This document shows positions 1 to 32,000 of a DNA stretch of 32,000 nt, piece after piece. The position numbers were made by a program, and so were the translations under genes. This stretch comes from Candidatus Hadarchaeales archaeon (lineage in GTDB: Archaea > Hadarchaeota > Hadarchaeia > Hadarchaeales > Hadarchaeaceae), in assembly GCA_038823825.1 (NCBI GenBank), contig JAWBCC010000003.1, positions 90,001 to 122,000 on the forward strand. The letters run 5' to 3'. Position 1 is the first letter of the stretch. The number at the start of each line of letters is the position of its first letter. Under the pieces are notes generated by a model. That model had not been told where the DNA came from. It ran no database searches and worked only from the letters and a program-made list of their open reading frames with translations.

Positions 1-996
1 GAGGGAGAAATCTACACACCAAGGGAGGTCATAAAACTGCTCGTTGAGATTTTGAATCCGAAATCTGGAGAATCTGTTTATGATCCAGCGTGCGGATCGG
101 GTGGAATGCTCATTTTGTCGTTCAAGAATGTGGAGGAAAAGGAGGGGAGGGAGGCAACCCGAAAGCTCTCCTTGTACGGACAGGAGGCAAACCGGGAGAT
201 TTTCGCTCTCTGCAAAATGAATATGTACATCCACGATATTAGGGATGTCAACATTGAGTGGGGTGATACGCTTCTCTATCCAAAGTTCATTGAGGGGAAC
301 AGGCCAAAGACTTTCGACGTTGTGATGGCGAATCCACCTTGGAATCAGGATGGTTATCACGAGGAGGTTCTGAAGAAGGGAGAGTTCTGGGGAGAGAGGT
401 TTGTCTACGGTTTCCCGCCCAAACAGTCTGCGGACTGGGCATGGATTCAGCATATGCTGGCTTCCGCCGACGGGAAAAACGGAAGGGTTGGGGTTGTTAT
501 AGACAACGGTTGTCTGTTCAGGGGAGGGAAGGAGCGGGCAATAAGGGAGAGGGTGCTGAGAGATGACCTGCTGGAGTGCGTGATCCTTCTGCCGGAGAAG
601 CTCTTTTATAACACCGGAGCCCCGGGAGCCATTCTGATTTTCCGTAAACATAAGCCAGCCGAGAGGAAGGGGAAGATCCTGTTCATTAACGCGAGCCAGG
701 AGTATGAGAAGCATCCAGAGGTGAGGAAGCTGAACAGGCTTGGGGAGGCAAACATAAGGAAGATCGCTGAGGCCTACAGGAACTTCAAGGATGTTGAGGG
801 TTTCGCCAGAGTGGTTTCGCTGGGGGAGGTGAGGGAGAACGATTACAATCTAAACGTCACGCTGTACGTCTTTCCGGAGGAGAAGGTCGAGGAGATAGAC
901 GTGGCGAAGGAGTGGGAGGAACTCCGCAAGATTGAGAAGGAAATTACAGAGGTTGAGGAGAAGATTCAGGGATATTTGAGGGAGGTTGGAGGTTAA
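1..996 (+). CDS. hsdM: Type I restriction-modification DNA methyltransferase subunit HsdM (5' end cut by the window)
   Basis: Frame 1 is open from base 1 (EGEIYTPREVIKLLVEILNP precedes the listed Met at 52). It has the AdoMet motif DPACGSGGML and the catalytic NPPW (MANPPWNQ) of N6-adenine methylases. It sits in an operon with hsdS and hsdR. Confidence 0.95.
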   Translation, partial: EGEIYTPREVIKLLVEILNPKSGESVYDPACGSGGMLILSFKNVEEKEGREATRKLSLYGQEANREIFALCKMNMYIHDIRDVNIEWGDTLLYPKFIEGNRPKTFDVVMANPPWNQDGYHEEVLKKGEFWGERFVYGFPPKQSADWAWIQHMLASADGKNGRVGVVIDNGCLFRGGKERAIRERVLRDDLLECVILLPEKLFYNTGAPGAILIFRKHKPAERKGKILFINASQEYEKHPEVRKLNRLGEANIRKIAEAYRNFKDVEGFARVVSLGEVRENDYNLNVTLYVFPEEKVEEIDVAKEWEELRKIEKEITEVEEKIQGYLREVGG

Positions 997-1000
997 ACAA

Positions 1001-1651
1001 ATGAAAAGATCAAATGATGAGATTCGCGAGTTAATTCTAAGAGAATTATATGAAGTTCACAAAAAAGCTAGGAGTCTAAAAGCCACGGGAAAAAGCATAA
1101 GCGAGTTGAAACGCCAACTTAAGAAGCAATATGGACTAAGTGAAAAAGAAATTGTGCCCAATCTTGATTTTTTAATCCAATGCGGTTGGGTAAAGGTAGA
1201 GAAAGAAACATCCGAGTTTAAAACTCCAAGAGGGTTTATAAAGAAACAGGAGAAAGGTATCTTCAAAATTTCAGATATGGGTATCAACTATTTTGAAGGA
1301 CAATCCAAATTCCAAAGGATAGAGAGATCGCTTGCTGGTATAAACATAACTAATATAGGTGGGGTCACAGTCTTAGGGGACGGAAATGTAGTTGTAAATG
1401 TAAACTATGTTGATTTATACAAAGAACTGTCTATGCTTTCAGAGATCATAAGAAAAAGTGATCAACTCAAAGATGTTGACAAATTAAACTACATCGCGGA
1501 AATTGAAACAATAAAATCCCAGTTGATGAAACCGGAACCTGACAAGAACATAATAAAGCAAGCTTGGGAAAAACTAAAGCCACTTGCAACTATTGCTGGC
1601 ATAGCTTCGTTTTTCGAGCGAGTTGTTAAATTAATGGGGGCATTGTTTTGA
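1001..1651 (+). CDS. Hypothetical protein embedded between hsdM and hsdS; N-terminal winged-helix-like region, helical C-terminal half, hydrophobic C-terminal tail
   Basis: ATG at 1001 lies 7 nt after GGAGGT (988-993) and 5 nt after the hsdM stop. The listed 986 start is a TTG inside hsdM. The stop overlaps the hsdS TTG start (TTGA at 1648-1651). The N-terminus (IRELILRELYEVHKK...SISELKRQL...LDFLIQCGWVKV) looks wHTH-like. The tail is LATIAGIASFFERVVKLMGALF. The gene is AT-rich (about 32% G+C in a hand-counted 60-nt line). I recognise no family. Confidence 0.7.
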   Translation: MKRSNDEIRELILRELYEVHKKARSLKATGKSISELKRQLKKQYGLSEKEIVPNLDFLIQCGWVKVEKETSEFKTPRGFIKKQEKGIFKISDMGINYFEGQSKFQRIERSLAGINITNIGGVTVLGDGNVVVNVNYVDLYKELSMLSEIIRKSDQLKDVDKLNYIAEIETIKSQLMKPEPDKNIIKQAWEKLKPLATIAGIASFFERVVKLMGALF

Positions 1652-2913
1652 AAACCGGTTACAAACAAACGCCAATCGGTAGTATCCCGAAGGAGTGGGA
1701 GGTTGTCAGGCTTGGGGATATTTCTAAGGTATCTTCGGGGAATACAGCACCGCAAGATAAAAAATATTTTGAAAATGGGAAATATCCTTTCATAAGAGTT
1801 CAGCACCTTAGTACATTGCTAGAAAATAAATATCCTATTATTTGCGATTTTGTAAATGACTTGGCTGTTGAGGAACTCAAATTGAAAAAATTCAAGAAAG
1901 GTTCTATAATATTTCCGAAAAGCGGGGAGTCTATAAGGCTTGAAAAAAGGGCGATACTAAGAGAGGATTCCTATGTGGTAAACCACTTAGTTGTTGTCGA
2001 AGTTTTTTCAAATAACGTAGATACAAACTTTTTATATTATTATTTGTCAAGCCTCAGAACAAGTAGTTACCTTTCTAAAACTACAATGCCATCACTCAAT
2101 CTTTCAGTCATTAAATCATTTTTAATCCCCCTCCCACCCCTCCCCGAGCAACGTAAGATCGCCGAGATCCTCTCAACAGTCGACCAAGCCATCCAGAAGG
2201 TGGACGAAGCCATAGCCCGGACTGAGAGGTTGAAGCGTGGGCTGATGCAGAGGCTGCTCACCCGGGGTATAGGGCACAGGGAGTTCAAGGACACGGAGAT
2301 AGGGAGGATTCCGAGGAAGTGGGAGGTTGTCAGGCTTGGAGACAAAAAAATTACAGAAGAACTTTTCTACGGTATAACCGCTAAAGCTGTCGATAAGGAT
2401 ACTGGAGTAAAAATGTTGAGAACTACGGATATCAAAGAGTATTCTGTGGACTGGGAAAAACTTCCTTTTTGTGAAATCACTGAAAGGAGGGGTAACTTAA
2501 CTAGATATCTTCTGAAGAAAGGAGACCTGATTGTAGCAAGGGCTGGAACTGTGGGCGTTTCTATTCTTGTGGATAGAGATTTTGACAACGTGATTTTCGG
2601 ATCATATCTGATAAAAGTGAAGCTAAAACCAAGCATACATCCAAAATTTGTTCACTATTTCTTCCAATCCTCACTTTATTGGAAACACCTGCAAAAGGCT
2701 CAAGGAAGTACTTTAAAAAACGTAAACCTGCCTTTGTTAAAATCTCTCAAGATCCCCCTCCCACCCCTCCCCGAGCAGCGCAAGATCGCCGAGATCTTCT
2801 CAATCGTCGACAAAAAGCTCGAACTCGAAAGAAAAAGGAAGGAAAAACTCGAGCGGATCAAGAGGGGTCTGATGAACGATTTGCTCACCGGGAAAAAGAG
2901 GGTGAAGATATGA
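1648..2913 (+). CDS. hsdS: Type I restriction-modification specificity subunit HsdS (two target-recognition domains)
   Basis: The architecture is duplicated. Each half opens with IP(K/R)(E/K)WEVVRLGD and ends with the conserved spacer LPPLPEQRKIAEI(L/F)S(T/I)VD followed by a coiled coil (RLKRGLMQRLLT and RIKRGLMNDLLT). The TTG start overlaps the upstream stop. Confidence 0.95.
   Translation: MKTGYKQTPIGSIPKEWEVVRLGDISKVSSGNTAPQDKKYFENGKYPFIRVQHLSTLLENKYPIICDFVNDLAVEELKLKKFKKGSIIFPKSGESIRLEKRAILREDSYVVNHLVVVEVFSNNVDTNFLYYYLSSLRTSSYLSKTTMPSLNLSVIKSFLIPLPPLPEQRKIAEILSTVDQAIQKVDEAIARTERLKRGLMQRLLTRGIGHREFKDTEIGRIPRKWEVVRLGDKKITEELFYGITAKAVDKDTGVKMLRTTDIKEYSVDWEKLPFCEITERRGNLTRYLLKKGDLIVARAGTVGVSILVDRDFDNVIFGSYLIKVKLKPSIHPKFVHYFFQSSLYWKHLQKAQGSTLKNVNLPLLKSLKIPLPPLPEQRKIAEIFSIVDKKLELERKRKEKLERIKRGLMNDLLTGKKRVKI
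2125..2184 (+). repeat. hsdS internal direct repeat, copy 1 (central conserved region)
   Basis: ATCCCCCTCCCACCCCTCCCCGAGCAACGTAAGATCGCCGAGATCCTCTCAACAGTCGAC matches 2752-2811 at 55 of 60 positions by eye. Confidence 0.9.
2752..2811 (+). repeat. hsdS internal direct repeat, copy 2 (distal conserved region)
   Basis: ATCCCCCTCCCACCCCTCCCCGAGCAGCGCAAGATCGCCGAGATCTTCTCAATCGTCGAC is the partner of 2125-2184. Confidence 0.9.
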
Positions 2914-3884
2914 TTGACCAACATTTGGAAAAAGAAAGAGTGATCGTGGACGAAAAATTAAAACAAAATGAAGAGACCAAAGTATACGAAATTTTTCGTG
3001 AAGTTATGAAGAGTTATCTCGGAGTAGAAATAGAAAAAGAAAAGGCAGGACGAATTTTAGAATTTTTCATGACAGTAATGTATAACTTGACTTTGAATCC
3101 AAGCGCCATCGTTAGAGGGTACTACCTTTGCGCAGAGCAAGATTATGAAGCCGCTAAGTTATTGAGTAAAAAATTTCCCTCCCTCGCCGTTTTTCATTTA
3201 CAACAGACCGTAGAAAAAATAACTAAAGCTTACGCGCTCCACATGGGATTGATAAAAGAAGAAGAATCGTATAAAAAACGAGGAAATAAAGTCGGGACCG
3301 AAGTTGTTGGTCATATCTCACCTAAGGCTTTTATTTTGTTGTTGAAGAAAAGAGGCGCTGCAGAATTCGTCGATACGGTTTTTCTTGCATGTCCAGAAAT
3401 TCCCAAAATAACTGTTAAAGAAGTTCTTCAAAAATTCGAAAAATTACTACAAAAAACGGATGAATTGGCAAAACTCTCAAAAAATGAAATAAACCATTTT
3501 ATAAAAAGATGCGAAGACATCCAAGACGCCATTAGAAAAATTGACATCAGGAAAACAAGGGAAAATTTCAAACGCCTCAAAGTAGGGTTTATTGCAAGAC
3601 TAAGATCTGCGGTTTCACCAGAGATAGTTGAAGATATCAAGAAAAAATTTAACGCGATAGAAAGGAAGATCGGTTCAATAATCAATGAACTTCTAACGTT
3701 TTCGCAACTATATGCTCTGGCGATAATCACCTTTCCGCACTTCTCCTACAGTCGATACCCTGGAGGCAAAATAACATTTGCTGACTATCACGAAGGGCTG
3801 GGTATAGTAGATTCTCTCGATGATATTTTGATCTCTATCGGTTCTATTATGAAAAGTCTAGAAAAAATTTGTGCGAGAGGGTGA
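2910..3884 (+). CDS. HEPN-like protein with a large helical insertion, embedded between hsdS and hsdR
   Basis: ATG at 2910 overlaps the hsdS stop (ATGA) and follows GAGGGTGA (2896-2903). The stop lies 2 nt before the hsdR ATG. The N-terminal helices AEQDYEAAKLLSKKFPSLAVFHLQQTVEKITKAYAL resemble the HEPN helix pair. The C-terminal FSYSRYPGGKITFADY resembles the HEPN (s)RYP(d/g) element. About 170 residues separate the two. The gene is AT-rich (about 28% G+C in a hand-counted line). The listed 2679 start is an out-of-frame read of hsdS. Confidence 0.7.
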   Translation: MIDQHLEKERVIVDEKLKQNEETKVYEIFREVMKSYLGVEIEKEKAGRILEFFMTVMYNLTLNPSAIVRGYYLCAEQDYEAAKLLSKKFPSLAVFHLQQTVEKITKAYALHMGLIKEEESYKKRGNKVGTEVVGHISPKAFILLLKKRGAAEFVDTVFLACPEIPKITVKEVLQKFEKLLQKTDELAKLSKNEINHFIKRCEDIQDAIRKIDIRKTRENFKRLKVGFIARLRSAVSPEIVEDIKKKFNAIERKIGSIINELLTFSQLYALAIITFPHFSYSRYPGGKITFADYHEGLGIVDSLDDILISIGSIMKSLEKICARG

Positions 3885-3886
3885 AA

Positions 3887-6800
3887 ATGCCAATCTTTAC
3901 CGAAAAATCCACTGTTGAAAGCTACATCATAGAAAAGCTGAAGGAAAAAGGCTGGAAGCATGTTCCCGGAGAAGAATTAGAGCGAGAAGACTACTCCGAA
4001 CCGCTTTTGGTGAGGCATCTTCTTGAAGCAATCCACAGAATAAACCCCCACCTAACCCTGACAAAAAAGGATCTGGACAGAATTCTGCTAGAACTCAGGA
4101 GCCTTCCATCCACATTTGATGGTTCCAAGCGACTGCTCAAGTTCCTAAAAGAAGGAATCCCAATAGAACTGGAAAAAACAGGAGAACTCAGATATGTCTC
4201 TCTGCTCGATTACGAAAACCCAAAGGAGAAAAACGAGTTCATCGTAAGCGACCAAGTACCTTTCCACGGGCCTAAAGAAAGATGTAGACTTGACATAGTC
4301 CTCTACGTAAACGGAATCCCGCTTGTAGCAATAGAGTGCAAAAACCCGACCGACCCGACCAGAGACTGGGAAACTGCCTATAAACAGATAAAATCTTACG
4401 AAAAGGCTGTCCCAGAACTCTTCAAGTATGTCCAGTTCAGCATAGCCGCCGCCGCGACCACCAGATATTTCCCGAACGTCTTAGGAGCCGAGGATGTCAA
4501 AATCTACTTCCCTAAAGGGAAAGATACTCCCGAGTCCCTGGATCGAACACTTGACCTCCTCCTAAATCCAGACGCTCTCCTCGATCTTGTTGCAAACTTC
4601 ATTTTCGCGAGGGAAGAGCATGGAAAGTTCACAAAAGTTTTGCCCTACTACTACCAGTACGAAGGCGCCAACCAAATCTACCAAAGAGTCCTTAACAACC
4701 TGTCTGAGAAGGAAAAAAAAGAGAAGGGGTTGATCTGGCATTGGCAGGGTTCCGGAAAAACCCTCACGATGATTTACGCCGCCCGTAAACTTTACCTTTG
4801 CCCCCTGCTTGAAAACCCCACCATCTTCTTCGTCGTCGACAGAGAGGAGCTTGAGGAGCAACTGTTTAAAGAATTTTCTTTCTTAGACCTCGGCATACCC
4901 TCACCTGAGGTCATTTCTTCGATCGAGCACCTCCGTCAGATTCTGACCTATGACGAGGGAAGAGGAAAGAGGGGGATGTTCATCACTCTCATTCACAAGT
5001 TCGGCGAAAAGCTTGCCGATCTCGTTTTTGAGGACAAGGACATGAAAAACATTTCAAACAGGAGAAACGTCATCGTTTTAATAGACGAGGGACATCGGAC
5101 GCAGTACGGAGAGTATGCCGGCCGTATGCGAGGCATACTCAAGAAAGCTTTCTTCTTCGCTTTCACGGGAACTCCTTTCTCCACGAAAAAGAGAGATACC
5201 TTCGCCGCTTTTGCTTATCCCGAGGAGGGCGAACTCTATCTTCACAAATATTTTGTCCGAGAATCAATTGAAGACGGTTTTACCCTCCCCATTGTTTTCC
5301 AGACTAGGATGGAAAAAGAGGTCGGCCTAGAAAAAGAACTACTGGAAGAGTTTTTGGAGCAAGAGCTGGAGGAAATCACCGAAGAATCCCTCCGCCTCGC
5401 CCTAGAAGGAAAAATCAGCAGACGATTGACCCAGATCGTTGTATTCTTTGAGAATCCAGAAAGAATAGAAAAGATTGCCAGCGATATCGCCACTCATTTC
5501 AAGGAAAACGTGGACGGAAAGTTCAAAGGCATGGTTGTGGCGGCTTCAAGAAAAGCGTGCATCTATTATAAGGAGGCTCTCGATCGGCTGCTGGGACCGG
5601 AATACTCCGAGATTGTTATGACGTTCAATCCTCGCACGGACCCCGAACCGATCAAATCCTATTACGAAAAGTTGAGGCAGAAATATCATGGCAAGGAGAT
5701 TGAGGAAATCTGGGATGAGATAATCGAGAAGTTCAAAGAAAGGGAATATCCGAAAATTTTAATCGTCACGGACAAACTTCTGACAGGTTTTGATGCTCCA
5801 ATTCTCCAAGTGATGTATCTAGACAAGCCGCTGAAGGAACATAGGCTTCTTCAAGCAATAGCAAGAACCAATCGTCCATTCAAAGAACTAAAACCAGCGG
5901 GTCTCATCATAGACTATGTCGGAATTCTCAAAGAATTCGAAAAAGCCGTGGCCATTTACGAAAAGCAGGATATTCAGTACGTAGGCTTCAAGCCGGAAGA
6001 AAAGATAGATGAGCTTCGAAAGCTTATCAGCGATGCGGAGGAGACCCTTGAGGGTGTGGATAAAACAAAAACCGATTTTGAAACTCTTAAAGCCGCAGCA
6101 AAACTGCTCTTTCATTATCCAGAAAAGCAGAGAAAATTCTCCCAAACGTACAAACAGGCTAGAAATCTTTACGAGTTTCTTCTCCCCTTCGGGCTGGACA
6201 AGAAGACTGTGGAGAGATTCAAATGGCTGGCCGCAGTCTACAACTTTCATCGCCAATGGGTGGAGCAGGAGAAGTCAGAGGAAATGGAAGAAAACTTTAG
6301 AAAATTCTATCCAAGAGTTGTTGAGCGCGTTCACAAGGCCATCCAAATAGAAATGAAAGAAGAGTTTCCAAGTTTAACGCTTGATAAAGAATATCTTGAA
6401 CGGTTGGGCAGATTGGGTTTAGAAGACCAAGTTTATAACATGGTTTTCGGTCTAAACAAATATATCCGCGTAGACCGTCCGTTCAGTCCTATTTATGAAC
6501 CAATCGCCAAACGCGTGGAAAAACTAGTTGAAAGGTGGCGAAACAAAAAGATTTCGGTCGAGGAGGCTTATAACGAAGCAGTTTCCATTTTGCAGGAAAC
6601 GAGAAAAACCGAGGAGAGAATAAAAACGCTCGGATTCTCAGAGCCAGAATACTTCATTCTCAAAGTTCTTGAAAAGGAACTGGGAGAATCTGAGGATCTA
6701 GTCCAAGAAGTCCGGAGTCTCTGGAGAAAATGGGAGAAGACTGGAAAAATATTCCCAGGATGGACTCGAAAAATGAGTATCCTAAAGGAACTCGTGCGAG

Positions 6801-6895
6801 ATATAAGAATGTTCATGGTAAAGAAAGGTATCCCACTTAAAAGGAGGGAAGAGCTCTGTGAGGAGATCATCAACGGACTCAAGGCCACTTCATAA
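3887..6895 (+). CDS. hsdR: Type I restriction enzyme endonuclease/translocase subunit HsdR
   Basis: PD-(D/E)xK-type nuclease motif DIVLYVNGIPLVAIECK. SF2 helicase motifs WQGSGKT (I), DEGHR (II), TGTP (III) and QAIARTNR (VI). ATG 3887 follows GAGGGTGA. Confidence 0.95.
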   Translation: MPIFTEKSTVESYIIEKLKEKGWKHVPGEELEREDYSEPLLVRHLLEAIHRINPHLTLTKKDLDRILLELRSLPSTFDGSKRLLKFLKEGIPIELEKTGELRYVSLLDYENPKEKNEFIVSDQVPFHGPKERCRLDIVLYVNGIPLVAIECKNPTDPTRDWETAYKQIKSYEKAVPELFKYVQFSIAAAATTRYFPNVLGAEDVKIYFPKGKDTPESLDRTLDLLLNPDALLDLVANFIFAREEHGKFTKVLPYYYQYEGANQIYQRVLNNLSEKEKKEKGLIWHWQGSGKTLTMIYAARKLYLCPLLENPTIFFVVDREELEEQLFKEFSFLDLGIPSPEVISSIEHLRQILTYDEGRGKRGMFITLIHKFGEKLADLVFEDKDMKNISNRRNVIVLIDEGHRTQYGEYAGRMRGILKKAFFFAFTGTPFSTKKRDTFAAFAYPEEGELYLHKYFVRESIEDGFTLPIVFQTRMEKEVGLEKELLEEFLEQELEEITEESLRLALEGKISRRLTQIVVFFENPERIEKIASDIATHFKENVDGKFKGMVVAASRKACIYYKEALDRLLGPEYSEIVMTFNPRTDPEPIKSYYEKLRQKYHGKEIEEIWDEIIEKFKEREYPKILIVTDKLLTGFDAPILQVMYLDKPLKEHRLLQAIARTNRPFKELKPAGLIIDYVGILKEFEKAVAIYEKQDIQYVGFKPEEKIDELRKLISDAEETLEGVDKTKTDFETLKAAAKLLFHYPEKQRKFSQTYKQARNLYEFLLPFGLDKKTVERFKWLAAVYNFHRQWVEQEKSEEMEENFRKFYPRVVERVHKAIQIEMKEEFPSLTLDKEYLERLGRLGLEDQVYNMVFGLNKYIRVDRPFSPIYEPIAKRVEKLVERWRNKKISVEEAYNEAVSILQETRKTEERIKTLGFSEPEYFILKVLEKELGESEDLVQEVRSLWRKWEKTGKIFPGWTRKMSILKELVRDIRMFMVKKGIPLKRREELCEEIINGLKATS

Positions 6896-7619
6896 AGTGC
6901 TGAGGATAGAAGGAGAAAGCATACCTTATACTGTCGAATGGAGGAAAGTGAAATATCCGCGTTTGGAACTGAAAACCGGGAAGCTAAAGATAATTCTTCC
7001 AAAAGGAGTAAAGGACGAAACACCCATTCTGGAAAGAAATCTCCAGTGGATACTTAAAAGGCATGAAGAAATCAAGAGGGCAAAGGAGAACATAGCAAAC
7101 TCCTTGAGCGGAAATGGGATTCTCATCTTCGGCTCTTTCTATAAAGTCGAGCCGGGCATACCCCTCGTCATTTTCCTGAACGGGATACAGAAAAAGTTCG
7201 ACCTGATGAAAGAAAGAGACCAGGTTAAACTAAGAAACTTTCTAAAAAAGATTCTGAGAGAGGAGCTGAGGAAGTTAGTGAACCACTATTCATCAAAATT
7301 TGGTCTGAGATTCGGAAGAATATACATAAGAAACCAGAAAACAAAATGGGCAAGTTGTTCCTCCTCGGGTAACCTGAGCTTTAACTTCCGGCTTGTTCAC
7401 GTACCATATGATATTTTAAAGTATGTTGTCTGTCATGAGGTTCTTCACCTAGCTGAAAAAGGTCATTCGAAAAAATTCTGGGAAAAAATCAGAGAGGAGT
7501 TTCCAAACTACAAAGAGATGGAGAAAAAACTTTTCGAATACTGGTTTTTCACGATGGATTCCCAATTTCCAGATATTCGTTTTATTGGAAAGCGAAAAAC
7601 CTCAAGAAATTTGGAATGA
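6858..7619 (+). CDS. DUF45/YgjP-like (WLM-type) zinc metallohydrolase
   Basis: HExxH motif in VVCHEVLHLAEKGHSKKFW. GTG 6858 is preceded by GGAGGG (6843-6848) and overlaps the hsdR 3' end by 38 nt. COG1451-type proteins are commonly found next to hsdR. Confidence 0.85.
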   Translation: MRRSSTDSRPLHKVLRIEGESIPYTVEWRKVKYPRLELKTGKLKIILPKGVKDETPILERNLQWILKRHEEIKRAKENIANSLSGNGILIFGSFYKVEPGIPLVIFLNGIQKKFDLMKERDQVKLRNFLKKILREELRKLVNHYSSKFGLRFGRIYIRNQKTKWASCSSSGNLSFNFRLVHVPYDILKYVVCHEVLHLAEKGHSKKFWEKIREEFPNYKEMEKKLFEYWFFTMDSQFPDIRFIGKRKTSRNLE

Positions 7620-7643
7620 AAAAGACAGAGAAACCTTCAAACA

Positions 7644-7680
7644 TTAGGCAAACCTAACTTTTTATGTTAGGCTCACCTAA
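7644..7680 (+). promoter_or_regulatory. Putative autoregulated promoter: two DtxR-type operators flanking a TATA box
   Basis: TTAGGCAAACCTAA (7644-7657) and TTAGGCTCACCTAA (7667-7680) are each TTAGG-N4-CCTAA inverted repeats. TTTTTAT (7659-7665) lies between them, and the ATG at 7689 is 24 nt downstream, a leaderless-type spacing. TTAGG...CCTAA are the outer arms of the DtxR/IdeR box consensus. Confidence 0.6.
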
Positions 7681-7688
7681 TTTTCTCG

Positions 7689-8390
7689 ATGAGAAAACGT
7701 CTCTCACAGTCCGAGGAAGAATATCTAGAGGCGATTTACAGAGAAACTCGCACAGGCAAGGATGCAAAAATCTCCAAGCTGGCTTCATCGCTCAAGGTAA
7801 AATCCCCAAGCGTAGTCCAGATGATAAACAGACTTTCCAGACGCGGCCTGACCAGCAAAACGAAAGAAGGAGTCCGACTTACAAAAAAGGGAGAAGCCTC
7901 CGCGGCGAAGATAGTTAGGAGACATAGACTGGCAGAACGACTTTTGAGCGACATTCTCGGCTGCGATCTTCCAAGCGTCCACGAGAAAGCCTGCGAGCTC
8001 GAGCACGTGATCGACGACGAACTCGCAGAAAAACTGGAGAAGGTCCTTGGAGCCCCCTCATGCCCTCACGGCGCCCCCATCCCCGACAGAGAAGGGAAGA
8101 CGCCCGACATAGGCACCATCCCCCTCAGCGAGGTGGGTGAGGGGAAAAAAGCCATCATCTTCAGGATTCCAGAAGACAGATTGGCCGTTCAAAGGCTTCT
8201 ATCCCTTTGCATTTTGCCCGGAGCCGAGGTAGAGGTGCAGAGGAAATCCCCAGGAGGTTCCGTGATCATAAAAGTTGGTAAAACAAACGTCGCCCTGAGC
8301 GGAGATCTCTCGAGAAATATAGAAGTCGCAAGTCCAGCCGTCTGGAGGAGGTTCAGACACAGATGGCGCTGGGGGATAAGAAAACCCTGA
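7689..8390 (+). CDS. DtxR/MntR-family metal-dependent repressor fused to a C-terminal FeoA (SH3-like) domain
   Basis: N-terminal wHTH SEEEYLEAIYRE...ISKLASSLKVKSPSVVQMINRL. Dimerisation and metal region RRHRLAERLLSDILG...HEKACELEHVIDDEL...CPHG. C-terminal FeoA-like GEGKKAIIFRI...RLLSLCILPGAEVEV. The 3' end overlaps feoB by 28 nt. Confidence 0.9.
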   Translation: MRKRLSQSEEEYLEAIYRETRTGKDAKISKLASSLKVKSPSVVQMINRLSRRGLTSKTKEGVRLTKKGEASAAKIVRRHRLAERLLSDILGCDLPSVHEKACELEHVIDDELAEKLEKVLGAPSCPHGAPIPDREGKTPDIGTIPLSEVGEGKKAIIFRIPEDRLAVQRLLSLCILPGAEVEVQRKSPGGSVIIKVGKTNVALSGDLSRNIEVASPAVWRRFRHRWRWGIRKP

Positions 8391-10327
8391 AGATAGCCCT
8401 GGTTGGAACACCAAACGTAGGTAAGAGCGTTTTCTTCCACCAAATCGCCGGCGCGGACGTGATCGTCTCAAACTACCCTGGGACAACGGTGGAAATTCAC
8501 GAAGCAAAGGTGAAAAGAAACGACTTTGAAATATCGCTCTTTGACCTGCCAGGAATATACTCACTTGGTGCACTCTCAGAGGACGAGATCGTTGCCAGAA
8601 AGGCCATACTTGAACAGCGCCCCGACGTCGTAATCGATATCCTCGACGCTTCCAATCTAGAAAGAAGTCTCTATCTCACGCTCCAACTGCTTGAGCTAAA
8701 CATCCCCCTCGTAATCGCTTTGAACATGGTCGACCTAGCCGAATCGCAGGGTCTTCATCCCAACCCAGATAAACTTTCCAAAATTCTCGGCAGCCCAGTG
8801 ATTCCAACGGTTGCGACTCGCGGAAAAAACATTTCTAAAGTCTTCGATGTCGCCATCACAATCGCTCAAAAAAGCACCAAACCAGAATGGAAGCCCAAGC
8901 TTTCAGGAGACCTCGAGGGCGCAGTCGGCAAACTTTCCCGCGTGATAAAACGTAAATTCCGAGAAATCCCATACAATCTTCCGCCAGAAACCATTGCTCT
9001 CCGAATTCTTGAAGGAGATGCCCACATCATAGAGACGATCGCCGAAATCGAAGGAAGCGAGGATGTCCTAGAAGAAGCGGAAAGACTCGTGAAAAAAATA
9101 GAAAACATCCGCAAGGAGCCGCTTGCCATCACCATCGCCCGCGAAAGACACAGCCTCGCCGCCATGATCGCAAAAAACATCACCGAAATAAAAAAGCCGA
9201 GGAAATCCAAGCTAGAAAGATTAGATTCAATTCTGACATCTCCAAAGACCGGGTTACCAATAGCTGCAATGGTTTTCGTTCTCGTGCTTCTAACTCTCAT
9301 ATACTTCGGCGGTTTGATCGAGGACATTCTCACAAATGGATGGGAAAATCACATTTCCCCATCTCTCACTTCAGCCTTCTCTCATATGGGCAAGCTAGGC
9401 GAGGCTCTGAACATAGGACTCAACTGGGGAATCCAAGGAATCCTCGCAGTCATCATACCATACATTCTTCCATTCTTCATCATTATGGGAATTCTCGAGG
9501 ACGTCGGCTATCTTCCAAGAATCGCCTTTCTTCTCGATTCCCTTATGCACAAGATAGGACTTCACGGAAGAGCTGTGATTCCCCTCTTCGGCGGTTTCGG
9601 CTGCAACGTTCCGGCCATCATGGCGACGAGAACCCTCCTTTCCAAGCGTGAAAGAGTTATCGCAAGTATTCTTATCACAATGATCCCCTGCTCAGCCAGA
9701 ACAGCGGTCATCCTCGGTTTGGTCGGAAACTATCTTGGCGTTCTCTACGCTCTAACAATATACGCCATAATCCTTTTCCTCATCTTTCTGGTGGGATTTC
9801 TCCTCAATCGCTGGATTCCCGGAAAAACCCCAGGAATGATCATGGAGGTTCCGCCACTCCGTGCCCCAGCTTGGAAACCCATCCTTGCAAACACGTGGAT
9901 AAGAATGAAACACTTCCTATTTCTCGCCATGCCTCTTCTCCTCGTTTCAAGCTTCATCATCGGGCTCATGCAAGTCGGAGGAATTCTCGATGCCATAGTG
10001 CCGGTTTTCTCTCCTCTCACCACAGGTCTTCTCGGACTCCCAGCCATTACAATCATTCCCCTCCTCTACGGTTTCCTAAGAAAGGAAGGCGGTCTTGTTC
10101 TCTTGGTGACCGTTGCCGGGACAAGCAACCTTCTGGAATTCATGACACCGTTACAGCTCTACGTCTACGTCCTCGTTCTGAGCATATACATTCCATGCGT
10201 GGCAACAGTCGCCGTCATAAGGAGAGAACTGGGCTGGAAGATTGCACTCTCAACAGCTTTTGGCACATTCATGCTCGCCGTAGCCGTGGGAGGTCTCGTC
10301 TTCCACTTTAATCCTCTTCGTCTATGA
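8363..10327 (+). CDS. feoB: Ferrous iron transporter FeoB (N-terminal GTPase plus polytopic membrane domain)
   Basis: G1 motif LVGTPNVGKS, YPGTTVE (G2), DLPG (G3), NMVD (G4), followed by long hydrophobic segments through to the C-terminus. Confidence 0.95.
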   Translation: MALGDKKTLKIALVGTPNVGKSVFFHQIAGADVIVSNYPGTTVEIHEAKVKRNDFEISLFDLPGIYSLGALSEDEIVARKAILEQRPDVVIDILDASNLERSLYLTLQLLELNIPLVIALNMVDLAESQGLHPNPDKLSKILGSPVIPTVATRGKNISKVFDVAITIAQKSTKPEWKPKLSGDLEGAVGKLSRVIKRKFREIPYNLPPETIALRILEGDAHIIETIAEIEGSEDVLEEAERLVKKIENIRKEPLAITIARERHSLAAMIAKNITEIKKPRKSKLERLDSILTSPKTGLPIAAMVFVLVLLTLIYFGGLIEDILTNGWENHISPSLTSAFSHMGKLGEALNIGLNWGIQGILAVIIPYILPFFIIMGILEDVGYLPRIAFLLDSLMHKIGLHGRAVIPLFGGFGCNVPAIMATRTLLSKRERVIASILITMIPCSARTAVILGLVGNYLGVLYALTIYAIILFLIFLVGFLLNRWIPGKTPGMIMEVPPLRAPAWKPILANTWIRMKHFLFLAMPLLLVSSFIIGLMQVGGILDAIVPVFSPLTTGLLGLPAITIIPLLYGFLRKEGGLVLLVTVAGTSNLLEFMTPLQLYVYVLVLSIYIPCVATVAVIRRELGWKIALSTAFGTFMLAVAVGGLVFHFNPLRL

Positions 10328-11149
10328 TTTCCGGAAAAGTTTTCTCACCTCTGAAATTCCCTTCCTCCCTATTTTTTCAGGTTCATCCGGATTAAAAAGC
10401 TCCACTATCAACGCTCCCGAATAATCGATTTTCCAGAAAGCAGCCACAATAGGTTTAAAATCGATTTCTCCCTCACCCGGTACGAGATGATCGTCCTTAA
10501 ACCCTCTATTATCGTGGACATGCACGTGAACGATTTTTTCGCAAAGTTTTTCGATTTTCTCAGCAATCTTTTTCTCCGGAGATTTCGACCTTTTTCTCTC
10601 GACCAAATATGCATGCCCAATATCCAAACATATCCCCACATCGAATTTTTTCAAAAGCTCAGGCAATTCCTCAAGCACAGCGTAAGGCCCAAAGGCCGAG
10701 CTTCCATTCTCAACCGCAATCTTCACATTTAGCCGTTTTGCAAATGCACAAACTTCTCTCATGGTCTTTTCGTATATCTCTCCAGCTTTCCTCCACATCC
10801 ACTCCACTTCAGGGATTGGACATTTTCCAGCGTGAAGCACAACGGGACCCCCGTCCAGCTTTGCGCAGACTTCAATCCCAGACTTAATTCTTTTAACCGC
10901 TGTTTTCCTGACCTCAGGAATAATGCTTGCCGGATTGATATCCCAAAAGCTGGCGTGAACAGAAATTTCCAAGCCGGCGTCCCTAATTATTCGACCGATT
11001 CTCTGTAGGTCGGGTTTCTCACATCCAGGCGCAAAGTGCGGAAAATCCCAGATGATTTCCACCCACTCTGCTCCGAGTTCAGCACAGACCTCCACAGCTT
11101 TCTCCAGAGAATACCTCGGGAACAAGAGTGTGGATAATCCGATTTTCAT
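10322..11149 (-). CDS. Sugar phosphate isomerase/epimerase (xylose isomerase-like TIM barrel, AP endonuclease 2 family)
   Basis: MKIGLSTLLF...AVEVCAELGAEWVEI, VLHAG, IAVEN and LDIGHAY motifs are typical of the family. The start is set at ATG 11149, 5 nt after GGAGGG. The listed 11218 start adds a 23-aa unlikely leader. Confidence 0.8.
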   Translation of the reverse strand: MKIGLSTLLFPRYSLEKAVEVCAELGAEWVEIIWDFPHFAPGCEKPDLQRIGRIIRDAGLEISVHASFWDINPASIIPEVRKTAVKRIKSGIEVCAKLDGGPVVLHAGKCPIPEVEWMWRKAGEIYEKTMREVCAFAKRLNVKIAVENGSSAFGPYAVLEELPELLKKFDVGICLDIGHAYLVERKRSKSPEKKIAEKIEKLCEKIVHVHVHDNRGFKDDHLVPGEGEIDFKPIVAAFWKIDYSGALIVELFNPDEPEKIGRKGISEVRKLFRKS

Positions 11150-11221
11150 TCTTTCCCTCCCCAGCTTTTCTGGTAGTGTTTGGTTTTCCACGTTATTATA
11201 AAATACCGGAAAAGGCACCGG

Positions 11222-11890
11222 CTATTTCTCATCTTCTTTCATGGCTTTGGTCGCTCTCTCGTGGGCAAGCATGATAGGCTCAGGTAATCGTCTCCCCCTA
11301 CATGTTTCGAGTGTTATTTTGATGGCGCTCTCAAGTGAAATTTTATGTCCAATGCTCACGTAGACCGGTTTCTCCCCTTTCAGCGTCCTAACAATAGCGC
11401 CGACGACTTCATCCCCATCGATCAAAGGTTCCCAAGCCCCGGCTTTATCTGCGGGAATCTTCCCCTCTCCAACAAGCTTACTTTTCGCCACCCCGAGAGT
11501 AGGCCTATCGATCACAACGCCAAGATGGCAGGCCAGCCCAGCTCTTCTCGGATGCGCGAGCCCCTGTGCTCCAACCATATAAACATCCGCTTCCCTGCCA
11601 GTCAAAACTTTCAGAAGTCCCTCGAGTTCTCTGAATGCAAGGAATGTCGGAATGTAGGGAAATGTTAGCTTGACAGGTGCGATTTTCTCCTCCAAATCTT
11701 CAAGCGTCCTGTAATCCAGCACTACGCAGGCCGCATAAGCCTTATCACCTCTGCTGAACGAGATGTCGCAACCTGCAATTCTCTCGATTTTAGAAAAATC
11801 GTTTTCTCTTTTCACGAGCTGGGCAACCTTTAGCTGTATCTGCTTTAGCTCCTCCAGATTTAGACTCTTCGGTTTGAGCAACGGTAACAT
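11222..11890 (-). CDS. nfi: Endonuclease V (deoxyinosine 3' endonuclease)
   Basis: IAGCDISF, AYAACVVLD, PYIPTFLAFRE and GLAHPRRAGLACHLGV are hallmark Nfi motifs. Confidence 0.9.
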   Translation of the reverse strand: MLPLLKPKSLNLEELKQIQLKVAQLVKRENDFSKIERIAGCDISFSRGDKAYAACVVLDYRTLEDLEEKIAPVKLTFPYIPTFLAFRELEGLLKVLTGREADVYMVGAQGLAHPRRAGLACHLGVVIDRPTLGVAKSKLVGEGKIPADKAGAWEPLIDGDEVVGAIVRTLKGEKPVYVSIGHKISLESAIKITLETCRGRRLPEPIMLAHERATKAMKEDEK

Positions 11891-11965
11891 CTCAAAAACA
11901 TCCTCATTCGGGCGTATTTAGCTATCGCGAAGATATTAATTCTTCCAAATTCCAAGTTTATCCCG

Positions 11966-12154
11966 ATGAGGCTGAAAGGACCGAAGTGCATGATCTGTGG
12001 GGAGAAGATACAGATAATGAGTATGGACTCGGCCTACGTGAAGTTTGTTAGACCTGGCGAAGCCAAAGGAATCTTCATCTGCTGGAAGTGTGCTGAAAAG
12101 GAGTTCGGCGAAGTCCTGCAGGATATCCTGACAAAGGTCGCTGGTAAGGGGTGA
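11966..12154 (+). CDS. Small zinc-ribbon-like protein (62 aa)
   Basis: Two Cys pairs, CMICGE ... CWKCAE. The stop overlaps the GTG start of the downstream primase-polymerase gene (GTGA), which suggests translational coupling. Confidence 0.55.
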   Translation: MRLKGPKCMICGEKIQIMSMDSAYVKFVRPGEAKGIFICWKCAEKEFGEVLQDILTKVAGKG

Positions 12155-13236
12155 TCTCCTTGACGGTCACTCCCCAAGATCACATCCTGATGACCCTAGC
12201 CATCAAAAGGATAGGAAAATTCGTAGATCTCGAACACATAAGGGAAAAGCTCTGCAGGGACGGAGGAAGGGATTTCTCTCTGGAAGAGACGAAGATGCTT
12301 TTAGATTCATTGATCGGAAAGGGTCTCGTGCAGGAGAAAGGAGGGGAGTACGCTCTCACGGAAAAGGGCCGCGACTTTTTCGAGAAAAGATGGAGAGAAG
12401 TTAAAGATCATCTGAATCAAGACTATCTAAAGGTCTACCGGGCAAAGCGATATTACCCCCATGTTTCTAAAACCATCCTAGAGTTCTGCAAGGACAGATA
12501 CGTTTCAGTTTTCAGGCTCTTTACAGACCGTGCCTGGCTTCAAAGGAAACTCGGTCCCCGCTGGATAACGATAAAGAGCGAGGACGACATACAATACTGG
12601 CTGGACATTCACGGCATCGATTTCATCCCCTACATTCACAGAATTGGAAGCGATAGGCCCGACTGGCTCGTCATAGATTTTGACGCCGGAAAGAAAGTAG
12701 AGTTCGAGCAGACGAAGAAGGTTGTCATGACAGCCGCCGAAGTTTTACATAATTACGGAATCGAGGTTGCGTTGAAGTTCAGCGGTTCCCGTGGCTTCCA
12801 GCTTTGGGCGGTTTTCGAGCCTCACGATCTGCCGACAGATTACCAACCAAAAAAGCTGAAAACGGAACGCAGGGAACGAAACTTTTTCACCTTTTACTCG
12901 GATATCATAAGATTTGTCGAAAGCAGAGTAGCGAAAAAACTCCCGAATCTCACAACCTCGGAAACGGCGAAAAAAGAAGAGAGGGAAGACAAAGTCCTCC
13001 TCGACGCCTCCATAATAAAGCCGATGGGAGACGTCAGGGCTCCCTATTCCATGCATCACCGAACTGGTCTCATTTCCATGCCAGTGGGTTTAGATGAGCT
13101 AGAGGAATTCGAACCCAAGCAGGCAGATCCAGATCTTGTCGTTCAGCGCTATAGGAAAAGGGGAAACGAATTTAAGCTCAAGCCTTGTGATGGTTCAAAG
13201 TTGTTCGAAGATTTGGTCAAATGGTGCAAAGAGTAA
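12151..13236 (+). CDS. Archaeo-eukaryotic primase (AEP) superfamily protein, LigD polymerase-domain-like, with N-terminal wHTH
   Basis: AEP catalytic motifs: WLVIDFDAG (DxD), KFSGSRGFQLWAVF (SGxRGxH-like) and LLDASIIKPMGDVRAPYSMHHRTGLISMPV (LigD-Pol-like motif III). N-terminal MarR-like LLDSLIGKGLVQEKGGEYALTEKGRDFF. Confidence 0.8.
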   Translation: MISLTVTPQDHILMTLAIKRIGKFVDLEHIREKLCRDGGRDFSLEETKMLLDSLIGKGLVQEKGGEYALTEKGRDFFEKRWREVKDHLNQDYLKVYRAKRYYPHVSKTILEFCKDRYVSVFRLFTDRAWLQRKLGPRWITIKSEDDIQYWLDIHGIDFIPYIHRIGSDRPDWLVIDFDAGKKVEFEQTKKVVMTAAEVLHNYGIEVALKFSGSRGFQLWAVFEPHDLPTDYQPKKLKTERRERNFFTFYSDIIRFVESRVAKKLPNLTTSETAKKEEREDKVLLDASIIKPMGDVRAPYSMHHRTGLISMPVGLDELEEFEPKQADPDLVVQRYRKRGNEFKLKPCDGSKLFEDLVKWCKE

Positions 13237-13298
13237 GACTTTCTAGATTATCCCTTTTCTTTCTGCATCGATTTCTAAAATCCAAATAGGAGGGCCCC

Positions 13299-13556
13299 CG
13301 CTGTTCCCCGACACACTAACCCCCGGCTTCATCGTTTGCCTTTTCGGCGCTCTCCGCCAGGTAACCCTCATGGCGGGGATTCCACGGGGACCTGATCGCC
13401 TGTTCCGCACAGGGGTTGTCTTCGGGTCATGGGCAGACGGTTCGCCACTTCCTCCCCGAAGGACCCGTCCGCGCGGTTTCTCGGCGGTCATAGCTCCAGT
13501 GTCTCCGCGGCCTTGCCCAGCGTTCATAAAAAATCCCGCTGCCCTCGTAGCCGCGG
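13299..13556 (-). ncRNA. Candidate three-hairpin box H/ACA guide sRNA. Being an RNA gene is fairly secure; the class and strand are tentative.
   Basis: The block is about 65% G+C (hand count of one line) and sits in an intergenic gap whose only ORFs encode Arg/Pro/Gly-rich nonsense. On the minus strand there are three hairpins: 13505-13556, 13405-13476 and 13305-13390. Each is followed by ACA (13500-13502, 13401-13403, 13302-13304), lying 15, 14 and 13 nt 3' of the upper stem. GA/UGA K-turn or K-loop-like motifs sit above the upper stems. G.U pairs in the HP2 and HP3 helices favour the minus strand. Confidence 0.5.
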
Positions 13557-13645
13557 AACTCCCCTCTCATCGCAAATAACCATATCTCACGCAAAGGGTA
13601 TTAACTTAACGTTTCCAAGTTTATTATCTCACGAGGGGTGCGGTA

Positions 13646-15718
13646 ATGAAGAAGGTGTTCGTGATATGCGAAAAGCCGTCAGCTGTTCCTAAGATAGCTG
13701 AAGCGATAGCCGGGAGAAAGGTTACCCAGAAAGAGCTGATGGGTATCCCATATTGCGAGTTTGAAAGAGACGGAAAGCTCTTCGTCGTCGCACCGGCGAT
13801 GGGACATTTGTTTACTCTAAAAAGTATAAAGTCTCTCAAAGATTATCCGGTTTTTGACCTCAAATGGGTGCCCATCCATGAGGTCGAGAAAAACGCAAAA
13901 AATGCGGCTAGATTCATAAAAGCCCTGAGAGAGCTCTCAAAGAACGCAGAGGAGTTTATAAGTGCCTGTGATTTTGACGTCGAAGGAAGCGTTATTGCCT
14001 TCAACGTTCTCCGCTTCATCTGCGGGAGTGATGTCATATCCAAAGCGAGGAGGATGAAGTTCTCCACGCTCACCCGCGAAGAGTTAAAGAAATCTTTCGA
14101 GAATATGCTGCCCACATTAGACTTTGAAGTTATAAATGCCGGTCTCGCAAGACATTATCTCGACTGGTATTGGGGGATGAACGTCTCAAGATTTCTAAGC
14201 TCTGCAGCCGAGAAGGCTGGAAATAGATTTGTAAAGTTATCGGCCGGTCGTGTTCAAACCCCCACTCTTAAAATCCTTCTCGATCGCGAGAGAGAAATAA
14301 AGAACTTTGTTTCGGTTCCCTTCTGGGTTTTGAAAGCCGTGATCGAAATCGGCGGGGAAGAGTTCATCGCTGAACATGAAACAGAAAAATTTTGGGAGAA
14401 AGAAAAAGCTGAGGAAGTCTACTCGGCATGCCTTGGGCAACCGGCGAGGGTAGTCGAAGTCAAACGCAGAAAAATAAACAGAAATCCTCCACCTCCGTTT
14501 GATCTAGGAACGCTCCAGTCGGAGGCATACAGATGTTTTGGTTTCACACCTATGAGGACGCAGATGATCGCCCAAGATCTCTATCAAGCCGCGCTTATCA
14601 GTTATCCAAGAACGAGCAGCCAAAAGCTCCCCAGCTCGATAGGCTACCGCGATATTCTACAGAGAATTGCGAAAATCTCACCAGACTACGCTGAAATCGC
14701 TCTAGATCTTCTGAGACAGCAAAAATTAGTCCCGGTCGAAGGTAAGAAAACGGACCCGGCGCATCCGGCCATATTTCCGACGGGCGAGCCACCTGAAGAG
14801 CTCCCAAGCACCCATCAAAAGCTGTATGACATGATCGTCCGCAGATTCCTCGCTGTTTTCAGCAAGCCCGCTATGCTCGAAAGCACGCATGCAGATTTGG
14901 ACATAGGCGGTCAAAGGTTCTTCCTCCGCGGTCAAAGAATACTCGATCCAGGATGGCTTGAATCCTACGGAAAGTATGTTTCCTACGAGGAACAAATGAT
15001 TCCGGAGATAGAGAAAGGCGAAGAGCTGAAAGTCAAGAACATTCTGTTGGAGGAAAGAAGGACACAACCGCCGCCCAGATTTAACCCAGCATCGCTCGTG
15101 AAAGAGATGGAGGCGCGCGGTCTCGGGACGGAGGCGACCAGAGGCCCCATTGTGCAAACCCTTTACCAGCGCGGGTATATTCAGGGTAGACAGATAACGG
15201 TTACACGGCTGGGGGAAACCGTGGTTGAAAGTCTTAGGATATGTCCGGCAATTCTGAGCGAGGAACTCACCGCCAGATTCGAGCGGGAGATGATGGAAAT
15301 TCAGGAAGGAAAGGCAAATTGGGAAGACGTTGTCAAAAAAGCTGAGCGAGAACTCTCCACTTTGCTGGAAGAAATGAAAGCGAGGGAGAAAGAGGTCGGA
15401 GAGAGATTGATTGAGGCTTACAAGCTTGCCTTGAGAAAATCCTTTGGAAAATGCCCAAAGTGTGGAAAAAATCTGAGAATGGTGATTGCACAAAAGAGCG
15501 GGAAGAGGTTTGTCGGCTGTGAGGGTTATCCATCCTGCGACTTTTCTCTGCCACTACCTCAGCAGGGAAGCATAGAAATTCTAGATACTCCTTGCAAGAT
15601 CTGTGGTTGGCCGGTCATTCTCGTGAGAAGAAGTGGCAAGCGACCTTACAGAACATGTTTGAACCCATCTTGTTCGTCGAAAAATCGCTTGAAGGATGTG
15701 TATAACCAGCAGGAATAA
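13646..15718 (+). CDS. topA: DNA topoisomerase, type IA (archaeal TopA/Topo III-like) with C-terminal zinc ribbons
   Basis: Toprim N-terminus VFVICEKPS and ACDFDVEG. Active-site tyrosine context LISYPRTSSQKL. C-terminal CPKCGKNL...CEGYPSCDF and CKICGW...CLNPSC zinc fingers. Confidence 0.95.
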   Translation: MKKVFVICEKPSAVPKIAEAIAGRKVTQKELMGIPYCEFERDGKLFVVAPAMGHLFTLKSIKSLKDYPVFDLKWVPIHEVEKNAKNAARFIKALRELSKNAEEFISACDFDVEGSVIAFNVLRFICGSDVISKARRMKFSTLTREELKKSFENMLPTLDFEVINAGLARHYLDWYWGMNVSRFLSSAAEKAGNRFVKLSAGRVQTPTLKILLDREREIKNFVSVPFWVLKAVIEIGGEEFIAEHETEKFWEKEKAEEVYSACLGQPARVVEVKRRKINRNPPPPFDLGTLQSEAYRCFGFTPMRTQMIAQDLYQAALISYPRTSSQKLPSSIGYRDILQRIAKISPDYAEIALDLLRQQKLVPVEGKKTDPAHPAIFPTGEPPEELPSTHQKLYDMIVRRFLAVFSKPAMLESTHADLDIGGQRFFLRGQRILDPGWLESYGKYVSYEEQMIPEIEKGEELKVKNILLEERRTQPPPRFNPASLVKEMEARGLGTEATRGPIVQTLYQRGYIQGRQITVTRLGETVVESLRICPAILSEELTARFEREMMEIQEGKANWEDVVKKAERELSTLLEEMKAREKEVGERLIEAYKLALRKSFGKCPKCGKNLRMVIAQKSGKRFVGCEGYPSCDFSLPLPQQGSIEILDTPCKICGWPVILVRRSGKRPYRTCLNPSCSSKNRLKDVYNQQE

Positions 15719-15724
15719 ATCATC

Positions 15725-15733
15725 TTTATAAAA
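15725..15733 (+). promoter_or_regulatory. Possible TATA box for the COG1900 gene
   Basis: TTTATAAAA lies about 25 nt upstream of the GTG at 15758. It competes with a GGGAGG immediately before the start, so the leader structure is unresolved. Confidence 0.35.
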
Positions 15734-15757
15734 TAACTCATCCCAAGTAAAAGGGAG

Positions 15758-17269
15758 GTGATAGAAATAAAGAGGACCATCGCGGAGATAAACGAGAAAA
15801 TCAAGCGAGGGGATGCCGTAATTCTCACGGCGGAAGAGATGGTAGAATTGGTCAGGGAAAAAGGTGCCGAGGCAGCCGCAAAGGAAGTTGACGTTGTGAC
15901 CACAGGAACATTCGGCCTCATGTGTAGTTCTGGAGCATTTCTAAACTTCGGTCACTCGGATCCTCCGATAAAATTCGGAGGAGGAGAAGTCTACCTGAAT
16001 GACGTTCCGGCCTACGCTGGCCTAGCTGCAGTCGATGTGTACATAGGTGCAACGGCTCTCTCCAGGAGCAAGGGCATTGAGTACGGCGGCGGCCACGTCA
16101 TCGAGGATTTAGTCAGCGGGAGAGAGATAGAGTTGGAGGCCAAAGCATATGGGACCGACTGTTATCCGCGACGAGAAATAAAGCTTACGTTCACGATTCA
16201 CGATCTGAACCAGGCGATCCTCTGTAACCCAAGAAATGCTTACCAGCGATACGTCGCAGCGACAAATTCAACAGACGAAACGCTTTACACATATATGGGC
16301 ACGCTTCTTCCGAAATTCGGAAACGTGACATTTGCGGGAACGGGTGAGCTTGGTCCGCTCGCGAAAGATCCGAACTACGAAACTATTGGAATCGGAACTA
16401 GGATTTTCTTAGCCGGTGCCCAGGGATATATAGTAGGCGAAGGAACGCAGCACGATCCAAAAAAGCAACGTGGAACGATAATGGTTGCTGGAGATCTAAA
16501 GCAGATGGATGCAAAATATCTACGTGGTGCGACAGTACATAAGTACGGGACGTCGCTTTTTGTGGGAATCGGAATACCCATTCCGATTATCAGTGAGCGA
16601 GTTGCCGCATCTGCCGGAATCAGCGATGAGCAAATAATGATAGATCTTCTAGACTATGGGGTTCCGAGACGGGAAAGGCCGATTATCAGGAAAGTCAGCT
16701 ATGCTGAGTTAAAGTCCGGTAAAGTGGAGATTTACGGAAAGGATGTTCCCGTTAGCCCGCTTAGCAGCATAAAAATCTCGAGGGAGATTGCAGAGAAGCT
16801 TAAGGAGCTCATAGAAAAGGGAGAATTCTTGCTTTCCGAGCCCGTCGCAAGACTTTCGACGGAGAGGGAATTCAAACCAATGCGTCAGCCGGAAAGGGTT
16901 ATTGTGGCCAAAGATTTGATGACGAGGGAGGTTATAACCTGCAAGCCGGAAACCCCGATAGCGGAGGCTGCAAGAATTCTAGCTAGGGGAGGCTTCGATC
17001 ACTTACCAGTGGTAGACGACTCAGGGACCCTAGTTGGTATTGTCACTTCTTGGGATCTAGCCATCTCTATAGGTTCTGGCAAAAACAAGGTTGCCGAGAT
17101 AATGACGAGAAAGGTGATAACGGCCGTAGAGAATGAACCTATCGAATCGGTCGCCAGAAAACTAGATGAGCATGGCATCTCGGGGGTCCCAGTTATTGAC
17201 GCCTTCCGCAGGGTTGTTGGAATAATCACTACCGACGACATCTCCAAGCTGATCGGGAAGAGGAGGTGA
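15758..17269 (+). CDS. COG1900/DUF39 homocysteine-biosynthesis protein with two C-terminal CBS domains
   Basis: The N-terminus KRTIAEINEKIKRGDAVILTAEEM and the long DUF39-like body resemble the methanogen MJ0100/MA1821 type. The C-terminal tandem CBS domains are LMTREVITCKPETPIAEAARIL...LPVVDDSGTLVGIVTSWDL and IMTRKVITAVENEPIESVARKL...VPVIDAFRRVVGIITTDDI. Confidence 0.85.
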   Translation: MIEIKRTIAEINEKIKRGDAVILTAEEMVELVREKGAEAAAKEVDVVTTGTFGLMCSSGAFLNFGHSDPPIKFGGGEVYLNDVPAYAGLAAVDVYIGATALSRSKGIEYGGGHVIEDLVSGREIELEAKAYGTDCYPRREIKLTFTIHDLNQAILCNPRNAYQRYVAATNSTDETLYTYMGTLLPKFGNVTFAGTGELGPLAKDPNYETIGIGTRIFLAGAQGYIVGEGTQHDPKKQRGTIMVAGDLKQMDAKYLRGATVHKYGTSLFVGIGIPIPIISERVAASAGISDEQIMIDLLDYGVPRRERPIIRKVSYAELKSGKVEIYGKDVPVSPLSSIKISREIAEKLKELIEKGEFLLSEPVARLSTEREFKPMRQPERVIVAKDLMTREVITCKPETPIAEAARILARGGFDHLPVVDDSGTLVGIVTSWDLAISIGSGKNKVAEIMTRKVITAVENEPIESVARKLDEHGISGVPVIDAFRRVVGIITTDDISKLIGKRR

Positions 17270-17273
17270 TTTC

Positions 17274-17675
17274 ATGAAAAAGAAAATTCTTCTGAAATAT
17301 TCAGCAACGAAAGCAACGGAACCGGTGCTGGCTTCAGCTATAAAAGAGACTGGACTCCTTGTCAACATCCTCTACGCGGACATCGACAGTTCCGGTGGAG
17401 AAATAATGATTTCTGTGGACGCACCTCAGCATGAGCTAGAAAGACTCCTTCAGAAACTCAGAGATTTGGGTGTTGAGGTGGAAGAGATCAGAAGAGTCAT
17501 AAAGCTCGATGAGTCGCGCTGCGTTCATTGTGGCGCTTGCGTTTCGATATGTCCGACGCAAGCTTTACGTCTCACAAATGATTTCTCCTTGAAGCTTGAT
17601 GAAGAAAAGTGCGTTTATTGTGAGGCATGCATTCCGACATGCCCCATGAGAGCTCTCAAGATCGGGAGGTGGTAA
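17274..17675 (+). CDS. NIL-domain / 2x[4Fe-4S] ferredoxin protein (MA1822/MJ0099 type)
   Basis: Two CxxCxxCxxxCP motifs (CVHCGACVSICP and CVYCEACIPTCP) follow an N-terminal NIL-like domain. The gene starts 5 nt after the COG1900 gene. Confidence 0.8.
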   Translation: MKKKILLKYSATKATEPVLASAIKETGLLVNILYADIDSSGGEIMISVDAPQHELERLLQKLRDLGVEVEEIRRVIKLDESRCVHCGACVSICPTQALRLTNDFSLKLDEEKCVYCEACIPTCPMRALKIGRW

Positions 17676-18406
17676 CCTTTCTAACGGCGAGATGGAGACG
17701 AGGAGAAACAACTCTGCTCATTAAGGCTAAATCCAAAGAAGCGATTCTTGCAGCCATTGAGGCGGCTAAGCAAGCTAGATTCGAAATAGAAGGATACGTT
17801 CTGCGTTATCCCGAGTTCAGATATTCTCTCCATCCGCTGAAAATTAGGGACCCTGAGAAGCCAAAGGTGGTTTCTCTTATGTTGAGAGCAGCTGAAATCG
17901 CAGGTGTCGGACCTTTTGCAGCGGTAGCAGGAGCTATCGCTCAGGTTGCTTCCGTAGCAGCTTCCGAGGTGGGTGGGGCTATTGTTGAGAACGGTGGAGA
18001 CATCTCGGCGTCCGGAAAATTCGATTTTTCGGTCGGAATCTTCGCCGGGGATTCTCCACTTTCGGGTACCATCGGCTTCAGGATAACAAGTGGAGATCTC
18101 CCAATCGGCATATGCACGAGTTCCGGAACCGTTGGTCATTCTATAAGTTTTGGTGTGGCAGACGCAGTTGTAGTAGTAGCAGACGAAGCCTCGGTTGCAG
18201 ATGCGGCAGCAACTGCAATAGCAAATGAGGTGACAGGAGAAGACATCGAACAATCTATAAAAAATGGCTTGGAAAAAGCCGACGAGATAGACGAAGTAAG
18301 AGGGTGTCTAATAATTCGCGGAAAAATGGCTGGAATGAAAGGAAAGCTTCCCAAGCTTATTCCGACCGAAAGAAAAAGTGTTTTAAAAGAAATAGATTGG
18401 GTCTAA
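17627..18406 (+). CDS. UPF0280/COG2122 (ApbE-like) protein
   Basis: ETTLLIKA...GVGPFAAVAGAIAQ...IVENGGDI...GICTSSGTVGHSISFGVADAVVVVA matches my recollection of the COG2122 family. The start is uncertain: ATG 17627 overlaps the ferredoxin gene by 49 nt, and GTG 17669 is an alternative. Confidence 0.7.
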   Translation: MHSDMPHESSQDREVVTFLTARWRRGETTLLIKAKSKEAILAAIEAAKQARFEIEGYVLRYPEFRYSLHPLKIRDPEKPKVVSLMLRAAEIAGVGPFAAVAGAIAQVASVAASEVGGAIVENGGDISASGKFDFSVGIFAGDSPLSGTIGFRITSGDLPIGICTSSGTVGHSISFGVADAVVVVADEASVADAAATAIANEVTGEDIEQSIKNGLEKADEIDEVRGCLIIRGKMAGMKGKLPKLIPTERKSVLKEIDWV

Positions 18407-18409
18407 TCG

Positions 18410-18892
18410 GTGAATCAATTGGAAAACCGAAAATATCTTTTGATTTTTGTAGCCCTCGTCTTGGCAGGCTTATTGTGCTATTTCATTTTCAGGATTGGGC
18501 GCTCTAAAACTTCCGAAAATTTCCCAAGCTTTGTGGAAAGAATAGTAATAGTCAAAAGGGTGATCGACGGGGACACAATTGAATTAAACAACGGTGAGAG
18601 GGTAAGGCTTGTCGGAATAAACGCTCCAGAGCTTTACCACGATCCTCCTGAGCCCGGGGCGTTAGAGGCTAAAGAATTCTTAGAAAACCTGTGTCCTCCT
18701 GGGTCAACAGTAGGTCTGAACGTTGACGACATGAAACCACATGATTTCTACGGCAGAACTCTGGCGGTCGTCTATGTGCTAGTGGATGGAAAATGGATAA
18801 ACGCGAATGCGGAGCTGCTTAAGCACGGTTTTGCTGAAATTTTATTCATTCCACCATCGGAGTTCAACCCATGGGAGTGGCTAGAGGATTAA
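18410..18892 (+). CDS. Staphylococcal-nuclease-like (SNase/thermonuclease) protein with N-terminal membrane anchor
   Basis: Hydrophobic N-terminus YLLIFVALVLAGLLCYFIF, then the SNase motif VIDGDTIELNNGERVRLVGINAPE. GTG start. Confidence 0.85.
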   Translation: MNQLENRKYLLIFVALVLAGLLCYFIFRIGRSKTSENFPSFVERIVIVKRVIDGDTIELNNGERVRLVGINAPELYHDPPEPGALEAKEFLENLCPPGSTVGLNVDDMKPHDFYGRTLAVVYVLVDGKWINANAELLKHGFAEILFIPPSEFNPWEWLED

Positions 18893-19770
18893 AAAATTGT
18901 GCCTGCCATGAAAGAGAGCAGACCGAAAAACATCCCGAGTTTACAATAGTTTGAGGCCATCGCTGCAGATTTCTTTGTTTGGGCTTTCACAATTTCACCT
19001 ATGGCCGTGATGAAAGCGAACAACGACATCGGTAAAAAGAGAACGTAACCTGTTCTCAATATGCCGCAAACAAGCGGTAAGGGAGACAAGCAGATGGCAA
19101 CAAGAACAAATATACTGGCAACGGCCGCACCAGTTCTTTTACCATATCTTATTGGAAATGTTTCTAATCCCAGTCTTTTATCTCCCTCGAAATCCTGGAT
19201 GGATTTTATGATTTCCCTTCCAACAGTCGAGAAGAAAGATAGAAGAACAAGCAAAAGCAAGGACGCCGGTAGAAACTCTTGTCTGAAAGGATAGAGTGCA
19301 ATCCCGCCGAAAAGAAATGTGGATCCAACGAGATATCCGATCGTAATGTTGCCTGGCAATCCGGTTCGCTTGAGTCGGGCCGAGTATGCTACAAGCATGA
19401 GAGCGTTGAATCCGGCTAAAAGCAAGCATGGCATGTTTCTCATGAGCGTGGCGGTCGCAAATCCAGTGAGAAATAGAATCTTGGAGATTTTAACAGCTTC
19501 AGCCGGCTTTATTTTTCCAGAAGGTATTGGTCTATCCGGCCTGTTGATCTTGTCGATCTTCCTGTCGAAGAAATCGTTGATGGCGTTTCCGCCTCCCGAA
19601 ATCATAAACGCGGTCAAAAAGGCGAGCAGGTAGAAATACCAGTCTGCTTTACCTCCGGCTACAAAAGCTCCGATGATGACAGCTATGCCCGCCAGCAGAC
19701 AGTTCAGCGGTCGTATGAGCTTCAAGCCAGCAGATAGTTTCTCGATTTTTGACGGAATATGTTCACCCAC
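18889..19770 (-). CDS. UbiA-family prenyltransferase, probable digeranylgeranylglyceryl phosphate (DGGGP) synthase
   Basis: Polytopic membrane protein with Asp-rich motifs NAINDFFDRKIDKINRPDRPIPSG and IQDFEGDKRLG. GTG start after a purine-rich stretch. Confidence 0.85.
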   Translation of the reverse strand: MGEHIPSKIEKLSAGLKLIRPLNCLLAGIAVIIGAFVAGGKADWYFYLLAFLTAFMISGGGNAINDFFDRKIDKINRPDRPIPSGKIKPAEAVKISKILFLTGFATATLMRNMPCLLLAGFNALMLVAYSARLKRTGLPGNITIGYLVGSTFLFGGIALYPFRQEFLPASLLLLVLLSFFSTVGREIIKSIQDFEGDKRLGLETFPIRYGKRTGAAVASIFVLVAICLSPLPLVCGILRTGYVLFLPMSLFAFITAIGEIVKAQTKKSAAMASNYCKLGMFFGLLSFMAGTIF

Positions 19771-19822
19771 CCCTCTCTCCCCGCAAATAACTTAAGAGTT
19801 ATCCCGGAGCTTCTACCAGACG

Positions 19823-20872
19823 ATGAACGAAATTACTCTGGAAGACTCTATTATGAAGCTCGTCGAGGAAATAAGATTCTACGAGATCAGAAGGATGAAG
19901 CTTATCAAGAAAATTCTGGAGAAAAATGTTTTCTCCAAGCTGAAAATGAGGATACAAAAGTTGACCATGGACGAAATTTCTGTTTGTGGAGTGGACGGAG
20001 GAATGTTGCAGTTGCAGTTGAACGGTTTAGATGTTGTCGCGATCAGAGCTGTGGCCGTCGTTTTTCATTATCTAGCAGGTAGACTGGCTTCGGTTGAATA
20101 TTTTCCTTCAGGTCCAGCCCCAATTCATTTCTTTTTGGTCAAGGAGCCGTTAGACAAAGTTAAGACGGACTCATTGGCAGGCATGAGAAGACAAATACTA
20201 GAAGTTTCTAGGGCTAGAGAAGTGATAGGGAAAGGGGCAGCGCAACTCGTTTTGTTAGATGGATCGATTCTTCCGCAATATGTAGAGAGATTTCAGGATT
20301 GCAGGGAGTACGCCGAGCAATATGACGAGCTTATAACCTCATATAGAAGGCTTTTCGAGGAAGCAGAAAGCAAGGGCGTTTTGTTGGCCGGCCTTGTGAA
20401 GGATAGCAGGGGAAAGAGATTTTGTCAAATGCTTGCAGAGTTAGCAGAGTTGGACGGAGAAGATAAAGACTTTCTTCTCAGCTACCGCGATATCGCTATT
20501 CTCGATGAAATCTTATCCGAGAAAGAGCGTACGATCGCTTTCCCTTACACCGAGGAATTTCCTCCGCAAACCTTGGGAGGTCTTGAGGATTTCGGTAGAA
20601 AAGTTAACGTATTCTATGCGAGGATGTCGCAGTTTGATGTGCCGTTTCGTGTTGAGTTTTTAGCAACCAGGAATTCTGAAGAAGTTGCGGATGAACTCTC
20701 CTCGATCTTGGAATTCCTCTTTTCTTTCGGTTTTGGGTTTTCGATTCCACCCGTCCTGGTGGAGGCAGATTTCAGAGCGAGATTAAGAGAGGAGGCGGAA
20801 TGGATCCAAGAAAGGGTTTTCGATGTTATTGGTCCAAGATTCTTGACGAGGCGGGATCGGAGACCTCTGTGA
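19823..20872 (+). CDS. nurA: NurA-family 5'-3' nuclease
   Basis: NurA motifs VCGVDGG, LVLLDGSILP, LVKDSRGK and VLVEADFRAR. It is immediately upstream of, and coupled to, the HerA-like ATPase. Confidence 0.8.
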   Translation: MNEITLEDSIMKLVEEIRFYEIRRMKLIKKILEKNVFSKLKMRIQKLTMDEISVCGVDGGMLQLQLNGLDVVAIRAVAVVFHYLAGRLASVEYFPSGPAPIHFFLVKEPLDKVKTDSLAGMRRQILEVSRAREVIGKGAAQLVLLDGSILPQYVERFQDCREYAEQYDELITSYRRLFEEAESKGVLLAGLVKDSRGKRFCQMLAELAELDGEDKDFLLSYRDIAILDEILSEKERTIAFPYTEEFPPQTLGGLEDFGRKVNVFYARMSQFDVPFRVEFLATRNSEEVADELSSILEFLFSFGFGFSIPPVLVEADFRARLREEAEWIQERVFDVIGPRFLTRRDRRPL

Positions 20873-20881
20873 GGTGGTCTG

Positions 20882-22438
20882 GTGGAGCTAGGTACTGTCA
20901 TCGCTACGCCCGATGGGCCCACTCCCAGAAAATTCTGCTTTGTGGTAAAAGAAGGAGTTGTGGTTGGACTAAACAAGTTTGTGAAAGTAGAAGTCGACGG
21001 AAACTGGGCTTACGGTTATGTCAAGAACGTTGTGAGAATGAACAGGTATTTCCAAAAGACCGATGCTGTGTGGGAATATGAAAGAGGGGGAGGATTGAGC
21101 GCGGCTTTTCCGACGAGCATGTGGGAATATTCCATCGCAGAGGTTTGGGTTTTTGGATATTTGAAAGAGGGTTTTCTCAGAAGACCCTCCTTGCCACCAT
21201 CGCCAGGCAAAGTTGTTTTCGATTTAACGGATGAAGAACTTAGATTTGTGCTCGGTTTAGACGAAGATGGATTAGAAATTGGGGAACTCGAGGAGCAAAA
21301 TCTCCTAGTTAGACTTAACCCAACTCGTCTTTTACAGAAACATCTCGCCGTGCTCGCGATGTCCGGTGCAGGAAAAAGTAACTGCGCAAAGGTGATTGTG
21401 GAGGAGCTTTTGAAGAGAAACCCGGAGAGAGGGAGGCCAGCAGTTCTGATATTTGACGTTCACGGGGAATATTCTGATCTGGTTCGAAGTTTTCCCGGAC
21501 AGGTTGTTGAGGTTAAGGCAGAGAACATTAAAATAAATACTTCTGAGCTGACGGTTTGGCATTTCCGAGAATTCATTCCAGAAATGACTGGCAGCCAAGC
21601 CAGAGAGCTCGCTCAAATACTCGATGATCTCAAATCGAAGAAAGGATTTTTCGAGATCTGGGACATCATAAATCGTCTACGGGAGTTGGAAGGATTAAAC
21701 AAGAATCTGAGAGGGGCGTTGGAAGGATGGCTTTTTGACTTACAATCTCTTGGTATTTTCGGCAGAGAAGACTGTCCTAGATGGGACTCGCTGATTTTTC
21801 CAGGACGCGCAGTTGTGGTGAACATGGAAAGGATGACGAGTCTGACGAAGAAGCAGATTCTGCTGACATACATTGTTAACAGGATTTTCCATCTGCGGAG
21901 GAGAGGACTAGTCCCACCGATAGTTCTGGTGATCGAAGAAGCACACACTTTTGCCCCAACGGAAGCAGCGATTTCTAAACATGTTCTGGAGACGGTCGCA
22001 AGGGAAGGAAGAAAATTCCACATTTCGCTCGTTGTCATTTCCCAGCGACCTGTTAGGCTTTCGACCACGTTGCTCTCGCAAACGAACACGAATATAATCT
22101 TAAGGATAACGAATCCATATGATCTTGAACACATAAAGAAATCTTCCGAAATGGTGACCGGGGAGGTGGCAGAATCTATATCTAGTTTAGCTGTTGGTGA
22201 AGCACTTGTCGTTGGAGAAGCCGTGAACGTTCCAATCTTCGTTAGAATCAGGCGAGTATCATCACCCATCTCCTTTGAATTTAGCTTGGAAGAAGCAGCA
22301 AGACTTTACGAGCTTTCGCTTTCCGTCGGAATTGAGAGAACTGCGAAAGAAGAGCACTCATCGAGCCTTAGTATGACATCTGACGGAAGCACCTGTTCCT
22401 CCGCATACTCGTCCAGAACCGGTGAGAGATCGACATGA
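20882..22438 (+). CDS. herA: HerA-like (DUF87, FtsK/HerA superfamily) hexameric ATPase/helicase
   Basis: N-terminal HAS-barrel-like GTVIATPDGPT...VGLNKFVKVEV, Walker A LAMSGAGKSN, Walker B VLVIEEAH, and SQRP. GTG start 7 nt after GAGGTGG. The last ~45 codons overlap a convergent ORF, so the true 3' end is uncertain. Confidence 0.9.
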   Translation: MELGTVIATPDGPTPRKFCFVVKEGVVVGLNKFVKVEVDGNWAYGYVKNVVRMNRYFQKTDAVWEYERGGGLSAAFPTSMWEYSIAEVWVFGYLKEGFLRRPSLPPSPGKVVFDLTDEELRFVLGLDEDGLEIGELEEQNLLVRLNPTRLLQKHLAVLAMSGAGKSNCAKVIVEELLKRNPERGRPAVLIFDVHGEYSDLVRSFPGQVVEVKAENIKINTSELTVWHFREFIPEMTGSQARELAQILDDLKSKKGFFEIWDIINRLRELEGLNKNLRGALEGWLFDLQSLGIFGREDCPRWDSLIFPGRAVVVNMERMTSLTKKQILLTYIVNRIFHLRRRGLVPPIVLVIEEAHTFAPTEAAISKHVLETVAREGRKFHISLVVISQRPVRLSTTLLSQTNTNIILRITNPYDLEHIKKSSEMVTGEVAESISSLAVGEALVVGEAVNVPIFVRIRRVSSPISFEFSLEEAARLYELSLSVGIERTAKEEHSSSLSMTSDGSTCSSAYSSRTGERST

Positions 22439-22956
22439 AAGAAATTGAGAGTGATGCAGCTCTCGATCGGTTCTTGAGTGCAAGGAAGGGAGCCGGTTGT
22501 CCGAAAACGCCTATACTGCTGAACGGCTCTGCGGAGTAATTGATGTTCGCCTTTTAAGAATTCCTTCCCTACGAGTTTTGCATTTAGACCCTCCAAAATT
22601 TCGGAGCAGAGCTCTTCCTCAATGGAAACGACCGGAAATCCTAAATGAGAAGCTAATAAAATCGTTCTGAGATCCGTAAGAGATATTTCTCGTTCCTCGA
22701 GGAAAAGCAATCTTCTGGCCAGCTCGTCCAAGATCTCTGGCAGATAAAGGGCGAAGATTTCGCCGTTTCGCAAAAGCTGGTTTACAAATGTATATTTTAT
22801 GACGTGCTTTCTTACTTGAATCAGTTTATCTCTGGCCAGCCAAGAATACGTAACTGAAGGTATGAAAAGGTCTCCATCTAGGAGAAGACGTACCCTTCTG
22901 AAATTCTGGAAAGAAGAGAGAATCCCAACATCGCAGACAGCTCCGTATCTAAACAT
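22306..22956 (-). CDS. Hypothetical protein, possibly PIN-like at the N-terminus
   Basis: N-terminal AVCDVGIL and later LTDLRTILLASHLGFPVVSIEEE are reminiscent of PIN acidic motifs, but this is a weak call. The ATG at 22956 is preferred over the TTG at 22959. Confidence 0.4.
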   Translation of the reverse strand: MFRYGAVCDVGILSSFQNFRRVRLLLDGDLFIPSVTYSWLARDKLIQVRKHVIKYTFVNQLLRNGEIFALYLPEILDELARRLLFLEEREISLTDLRTILLASHLGFPVVSIEEELCSEILEGLNAKLVGKEFLKGEHQLLRRAVQQYRRFRTTGSLPCTQEPIESCITLNFFHVDLSPVLDEYAEEQVLPSDVILRLDECSSFAVLSIPTESESS

Positions 22957-22997
22957 CAACTGGCTTTTAAAACGAGGAGGTTAAATAATCCGAACAT

Positions 22998-23924
22998 TTA
23001 AAAATCAAGTCTTATTTTCTGGTTTTTTATGAACTTCAGAACCTCCTCGAGTGTTGGCATGGAGGGCATTGCTCCGATTTTTGTCACAACCAAGCTTCCC
23101 ACCGCGTTGGCGAAGATGGCAGTTTTTCTCACATCCCATCCTTTCAGAGTTCCATAAATAGCGCCTCCCATAAATCCATCTCCTGCTCCAGTTCTATCTA
23201 CCACTTCAACGTCGGGCACACCCAGATATCCTCTTTGATCCCCCTCCGCGTAGTAACATCCTTTTGGACCCAGTGTGAGGAAAACCCTCCTCGCGTATCT
23301 TAAAACCTTGTTGACCCCTCTCTCTATGTCTTCCCCAAAAAGAAAGCGTAACTCTTCGTCATTCATTTTGACAATATCAGCCATCATAAGACCTTGCACG
23401 ATCATCCTCTTTGCCTTAGTTTCGCTATCCCACAAGTTCAGCCTGAGATTAGGGTCAAAGGAAATTATCGCCCTGTTTTTCCTTGCGACTTCTATGGCTT
23501 TCAAAGTTGCACTCCTTGAGGGTTCACAAATCATAGAAATGCTGCCAAAATGGAAAATCCTGCAGCCCGCGAGCTTTTCTCTGTCGATTTCCGATGGTTT
23601 GAGATTCGCATCAGCGCCTCTTCTAAACTCAAACCTCCGCTCCCCCGTTTCATCAACGAAGACGAATGCTAGAGTAGTCCCGATTTTATCTTTCAAGATT
23701 CCATCGACATCGACTCCAGCTTCGCTCATAGTTTTTATCAAAAATCTTCCAAATTGGTCATCTCCAACCTTCCCGATGAATGCGGTTTTTAGTCCGAGTC
23801 TTGCACACGCAACGGCAACGTTTGCTGGGGCACCTCCTGCACAACAGGTGAAAGTCTTACCTCCATCCTTCGAAATCATATCCACCAAAAGTTCTCCCAA
23901 GCATATGACGTCAAGACGCTTCAT
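22998..23924 (-). CDS. PfkB-family carbohydrate kinase (ribokinase/fructokinase-like)
   Basis: N-terminal GELLVD...GGAPANVA, the DPNLR motif and C-terminal TGAGDGF are all typical PfkB signatures. Confidence 0.9.
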   Translation of the reverse strand: MKRLDVICLGELLVDMISKDGGKTFTCCAGGAPANVAVACARLGLKTAFIGKVGDDQFGRFLIKTMSEAGVDVDGILKDKIGTTLAFVFVDETGERRFEFRRGADANLKPSEIDREKLAGCRIFHFGSISMICEPSRSATLKAIEVARKNRAIISFDPNLRLNLWDSETKAKRMIVQGLMMADIVKMNDEELRFLFGEDIERGVNKVLRYARRVFLTLGPKGCYYAEGDQRGYLGVPDVEVVDRTGAGDGFMGGAIYGTLKGWDVRKTAIFANAVGSLVVTKIGAMPSMPTLEEVLKFIKNQKIRLDF

Positions 23925-24116
23925 CTTTTCTCCTTCAAAGGCTGCCTTTTTATTTCTTCCCTATAAACCCATCAAAACAAAGAGTGAAAGCGGAGCATTA
24001 AGAGTATTACCTTTTAAGAGTAATCCCCATACCGCCGGCTTCAATGATTCGCCGTAGGGGTAAAAATAAATTGCATATATATGGGAGTTTCACCCAATTT
24101 CTTCAGGGTGAATGGA

Positions 24117-24536
24117 ATGCAAATCAGAGTAAATCTCACATACATCTCGGCGGAAAGATTGATGGAGCCCGGGGAGACCGGTCCGCCTCAGGTACAGATC
24201 TCCACGAATGTGAATATCATCGGTGCTGAATTTAAACGAGAAAACTTGGTAATCCCCTTTATAGTGACCATAAACTATTCCCCTTCTATTGCTCAGATAA
24301 GCATGAAAGGTCAAGCATTTATCTCGGGTGAACCGGACGAACTGAAAAAGATAGAGACTGGATATAAGGGAAAATCCCCACCATCTCCGCAAATACTACA
24401 AGCCATAACGAGTGCATCCTTGATCGAAGCGACAATCATTTCAAGATCCCTAAACATACCCCCACCACTTCCTCTGCCTTCCATCTCTCAGCAGATGAAA
24501 TCCGAGGATAAGGAGAAACCGTCCTATGTTGGTTGA
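24117..24536 (+). CDS. Hypothetical protein (about 139 aa) with a Pro-rich C-terminal tail
   Basis: ORF with coding-like composition. I prefer Met at 24117 (MQIRVNLTYISAER) to the listed 24081. The C-terminus is NIPPPLPLPSISQQMKSEDKEKPSYVG. I recognise no family with confidence. Confidence 0.55.
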   Translation: MQIRVNLTYISAERLMEPGETGPPQVQISTNVNIIGAEFKRENLVIPFIVTINYSPSIAQISMKGQAFISGEPDELKKIETGYKGKSPPSPQILQAITSASLIEATIISRSLNIPPPLPLPSISQQMKSEDKEKPSYVG

Positions 24537-24563
24537 GGGTTCCTGTAGGTTGGACCCGGCAAA

Positions 24564-24641
24564 CTGGCTCCCGGCCGCCATGCCCTGCAGGAGCTCTGGA
24601 GTCTCTCCAGCCATGGCTGCAGGTCCACCAGCCGGGACCAG
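24564..24641. other. GC-rich 78-nt three-tier imperfect hairpin (candidate structured RNA or regulatory element)
   Basis: Stem 1: CUGG-(C)-UCCCGGC (24564-24575) pairs with GCCGGGACCAG (24631-24641). Stem 2: CCUGCAG (24584-24590) pairs with CUGCAGG (24617-24623). Stem 3: CUGGAG (24596-24601) pairs with CUCCAG (24605-24610), with a UCU loop. It lies in the 138-nt gap between two plus-strand ORFs. Confidence 0.5.
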
Positions 24642-24674
24642 GTCGATAGGTCCGTTCCAAGATAGGTAGATTAA

Positions 24675-24944
24675 ATGGAAGTAGTGGTGAGACTTCATCC
24701 AAGCCTCAAATCCGAAATAGGAACATGCGAGGTCAGAGTGCAGATATCAGATTATGAGACAATTGATACGCTTATGATGAAAATAAGTCGCAGATATCCG
24801 AAGCTCCTAGAAATGGTTATCGATCCAACTACGGGTGACATAAGAACAGACTTCGAGATTTTATTAAACGGCCGGAGGATAAAAGATATCCATACAAAGC
24901 TAAAGCACAAGGACGAGATTTCTGTAAATCCGGTTCAAACTTAA
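24675..24944 (+). CDS. MoaD/ThiS-like beta-grasp small protein lacking a C-terminal Gly-Gly
   Basis: 89 aa. The pattern VVVRLHPSLKSEIG...ETIDTLMMKISRRYPKL...FEILLNGRRI...KHKDEISVNPVQT follows the MoaD-like layout (...vNg..v...l.dgDei.i.Pp..GG) but ends in VQT. Confidence 0.5.
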   Translation: MEVVVRLHPSLKSEIGTCEVRVQISDYETIDTLMMKISRRYPKLLEMVIDPTTGDIRTDFEILLNGRRIKDIHTKLKHKDEISVNPVQT

Positions 24945-26140
24945 AGTTTCTTTTTCATGGTGAGTTCAATCATTTTTTCAATTTCCATTTTAAGCGGTTC
25001 TGGGAGATCTGTGAGAATATTCGGATTCATAAAACCCTTCACTATGAGAGATCTTGCCTCGTCTTCTGAGAAGCCACGAGACATGAGGTAAAAAATTTGT
25101 TCCTCCGCGATCTTTCCCACCGCCGCCTCATGTGAGAGTTCCGTCCCCTCGACCTCGGCTATAAGTTCCGGAAACGCTCTGATCACAGCACCTTCTGAAA
25201 GTATCAATCCCATGCACTCCAGGTGCCCCCGACTCTCCTTATCTTTCCCGATTAGCAGTCCCCTGGCAGTCATATCAGCCCGGTCGGCCGCAACAGATCT
25301 CGAAATTATTTCACCCCTACTTTTCTTTCCTTCCAAGAGTATCTTTGTCCCAGCGTCTATCTTAGATTCTCCAGAGCCGTAGATTATGGAATTGAAAACA
25401 GCTCTTGACCCATCCCCGCGACAGTAGGCGGTTGGAAACATCTGTAGACTTCTGACAGGCTTCAACGAAACATAGTTGCTCACAAACGTAGCACCATCTT
25501 CGAGCAATACTCCGGTTCTCGGTCTGACAATCAGTTCTTCTCCCCACGCGTGGATCATCGTGAATGTCAGTTTTGCGTTTTCTTTGACGAAAAATTCGGA
25601 AATTCCAACGTGTAGCCCACTGCGAACATTTGGATGCACGGTACAACCGGTTATTATATGTGCTTCCGACCCTGGCTCGGCGAGTATCACATTGTGTACA
25701 TTTTGGTCCAAATTGTTTGTGGAGATGAAAAGACATGCTTGTAGTGGCAGCGTTATTTTTTGATTTTCAAAAATCCTGATGAAATAACCGTTGTCCCATT
25801 CATTTGCTGCCAATCGGGTGTATTCATCCGCTTCTTTGTCGATGATCGACCAGACAAATTTTTCAAGCCATTTATATTTTTTCATGGCATCCCTCACGCT
25901 CATGATTTCAGCCTTTCCTTCGAAAGCTTTCTGGATCCTTGAGAACACAACAGAATGATCTATCTGAAAATACGCCCCGGATCTATCATTCATATCTGGC
26001 CTAACTCCGACCTCTTGCGCTCTTTCAGCTATATCCCTTGGGAGCTCAGAAAGCTGGCAGGGACCCCAAGCCTTAGCTGTTCTCTTAAATTTCCACCCCT
26101 CGCCAATCAACACCTCTTCTCCAGACATTTTTCGCACCAT
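24941..26140 (-). CDS. sufB: Fe-S cluster assembly scaffold protein SufB/SufD family
   Basis: The beta-helix-like core and the C-terminal signature HEAAVGKIAEEQIFYLMSRGFSEDEARSLIVKGF are present. It overlaps the upstream sufC stop. Confidence 0.9.
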   Translation of the reverse strand: MVRKMSGEEVLIGEGWKFKRTAKAWGPCQLSELPRDIAERAQEVGVRPDMNDRSGAYFQIDHSVVFSRIQKAFEGKAEIMSVRDAMKKYKWLEKFVWSIIDKEADEYTRLAANEWDNGYFIRIFENQKITLPLQACLFISTNNLDQNVHNVILAEPGSEAHIITGCTVHPNVRSGLHVGISEFFVKENAKLTFTMIHAWGEELIVRPRTGVLLEDGATFVSNYVSLKPVRSLQMFPTAYCRGDGSRAVFNSIIYGSGESKIDAGTKILLEGKKSRGEIISRSVAADRADMTARGLLIGKDKESRGHLECMGLILSEGAVIRAFPELIAEVEGTELSHEAAVGKIAEEQIFYLMSRGFSEDEARSLIVKGFMNPNILTDLPEPLKMEIEKMIELTMKKKL

Positions 26141-26823
26141 TTGTATCCGTTTCTCATTATTTGGTTAAAGATCTTCTCAGGATCGCCACTGCAAGCGACG
26201 GTACCATTTATAATAACGTGTGCCCTGTGAACTCTTACATGTTTCAAAATGTGCCCCGTGTGTGTGACAAGTAAACCGCTTCTTTCTTCGAGGAATTCTC
26301 CTATGATCCTACCTATCGCGTGTAAGTTCTCTACGTCGACCCCCGAATCTGGTTCATCAAATATAGCAAACTTCGGATTTTGTGCCATTACCTGCAGGAT
26401 CTCCGAACGCTTGATTTCACCGCCCGAAAATCCTACATTGAGATCGCGTTCTAGAATCTCCTGCGATAGGTTAAGACTTCGCGTCAATCCAAGTATTCTC
26501 TCCTCATTACTCAGTCTGGTTACAATGGTTTTCAGTTTGACACCTTTCACGGCGGGTGGCGACTGATAGGCTACGCCAAGCCCAAGTTTAACGCGTTCAT
26601 TAAGCGGCAGGTTCGTTATATCTCGACCGTCAAAGATTATTCTCCCGCTTACAACTTTGTAAGCTGGGTGACCGAGAATACTCATAATCAGCGAAGACTT
26701 CCCTGAACCATTAGGTCCGAAGATCACATGTACTTCTCCGCTAGGAATTTCTAACTCTACATCGTGAAGTATTTTCCTTCCAGCGATTTCAACTGAAAGT
26801 TTTTCGATCTTCAACATGTCCAT
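26107..26823 (-). CDS. sufC: Fe-S cluster assembly ATPase SufC
   Basis: Walker A GPNGSGKSSL, ABC signature FSGGEIKR, Walker B FAIFDEPDSGVD and H-loop LLVTHTG. The start is set at MDMLKIEKL (26823); the listed 26901 start adds 26 unlikely residues. Confidence 0.95.
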   Translation of the reverse strand: MDMLKIEKLSVEIAGRKILHDVELEIPSGEVHVIFGPNGSGKSSLIMSILGHPAYKVVSGRIIFDGRDITNLPLNERVKLGLGVAYQSPPAVKGVKLKTIVTRLSNEERILGLTRSLNLSQEILERDLNVGFSGGEIKRSEILQVMAQNPKFAIFDEPDSGVDVENLHAIGRIIGEFLEERSGLLVTHTGHILKHVRVHRAHVIINGTVACSGDPEKIFNQIMRNGYKWCEKCLEKRC

Positions 26824-26906
26824 AAAAACTCTGTCAATTTCGTTTATATGAATGAAGTTTCTTTCTCGAAGCAGAGATATTAACATACGTTGTGTGAACA
26901 TTCATT

Positions 26907-27515
26907 GTGCAGCCAGAGGTTGTTTTCGTCGGCAGGTCGAATGTTGGCAAGTCCAGCCTGATAAGAGCACTTACGGGACTGCAGGTCAGAGTGGGAAGAA
27001 GACCCGGACTCACTAGGAGAATTTTGAGGTATCCTCTTGATGGTCTCTCGATTGTTGATATGCCAGGTTTTGGCTTCATGGCTGGTTTACCCAGAAAAGT
27101 TCAAGAAAAAGTAAAAACGCAAATTGTCAGATATCTGGAGGGGAATAAGGAAAAGATACTCTTTGCCATAGAGGTTCTCGATGTCAGAGCGTTTTTAGAA
27201 ATATGCAAGCGATGGGAGAAAAGAAACCAGATTCCAGTGGATGTTGAGATGTTTTATTTCCTCGATGAGTTGGGTCTTGATCCGATTTTGGCGATCAACA
27301 AAATTGACATCATCCATCCGCTAGATAGAGATTTCATTTTGGATGCTATTTGCGAAAAACTTGGTATGTTGCCTCCTTGGCGGCAATGGCTAGACATAGT
27401 AGTTCCAGTTTCAGCGAGAACTGGCGAGGGCCTAAAGGAGCTTCGAGCTCTTATACTCGATAGGCTCAAAAGAAAGAAAGCGGAACATTTGATAAAGTGT
27501 TTTAAGAAGTTCTGA
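26907..27515 (+). CDS. engB: GTP-binding protein EngB/YsxC
   Basis: G1 motif FVGRSNVGKSSLIRALTG, DMPGFG (G3) and NKID (G4). GTG start. Confidence 0.9.
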   Translation: MQPEVVFVGRSNVGKSSLIRALTGLQVRVGRRPGLTRRILRYPLDGLSIVDMPGFGFMAGLPRKVQEKVKTQIVRYLEGNKEKILFAIEVLDVRAFLEICKRWEKRNQIPVDVEMFYFLDELGLDPILAINKIDIIHPLDRDFILDAICEKLGMLPPWRQWLDIVVPVSARTGEGLKELRALILDRLKRKKAEHLIKCFKKF

Positions 27516-28398
27516 TTTCGGAAAACGCAGGCACTTTAACCATTTTTTCCAGAATCGTGGAAAGATCGAAGGGGAGCTTTTCACCTTTTCTCAAATTCTC
27601 AACTGCGAGAAGGGTTTCCAATCCTATTTTTATCATGTCTTCCTCCAGCTTTGATTTCTTGATATCTTCCTTAAGCTCTATGGGTCCACTCTCTCCGGGC
27701 GATGCGAGAATCGCGAGAATCTCGCCCACGCGAATTTTCCCGGCTCTTTTCATCTGATAGAAATCTCTGAGAATACAGTAGACAGAAAACTCCATTGAGC
27801 TTGCAAGTACTCCCATTTGCTTGTATGAGTCAAGCTTGGGTTTCAAGATCTCGTAGAGAGGAGAGAAATATGGTGTTTCTCTGAAGTATAAGTCATCTTT
27901 AACGTGTGTGATACCAATCCATAGATTTCGCAAAAATTCATAGCCGTACATTTCCGCGGTTCCCACAATTATCGGAACCAGTTCTGGATCGGCAATCGCT
28001 GGAAATTCTGCTCCGACCACGGCTTGGGTGGTTCTCTCATCCCTCACACAACCAGTTGTTATAACAAGATGACCTGGCTTGACAAAGTTTTGAAGTGCGC
28101 CAGCTGTACCGAGTCTTAAAATCGTTAATGGACCTTCTGTCAATTCGATAGCTTCTGGGAGAGTTATCGCAGCACTCGCCGGACCCATACCCGTTGCGAA
28201 AGCAGAAACCATGATTCCCTTGTATTCGCCGTGAACTACGGTCAGACCTCTGTCTCCATCGATTATCTCCGAATTTTTAAGATACTTGCTGATTTTTCTC
28301 ACTCTTCCTGGAGATCCGGCTGTAAGAATATTTGGGTAAAATTTTTCAGACTCGAGGTGATATGCCTTGCCAGTAGGTGTTTTGAAAGTTATCCTCAT
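27502..28398 (-). CDS. Nucleoside phosphorylase, PNP/UDP family 1
   Basis: GSPGRVRKIS, GEYKGIMVSAFATGMGPASAAI, LRLGTAGAL and SSMEFS motifs. The start is set at ATG 28398 (GGAGG just upstream). The listed longer start runs into the divergent Macro gene. Confidence 0.85.
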   Translation of the reverse strand: MRITFKTPTGKAYHLESEKFYPNILTAGSPGRVRKISKYLKNSEIIDGDRGLTVVHGEYKGIMVSAFATGMGPASAAITLPEAIELTEGPLTILRLGTAGALQNFVKPGHLVITTGCVRDERTTQAVVGAEFPAIADPELVPIIVGTAEMYGYEFLRNLWIGITHVKDDLYFRETPYFSPLYEILKPKLDSYKQMGVLASSMEFSVYCILRDFYQMKRAGKIRVGEILAILASPGESGPIELKEDIKKSKLEEDMIKIGLETLLAVENLRKGEKLPFDLSTILEKMVKVPAFSEIRTS

Positions 28399-28448
28399 TT
28401 CCTCCTTATAAATTTTGTCTGCAATGTTAATAAACCACAAGAAGTAAG

Positions 28449-28982
28449 ATGTTTGAAGGAATGGGGAAATTAGAAATAACGCTTCTGGTTGGAGATCTAA
28501 CAAAGCAGGAGGCCGACGCGATTACGAATCCTGCCAACAGTTTGATGTTCATGGGCGGGGGTGCAGCCGGAGCTCTGAAAAAAGCAGGAGGAGAAGAGAT
28601 AGAAAAAGAAGCTCGGATGAAGGCGCCCATACCAGTGGGAAAGGCAGTGGCAACGACTGCGGGTAGACTGAAAGCGAAATTTGTCATTCATGCCCCCACG
28701 ATGGAACGTCCTGCCATGCCAACAACTAGAGAAAAGGTCTATCTTGCCACAAAGGCTGCAATAGAATGTGCTGACGAGGTTGGCGCAAAGAGTTTAGTGA
28801 TCCCCGGAATGGGCACAGGAGTGGGTGGTTTATCTTTTGAGGAGGCCGCGGAGGCAATGATTTCCGCTATCAAAGAGATTTCTAAGAAATTAAAAAATCT
28901 TCAAAAAATAATTCTTTGTGACATAAACGAGCAAATGGTCAAAGCTTGGAGAAAGGAACTAGAGCGGCAAGGTTTACTTTGA
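28449..28982 (+). CDS. Macro-domain protein (ADP-ribose binding/hydrolase, AF1521-like)
   Basis: VGDLTKQEADAITNPANSLMFMGGGAAGALKKAGG, FVIHAPT and IPGMGTGVGGLSFEEAAEAM are canonical macrodomain motifs. Confidence 0.9.
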   Translation: MFEGMGKLEITLLVGDLTKQEADAITNPANSLMFMGGGAAGALKKAGGEEIEKEARMKAPIPVGKAVATTAGRLKAKFVIHAPTMERPAMPTTREKVYLATKAAIECADEVGAKSLVIPGMGTGVGGLSFEEAAEAMISAIKEISKKLKNLQKIILCDINEQMVKAWRKELERQGLL

Positions 28983-29663
28983 GAATTCTACAACCTCGAG
29001 CAGATCTGCAATGCTTTTAATCACCGCATCGGGCCCATATTTCTCTAGCAACTCGCGTCGCATCAGCCCAGTCAAGACCGCGACAGTTTTTGCTCCAACC
29101 TTTTTCCCATCTCTGATGTCGTTCCAGTAGTCTCCGACTATTACGCATTCCTGCGGTTTGACGCCTAGCTTTTCAATCGCAATCCTAAAGATTTCTTCCT
29201 TGGAGAAGTGATGTTTTTCATTCAGGTCTTTTATAGCATCCCTGCCCGTCACGATCGTGTCCACAAATTCTCCAAGACCGAGCGAATCTAACTCTAGCTT
29301 TAATCTTTGGGCAGGGAGAATGCAGCTTGTGATGACGGCAATGGGAATTCCCTTTTCCTTAAGTTTTTTGAGAGTTTCTAAACTTCCATTGATCGGTTTG
29401 TTTCCCGCATCCTCCTCTCTGTATCTCTCCAAAAATTTCAGCCAGAACTTGTGCAAGTCTGTTTCAGGTCCGAGTCTTTCTAGAATCACATCATCAAGTG
29501 TGTCGTCGATGTACCTCTTCAGAAACTCGTCCCAGCTGATAGTTTTCCCACCCTCTTGTGCGATGAGTTCGTTGAAGACCACGAAAAACCTAGGAAGAGT
29601 ATCAACGAGAGTCCCATCGGTGTCGAAAATTACAGCCTTAGCTTGGATTTTTTGACTAGACAT
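28974..29663 (-). CDS. HAD-superfamily hydrolase (phosphoglycolate phosphatase/PGMB-like subfamily IA)
   Basis: Motif I AVIFDTDGTLVDT, motif II VITS, and motif III/IV K...VGDYWNDIRDG. Confidence 0.9.
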   Translation of the reverse strand: MSSQKIQAKAVIFDTDGTLVDTLPRFFVVFNELIAQEGGKTISWDEFLKRYIDDTLDDVILERLGPETDLHKFWLKFLERYREEDAGNKPINGSLETLKKLKEKGIPIAVITSCILPAQRLKLELDSLGLGEFVDTIVTGRDAIKDLNEKHHFSKEEIFRIAIEKLGVKPQECVIVGDYWNDIRDGKKVGAKTVAVLTGLMRRELLEKYGPDAVIKSIADLLEVVEFSK

Positions 29664-29769
29664 GACGGGTCCCTTTAATCCTAGTTCTCAACACTTCATG
29701 AAGTTTTAAACTTTTTCATGTCTTGAAAAAGAATAAAAAACAAAGACGCATTAGTCAAAGGGTGAGTTG

Positions 29770-30522
29770 ATGGAAAGAAGAAACGCCATAAATCTGATCT
29801 CAGGTGGGGTAGACTCCGTTACTACTGCCTATTACGTCAACAAAGTTTTGAAGCCAGCCAAGCAGCTTCTCATATTCTGCAACTACGGACAAAGGACATA
29901 TGTTGAGGAGGAGTTTTGCATAAAAAAGATTTCGGAGCTTTTGGGTGTTCCGCTCAAAATAATCGATCTCCGCTGGCTCGGGGAGATAAGCACATCTCTG
30001 CTCACGAAGCCAGACGTGCCTATCCCGGAAACGAAAACAGAAGATCTTTGGGATCCGGACAAAGCAAAACAAAGAATACTACGATGGTGGGACCCATGCA
30101 GGAATGCGATTCTTCTTCTCGTGGGTCTTGCACATGCGGAATCCTTCTATATTTCAAAGGGAGAAAGATATGATGTTTACATTGGAATAAGACGGGAGAC
30201 TCCTGTGAGGATGAAGGATAATACCCCCGAATTCATGGATGAGATGAACAGACTCGCAGAACATGCGACCCATCACGGTGGATATAGACTACTTGCTCCA
30301 CTGATCGAGCATGACAAGGACATGGTCGTGAAGCTAGGCGAGTCTCTTGGAGTTCCTTGGGAATACACGTACAGCTGTTATCAGGGCGGTGGACTTAAAG
30401 ATGTGGGTGGGAGGATTCTGCCCGTCCACTGTGGAATCTGCTCAAATTGCAGAAGAAGGGCCATAGCTTTTAAAGATGCAGGCGTCAAGGATCCAAGCAT
30501 CTACGCAAAACCGCCCATCTAG
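29770..30522 (+). CDS. queC: 7-cyano-7-deazaguanine synthase QueC (PP-loop ATPase; archaeosine/queuosine precursor pathway)
   Basis: PP-loop LISGGVDSVTTAYY and the C-terminal Zn-binding cysteines SCYQGG...HCGICSNCRRR. ATG 29770 is preferred to the adjacent TTG 29767. Confidence 0.9.
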   Translation: MERRNAINLISGGVDSVTTAYYVNKVLKPAKQLLIFCNYGQRTYVEEEFCIKKISELLGVPLKIIDLRWLGEISTSLLTKPDVPIPETKTEDLWDPDKAKQRILRWWDPCRNAILLLVGLAHAESFYISKGERYDVYIGIRRETPVRMKDNTPEFMDEMNRLAEHATHHGGYRLLAPLIEHDKDMVVKLGESLGVPWEYTYSCYQGGGLKDVGGRILPVHCGICSNCRRRAIAFKDAGVKDPSIYAKPPI

Positions 30523-30543
30523 AATCGATTAAACTTAAACATC

Positions 30544-31722
30544 GTGAATGTTTTTCGGGGGATAGATCTGGAAGTCATTGAGATTCGGAAATGGACGGAT
30601 GGTTCAGAAGAGAAAATAAAGAGGTCGCTGGCAGAGAAAAAAATCGTCGCAATACTATGTGATGTTCCACTCGTGGAGGAAATGGAAATAAAGAAAGCTG
30701 ATGATGGGCTTCTTCTCGGTCCTTGTTGTTCATTCTCGCTTATCAACGGCAAGGGCGTGGGAATATGGAACGAGATCAAAAAAGGACCAATTGGGCTTAT
30801 CGGAAGTTCCTCAAGCGGTCTCAGGATGTTGGCTTGCATGCTCTCGGAAGTGGGAATATCACATGCCATACATGTGGGATGGCGGGATTTCTCCCAGGCG
30901 ATCGGAGGTCTCTCAACGATAAAAGCTCTAAAGTTTCTTAAGGAAGATCCCGATACAGAATGTATAGCAGTCATCGGAGTTCTGCCAAACCAGCAAGTTG
31001 TGAAGAGAATAATGAAGGAGACGGAGGGCGATAAACCAGTGCTTTTTCTTTTTCTGGGTTATAAAGCTGAGGAATTGCAGACTCTTGAGAAATTTGCTCA
31101 GAGGGTGGCTCAAATAGTTGGTTGCGAGTTAAAACCTGAGCCATCAGACGAGAAACTTGAAAAGTTTGCGGAAGAAGAAGCCTCCAAGCTTGCATACGGG
31201 CAAAAATACGTAAGGGGCATTTTTTCTGGAAGGTTCGCTTGTGTCGAAGCTCAGCTGATCCTGTCGTGGTTTGGTAAAACGGTTTATTCAAACGTTCCAC
31301 TTAAACCGCGACTCAGGCTTCCGGATCCGACTTCTAGTCAGGGGCATACGTTTGTTGATATTTCCATGCCGGAGCCCAGTCCAGGGGTCAACCCGATTGT
31401 TGATCCAAGCCCCTACGTGGAGAGAATTGTTAGGGAAGCGAAAGATGAGCAGATCGGCGCCTTGGTTTTTGACATTGTTTTGGGTCATGGTGCTCACGAG
31501 GATCCTGCATCAGTCCTCTCTGAGGCGGTCATCAAAGCTCGCAGAGTTTGCGAGTCTACTATGGGATATCTTCCGGTTTTTGCCACCATAGTCGGAACGG
31601 ATAAGGACCCCCAAAATCTAAGCAAGCAGAGGAAGAAATTGGAAGAAACAGAGGTGATTTTGACATCTTCGACATCTAGAGCTATCACATTGGCCGCCAT
31701 GACTGCGGGGTTTCAAAAATGA
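30544..31722 (+). CDS. FdrA-like / succinyl-CoA-synthetase-alpha-like (CoA-ligase fold) protein, N-terminally short
   Basis: LLLGPCCSFSLINGKGVGIWNEIKKGPIGLIGSSSSGLRMLACMLSEVGISHAIHVGWRDFSQAIGGLSTIKALKFLKEDPDTECIAVIG parallels the SucD/FdrA core (GPNC...G.iG.vs.SG.l......G.G.s..vg.G......g....d.l..l..Dp.T..i). The GTG start is uncertain. Confidence 0.65.
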   Translation: MNVFRGIDLEVIEIRKWTDGSEEKIKRSLAEKKIVAILCDVPLVEEMEIKKADDGLLLGPCCSFSLINGKGVGIWNEIKKGPIGLIGSSSSGLRMLACMLSEVGISHAIHVGWRDFSQAIGGLSTIKALKFLKEDPDTECIAVIGVLPNQQVVKRIMKETEGDKPVLFLFLGYKAEELQTLEKFAQRVAQIVGCELKPEPSDEKLEKFAEEEASKLAYGQKYVRGIFSGRFACVEAQLILSWFGKTVYSNVPLKPRLRLPDPTSSQGHTFVDISMPEPSPGVNPIVDPSPYVERIVREAKDEQIGALVFDIVLGHGAHEDPASVLSEAVIKARRVCESTMGYLPVFATIVGTDKDPQNLSKQRKKLEETEVILTSSTSRAITLAAMTAGFQK

Positions 31723-32000
31723 TAGTAAAATTTAAACCGGTGATTTTGCCGGTTATCACAAAATGGGTTGCGGAAAAAATTCTCAAATCCGGCGATGGAG
31801 AGTTAGAGGTCTCTCTCGATCTCGGTTTATCAAAAGCAAAAGTGACTATCTCCGGTGGTTTGGTCAGTCTTCCAACTGGCGATGTTATCAGTTTGAAAGT
31901 TTTAGAAAAATTGGAAGAGGGGGACGTTTACATTGTTCGCGAAAACGAGATTTTCAAGGCAGAGTTTTTTGCCGAAGGTAAGTATTATCGATTGTTTGCT
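31719..32000 (+). CDS. Hypothetical protein, 5' part only (runs off the window); not in the supplied ORF track
   Basis: ATG 31719 overlaps the upstream stop (ATGA). My translation, MIVKFKPVILPVITKWVAEKILKSGDGELEVSLDLGLSKAKVTISGGLVSLPTGDVISLKVLEKLEEGDVYIVRENEIFKAEFFAEGKYYRLFA, has no stop through base 32000. Confidence 0.5.
   Translation, partial: MIVKFKPVILPVITKWVAEKILKSGDGELEVSLDLGLSKAKVTISGGLVSLPTGDVISLKVLEKLEEGDVYIVRENEIFKAEFFAEGKYYRLFA

What the first reader, a model, noticed from the sequence alone, without database searches (positions are those of the whole stretch)
1..7619. Type I R-M operon with two extra AT-rich genes inserted at both hsdS junctions (prr/PrrC-like layout)
Six ORFs are packed head to tail:
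- The hsdM stop is at 996, and the next ATG at 1001 sits behind GGAGGT.
- That gene's stop overlaps the hsdS TTG (TTGA).
- The hsdS stop overlaps the next ATG (ATGA at 2910).
- That gene stops 2 nt before the hsdR ATG (3887).
- A DUF45 metallohydrolase GTG (6858) overlaps hsdR by 38 nt.
The two inserted genes are strongly AT-rich. Hand counts of single 60-nt lines give about 32% and 28% G+C for them, against about 57% in hsdM. That suggests a different origin or a later insertion. The known precedent is the E. coli prr locus (hsdM-hsdS-prrC-hsdR), where the HEPN anticodon nuclease PrrC is held latent by the R-M complex and fires when phage inhibits restriction. Here an apparently HEPN-like gene occupies the same hsdS/hsdR slot, and a second unknown gene occupies the hsdM/hsdS slot. 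I do not recognise this pairing as a described system. It may be an R-M-guarded abortive-infection or backup module in an archaeon.
Basis: partly seen in the sequence, partly recalled or inferred. Interest (0 to 1): 0.75.

Follow-up and report, generated by a model that had tools for sequence, protein, structure and literature searches.

The report
Type I restriction operon with embedded genes
An archaeal Type I restriction-modification operon carries two extra genes, a HEPN-type putative RNase and a DNA-binding winged-helix protein; each belongs to its own family that recurs inside restriction operons, which is an already described pattern with two uncharacterised members.

Summary
X and Y are the most AT-rich stretches of the window (35.6% and 36.3% G+C, against 50.9% for hsdM).

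The source is a Candidatus Hadarchaeales MAG.

Y is a stand-alone HEPN of the PF05168 ("HEPN-T") class. It has a helical insert of about 130 aa and an invariant Q98-Q99-E102 / H135 / H277 / R282 / Y293 set, but no Rx4-6H histidine and no ABC ATPase. It is therefore not a PrrC homologue. Its relatives sit between hsdS and hsdR in at least 22 other operons. More distant relatives are solitary.

X is a winged helix-turn-helix protein with a C-terminal module shared with the untested PADLOC candidate PDC-M14B. Its family has 575 clusters at 50% identity. Members abut hsdS in Type I operons, sit between a methylase and an S gene in Type IIG-like loci, precede mod in Type III loci, or stand alone.

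X and Y co-occur in the window and one close relative (L114). Most loci have only one of them, so they are not an obligate pair.

HEPN toxins and other genes embedded in R-M operons are already described (Anantharaman 2013; Makarova 2013; Payne 2024). Both functions remain inferred. Interest is moderate to low.

The parts
1..996 (+). hsdM, Type I methyltransferase subunit; its 5' end lies outside the window
   Evidence: Pfam N6_Mtase E=1.7e-103. PADLOC MTase_I E=3.4e-83. It is 83% identical to the hsdM of L114.
981..993 (+). Two Shine-Dalgarno-like GGAGGT copies ahead of the X start codon
   Evidence: Read directly from the sequence. The second copy lies 7 nt before ATG 1001.
1001..1651 (+). 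X, 216 aa: winged helix-turn-helix (residues 1-100), a conserved Gly/Asn-rich hairpin (113-133), and a four-helix C-terminal module (134-215) shared with PADLOC PDC-M14B
   Evidence: P0001 is 100% identical. The AF2 model has pLDDT 85. Foldseek matches PadR, RTP and TFIIE winged helices. PDC-M14B matches X at E=3.5e-8 and all 41 family members. There is no Pfam family. The family has 575 clusters at 50% identity.
1648..2913 (+). hsdS, specificity subunit with two target-recognition domains; its TTG start overlaps the X stop
   Evidence: Pfam Methylase_S E=1.3e-51 in two stretches. The internal repeats 2125-2187/2752-2814 and 1662-1718/2286-2342 mark the conserved regions.
2910..3884 (+). Y, 324 aa: stand-alone HEPN-T (PF05168-class) protein with an N-terminal helical extension and a helical insert of about 130 aa between the core helices. 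Invariant Q98 Q99 E102 H135 H277 R282 Y293.
   Evidence: P0121 is 100% identical. Pfam HEPN scores 19.5 bits against a cut-off of 22. Twelve of 16 homologues and the L114 homologue carry PF05168. The AF2 model has pLDDT 78.6. Foldseek gives probability 0.92 to 1wol. The family profile aligns to TM0613 and ST0689. The invariant residues hold across 70 sequences.
3887..6895 (+). hsdR, restriction/translocase subunit
   Evidence: Pfam HSDR_N 5e-38, SWI2_SNF2 2e-58, T1R_D3-like 4e-25, T1RH-like_C 6e-6.
6858..7619 (+). YgjP-like (DUF45) zinc metallopeptidase overlapping the hsdR 3' end; an alternative in-frame GTG lies at 6897
   Evidence: Pfam YgjP-like E=1.7e-41. The same gene follows hsdR in L036, L042, L043, L044, L065, L100, L101, L104, L111, L114 and L116.

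Best explanation
This is a Type I restriction-modification operon of an uncultured Hadarchaeales archaeon (hsdM-hsdS-hsdR plus the commonly linked YgjP-like peptidase). It carries two embedded accessory genes from two independent families that each recur in R-M loci.

Y is the constant occupant of the hsdS/hsdR slot in this lineage of archaeal and thermophile operons. It is a stand-alone HEPN domain of the PF05168 'HEPN-T' class. Its Arg (R282) is kept, the canonical His of Rx4-6H is missing, and other histidines (H277, H135) are invariant. That is the 'alternative active site' version described for AF0298-type HEPNs. A helical insert of about 130 aa and an N-terminal helical extension are added to the four-helix core.

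Inferred mechanism for Y: it is co-translated with HsdS and HsdR and is most likely a latent RNA-targeting (or nucleotide-binding) effector. Its activity would be held in check by, or triggered through, the restriction complex. This gives a second, dormancy or suicide, layer when restriction is bypassed or inhibited. The logic is PrrC-like but evolved independently.

X is a winged-helix DNA-binding protein fused to the C-terminal module of the PADLOC candidate PDC-M14B. It is almost always the gene abutting, and often overlapping, the specificity gene. It lies before hsdS in Type I and Type IIG-like loci and before mod in Type III loci. It also occurs alone near other defence genes.

Inferred role for X: a nucleic-acid-binding sensor or regulator that travels with R-M specificity modules.

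X and Y work independently of each other. The hsdM/hsdS slot is a hotspot where cargo is exchanged (X; Fic; AlbA_2/Schlafen-like; PDC-M11 with ASCH; a VapC/PIN-like ORF judged by eye).

Shown here: the gene order, the family assignments, the conserved contexts and the invariant residues.
Inferred: RNase activity, coupling to the R-M complex, DNA binding by X, and any anti-virus phenotype.
For: Anatomy and translational coupling.

Y is a HEPN:
- Pfam PF05168 hit at E=1.1e-3, 19.5 bits, on the window protein.
- Precomputed PF05168 on 12 of 16 homologues and on the L114 homologue.
- The only meaningful Foldseek hit is the archaeal HEPN 1wol, probability 0.92.
- The family profile aligns the 'A..D...a.f..QQ.EK..KA' helices to TM0613 (1o3u) and ST0689 (1wol), and aligns 'sRYP' to 1wol.
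- Across 70 family members down to about 22% identity, L97, Q98, Q99, E102, H135, H277, R282 and Y293 are 100% invariant. Positions +5 to +7 after R282 are variable.

Y context:
- 22 of 79 metagenomic loci have hsdS directly upstream and/or hsdR directly downstream.
- These include 11 of the 12 loci with a near-full-length match at 33% identity or more, as do the P0123 contigs L111-L113 (L113 being the L032 contig again) and the Y-like gene of L114.
- hsdS, hsdR, DUF45 and hsdM are the only widely recurring neighbour families.
- Two operons carry tandem Y paralogues.

X:
- The AF2 model shows a winged helix plus a helical C-domain, with winged-helix fold matches.
- PDC-M14B matches the C-terminal part of X (residues about 100-213) and is hit by all 41 members.
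- Contexts are hsdM-X-hsdS in 12 or more loci, MTase-X-S in L011 and L018, and X-Mod-Res in L021 and L023 (Pfam-verified). The rest are solitary, some beside Argonaute-associated-nuclease-like, PLD-like or Mrr-like genes.
- A 4-nt or 1-nt stop/start overlap with the next gene is seen in the window, L003, L008, L012, L016 and L114.

Hotspot: slot 1 holds Fic + 126 aa + X (L114), Fic + X (L115), AlbA_2/HATPase + 2 ORFs + X (L116), or PDC-M11A (E=5e-149) + ASCH (L111).

Concept precedent: the immunity-suicide coupling hypothesis and PrrC (PMC3632139), and embedding of defence genes in Type I R-M (10.1101/2024.01.29.577857).
Against: - There is no biochemical or phenotypic evidence for any activity of X or Y. 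No member of either family appears to have been tested.
- PF05168-class HEPNs were first described as nucleotide- or substrate-binding domains. RNase activity of the 'alternative His' versions is itself only predicted.
- I could not inspect model coordinates, so I did not show that H135, H277 and R282 cluster in space.
- Y identity and hsdR identity across loci correlate only weakly (rho 0.31, n=13, p=0.30), so co-evolution with HsdR is not demonstrated.
- Most distant Y relatives and about a third of X relatives are not next to R-M genes, so neither family strictly needs an R-M partner.
- The strongly conserved winged helix of X, in operons of unrelated sequence, does not fit a simple operon-specific repressor. 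Its target is unknown.
Confidence: 0.55

Rival explanations
1. X and Y together form one dedicated two-gene module guarded by the R-M enzyme. Each would need the other, for example X as sensor or antitoxin and Y as toxin.
For: They co-occur in the window and in its closest relative L114, which reads hsdM-Fic-126aa-X-hsdS-HEPN-hsdR-YgjP. Both are unusually AT-rich. Published work notes that R-M-linked HEPN toxins lack a recognisable antitoxin (PMC3632139).
Against: None of the 79 Y-family metagenomic loci contains X, including 22 complete or partial Type I operons, and neither do L111/L112. None of the 31 genome loci with X contains Y. L116 has X without Y. The two genes are separated by hsdS, not adjacent. 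X also sits in Type III and Type IIG-like loci that have no HEPN.
Confidence: 0.05
2. Y is a non-catalytic accessory or regulatory subunit of the restriction enzyme. It would be a nucleotide- or nucleic-acid-binding adaptor that modulates HsdR loading, restriction alleviation or complex stability, rather than a toxin or abortive-infection effector.
For: The slot between hsdS and hsdR is fixed, with near-overlapping codons, as expected for stoichiometric subunits. The Rx4-6H histidine is absent. PF05168 was originally defined as a nucleotide-binding domain. HEPN domains of another subfamily (DUF4145) are reported fused to Type I REase subunits (PMC3632139), which suggests a recurrent physical HEPN-HsdR partnership. 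No antitoxin-like gene is present.
Against: A set of polar residues is 100% invariant (Q98, Q99, E102, H135, H277, R282, Y293) across embedded and solitary members. That pattern is more typical of a catalytic or ligand site that works on its own. Most distant relatives are solitary and far from any hsd gene, so the family does not depend on HsdR. Many Type I operons of the same lineage lack Y and carry unrelated genes in that slot (L003, L008, L016, L116).
Confidence: 0.2
3. X is simply a transcriptional controller of the R-M operon, analogous to C proteins. It would time or balance expression of the specificity and restriction genes and would have no defence activity of its own.
For: X has a winged-helix DNA-binding fold and is small. 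It is found in three R-M types, always next to the methylase or specificity genes. It is translationally coupled to hsdS. Weak matches to the Csa3 regulator model occur in 7 of 41 members.
Against: The presumed recognition-helix region is nearly invariant across archaeal and bacterial operons of unrelated sequence and type. That is unexpected for operator-specific regulators. X usually lies inside the operon behind coding sequence, not behind a promoter region. The C-terminal 100 aa carry many invariant polar residues and are shared with PDC-M14B proteins that have a different N-terminus. About a third of homologues are solitary, some beside other defence-type genes.
Confidence: 0.25
4. Y acts as a selfish addiction (toxin-like) element. 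It would stabilise the R-M operon or its mobile cassette by post-segregational killing rather than serve anti-virus defence.
For: PF05168 HEPNs are toxins of HEPN-MNT toxin-antitoxin modules, which are common in thermophilic archaea (PMC3632139). The persistent low GC of Y in every host and the mosaic similarity pattern suggest frequent horizontal movement.
Against: No MNT or other antitoxin candidate lies next to Y in any of the 22 embedded loci; hsdS and hsdR are the direct neighbours. The window operon is flanked by housekeeping genes, with no integrase or transposase on its 3' side.
Confidence: 0.1
5. X and Y are decaying or non-functional AT-rich filler ORFs from a recent foreign insertion.
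For: They have the lowest G+C and GC3 of the window. Neither has a Pfam family above threshold.
Against: Both are intact and preceded by SD-like motifs. Both are conserved in large families: 575 clusters for X and 70 or more full-length relatives with invariant residues for Y. Both models are confident. The syntenic positions are conserved in other genomes.
Confidence: 0.02

Closest known systems
E. coli prr locus (hsdM-hsdS-prrC-hsdR; PrrC anticodon nuclease guarded by EcoprrI)
   Same: A HEPN-superfamily gene is embedded in a Type I R-M operon directly upstream of hsdR, with no antitoxin gene. The plausible logic is the same: a latent effector coupled to the restriction complex (PMC3710099 and PMC3632139).
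   Different: PrrC is an ABC-ATPase-HEPN fusion with an Rx4-6H active site. Y has no NTPase domain, belongs to the PF05168 HEPN-T class, lacks the motif His, and has a 130-aa helical insert. There is no sequence similarity. Y is found in archaea and thermophiles rather than Proteobacteria. tRNA cleavage and masking by the R-M enzyme are untested.
HEPN-T / classical HEPN family (Pfam PF05168; structures TM0613 1o3u, ST0689 1wol, AF0298 2hsb), including members noted to cluster with R-M operons
   Same: Y shares the core helices and the signature 'QQxxEK...H...H-x4-RYP'. It has the alternative conserved His in place of the Rx4-6H His. R-M clustering is already noted for the family (PMC3710099).
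   Different: Y is 2-3 times longer, with an N-terminal extension and a large helical insert that splits the domain. It has no MNT partner or fusion. One clade occupies the hsdS/hsdR slot consistently. The window protein scores just under the Pfam cut-off.
Genes embedded in Type I R-M, BREX, DISARM and Hma ('guilt-by-embedding'; PADLOC PDC candidates, Payne et al. 2024), specifically PDC-M14B and PDC-M11
   Same: X's C-terminal 100 residues match the PDC-M14B models in all 41 family members. Related operons carry PDC-M11A in the same slot. The phenomenon, and the inference that such genes are defence candidates, is the one described in that paper.
   Different: X has a winged-helix N-terminus instead of the PDC-M14B N-terminal region. 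No PDC-M14A partner was found next to X. PDC-M14 itself is an untested candidate. Y matches no PADLOC model.
HEPN (DUF4145) domains fused to Type I restriction subunits
   Same: A HEPN domain is physically or genetically joined to the Type I restriction component (PMC3632139).
   Different: It is a different HEPN subfamily, and it is fused rather than encoded as a separate gene. The window HsdR has a T1RH-like C-terminus and no HEPN domain.
Controller (C) proteins of R-M systems
   Same: Both are small DNA-binding proteins encoded inside R-M operons (own knowledge).
   Different: C proteins are Xre-type HTH proteins of about 80 aa that act on C-boxes upstream of their own and the R gene (own knowledge). 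X is a 216-aa winged-helix protein with an extra conserved C-terminal module. It is placed before the specificity or mod gene and is also found alone.

Membership tests
Type I restriction-modification system | HsdM with an N6-adenine methyltransferase domain | tested here: met
   PF02384 E=1.7e-103 on 1-996. The gene is 5'-truncated by the window edge.
Type I restriction-modification system | HsdS with two target-recognition domains separated by conserved repeats | tested here: met
   PF01420 in two stretches, E=1.3e-51. Internal repeats D1 and D2.
Type I restriction-modification system | HsdR with an N-terminal nuclease region and an SF2 motor | tested here: met
   HSDR_N 5e-38, SWI2_SNF2 2e-58, ResIII and T1R_D3-like.
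PrrC/RloC anticodon nucleases | N-terminal ABC (Rad50/SbcC-like) NTPase domain | tested here: not met
   Y has no NTPase domain in Pfam or NCBIfam. The AF2 model is all-helical apart from one short low-confidence hairpin, at 324 aa.
PrrC/RloC anticodon nucleases | C-terminal HEPN with an Rx4-6H catalytic motif | tested here: not met
   R282 is invariant, but positions +5 to +7 are variable (K/E/D, I/M/L, T/K/N) in 70 sequences.
PrrC/RloC anticodon nucleases | Embedded in a Type I R-M operon next to hsdR | tested here: met
   Y lies between hsdS and hsdR in the window and in at least 22 related loci.
PrrC/RloC anticodon nucleases | tRNA anticodon cleavage, masked by the R-M enzyme and unleashed by an anti-restriction factor | not testable with these tools
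   This requires biochemistry and genetics.
HEPN-T (Pfam PF05168) | Score at or above the Pfam gathering threshold | tested here: inconclusive
   The window Y scores 19.5 bits against a cut-off of 22. Twelve of 16 homologues and the L114 homologue carry precomputed PF05168 hits.
HEPN-T (Pfam PF05168) | Helical HEPN core with the conserved helix-2 signature and the basic residue of the motif | tested here: met
   Foldseek probability 0.92 to 1wol. The profile aligns to 1o3u and 1wol. QQxxEK, H135, H277-x4-R282-Y-P are invariant.
HEPN-MNT toxin-antitoxin module | Adjacent or fused minimal nucleotidyltransferase | tested here: not met
   The direct neighbours are hsdS and hsdR. No conserved MNT-like neighbour appears in 73 loci.
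PADLOC candidate PDC-M14 | PDC-M14B protein | tested here: inconclusive
   Only the C-terminal part of X matches (residues 120-212 against profile positions 163-254 of 261, E=3.5e-8). All 41 family members match. The N-terminus differs.
PADLOC candidate PDC-M14 | PDC-M14A partner gene upstream | tested here: not met
   hsdM lies directly upstream in the window. Small ORFs upstream of X in L114, L116, L014 and L001 match no PADLOC model.
YgjP-like / DUF45 metallopeptidase | PF01863 domain above threshold | tested here: met
   E=1.7e-41, 142.9 bits against a cut-off of 26.
R-M controller (C) proteins | Xre-type HTH of about 80 aa with a C-box operator upstream | tested here: not met
   Tested: X is a 216-aa winged-helix protein, not an Xre-type HTH of about 80 aa. 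Not tested: presence of a C-box operator. The sequence upstream of X is hsdM coding sequence.

The most novel reading that the evidence does not exclude
X is a previously unrecognised accessory component that travels with the specificity genes of three different R-M classes. It lies before hsdS in Type I and Type IIG-like loci and before mod in Type III loci. It would be a conserved winged-helix sensor whose PDC-M14B-like C-terminal module signals or executes a response when the R-M enzyme meets foreign DNA or an anti-restriction factor. In this archaeon it would operate beside a second, independent R-M-coupled effector, the insert-bearing HEPN Y, which would be an archaeal functional analogue of PrrC using the alternative-histidine active site.
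Probability: 0.15. Interest if true: 0.65.

Novelty: new member of a known kind. Interest (0 to 1): 0.35.

Why it matters
Accessory genes embedded in R-M operons are a recognised source of new defence functions, and the only well-studied case of R-M-coupled suicide is bacterial PrrC. This locus adds two untested families.

The first is a clade of stand-alone, split HEPN-T proteins fixed between hsdS and hsdR in archaeal and thermophile Type I operons. It is a clean system for testing two things: whether the 'alternative histidine' HEPNs are real RNases, and whether the immunity-suicide coupling hypothesis holds in archaea.

The second is a widespread winged-helix family (575 clusters at 50% identity, no Pfam model). 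It is translationally coupled to specificity genes in Type I operons and also precedes specificity or mod genes in Type IIG-like and Type III loci.

The gain is incremental. It supplies candidates and context, not a new principle.

Tried and rejected
- Foldseek of Y against PDB gave only generic helical bundles apart from 1wol.
- Foldseek of X against PDB and BFVD gave only generic winged-helix hits, and nothing for the C-terminal module.
- The X family profile against PDB sequences gave only a spurious designer PPR match.
- NCBIfam gave nothing meaningful for X, Y or DUF45.
- Per-member Pfam scans of the X family gave only weak sub-threshold DUF494, DUF5457 and HTH hits.
- The supplements of Payne et al. 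identify PDC-M14 only as cassette FAM_02625>>FAM_00494. The text held gives no annotation for either family.
- tblastn of X and Y against the PLSDB plasmid and INPHARED phage collections found no match.
- The bacterial promoter and terminator scan is uninformative for an archaeon and found nothing notable.
- The literature search for DUF45/COG1451 linked to Type I R-M found nothing useful. The DUF45-hsdR link rests on the loci seen here.
- Co-divergence of Y with hsdR was weak and non-significant, so I make no claim of co-evolution.
- I considered a search for a conserved operator upstream of X and dropped it, because upstream sequence is coding in most loci.
- I considered whether Y's longer ORF from TTG 2679 is real. 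I rejected it because the database protein and all homologues start at the ATG 2910 equivalent.

Full report
**Observation**

- hsdM is cut by the window start and ends at 996. Two GGAGGT motifs precede the ATG of gene X at 1001.
- The X stop overlaps the hsdS TTG at 1648 (TTGA).
- The hsdS stop overlaps the ATG of gene Y at 2910 (ATGA).
- Y stops at 3884, two bases before the hsdR ATG at 3887.
- A GTG at 6858, preceded by AAGGAGGG, opens the DUF45 gene 38 nt before the hsdR stop.

Pfam confirms N6_Mtase, Methylase_S (two stretches), HSDR_N/SWI2_SNF2/T1R_D3 and YgjP-like for the four known genes. Public proteins identical to X (P0001) and Y (P0121) use the same start codons. Both come from a Candidatus Hadarchaeales MAG, so the host is an archaeon as guessed.

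The compositional contrast is real but smaller than the hand counts suggested. G+C is X 35.6%, Y 36.3%, hsdM 50.9%, hsdR 44.8% and window 45.7%. GC3 is 0.34 for X and Y against 0.51-0.65 for hsdR and hsdM. The lowest-GC 650-nt and 975-nt windows of the 32 kb start within X, and for 975 nt run into hsdS.

**Gene Y**

The window protein hits Pfam HEPN (PF05168) just below threshold (19.5 bits against 22). Twelve of its 16 database homologues carry precomputed PF05168 hits.

An AlphaFold model built on the family alignment is confident (pLDDT 78.6, pTM 0.78) and almost entirely helical. Its only meaningful Foldseek match in the PDB is the archaeal HEPN ST0689 (1wol, probability 0.92). The family profile aligns the 'A..D...QQ.EK..KA' helices to TM0613 and ST0689, and aligns 'sRYP' to ST0689.

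Y is thus a classical 'HEPN-T' domain split by a helical insert of about 130 residues and preceded by a helical extension of about 70 residues.

In an alignment of 70 full-length relatives, down to about 22% identity, L97, Q98, Q99, E102, H135, H277, R282 and Y293 are 100% invariant. The positions where the His of an Rx4-6H motif would lie are variable. This is the situation Anantharaman et al. describe for AF0298-type HEPN-T proteins. In those the Arg is kept, the motif His is lost, and a second conserved His N-terminal to the motif is proposed to form an alternative active site (PMC3710099).

Y has no NTPase domain, so it is not a PrrC/RloC homologue.

**Context of Y**

A metagenome scan with the family alignment returned 79 loci. 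In 22 of them hsdS lies directly upstream and/or hsdR directly downstream, usually followed by the DUF45 gene. These include 11 of the 12 loci with a near-full-length match at 33% identity or more.

Clustering of all neighbours shows that hsdS (position -1), hsdR (+1), DUF45 (+2/+3) and hsdM are the only widely recurring neighbour families. More distant relatives are solitary genes in varied neighbourhoods. By eye, some lie beside DUF262-, SIR2- or AIPR-like genes. Two operons carry two tandem Y paralogues that both keep the motifs.

Y homologues are always lower in G+C than the hsdM and hsdR genes around them, for example 0.248 against 0.512 in L036 and 0.369 against 0.593 in L042. The AT-richness is therefore a property of the family, not a sign of a recent insertion here. 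I cannot explain it.

**Gene X**

X has no Pfam or NCBIfam family. The AlphaFold model (pLDDT 85) shows three parts:
- an N-terminal winged helix-turn-helix (residues 1-100);
- a highly conserved Gly/Asn-rich hairpin, 'GINITNIxGVTVxGDxNxVVN';
- a four-helix C-terminal module.

Foldseek matches the winged helix to PadR, RTP and TFIIE-type domains only. The C-terminal part matches the PADLOC models for PDC-M14B in all 41 family members tested. PDC-M14 is an untested two-gene candidate that Payne et al. derived from genes embedded in BREX, DISARM and Type I R-M systems.

An exhaustive profile search finds 575 clusters at 50% identity. Nearly all are about 215 aa with the same architecture.

**Context of X**

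The 31 genome loci come from archaea (Bathyarchaeia, Methanosuratincola, Methanomicrobia, Archaeoglobaceae, Woesearchaeota) and from bacteria (Aquificae, CPR, KSB1, Actinomycetes, Gammaproteobacteria). The contexts fall into four groups:
- X lies between hsdM and hsdS in 12 or more Type I operons.
- It lies between a methylase, or nuclease-methylase fusion, and an S gene in two Type IIG-like loci (L011, L018).
- It lies directly upstream of Mod-Res in two Type III loci (L021, L023). Both of these groups were verified with Pfam.
- It is solitary elsewhere, sometimes beside genes matching Argonaute-associated nuclease, PLD/DrmC-like or Mrr-like models, and once directly after a PDC-M14B-like gene.

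When other cargo shares the hsdM/hsdS slot, X is always the last gene, abutting hsdS (L114, L115, L116). Its stop overlaps or touches the next start in the window, L003, L008, L012, L016 and L114.

**Are X and Y a pair?**

Mostly not. No Y locus from the metagenome scan contains X, and no X locus from the genome scan contains Y.

The closest relative of the window operon does carry both. L114 has hsdM 83%, X 76%, hsdS 59%, Y 40% and hsdR 56% identity to the window. Its order is hsdM-Fic-126aa-X-hsdS-HEPN-hsdR-YgjP.

L111 shares L114's chromosomal neighbourhood and has the best long-contig Y match (53%). It has PDC-M11A (E=5e-149) plus an ASCH protein in place of X. L116 has X but unrelated ORFs in the Y slot.

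The picture is a lineage of Type I operons with two slots. The hsdS/hsdR slot is usually occupied by Y. The hsdM/hsdS slot is a hotspot for exchangeable cargo, X among it. The mosaic similarity (window hsdM and X nearest L114, Y nearest L111/L032) points to recombination between operons.

**Mechanism**

Shown here: tight, probably translationally coupled co-expression of X and Y with the R-M subunits; a conserved polar site in Y; and conserved genomic coupling of Y to hsdS/hsdR and of X to specificity genes.

Inferred for Y: it is a latent RNA-targeting or nucleotide-binding HEPN effector, controlled by or signalling through the restriction complex. This is the immunity-suicide coupling idea exemplified by PrrC (PMC3632139).

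Inferred for X: it is a nucleic-acid-binding sensor or regulator associated with the specificity module.

The main rivals are these:
- Y is a non-catalytic accessory subunit of the enzyme.
- X is merely a C-protein-like regulator. Its near-invariant winged helix across unrelated operons argues against operon-specific operators.
- Y is an addiction toxin.

None can be settled without experiments.

**Comparison with what is known, and novelty**

Embedding of HEPN toxins and other genes in R-M operons is well documented. [quoted passage not shown]

Y fails two defining PrrC features and lacks the MNT partner of HEPN-MNT modules. It fits HEPN-T as an unusually long, split variant. X is only partly PDC-M14B-like and lacks a PDC-M14A partner. 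Neither matched plasmid or phage collections.

I therefore file the locus as new members of a known kind. It is useful as candidates, especially the X family's cross-type association with specificity genes, but it is not a new type of system. The rest of the window is housekeeping.

Noticed in passing
window 2125-2187 / 2752-2814 and 1662-1718 / 2286-2342: Two pairs of direct repeats inside hsdS, 63 nt at 90% and 57 nt at 77% identity. They correspond to the conserved regions that flank the two target-recognition domains, and they are G+C-rich islands within an otherwise AT-rich gene. This is the usual substrate for TRD shuffling.
   Followed up: partly
window 6858-6899: The DUF45 gene has two possible starts. 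GTG 6858 has an AAGGAGGG motif 9 nt upstream and overlaps hsdR by 38 nt. An in-frame GTG at 6897 lies 1 nt after the hsdR stop. Homologous loci L111 and L114 are called with a 32-nt overlap, which favours the upstream start.
   Followed up: partly
window 2679-2909: The Y reading frame stays open upstream to a TTG at 2679 inside hsdS, giving a 401-aa ORF in the mechanical list. Homologues and the database protein start at ATG 2910, so the extension is an artefact.
   Followed up: yes
window 7689-10327: A DtxR-type iron repressor fused to a FeoA domain (7689-8390) overlaps the start of FeoB (8363-10327) by 28 nt. It appears to be a compact iron-uptake regulon directly downstream of the R-M operon.
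   Followed up: partly
window 10322-26140: The rest of the window is DNA-repair and housekeeping: endonuclease IV-like TIM barrel, endonuclease V, LigD-type primase-polymerase, a type IA topoisomerase, HcyBio-CBS, a NurA-HerA pair (19823-22438) and SufBD. There are no further defence genes, no tRNA genes and no mobile-element genes on the 3' side.
   Followed up: partly
L101 8163-10030 and L104 5619-7471: Two Type I operons carry two tandem Y-family paralogues between hsdS and hsdR. In L104 both paralogues keep the QQxxEK / His / Arg-Tyr motifs. In L101 the second paralogue aligns Pro at the H135 position, possibly a misalignment. This may indicate a heterodimeric HEPN.
   Followed up: partly
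L111 4802-6761 (also L033, L035): In the sister operon the hsdM/hsdS slot holds PADLOC candidate PDC-M11A (507 aa, E=5e-149) followed by a 152-aa ASCH-domain protein, plus two small Fic-fragment-like ORFs.
   Followed up: partly
L014 8780-10633: A 263-aa PDC-M14B-like gene sits about 400 nt upstream of a solitary X homologue in a Bathyarchaeota genome. Two proteins sharing the same C-terminal module are therefore neighbouring genes on the same strand.
   Followed up: no
L036, L042, L032 and other Y loci: Y-family genes stay at roughly 25-37% G+C in most loci even when the flanking hsdR is 51-59% G+C. L101 and L104 are higher, at 0.44 and 0.49. This is unexplained; possible causes are frequent transfer, low expression or selection on the mRNA.
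   Followed up: partly
L033, L036, L065, L101 (hsdM N-termini): hsdM genes of this operon lineage are 575-622 aa, with a long N-terminal extension. By eye the first 60 residues look like a winged helix. The window copy is truncated, so this part is unseen here.
   Followed up: no

Follow-up and report, generated by a model that had tools for sequence, protein, structure and literature searches.

A HEPN protein split by a helical insert lies between hsdS and hsdR in an archaeal type I restriction-modification operon

[quoted passage not shown] To our knowledge, few HEPN proteins embedded in R-M loci have been characterized, and those few are bacterial. An initial annotation, made from the sequence alone, described X as a HEPN domain split by a long insertion and left it to choose between two fates, that of a noncatalytic sensor or adaptor and that of a divergent nuclease. 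Anantharaman et al. (2013, PMC3710099) predicted that R-M-embedded HEPN proteins serve as PrrC-like backup nucleases, a role proposed for the R-M-linked HEPN clades. To place X among these possibilities, we examined its gene, its fold, its conserved residues, and its genomic surroundings.

The genes of the operon are as follows:

52..996, + strand: hsdM, 3' part; an open reading frame with the N6-methylase motif NPPW, in a gene that extends past the window start
986..1651, + strand: variable "cargo" gene of 221 aa between hsdM and hsdS, overlapping its neighbors at both ends
1648..2913, + strand: hsdS, specificity subunit with two target-recognition domains (Pfam Methylase_S, E 1.3e-51, in two stretches)
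2910..3884, + strand: X, split HEPN-T protein of 324 aa (open reading frame, Pfam, homologues, structure model, Foldseek)
3887..6895, + strand: hsdR, restriction/translocase subunit (Pfam HSDR_N, SWI2_SNF2, ResIII, T1R_D3-like, T1RH-like_C)
6858..7619, + strand: YgjP-like metallopeptidase-fold gene, overlapping the end of hsdR (Pfam YgjP-like, E 1.7e-41)

The hsdS gene of this operon carries two recognition domains, the domain set of HsdR is complete, and hsdM is apparently intact, its truncation being that of the window edge alone. When the full-length HsdM of a related locus (L001) was used as a phmmer query, an HsdM open reading frame was found in most related loci. The YgjP-like gene is kept with hsdR in relatives, where it follows hsdR in L001-L007, L024, L046, and others. 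An in-frame TTG at 3869 provides an alternative start for hsdR.

X begins at an ATG (2910) that overlaps the hsdS stop in an ATGA at 2910-2913, and it ends at a TGA (3882-3884) placed 2 nt upstream of the hsdR ATG at 3887. The order hsdS-X-hsdR in the window comes with translational coupling on both sides of X, through overlapping or abutting codons. Given that X is a 100% match to a hypothetical protein of Candidatus Hadarchaeales at NCBI, has homologues with E values down to 1e-103, and retrieves 1,712 cluster representatives of its family in a profile search (E<=1e-3), we conclude that it is a real gene and not a chance reading frame. The N termini of homologues line up with the Met of ATG 2910 in the family alignment. 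A longer, TTG-initiated reading frame (2679-3884) was rejected as the start of X, since its overlap with hsdS is out of frame and the alignable homologues have their start at the ATG. The family is large, with ~1,700 cluster representatives that come mostly from archaea. Neither Pfam, NCBIfam, PADLOC, nor PHROGs has a dedicated model for it, and in the last three, no model matched X.

The protein can be divided into five parts:

2910..3092, + strand: residues 1-61, N-terminal two-helix extension (model helices 4-37 and 43-60)
3093..3251, + strand: residues 62-114, HEPN core helices 1 and 2 (Pfam HEPN profile positions 8-47)
3252..3356, + strand: residues 115-149, K/R-rich flexible loop, G-H135-x-S/T-P138, and a short helix
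3357..3668, + strand: residues 150-253, family-specific helical insert with the conserved ELAK-x-S-x-x-EI (A187, I194)
3669..3881, + strand: residues 254-324, core helix 3, P-H277-x4-R282-Y283-P, the Y293/LGIV loop, and core helix 4

This layout retains much of the original description while redrawing its boundaries. The three peptides quoted in the initial annotation were found at residues 71-114, 132-141, and 275-296, and the middle of the protein (residues 115-274, 160 aa) is indeed Lys/Glu-rich and predicted to be helical, with a K+E fraction of 0.24 and a pI of 9.7. The N-terminal block, which had been read as helices 1-3, holds core helices 1-2. The insertion, put at ~170 residues, comes to a net ~100 aa (residues ~150-253) relative to classical HEPN proteins, and it precedes core helix 3, coming after the conserved Gly-His loop that follows core helix 2. 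The stretch "VVGHISPKAF" is a conserved HEPN-T feature and lies outside the insert. Within the insert, the model has helices at residues 150-160, 169-180, 183-187, 191-209, 213-232, and 237-251, and across the family, the spacing from H135 to H277 ranges from 91 to 173 residues, with a median of 133 (156/156 representatives). Domain searches with the insert gave no match; weak matches to SlyA, ATP synthase b, and DUF4248 were dismissed as coiled-coil or compositional noise. The N-terminal extension is also variable, with 0 to 93 residues preceding D78 (median 60), and is far smaller in the short members of the family.

We then asked whether X is a HEPN protein and whether its two halves belong together. 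PF05168 was the best Pfam match of the window protein, at 19.5 bits, which is below the 22-bit cutoff, and the score rose to 23.9 bits when the insert was removed in silico. The same family was found in 28/28 family members (best E 8e-12, up to 47 bits), its model covering just the first half of the domain. A spliced family profile matched TM0613 (1o3u, 5.6e-6) and ST0689 (1wol, 2.8e-5), followed by 4nqf and TT1696. The fold test was done on the AlphaFold model of P0078, a naturally short homologue of 246 aa (pTM 0.84), which Foldseek matched to 1ufb (TT1696, probability 1.00, TM 0.63), 1wol (probability 0.99, TM 0.61), 4nqf (probability 0.96), and the sacsin HEPN domain (3o10, probability 0.87), with target-normalized TM scores of 0.51-0.63 for these four. 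Since the P0078 alignments run across the insert, spanning 214-231 columns for targets of 122-151 residues, we conclude that both halves form a single HEPN core, the four-helix up-and-down bundle of two alpha-hairpins, as had been supposed. With PF05168 in every member examined, and the spliced profile and the P0078 model both matching solved HEPN structures, the HEPN assignment was upheld. The window protein's own model (pTM 0.78) had 1wol as its sole match (probability 0.92), a weak one at TM 0.42. A comparison by hhalign of family alignments with the classical HEPN protein of locus L017 was uninformative, giving a probability of <1% with a template of a single sequence. X belongs to the classical HEPN family PF05168 (HEPN-T), with the four helices of its core drawn from residues 62-149 (helices 1-2) and 254-324 (helices 3-4), and we are highly confident that it adopts a HEPN fold with an insert.

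Alignment with known structures places the conserved elements of X within this core. Residues 62-114 (pLDDT ~94) align to TM0613, ST0689, and TT1696, and within core helices 1-2, A75, D78, L85, Q98, Q99, E102, K103, and K106 are conserved in 94-99% of representatives. In a phmmer alignment, the Gly-His element of the family, represented by a spliced homologue (P0066), falls on "RGHSISH" of ST0689 at its second His, so that H135 (codon 3312-3314) sits where an alternative His is described for HEPN-T and AbiV (PMC3710099). The PH-x4-RYP motif, which includes H277 (codon 3738-3740) and R282 (codon 3753-3755), is collinear with "SRYPD" of ST0689 at the end of core helix 3, the element that had earlier been read as sRYP. 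Residues 290-320 were modeled with a pLDDT of 90-93.

Classical HEPN proteins (PF05168; 1ufb, 1wol, 1o3u, 4nqf) share with X the helix 1-2 signature A..D...A..L ... QQ..EK..KA, a Gly-His element past helix 2, and an sRYP that closes helix 3, and the fold match spans the entire reference domain. Unlike them, every member of the X family has 55 to 135 extra residues, and members of the aligned set measure 205-339 aa (~230-250 aa for the shortest that appear complete) versus ~120-150 aa for classical HEPN proteins. X further differs in an additional His, also invariant, that precedes the Arg by five residues (PH-x4-RYP), in the invariant Y293 and LGIV, and in having no minimal nucleotidyltransferase (MNT) partner. 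In the published census, HEPN-T members cluster with R-M operons and have inserts of up to 60 aa (PMC3710099).

HEPN RNases typically carry an Rx4-6H motif, and its apparent absence from X had been pointed out from the start. A regular-expression scan of the whole protein found no R-x4-6-H, the only related patterns being H-x4-R at positions 5 and 277, and the nearest His lies 11 residues from its upstream Arg (R124 to H135), just as described. We compared 156 representatives with pairwise identities of <50%: the Arg of the canonical motif is kept and its His lost in 153, and only 3/156 have a His anywhere from R+5 to R+7. The suggested search of homologues for conserved Arg and His residues yielded H135 and H277, both conserved in 100%, and R282, conserved in 97% together with Q99; E102, K103, K106, Y283, and Y293 are each conserved in 99%. 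Such near invariance of a H/H/R/Y/Y/E/K/K set argues for an active or ligand-binding site and not a decayed domain, and between the adaptor and the divergent nuclease of the initial annotation, it favors the nuclease without proving it. From homology, we assume that the conserved residues cluster in space.

HEPN-T and AbiV proteins often lack the His of the motif while retaining the basic residue (Anantharaman et al. 2013, PMC3710099), and instead of it they carry another conserved His, located in the insert that separates helices 2 and 3 (PMC3710099). Given this known deviation, the missing Rx4-6H does not exclude HEPN-T membership, and X bears the HEPN-T marks of an acidic residue in core helix 2 (E102, 99%) and an alternative His between helices 2 and 3 (H135, 100%). 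In AbiV, an RNase, the catalytic residues R91 and H97 belong to a flexible loop directly past core helix 2 that is rich in Lys (bioRxiv 10.1101/2024.05.05.592566); the loop at residues 122-134 of X is likewise K/R-rich and of low confidence (pLDDT <50).

AbiV of Lactococcus (PF18728) resembles X in having a HEPN core whose helices 2 and 3 are separated by extra helices and in its flexible Lys-rich loop, a similar loop preceding H135 in X; we also count as a likeness that AbiV is a stand-alone defense protein of ~200 aa. PF18728 had no match in the window protein and weak N-terminal matches in 6/28 members (best 21.7 bits versus a cutoff of 27.1), which cover only profile positions ~7-57 of 155 and stay within helices 1-2. 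In contrast to X, AbiV is not found inside R-M loci, and neither sRYP nor PH-x4-R is described for it. It is reported to be neutralized by an RNA antitoxin, abiV2 (bioRxiv 10.1101/2024.05.05.592566), whereas no abiV2-like element fits or is detected at X. We saw no sign of an RNA or protein antitoxin beside X, where there is no intergenic space. An AbiV-like or ToxI-like RNA antitoxin was rejected on this ground and because an Rfam search of the window returned no RNA match and positions 1-8000, searched for tandem repeats, contained none.

A second point of comparison is PrrC (EcoprrI), the E. coli anticodon nuclease, whose gene lies between hsdS (prrB) and hsdR (prrD). PrrC, too, is a HEPN-superfamily protein inside a type I R-M operon, and X may share with it, as proposed, the role of an RNA-targeting backup that is freed when restriction is blocked. 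However, X has neither the N-terminal ABC-ATPase regulatory domain of PrrC (no ATPase domain in Pfam or NCBIfam searches) nor its canonical Rx4-6H, whereas the PrrC/RloC anticodon nucleases fuse such an ATPase domain to a C-terminal HEPN domain with Rx4-6H. The sequence relationship of X and PrrC is undetectable beyond the superfamily, and PrrC comes from bacteria, X mainly from archaea. As an R-M guardian, PrrC is encoded within a type IC locus (PMC12707154).

How general is the association of X with type I systems? Type I genes were present in the loci of 28/92 distinct family members and of 14 of the 37 members with >=2.5 kb of sequence on both sides, and about two thirds of family members have no detectable R-M genes adjoining. 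In 18 of the 28 type I-linked loci, HsdS is directly upstream or HsdR directly downstream of X. All of the closest full-length relatives have the order hsdS-X-hsdR, and the window and all close relatives share hsdS-X-hsdR-ygjP, in which successive genes overlap or abut at their stop and start codons. Other members adjoin McrB-like, SLFN/AlbA_2, or PD-(D/E)XK genes, and fusions to DUF2779 also occur. The reported lack of an adjacent MNT held: no nucleotidyltransferase domain was found beside X in the neighboring open reading frames of the window or of close relatives. The X gene of L017 directly follows a classical MNT-HEPN pair, in which the MNT has its own classical HEPN partner.

Even between closely related genomes, X is only 37% identical, versus 87% for HsdR and 82% for YgjP, a divergence equal to that of the HsdS recognition domains. 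DNA identity returns ~15 nt or less from the hsdR start, and X alleles are exchanged with sharp edges, which fall at the conserved part of hsdS on one side and the start of hsdR on the other. Hypervariable relative to HsdR and YgjP, X carries what its sequence comparisons present as an arms-race signature. Tight coevolution of X with HsdR as a structural partner was not supported by the pairwise identities of 37% and 87%.

We propose that X is an R-M-linked, metal-independent HEPN RNase with a noncanonical site that provides a second, RNA-directed layer of defense, a reading that we hold tentatively and at slightly less than an even chance. The site would consist of R282, the Arg of the ancestral motif, together with H135 of the loop, H277 (a His particular to this family), or both, and with the Tyr, Glu, and Lys residues that flank them, and it would probably be completed across a HEPN dimer. 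X would be coexpressed with the type I enzyme as a second, RNA-targeting defense, and its control would most likely resemble that of PrrC, X being kept inactive, directly or indirectly, by intact HsdMSR and set free once a virus disables restriction. We infer the RNase activity from residue conservation and by analogy, and we also infer the catalytic residues, the dimerization, and the R-M regulation. We judge RNase activity to be an evenly balanced possibility and PrrC-like control by the R-M complex to be rather unlikely. With about two thirds of members having no R-M genes nearby, coupling of X to R-M cannot be general. Moreover, since there is neither room for nor sign of an antitoxin, the restraint of a toxic RNase lacks an account, which counts against the proposal. 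We also counted against it that X has no Rx4-6H, no PrrC ABC-ATPase domain, and no PADLOC model, and that the window protein scores below the Pfam cutoff, with only a weak HEPN match for its own model.

Alternatively, X may be a noncatalytic accessory or regulatory subunit of the type I enzyme, its HEPN core and insert forming a scaffold for HsdS, HsdR, or both, with a part, for example, in controlling HsdR loading, in restriction alleviation with the YgjP-like hydrolase, or in sensing anti-restriction proteins. The fixed slot between hsdS and hsdR, with its translational coupling, would suit such a subunit, as would the absent Rx4-6H, the large conserved helical insert (a possible protein-binding surface), and the variation of X along with the HsdS recognition domains; some HEPN domains are noncatalytic. 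However, two His, an Arg, two Tyr, a Glu, and two Lys that are near-invariant in 156 divergent representatives are typical of a catalytic or ligand pocket and not of a scaffold, two thirds of members have no R-M genes nearby, and identities of 37% for X and 87% for HsdR are hard to square with a conserved HsdR interface. Typical type I enzymes also function without an X-like subunit, and we consider this role improbable. The stand-alone occurrence of most family members, in varied neighborhoods, would fit an autonomous HEPN toxin or abortive-infection gene that occupies a recombination-prone slot and is functionally unlinked to R-M; alleles swapped with sharp boundaries, and the unrelated defense cargo gathered by the type I loci of these archaea, point the same way. 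Yet the slot of X is nonrandom (18/28 flanked by HsdS or HsdR), while the content of the hsdM-hsdS slot differs each time, and a free toxin with no adjacent antitoxin would need some other restraint, so that we grant this explanation a similarly small chance.

It is also conceivable, although highly unlikely in our estimation, that X is not a nuclease and instead binds a nucleotide or small ligand, sensing nucleotide pools or a signaling nucleotide, for example, or acts as the partner or substrate of a distant nucleotidyltransferase. HepT toxins are AMPylated on Tyr by MntA, the closest relatives of X are MNT-associated classical HEPN proteins, its invariant Tyr residues lie beside an Arg, and L017 has an MNT-HEPN pair directly upstream. 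Against this, no MNT adjoins X in the window or in most loci, the MNT of L017 is already paired with its own HEPN protein, and no search pointed to a ligand. A more speculative version of the R-M link, which we regard as quite unlikely, would assign X to a widespread type I lineage of archaea as its dedicated fourth component, docking to HsdS/HsdR via its insert and bearing an undescribed His...His-x4-Arg-Tyr site. It would then link the restriction of DNA with the cleavage of RNA or with the sensing of anti-restriction factors, and X and the HsdS recognition domains would be swapped together, as parts that must match or that share viral inhibitors.

Should X prove to be an RNase, as we favor, it would add a further HEPN active-site variant and offer a tractable archaeal "restriction guardian"; otherwise, it would stand as a rare case of type I enzymes with a conserved additional subunit. 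The family unites a ~100-aa subdomain within the HEPN core, a conserved set other than Rx4-6H, and a fixed type I slot in which it diversifies at the pace of DNA-recognition domains, and it merits a family model of its own in place of the "hypothetical protein" label.

The variable slot of the operon between hsdM and hsdS is occupied in the window by the gene at 986..1651. A Pfam search of its product gave no match, and the C-terminal half matches the PADLOC candidate defense protein PDC-M14B (E 2.9e-8). Related loci carry PIN_3-like, SLFN/AlbA_2+HATPase, TIR+OLD-ATPase, or EVE/ASCH-like genes at this place.

X, the gene for the 324-aa split HEPN protein, lies between hsdS and hsdR of a type I restriction-modification (R-M) operon. 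The window and all close full-length relatives share the order hsdM, variable cargo gene, hsdS, X, hsdR, and YgjP-like gene.

Genes of the operon that are discussed here (window positions)
986-1651, + strand: cargo gene, 221 aa; fills the gap between hsdM and hsdS, its start and stop overlapping both neighbours
2910-3884, + strand: X, 324-aa protein
6858-7619, + strand: YgjP-like (PF01863) metallohydrolase-fold gene; overlaps the hsdR 3' end by 38 nt

The ATG of X shares the sequence ATGA (2910-2913) with the hsdS stop codon, and its TGA stop (3882-3884) is followed two bases on by the hsdR ATG at 3887; an alternative in-frame hsdR start, TTG at 3869, would overlap X. The purine-rich element GAGGGTGA precedes both the X and hsdR starts. 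An open reading frame from TTG at 2679 was rejected as the true gene, since homologues begin at the ATG. G+C content is 36-42% over cargo, hsdS, and X (window 1001-4000) versus about 45-51% in hsdM and hsdR as well as in the chromosome on either side, which fits with cargo, hsdS, and X forming the section of the operon that is exchanged. The remaining window is ordinary archaeal chromosome, with DtxR-like/FeoB-like, endonuclease V-like, Prim-Pol, topoisomerase IA, NurA-HerA, SufBD, and other genes. The window contains no tRNA genes and yielded no Rfam match. Downstream of the operon lie Prim-Pol (12151-13236), topoisomerase IA (13646-15718), and the NurA-HerA pair (19823-22438, + strand), ordinary archaeal genes of DNA repair and replication that mark the R-M operon as chromosomal.

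X is 100% identical to a protein annotated as "hypothetical protein" in the MAG of a Candidatus Hadarchaeales archaeon. A word-indexed search returned only 15 relatives; an exhaustive profile search gave 1,712 representatives at E<=1e-3, 654 at 1e-10, and 97 at 1e-30, and among the best 150 of the 1,712 almost all lengths fell within 184-339 aa. The matching genomes are mainly archaeal MAGs (Hadarchaeota-like, Nitrososphaeria, Methanoperedens, Thermoplasmatota, Methanomassiliicoccus, DPANN lineages, and one Asgard genome), with some bacteria (Dehalococcoidia, Pirellulales, Caldisericaceae, and Aquimarina). NCBIfam, PADLOC, and PHROGs contain no dedicated model for the family.

The initial annotation had read X as two HEPN segments separated by a helical insertion, and the peptides on which it relied are present at residues 71-114, 132-141, and 275-296. 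The top Pfam match of X is indeed PF05168 (HEPN), although it is sub-threshold (19.5 versus 22 bits) and spans only profile positions 8-47 of 117. PF05168 was matched by all 28 relatives tested (best E 8e-12), most above-threshold matches covering only the first half of the profile. When the insert was removed in silico, keeping residues 62-160 and 254-324, the score of X rose to 23.9 bits, and one relative treated likewise matched profile positions 2-115. A profile built from 20 such spliced sequences matched the solved HEPN proteins TM0613 (5.6e-6) and ST0689 (2.8e-5), followed by 4nqf and TT1696; in the alignments, the C-terminal PH-x4-RYP element is collinear with "SRYPD" of ST0689, and the Gly-His element falls on its "RGHSISH". 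Profile searching thus left the HEPN reading standing.

Structure models point the same way. The AlphaFold model of X is all-helical (pLDDT 78.6, pTM 0.78), with confidence peaking at residues 70-110 and 290-320 and a disordered loop at 122-134. Since its sole meaningful Foldseek match against the PDB was ST0689 (prob 0.92, TM 0.42), we also modelled P0078, a naturally short family member of 246 aa that keeps the invariant residues and is about 23-27% identical to X in the alignment. This model (pLDDT 80.6, pTM 0.84) matched TT1696 (prob 1.00, TM 0.63), ST0689 (prob 0.99, TM 0.61), 4nqf (prob 0.96, TM 0.51), and the sacsin HEPN domain (prob 0.87, TM 0.58). The alignments ran over 214-231 columns against targets of 122-151 residues, so the two halves of the query map together to a single HEPN domain, from which the insert loops out. 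The proposal that the two segments pack into a single core therefore survives in the modelled fold, and profiles and models together place X in PF05168, the classical HEPN family called HEPN-T in the census of Anantharaman et al. (PMC3710099).

Predicted anatomy of X (X residues; helix numbering after Anantharaman et al. 2013, PMC3710099)
1-61: extension at the N-terminus, variable
66-85: core helix 1
90-111: core helix 2, with Q98, Q99, E102, K103, and K106
115-134: flexible K/R-rich loop
134-138: invariant G-H135-x-S/T-P, then short helices
about 150-253: helical subdomain specific to the family, containing the conserved motif ELAK..S..EI
254-274: core helix 3
276-284: P-H277-F-S-Y-S-R282-Y283-P, then a loop containing Y293 and LGIV
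303-322: core helix 4

The insert is located between helices 2 and 3, the customary HEPN insertion point, but it is far longer than the inserts of "up to 60 aa" in the census (PMC3710099). The spacing from H135 to H277 is 91-173 residues (median 133) across all 156 family representatives.

X has no canonical R-x4-6-H, in line with the initial annotation, which saw no obvious motif: a pattern scan of the whole protein found none, and the closest Arg upstream of H135, the first His after the N-terminal block, is R124, 11 residues away. The motif is placed at the end of helix 3 (PMC3710099), and R282 is the Arg of this ancestral motif; its His is lost in 153 of the 156 representatives. Within this alignment (cluster representatives of 205-339 aa, pairwise identity under 50%), H135 and H277 are conserved at 100%, E102, K103, K106, Y283, and Y293 at 99%, R282 and Q99 at 97%, Q98 at 95%, and D78 at 94%. 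With this residue set so well conserved, loss of the motif His is not decay. According to the 2013 census, the motif His is often absent from HEPN-T and AbiV proteins although the basic residue is retained, and an alternative conserved His from the helix 2-3 insert may rebuild their active site (PMC3710099); H135 occupies the position of that His. H277, five residues before R282, appears to be specific to the X family. In AbiV, a reported RNase, R91 and H97 are required for activity and lie in a flexible Lys-rich loop right after core helix 2 (bioRxiv 10.1101/2024.05.05.592566), which parallels the loop ahead of H135. The X family is distinct from AbiV, whose model scores below threshold.

In PADLOC, the cargo protein is matched over its C-terminal half by PDC-M14B, a candidate defence protein (E 2.9e-8); no Pfam family matched it. 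The same slot has different contents in each related operon, all of defence type: PIN_3-like, SLFN/AlbA_2 plus HATPase_c_4, TIR plus OLD-family ATPase, or EVE/ASCH-like genes. It therefore behaves as a cargo bay within the type I operon. The YgjP-like gene accompanies hsdR in most related loci (L001-L007, L024, L046, L054, L110, and others).

X itself behaves as a hypervariable cassette. Between loci L005 (2339-8303) and L006 (2109-8049), X, hsdR, and ygjP are 100% identical, and upstream of X the identity continues for 656 nt, covering the 3' half of hsdS, before it collapses; the first recognition domains are unrelated and the cargo is replaced. Locus L001 (6745-12725) is syntenic with both at about 87% DNA identity except in the hsdS recognition domains and X, shares its cargo with L006 (88% identity), and regains DNA identity no more than about 15 nt from where hsdR starts. 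Recombination breakpoints thus lie inside the operon. Between L001 and L005/L006, HsdR is 87% and YgjP 82% identical, whereas HsdS is 43% and X only 37% identical; the alignable DNA of X is one 80-nt stretch that belongs to helices 1-2. The turnover of X is therefore like that of the HsdS recognition domains, the pattern expected when a protein and viral factors are in direct conflict.

The best-supported reading, which we hold tentatively at slightly under an even chance, is that X is an R-M-linked HEPN RNase forming a second, RNA-directed defence layer. Its predicted non-canonical site would comprise R282, H135 and/or H277, and neighbouring Tyr, Glu, and Lys residues, and would probably be complete only in a dimer; we infer that HsdMSR may control it. 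What the analysis itself shows is the fold with its split, the conserved residues, the place in the operon, and the variability. The closest functional analogue is PrrC, and prrC, like X, lies between hsdS and hsdR. PrrC is encoded within the EcoprrI type IC locus, and its release follows when phage T4 Stp blocks restriction (PMC3710099, PMC12707154). X is not a member of PrrC/RloC, as it is without the ABC-ATPase and Rx4-6H. One weak point of the RNase reading is restraint: searches of the window found neither an antitoxin gene nor an RNA element.

Alternatively, X may be a non-catalytic accessory subunit. The fixed slot beside hsdR and the missing motif can be set beside this idea, yet the turnover of X fits poorly with a conserved protein that partners HsdR structurally, and we regard the idea as unlikely. 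X could also be an autonomous toxin that is simply parked in a recombination hot spot. Among 120 fetched loci (92 distinct X proteins), a type I gene occurs with 28 of the 92, and with 14 of the 37 that have at least 2.5 kb on both sides, so that about two-thirds of the family lies outside R-M loci, a further weak point of the R-M-linked RNase. Non-R-M members adjoin SLFN/AlbA_2 (L013), an integrase (L025), or housekeeping genes. Within R-M loci the placement can differ: X is immediately upstream of an EcoEI-type hsdR in L014 and follows the YgjP-like gene in L024. Against the constant order in close relatives, we consider such parking improbable. That X senses a nucleotide or ligand, or is an MNT-related partner, seems very unlikely; as first reported, no MNT is adjacent, and X is not part of a HEPN-MNT pair. 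In L017 (Candidatus Methanoperedens sp., 5507-6548), a pair made up of a classical MNT (Polbeta/NTP_transf_2, 195 aa) and a 159-aa classical HEPN (PF05168 profile positions 4-110) is inserted behind hsdS; an hsdS fragment and X come next, so the pair and X are distinct. Between X and hsdR of this locus lie about 4 kb of other genes (UPF0158, DUF1186/SEC-C).

That HEPN genes inside R-M operons are PrrC-like back-ups is an idea published in 2013, and it explicitly includes the clustering of HEPN-T with R-M operons (PMC3710099); the X subfamily is therefore a variant on a published theme. What is new is that this subfamily is large, mainly archaeal, and unmodelled, that its conserved insert is unusually large, and that it has a distinctive invariant His ... 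His-x4-Arg-Tyr constellation and a fixed hsdS-X-hsdR slot with cassette-like diversification. Other members have different company, L039 and L041 being non-R-M loci. In L039 (1260-5209), the X-family gene is directly downstream of an AAA_5 gene (McrB-like, 598 aa) and a 420-aa partner, which suggests that the family is also associated with a McrBC-type system. In L041, an unfused 508-aa PD-(D/E)XK protein is encoded directly upstream of the X homologue, and a gene for the RNA ligase RtcB lies on the other strand, about 2.7 kb upstream. The metagenomic representative P0102 (770 aa) joins an N-terminal, nuclease-like DUF2779 module (E 6e-45; RNase_H_2-like) to a full C-terminal X-family domain.
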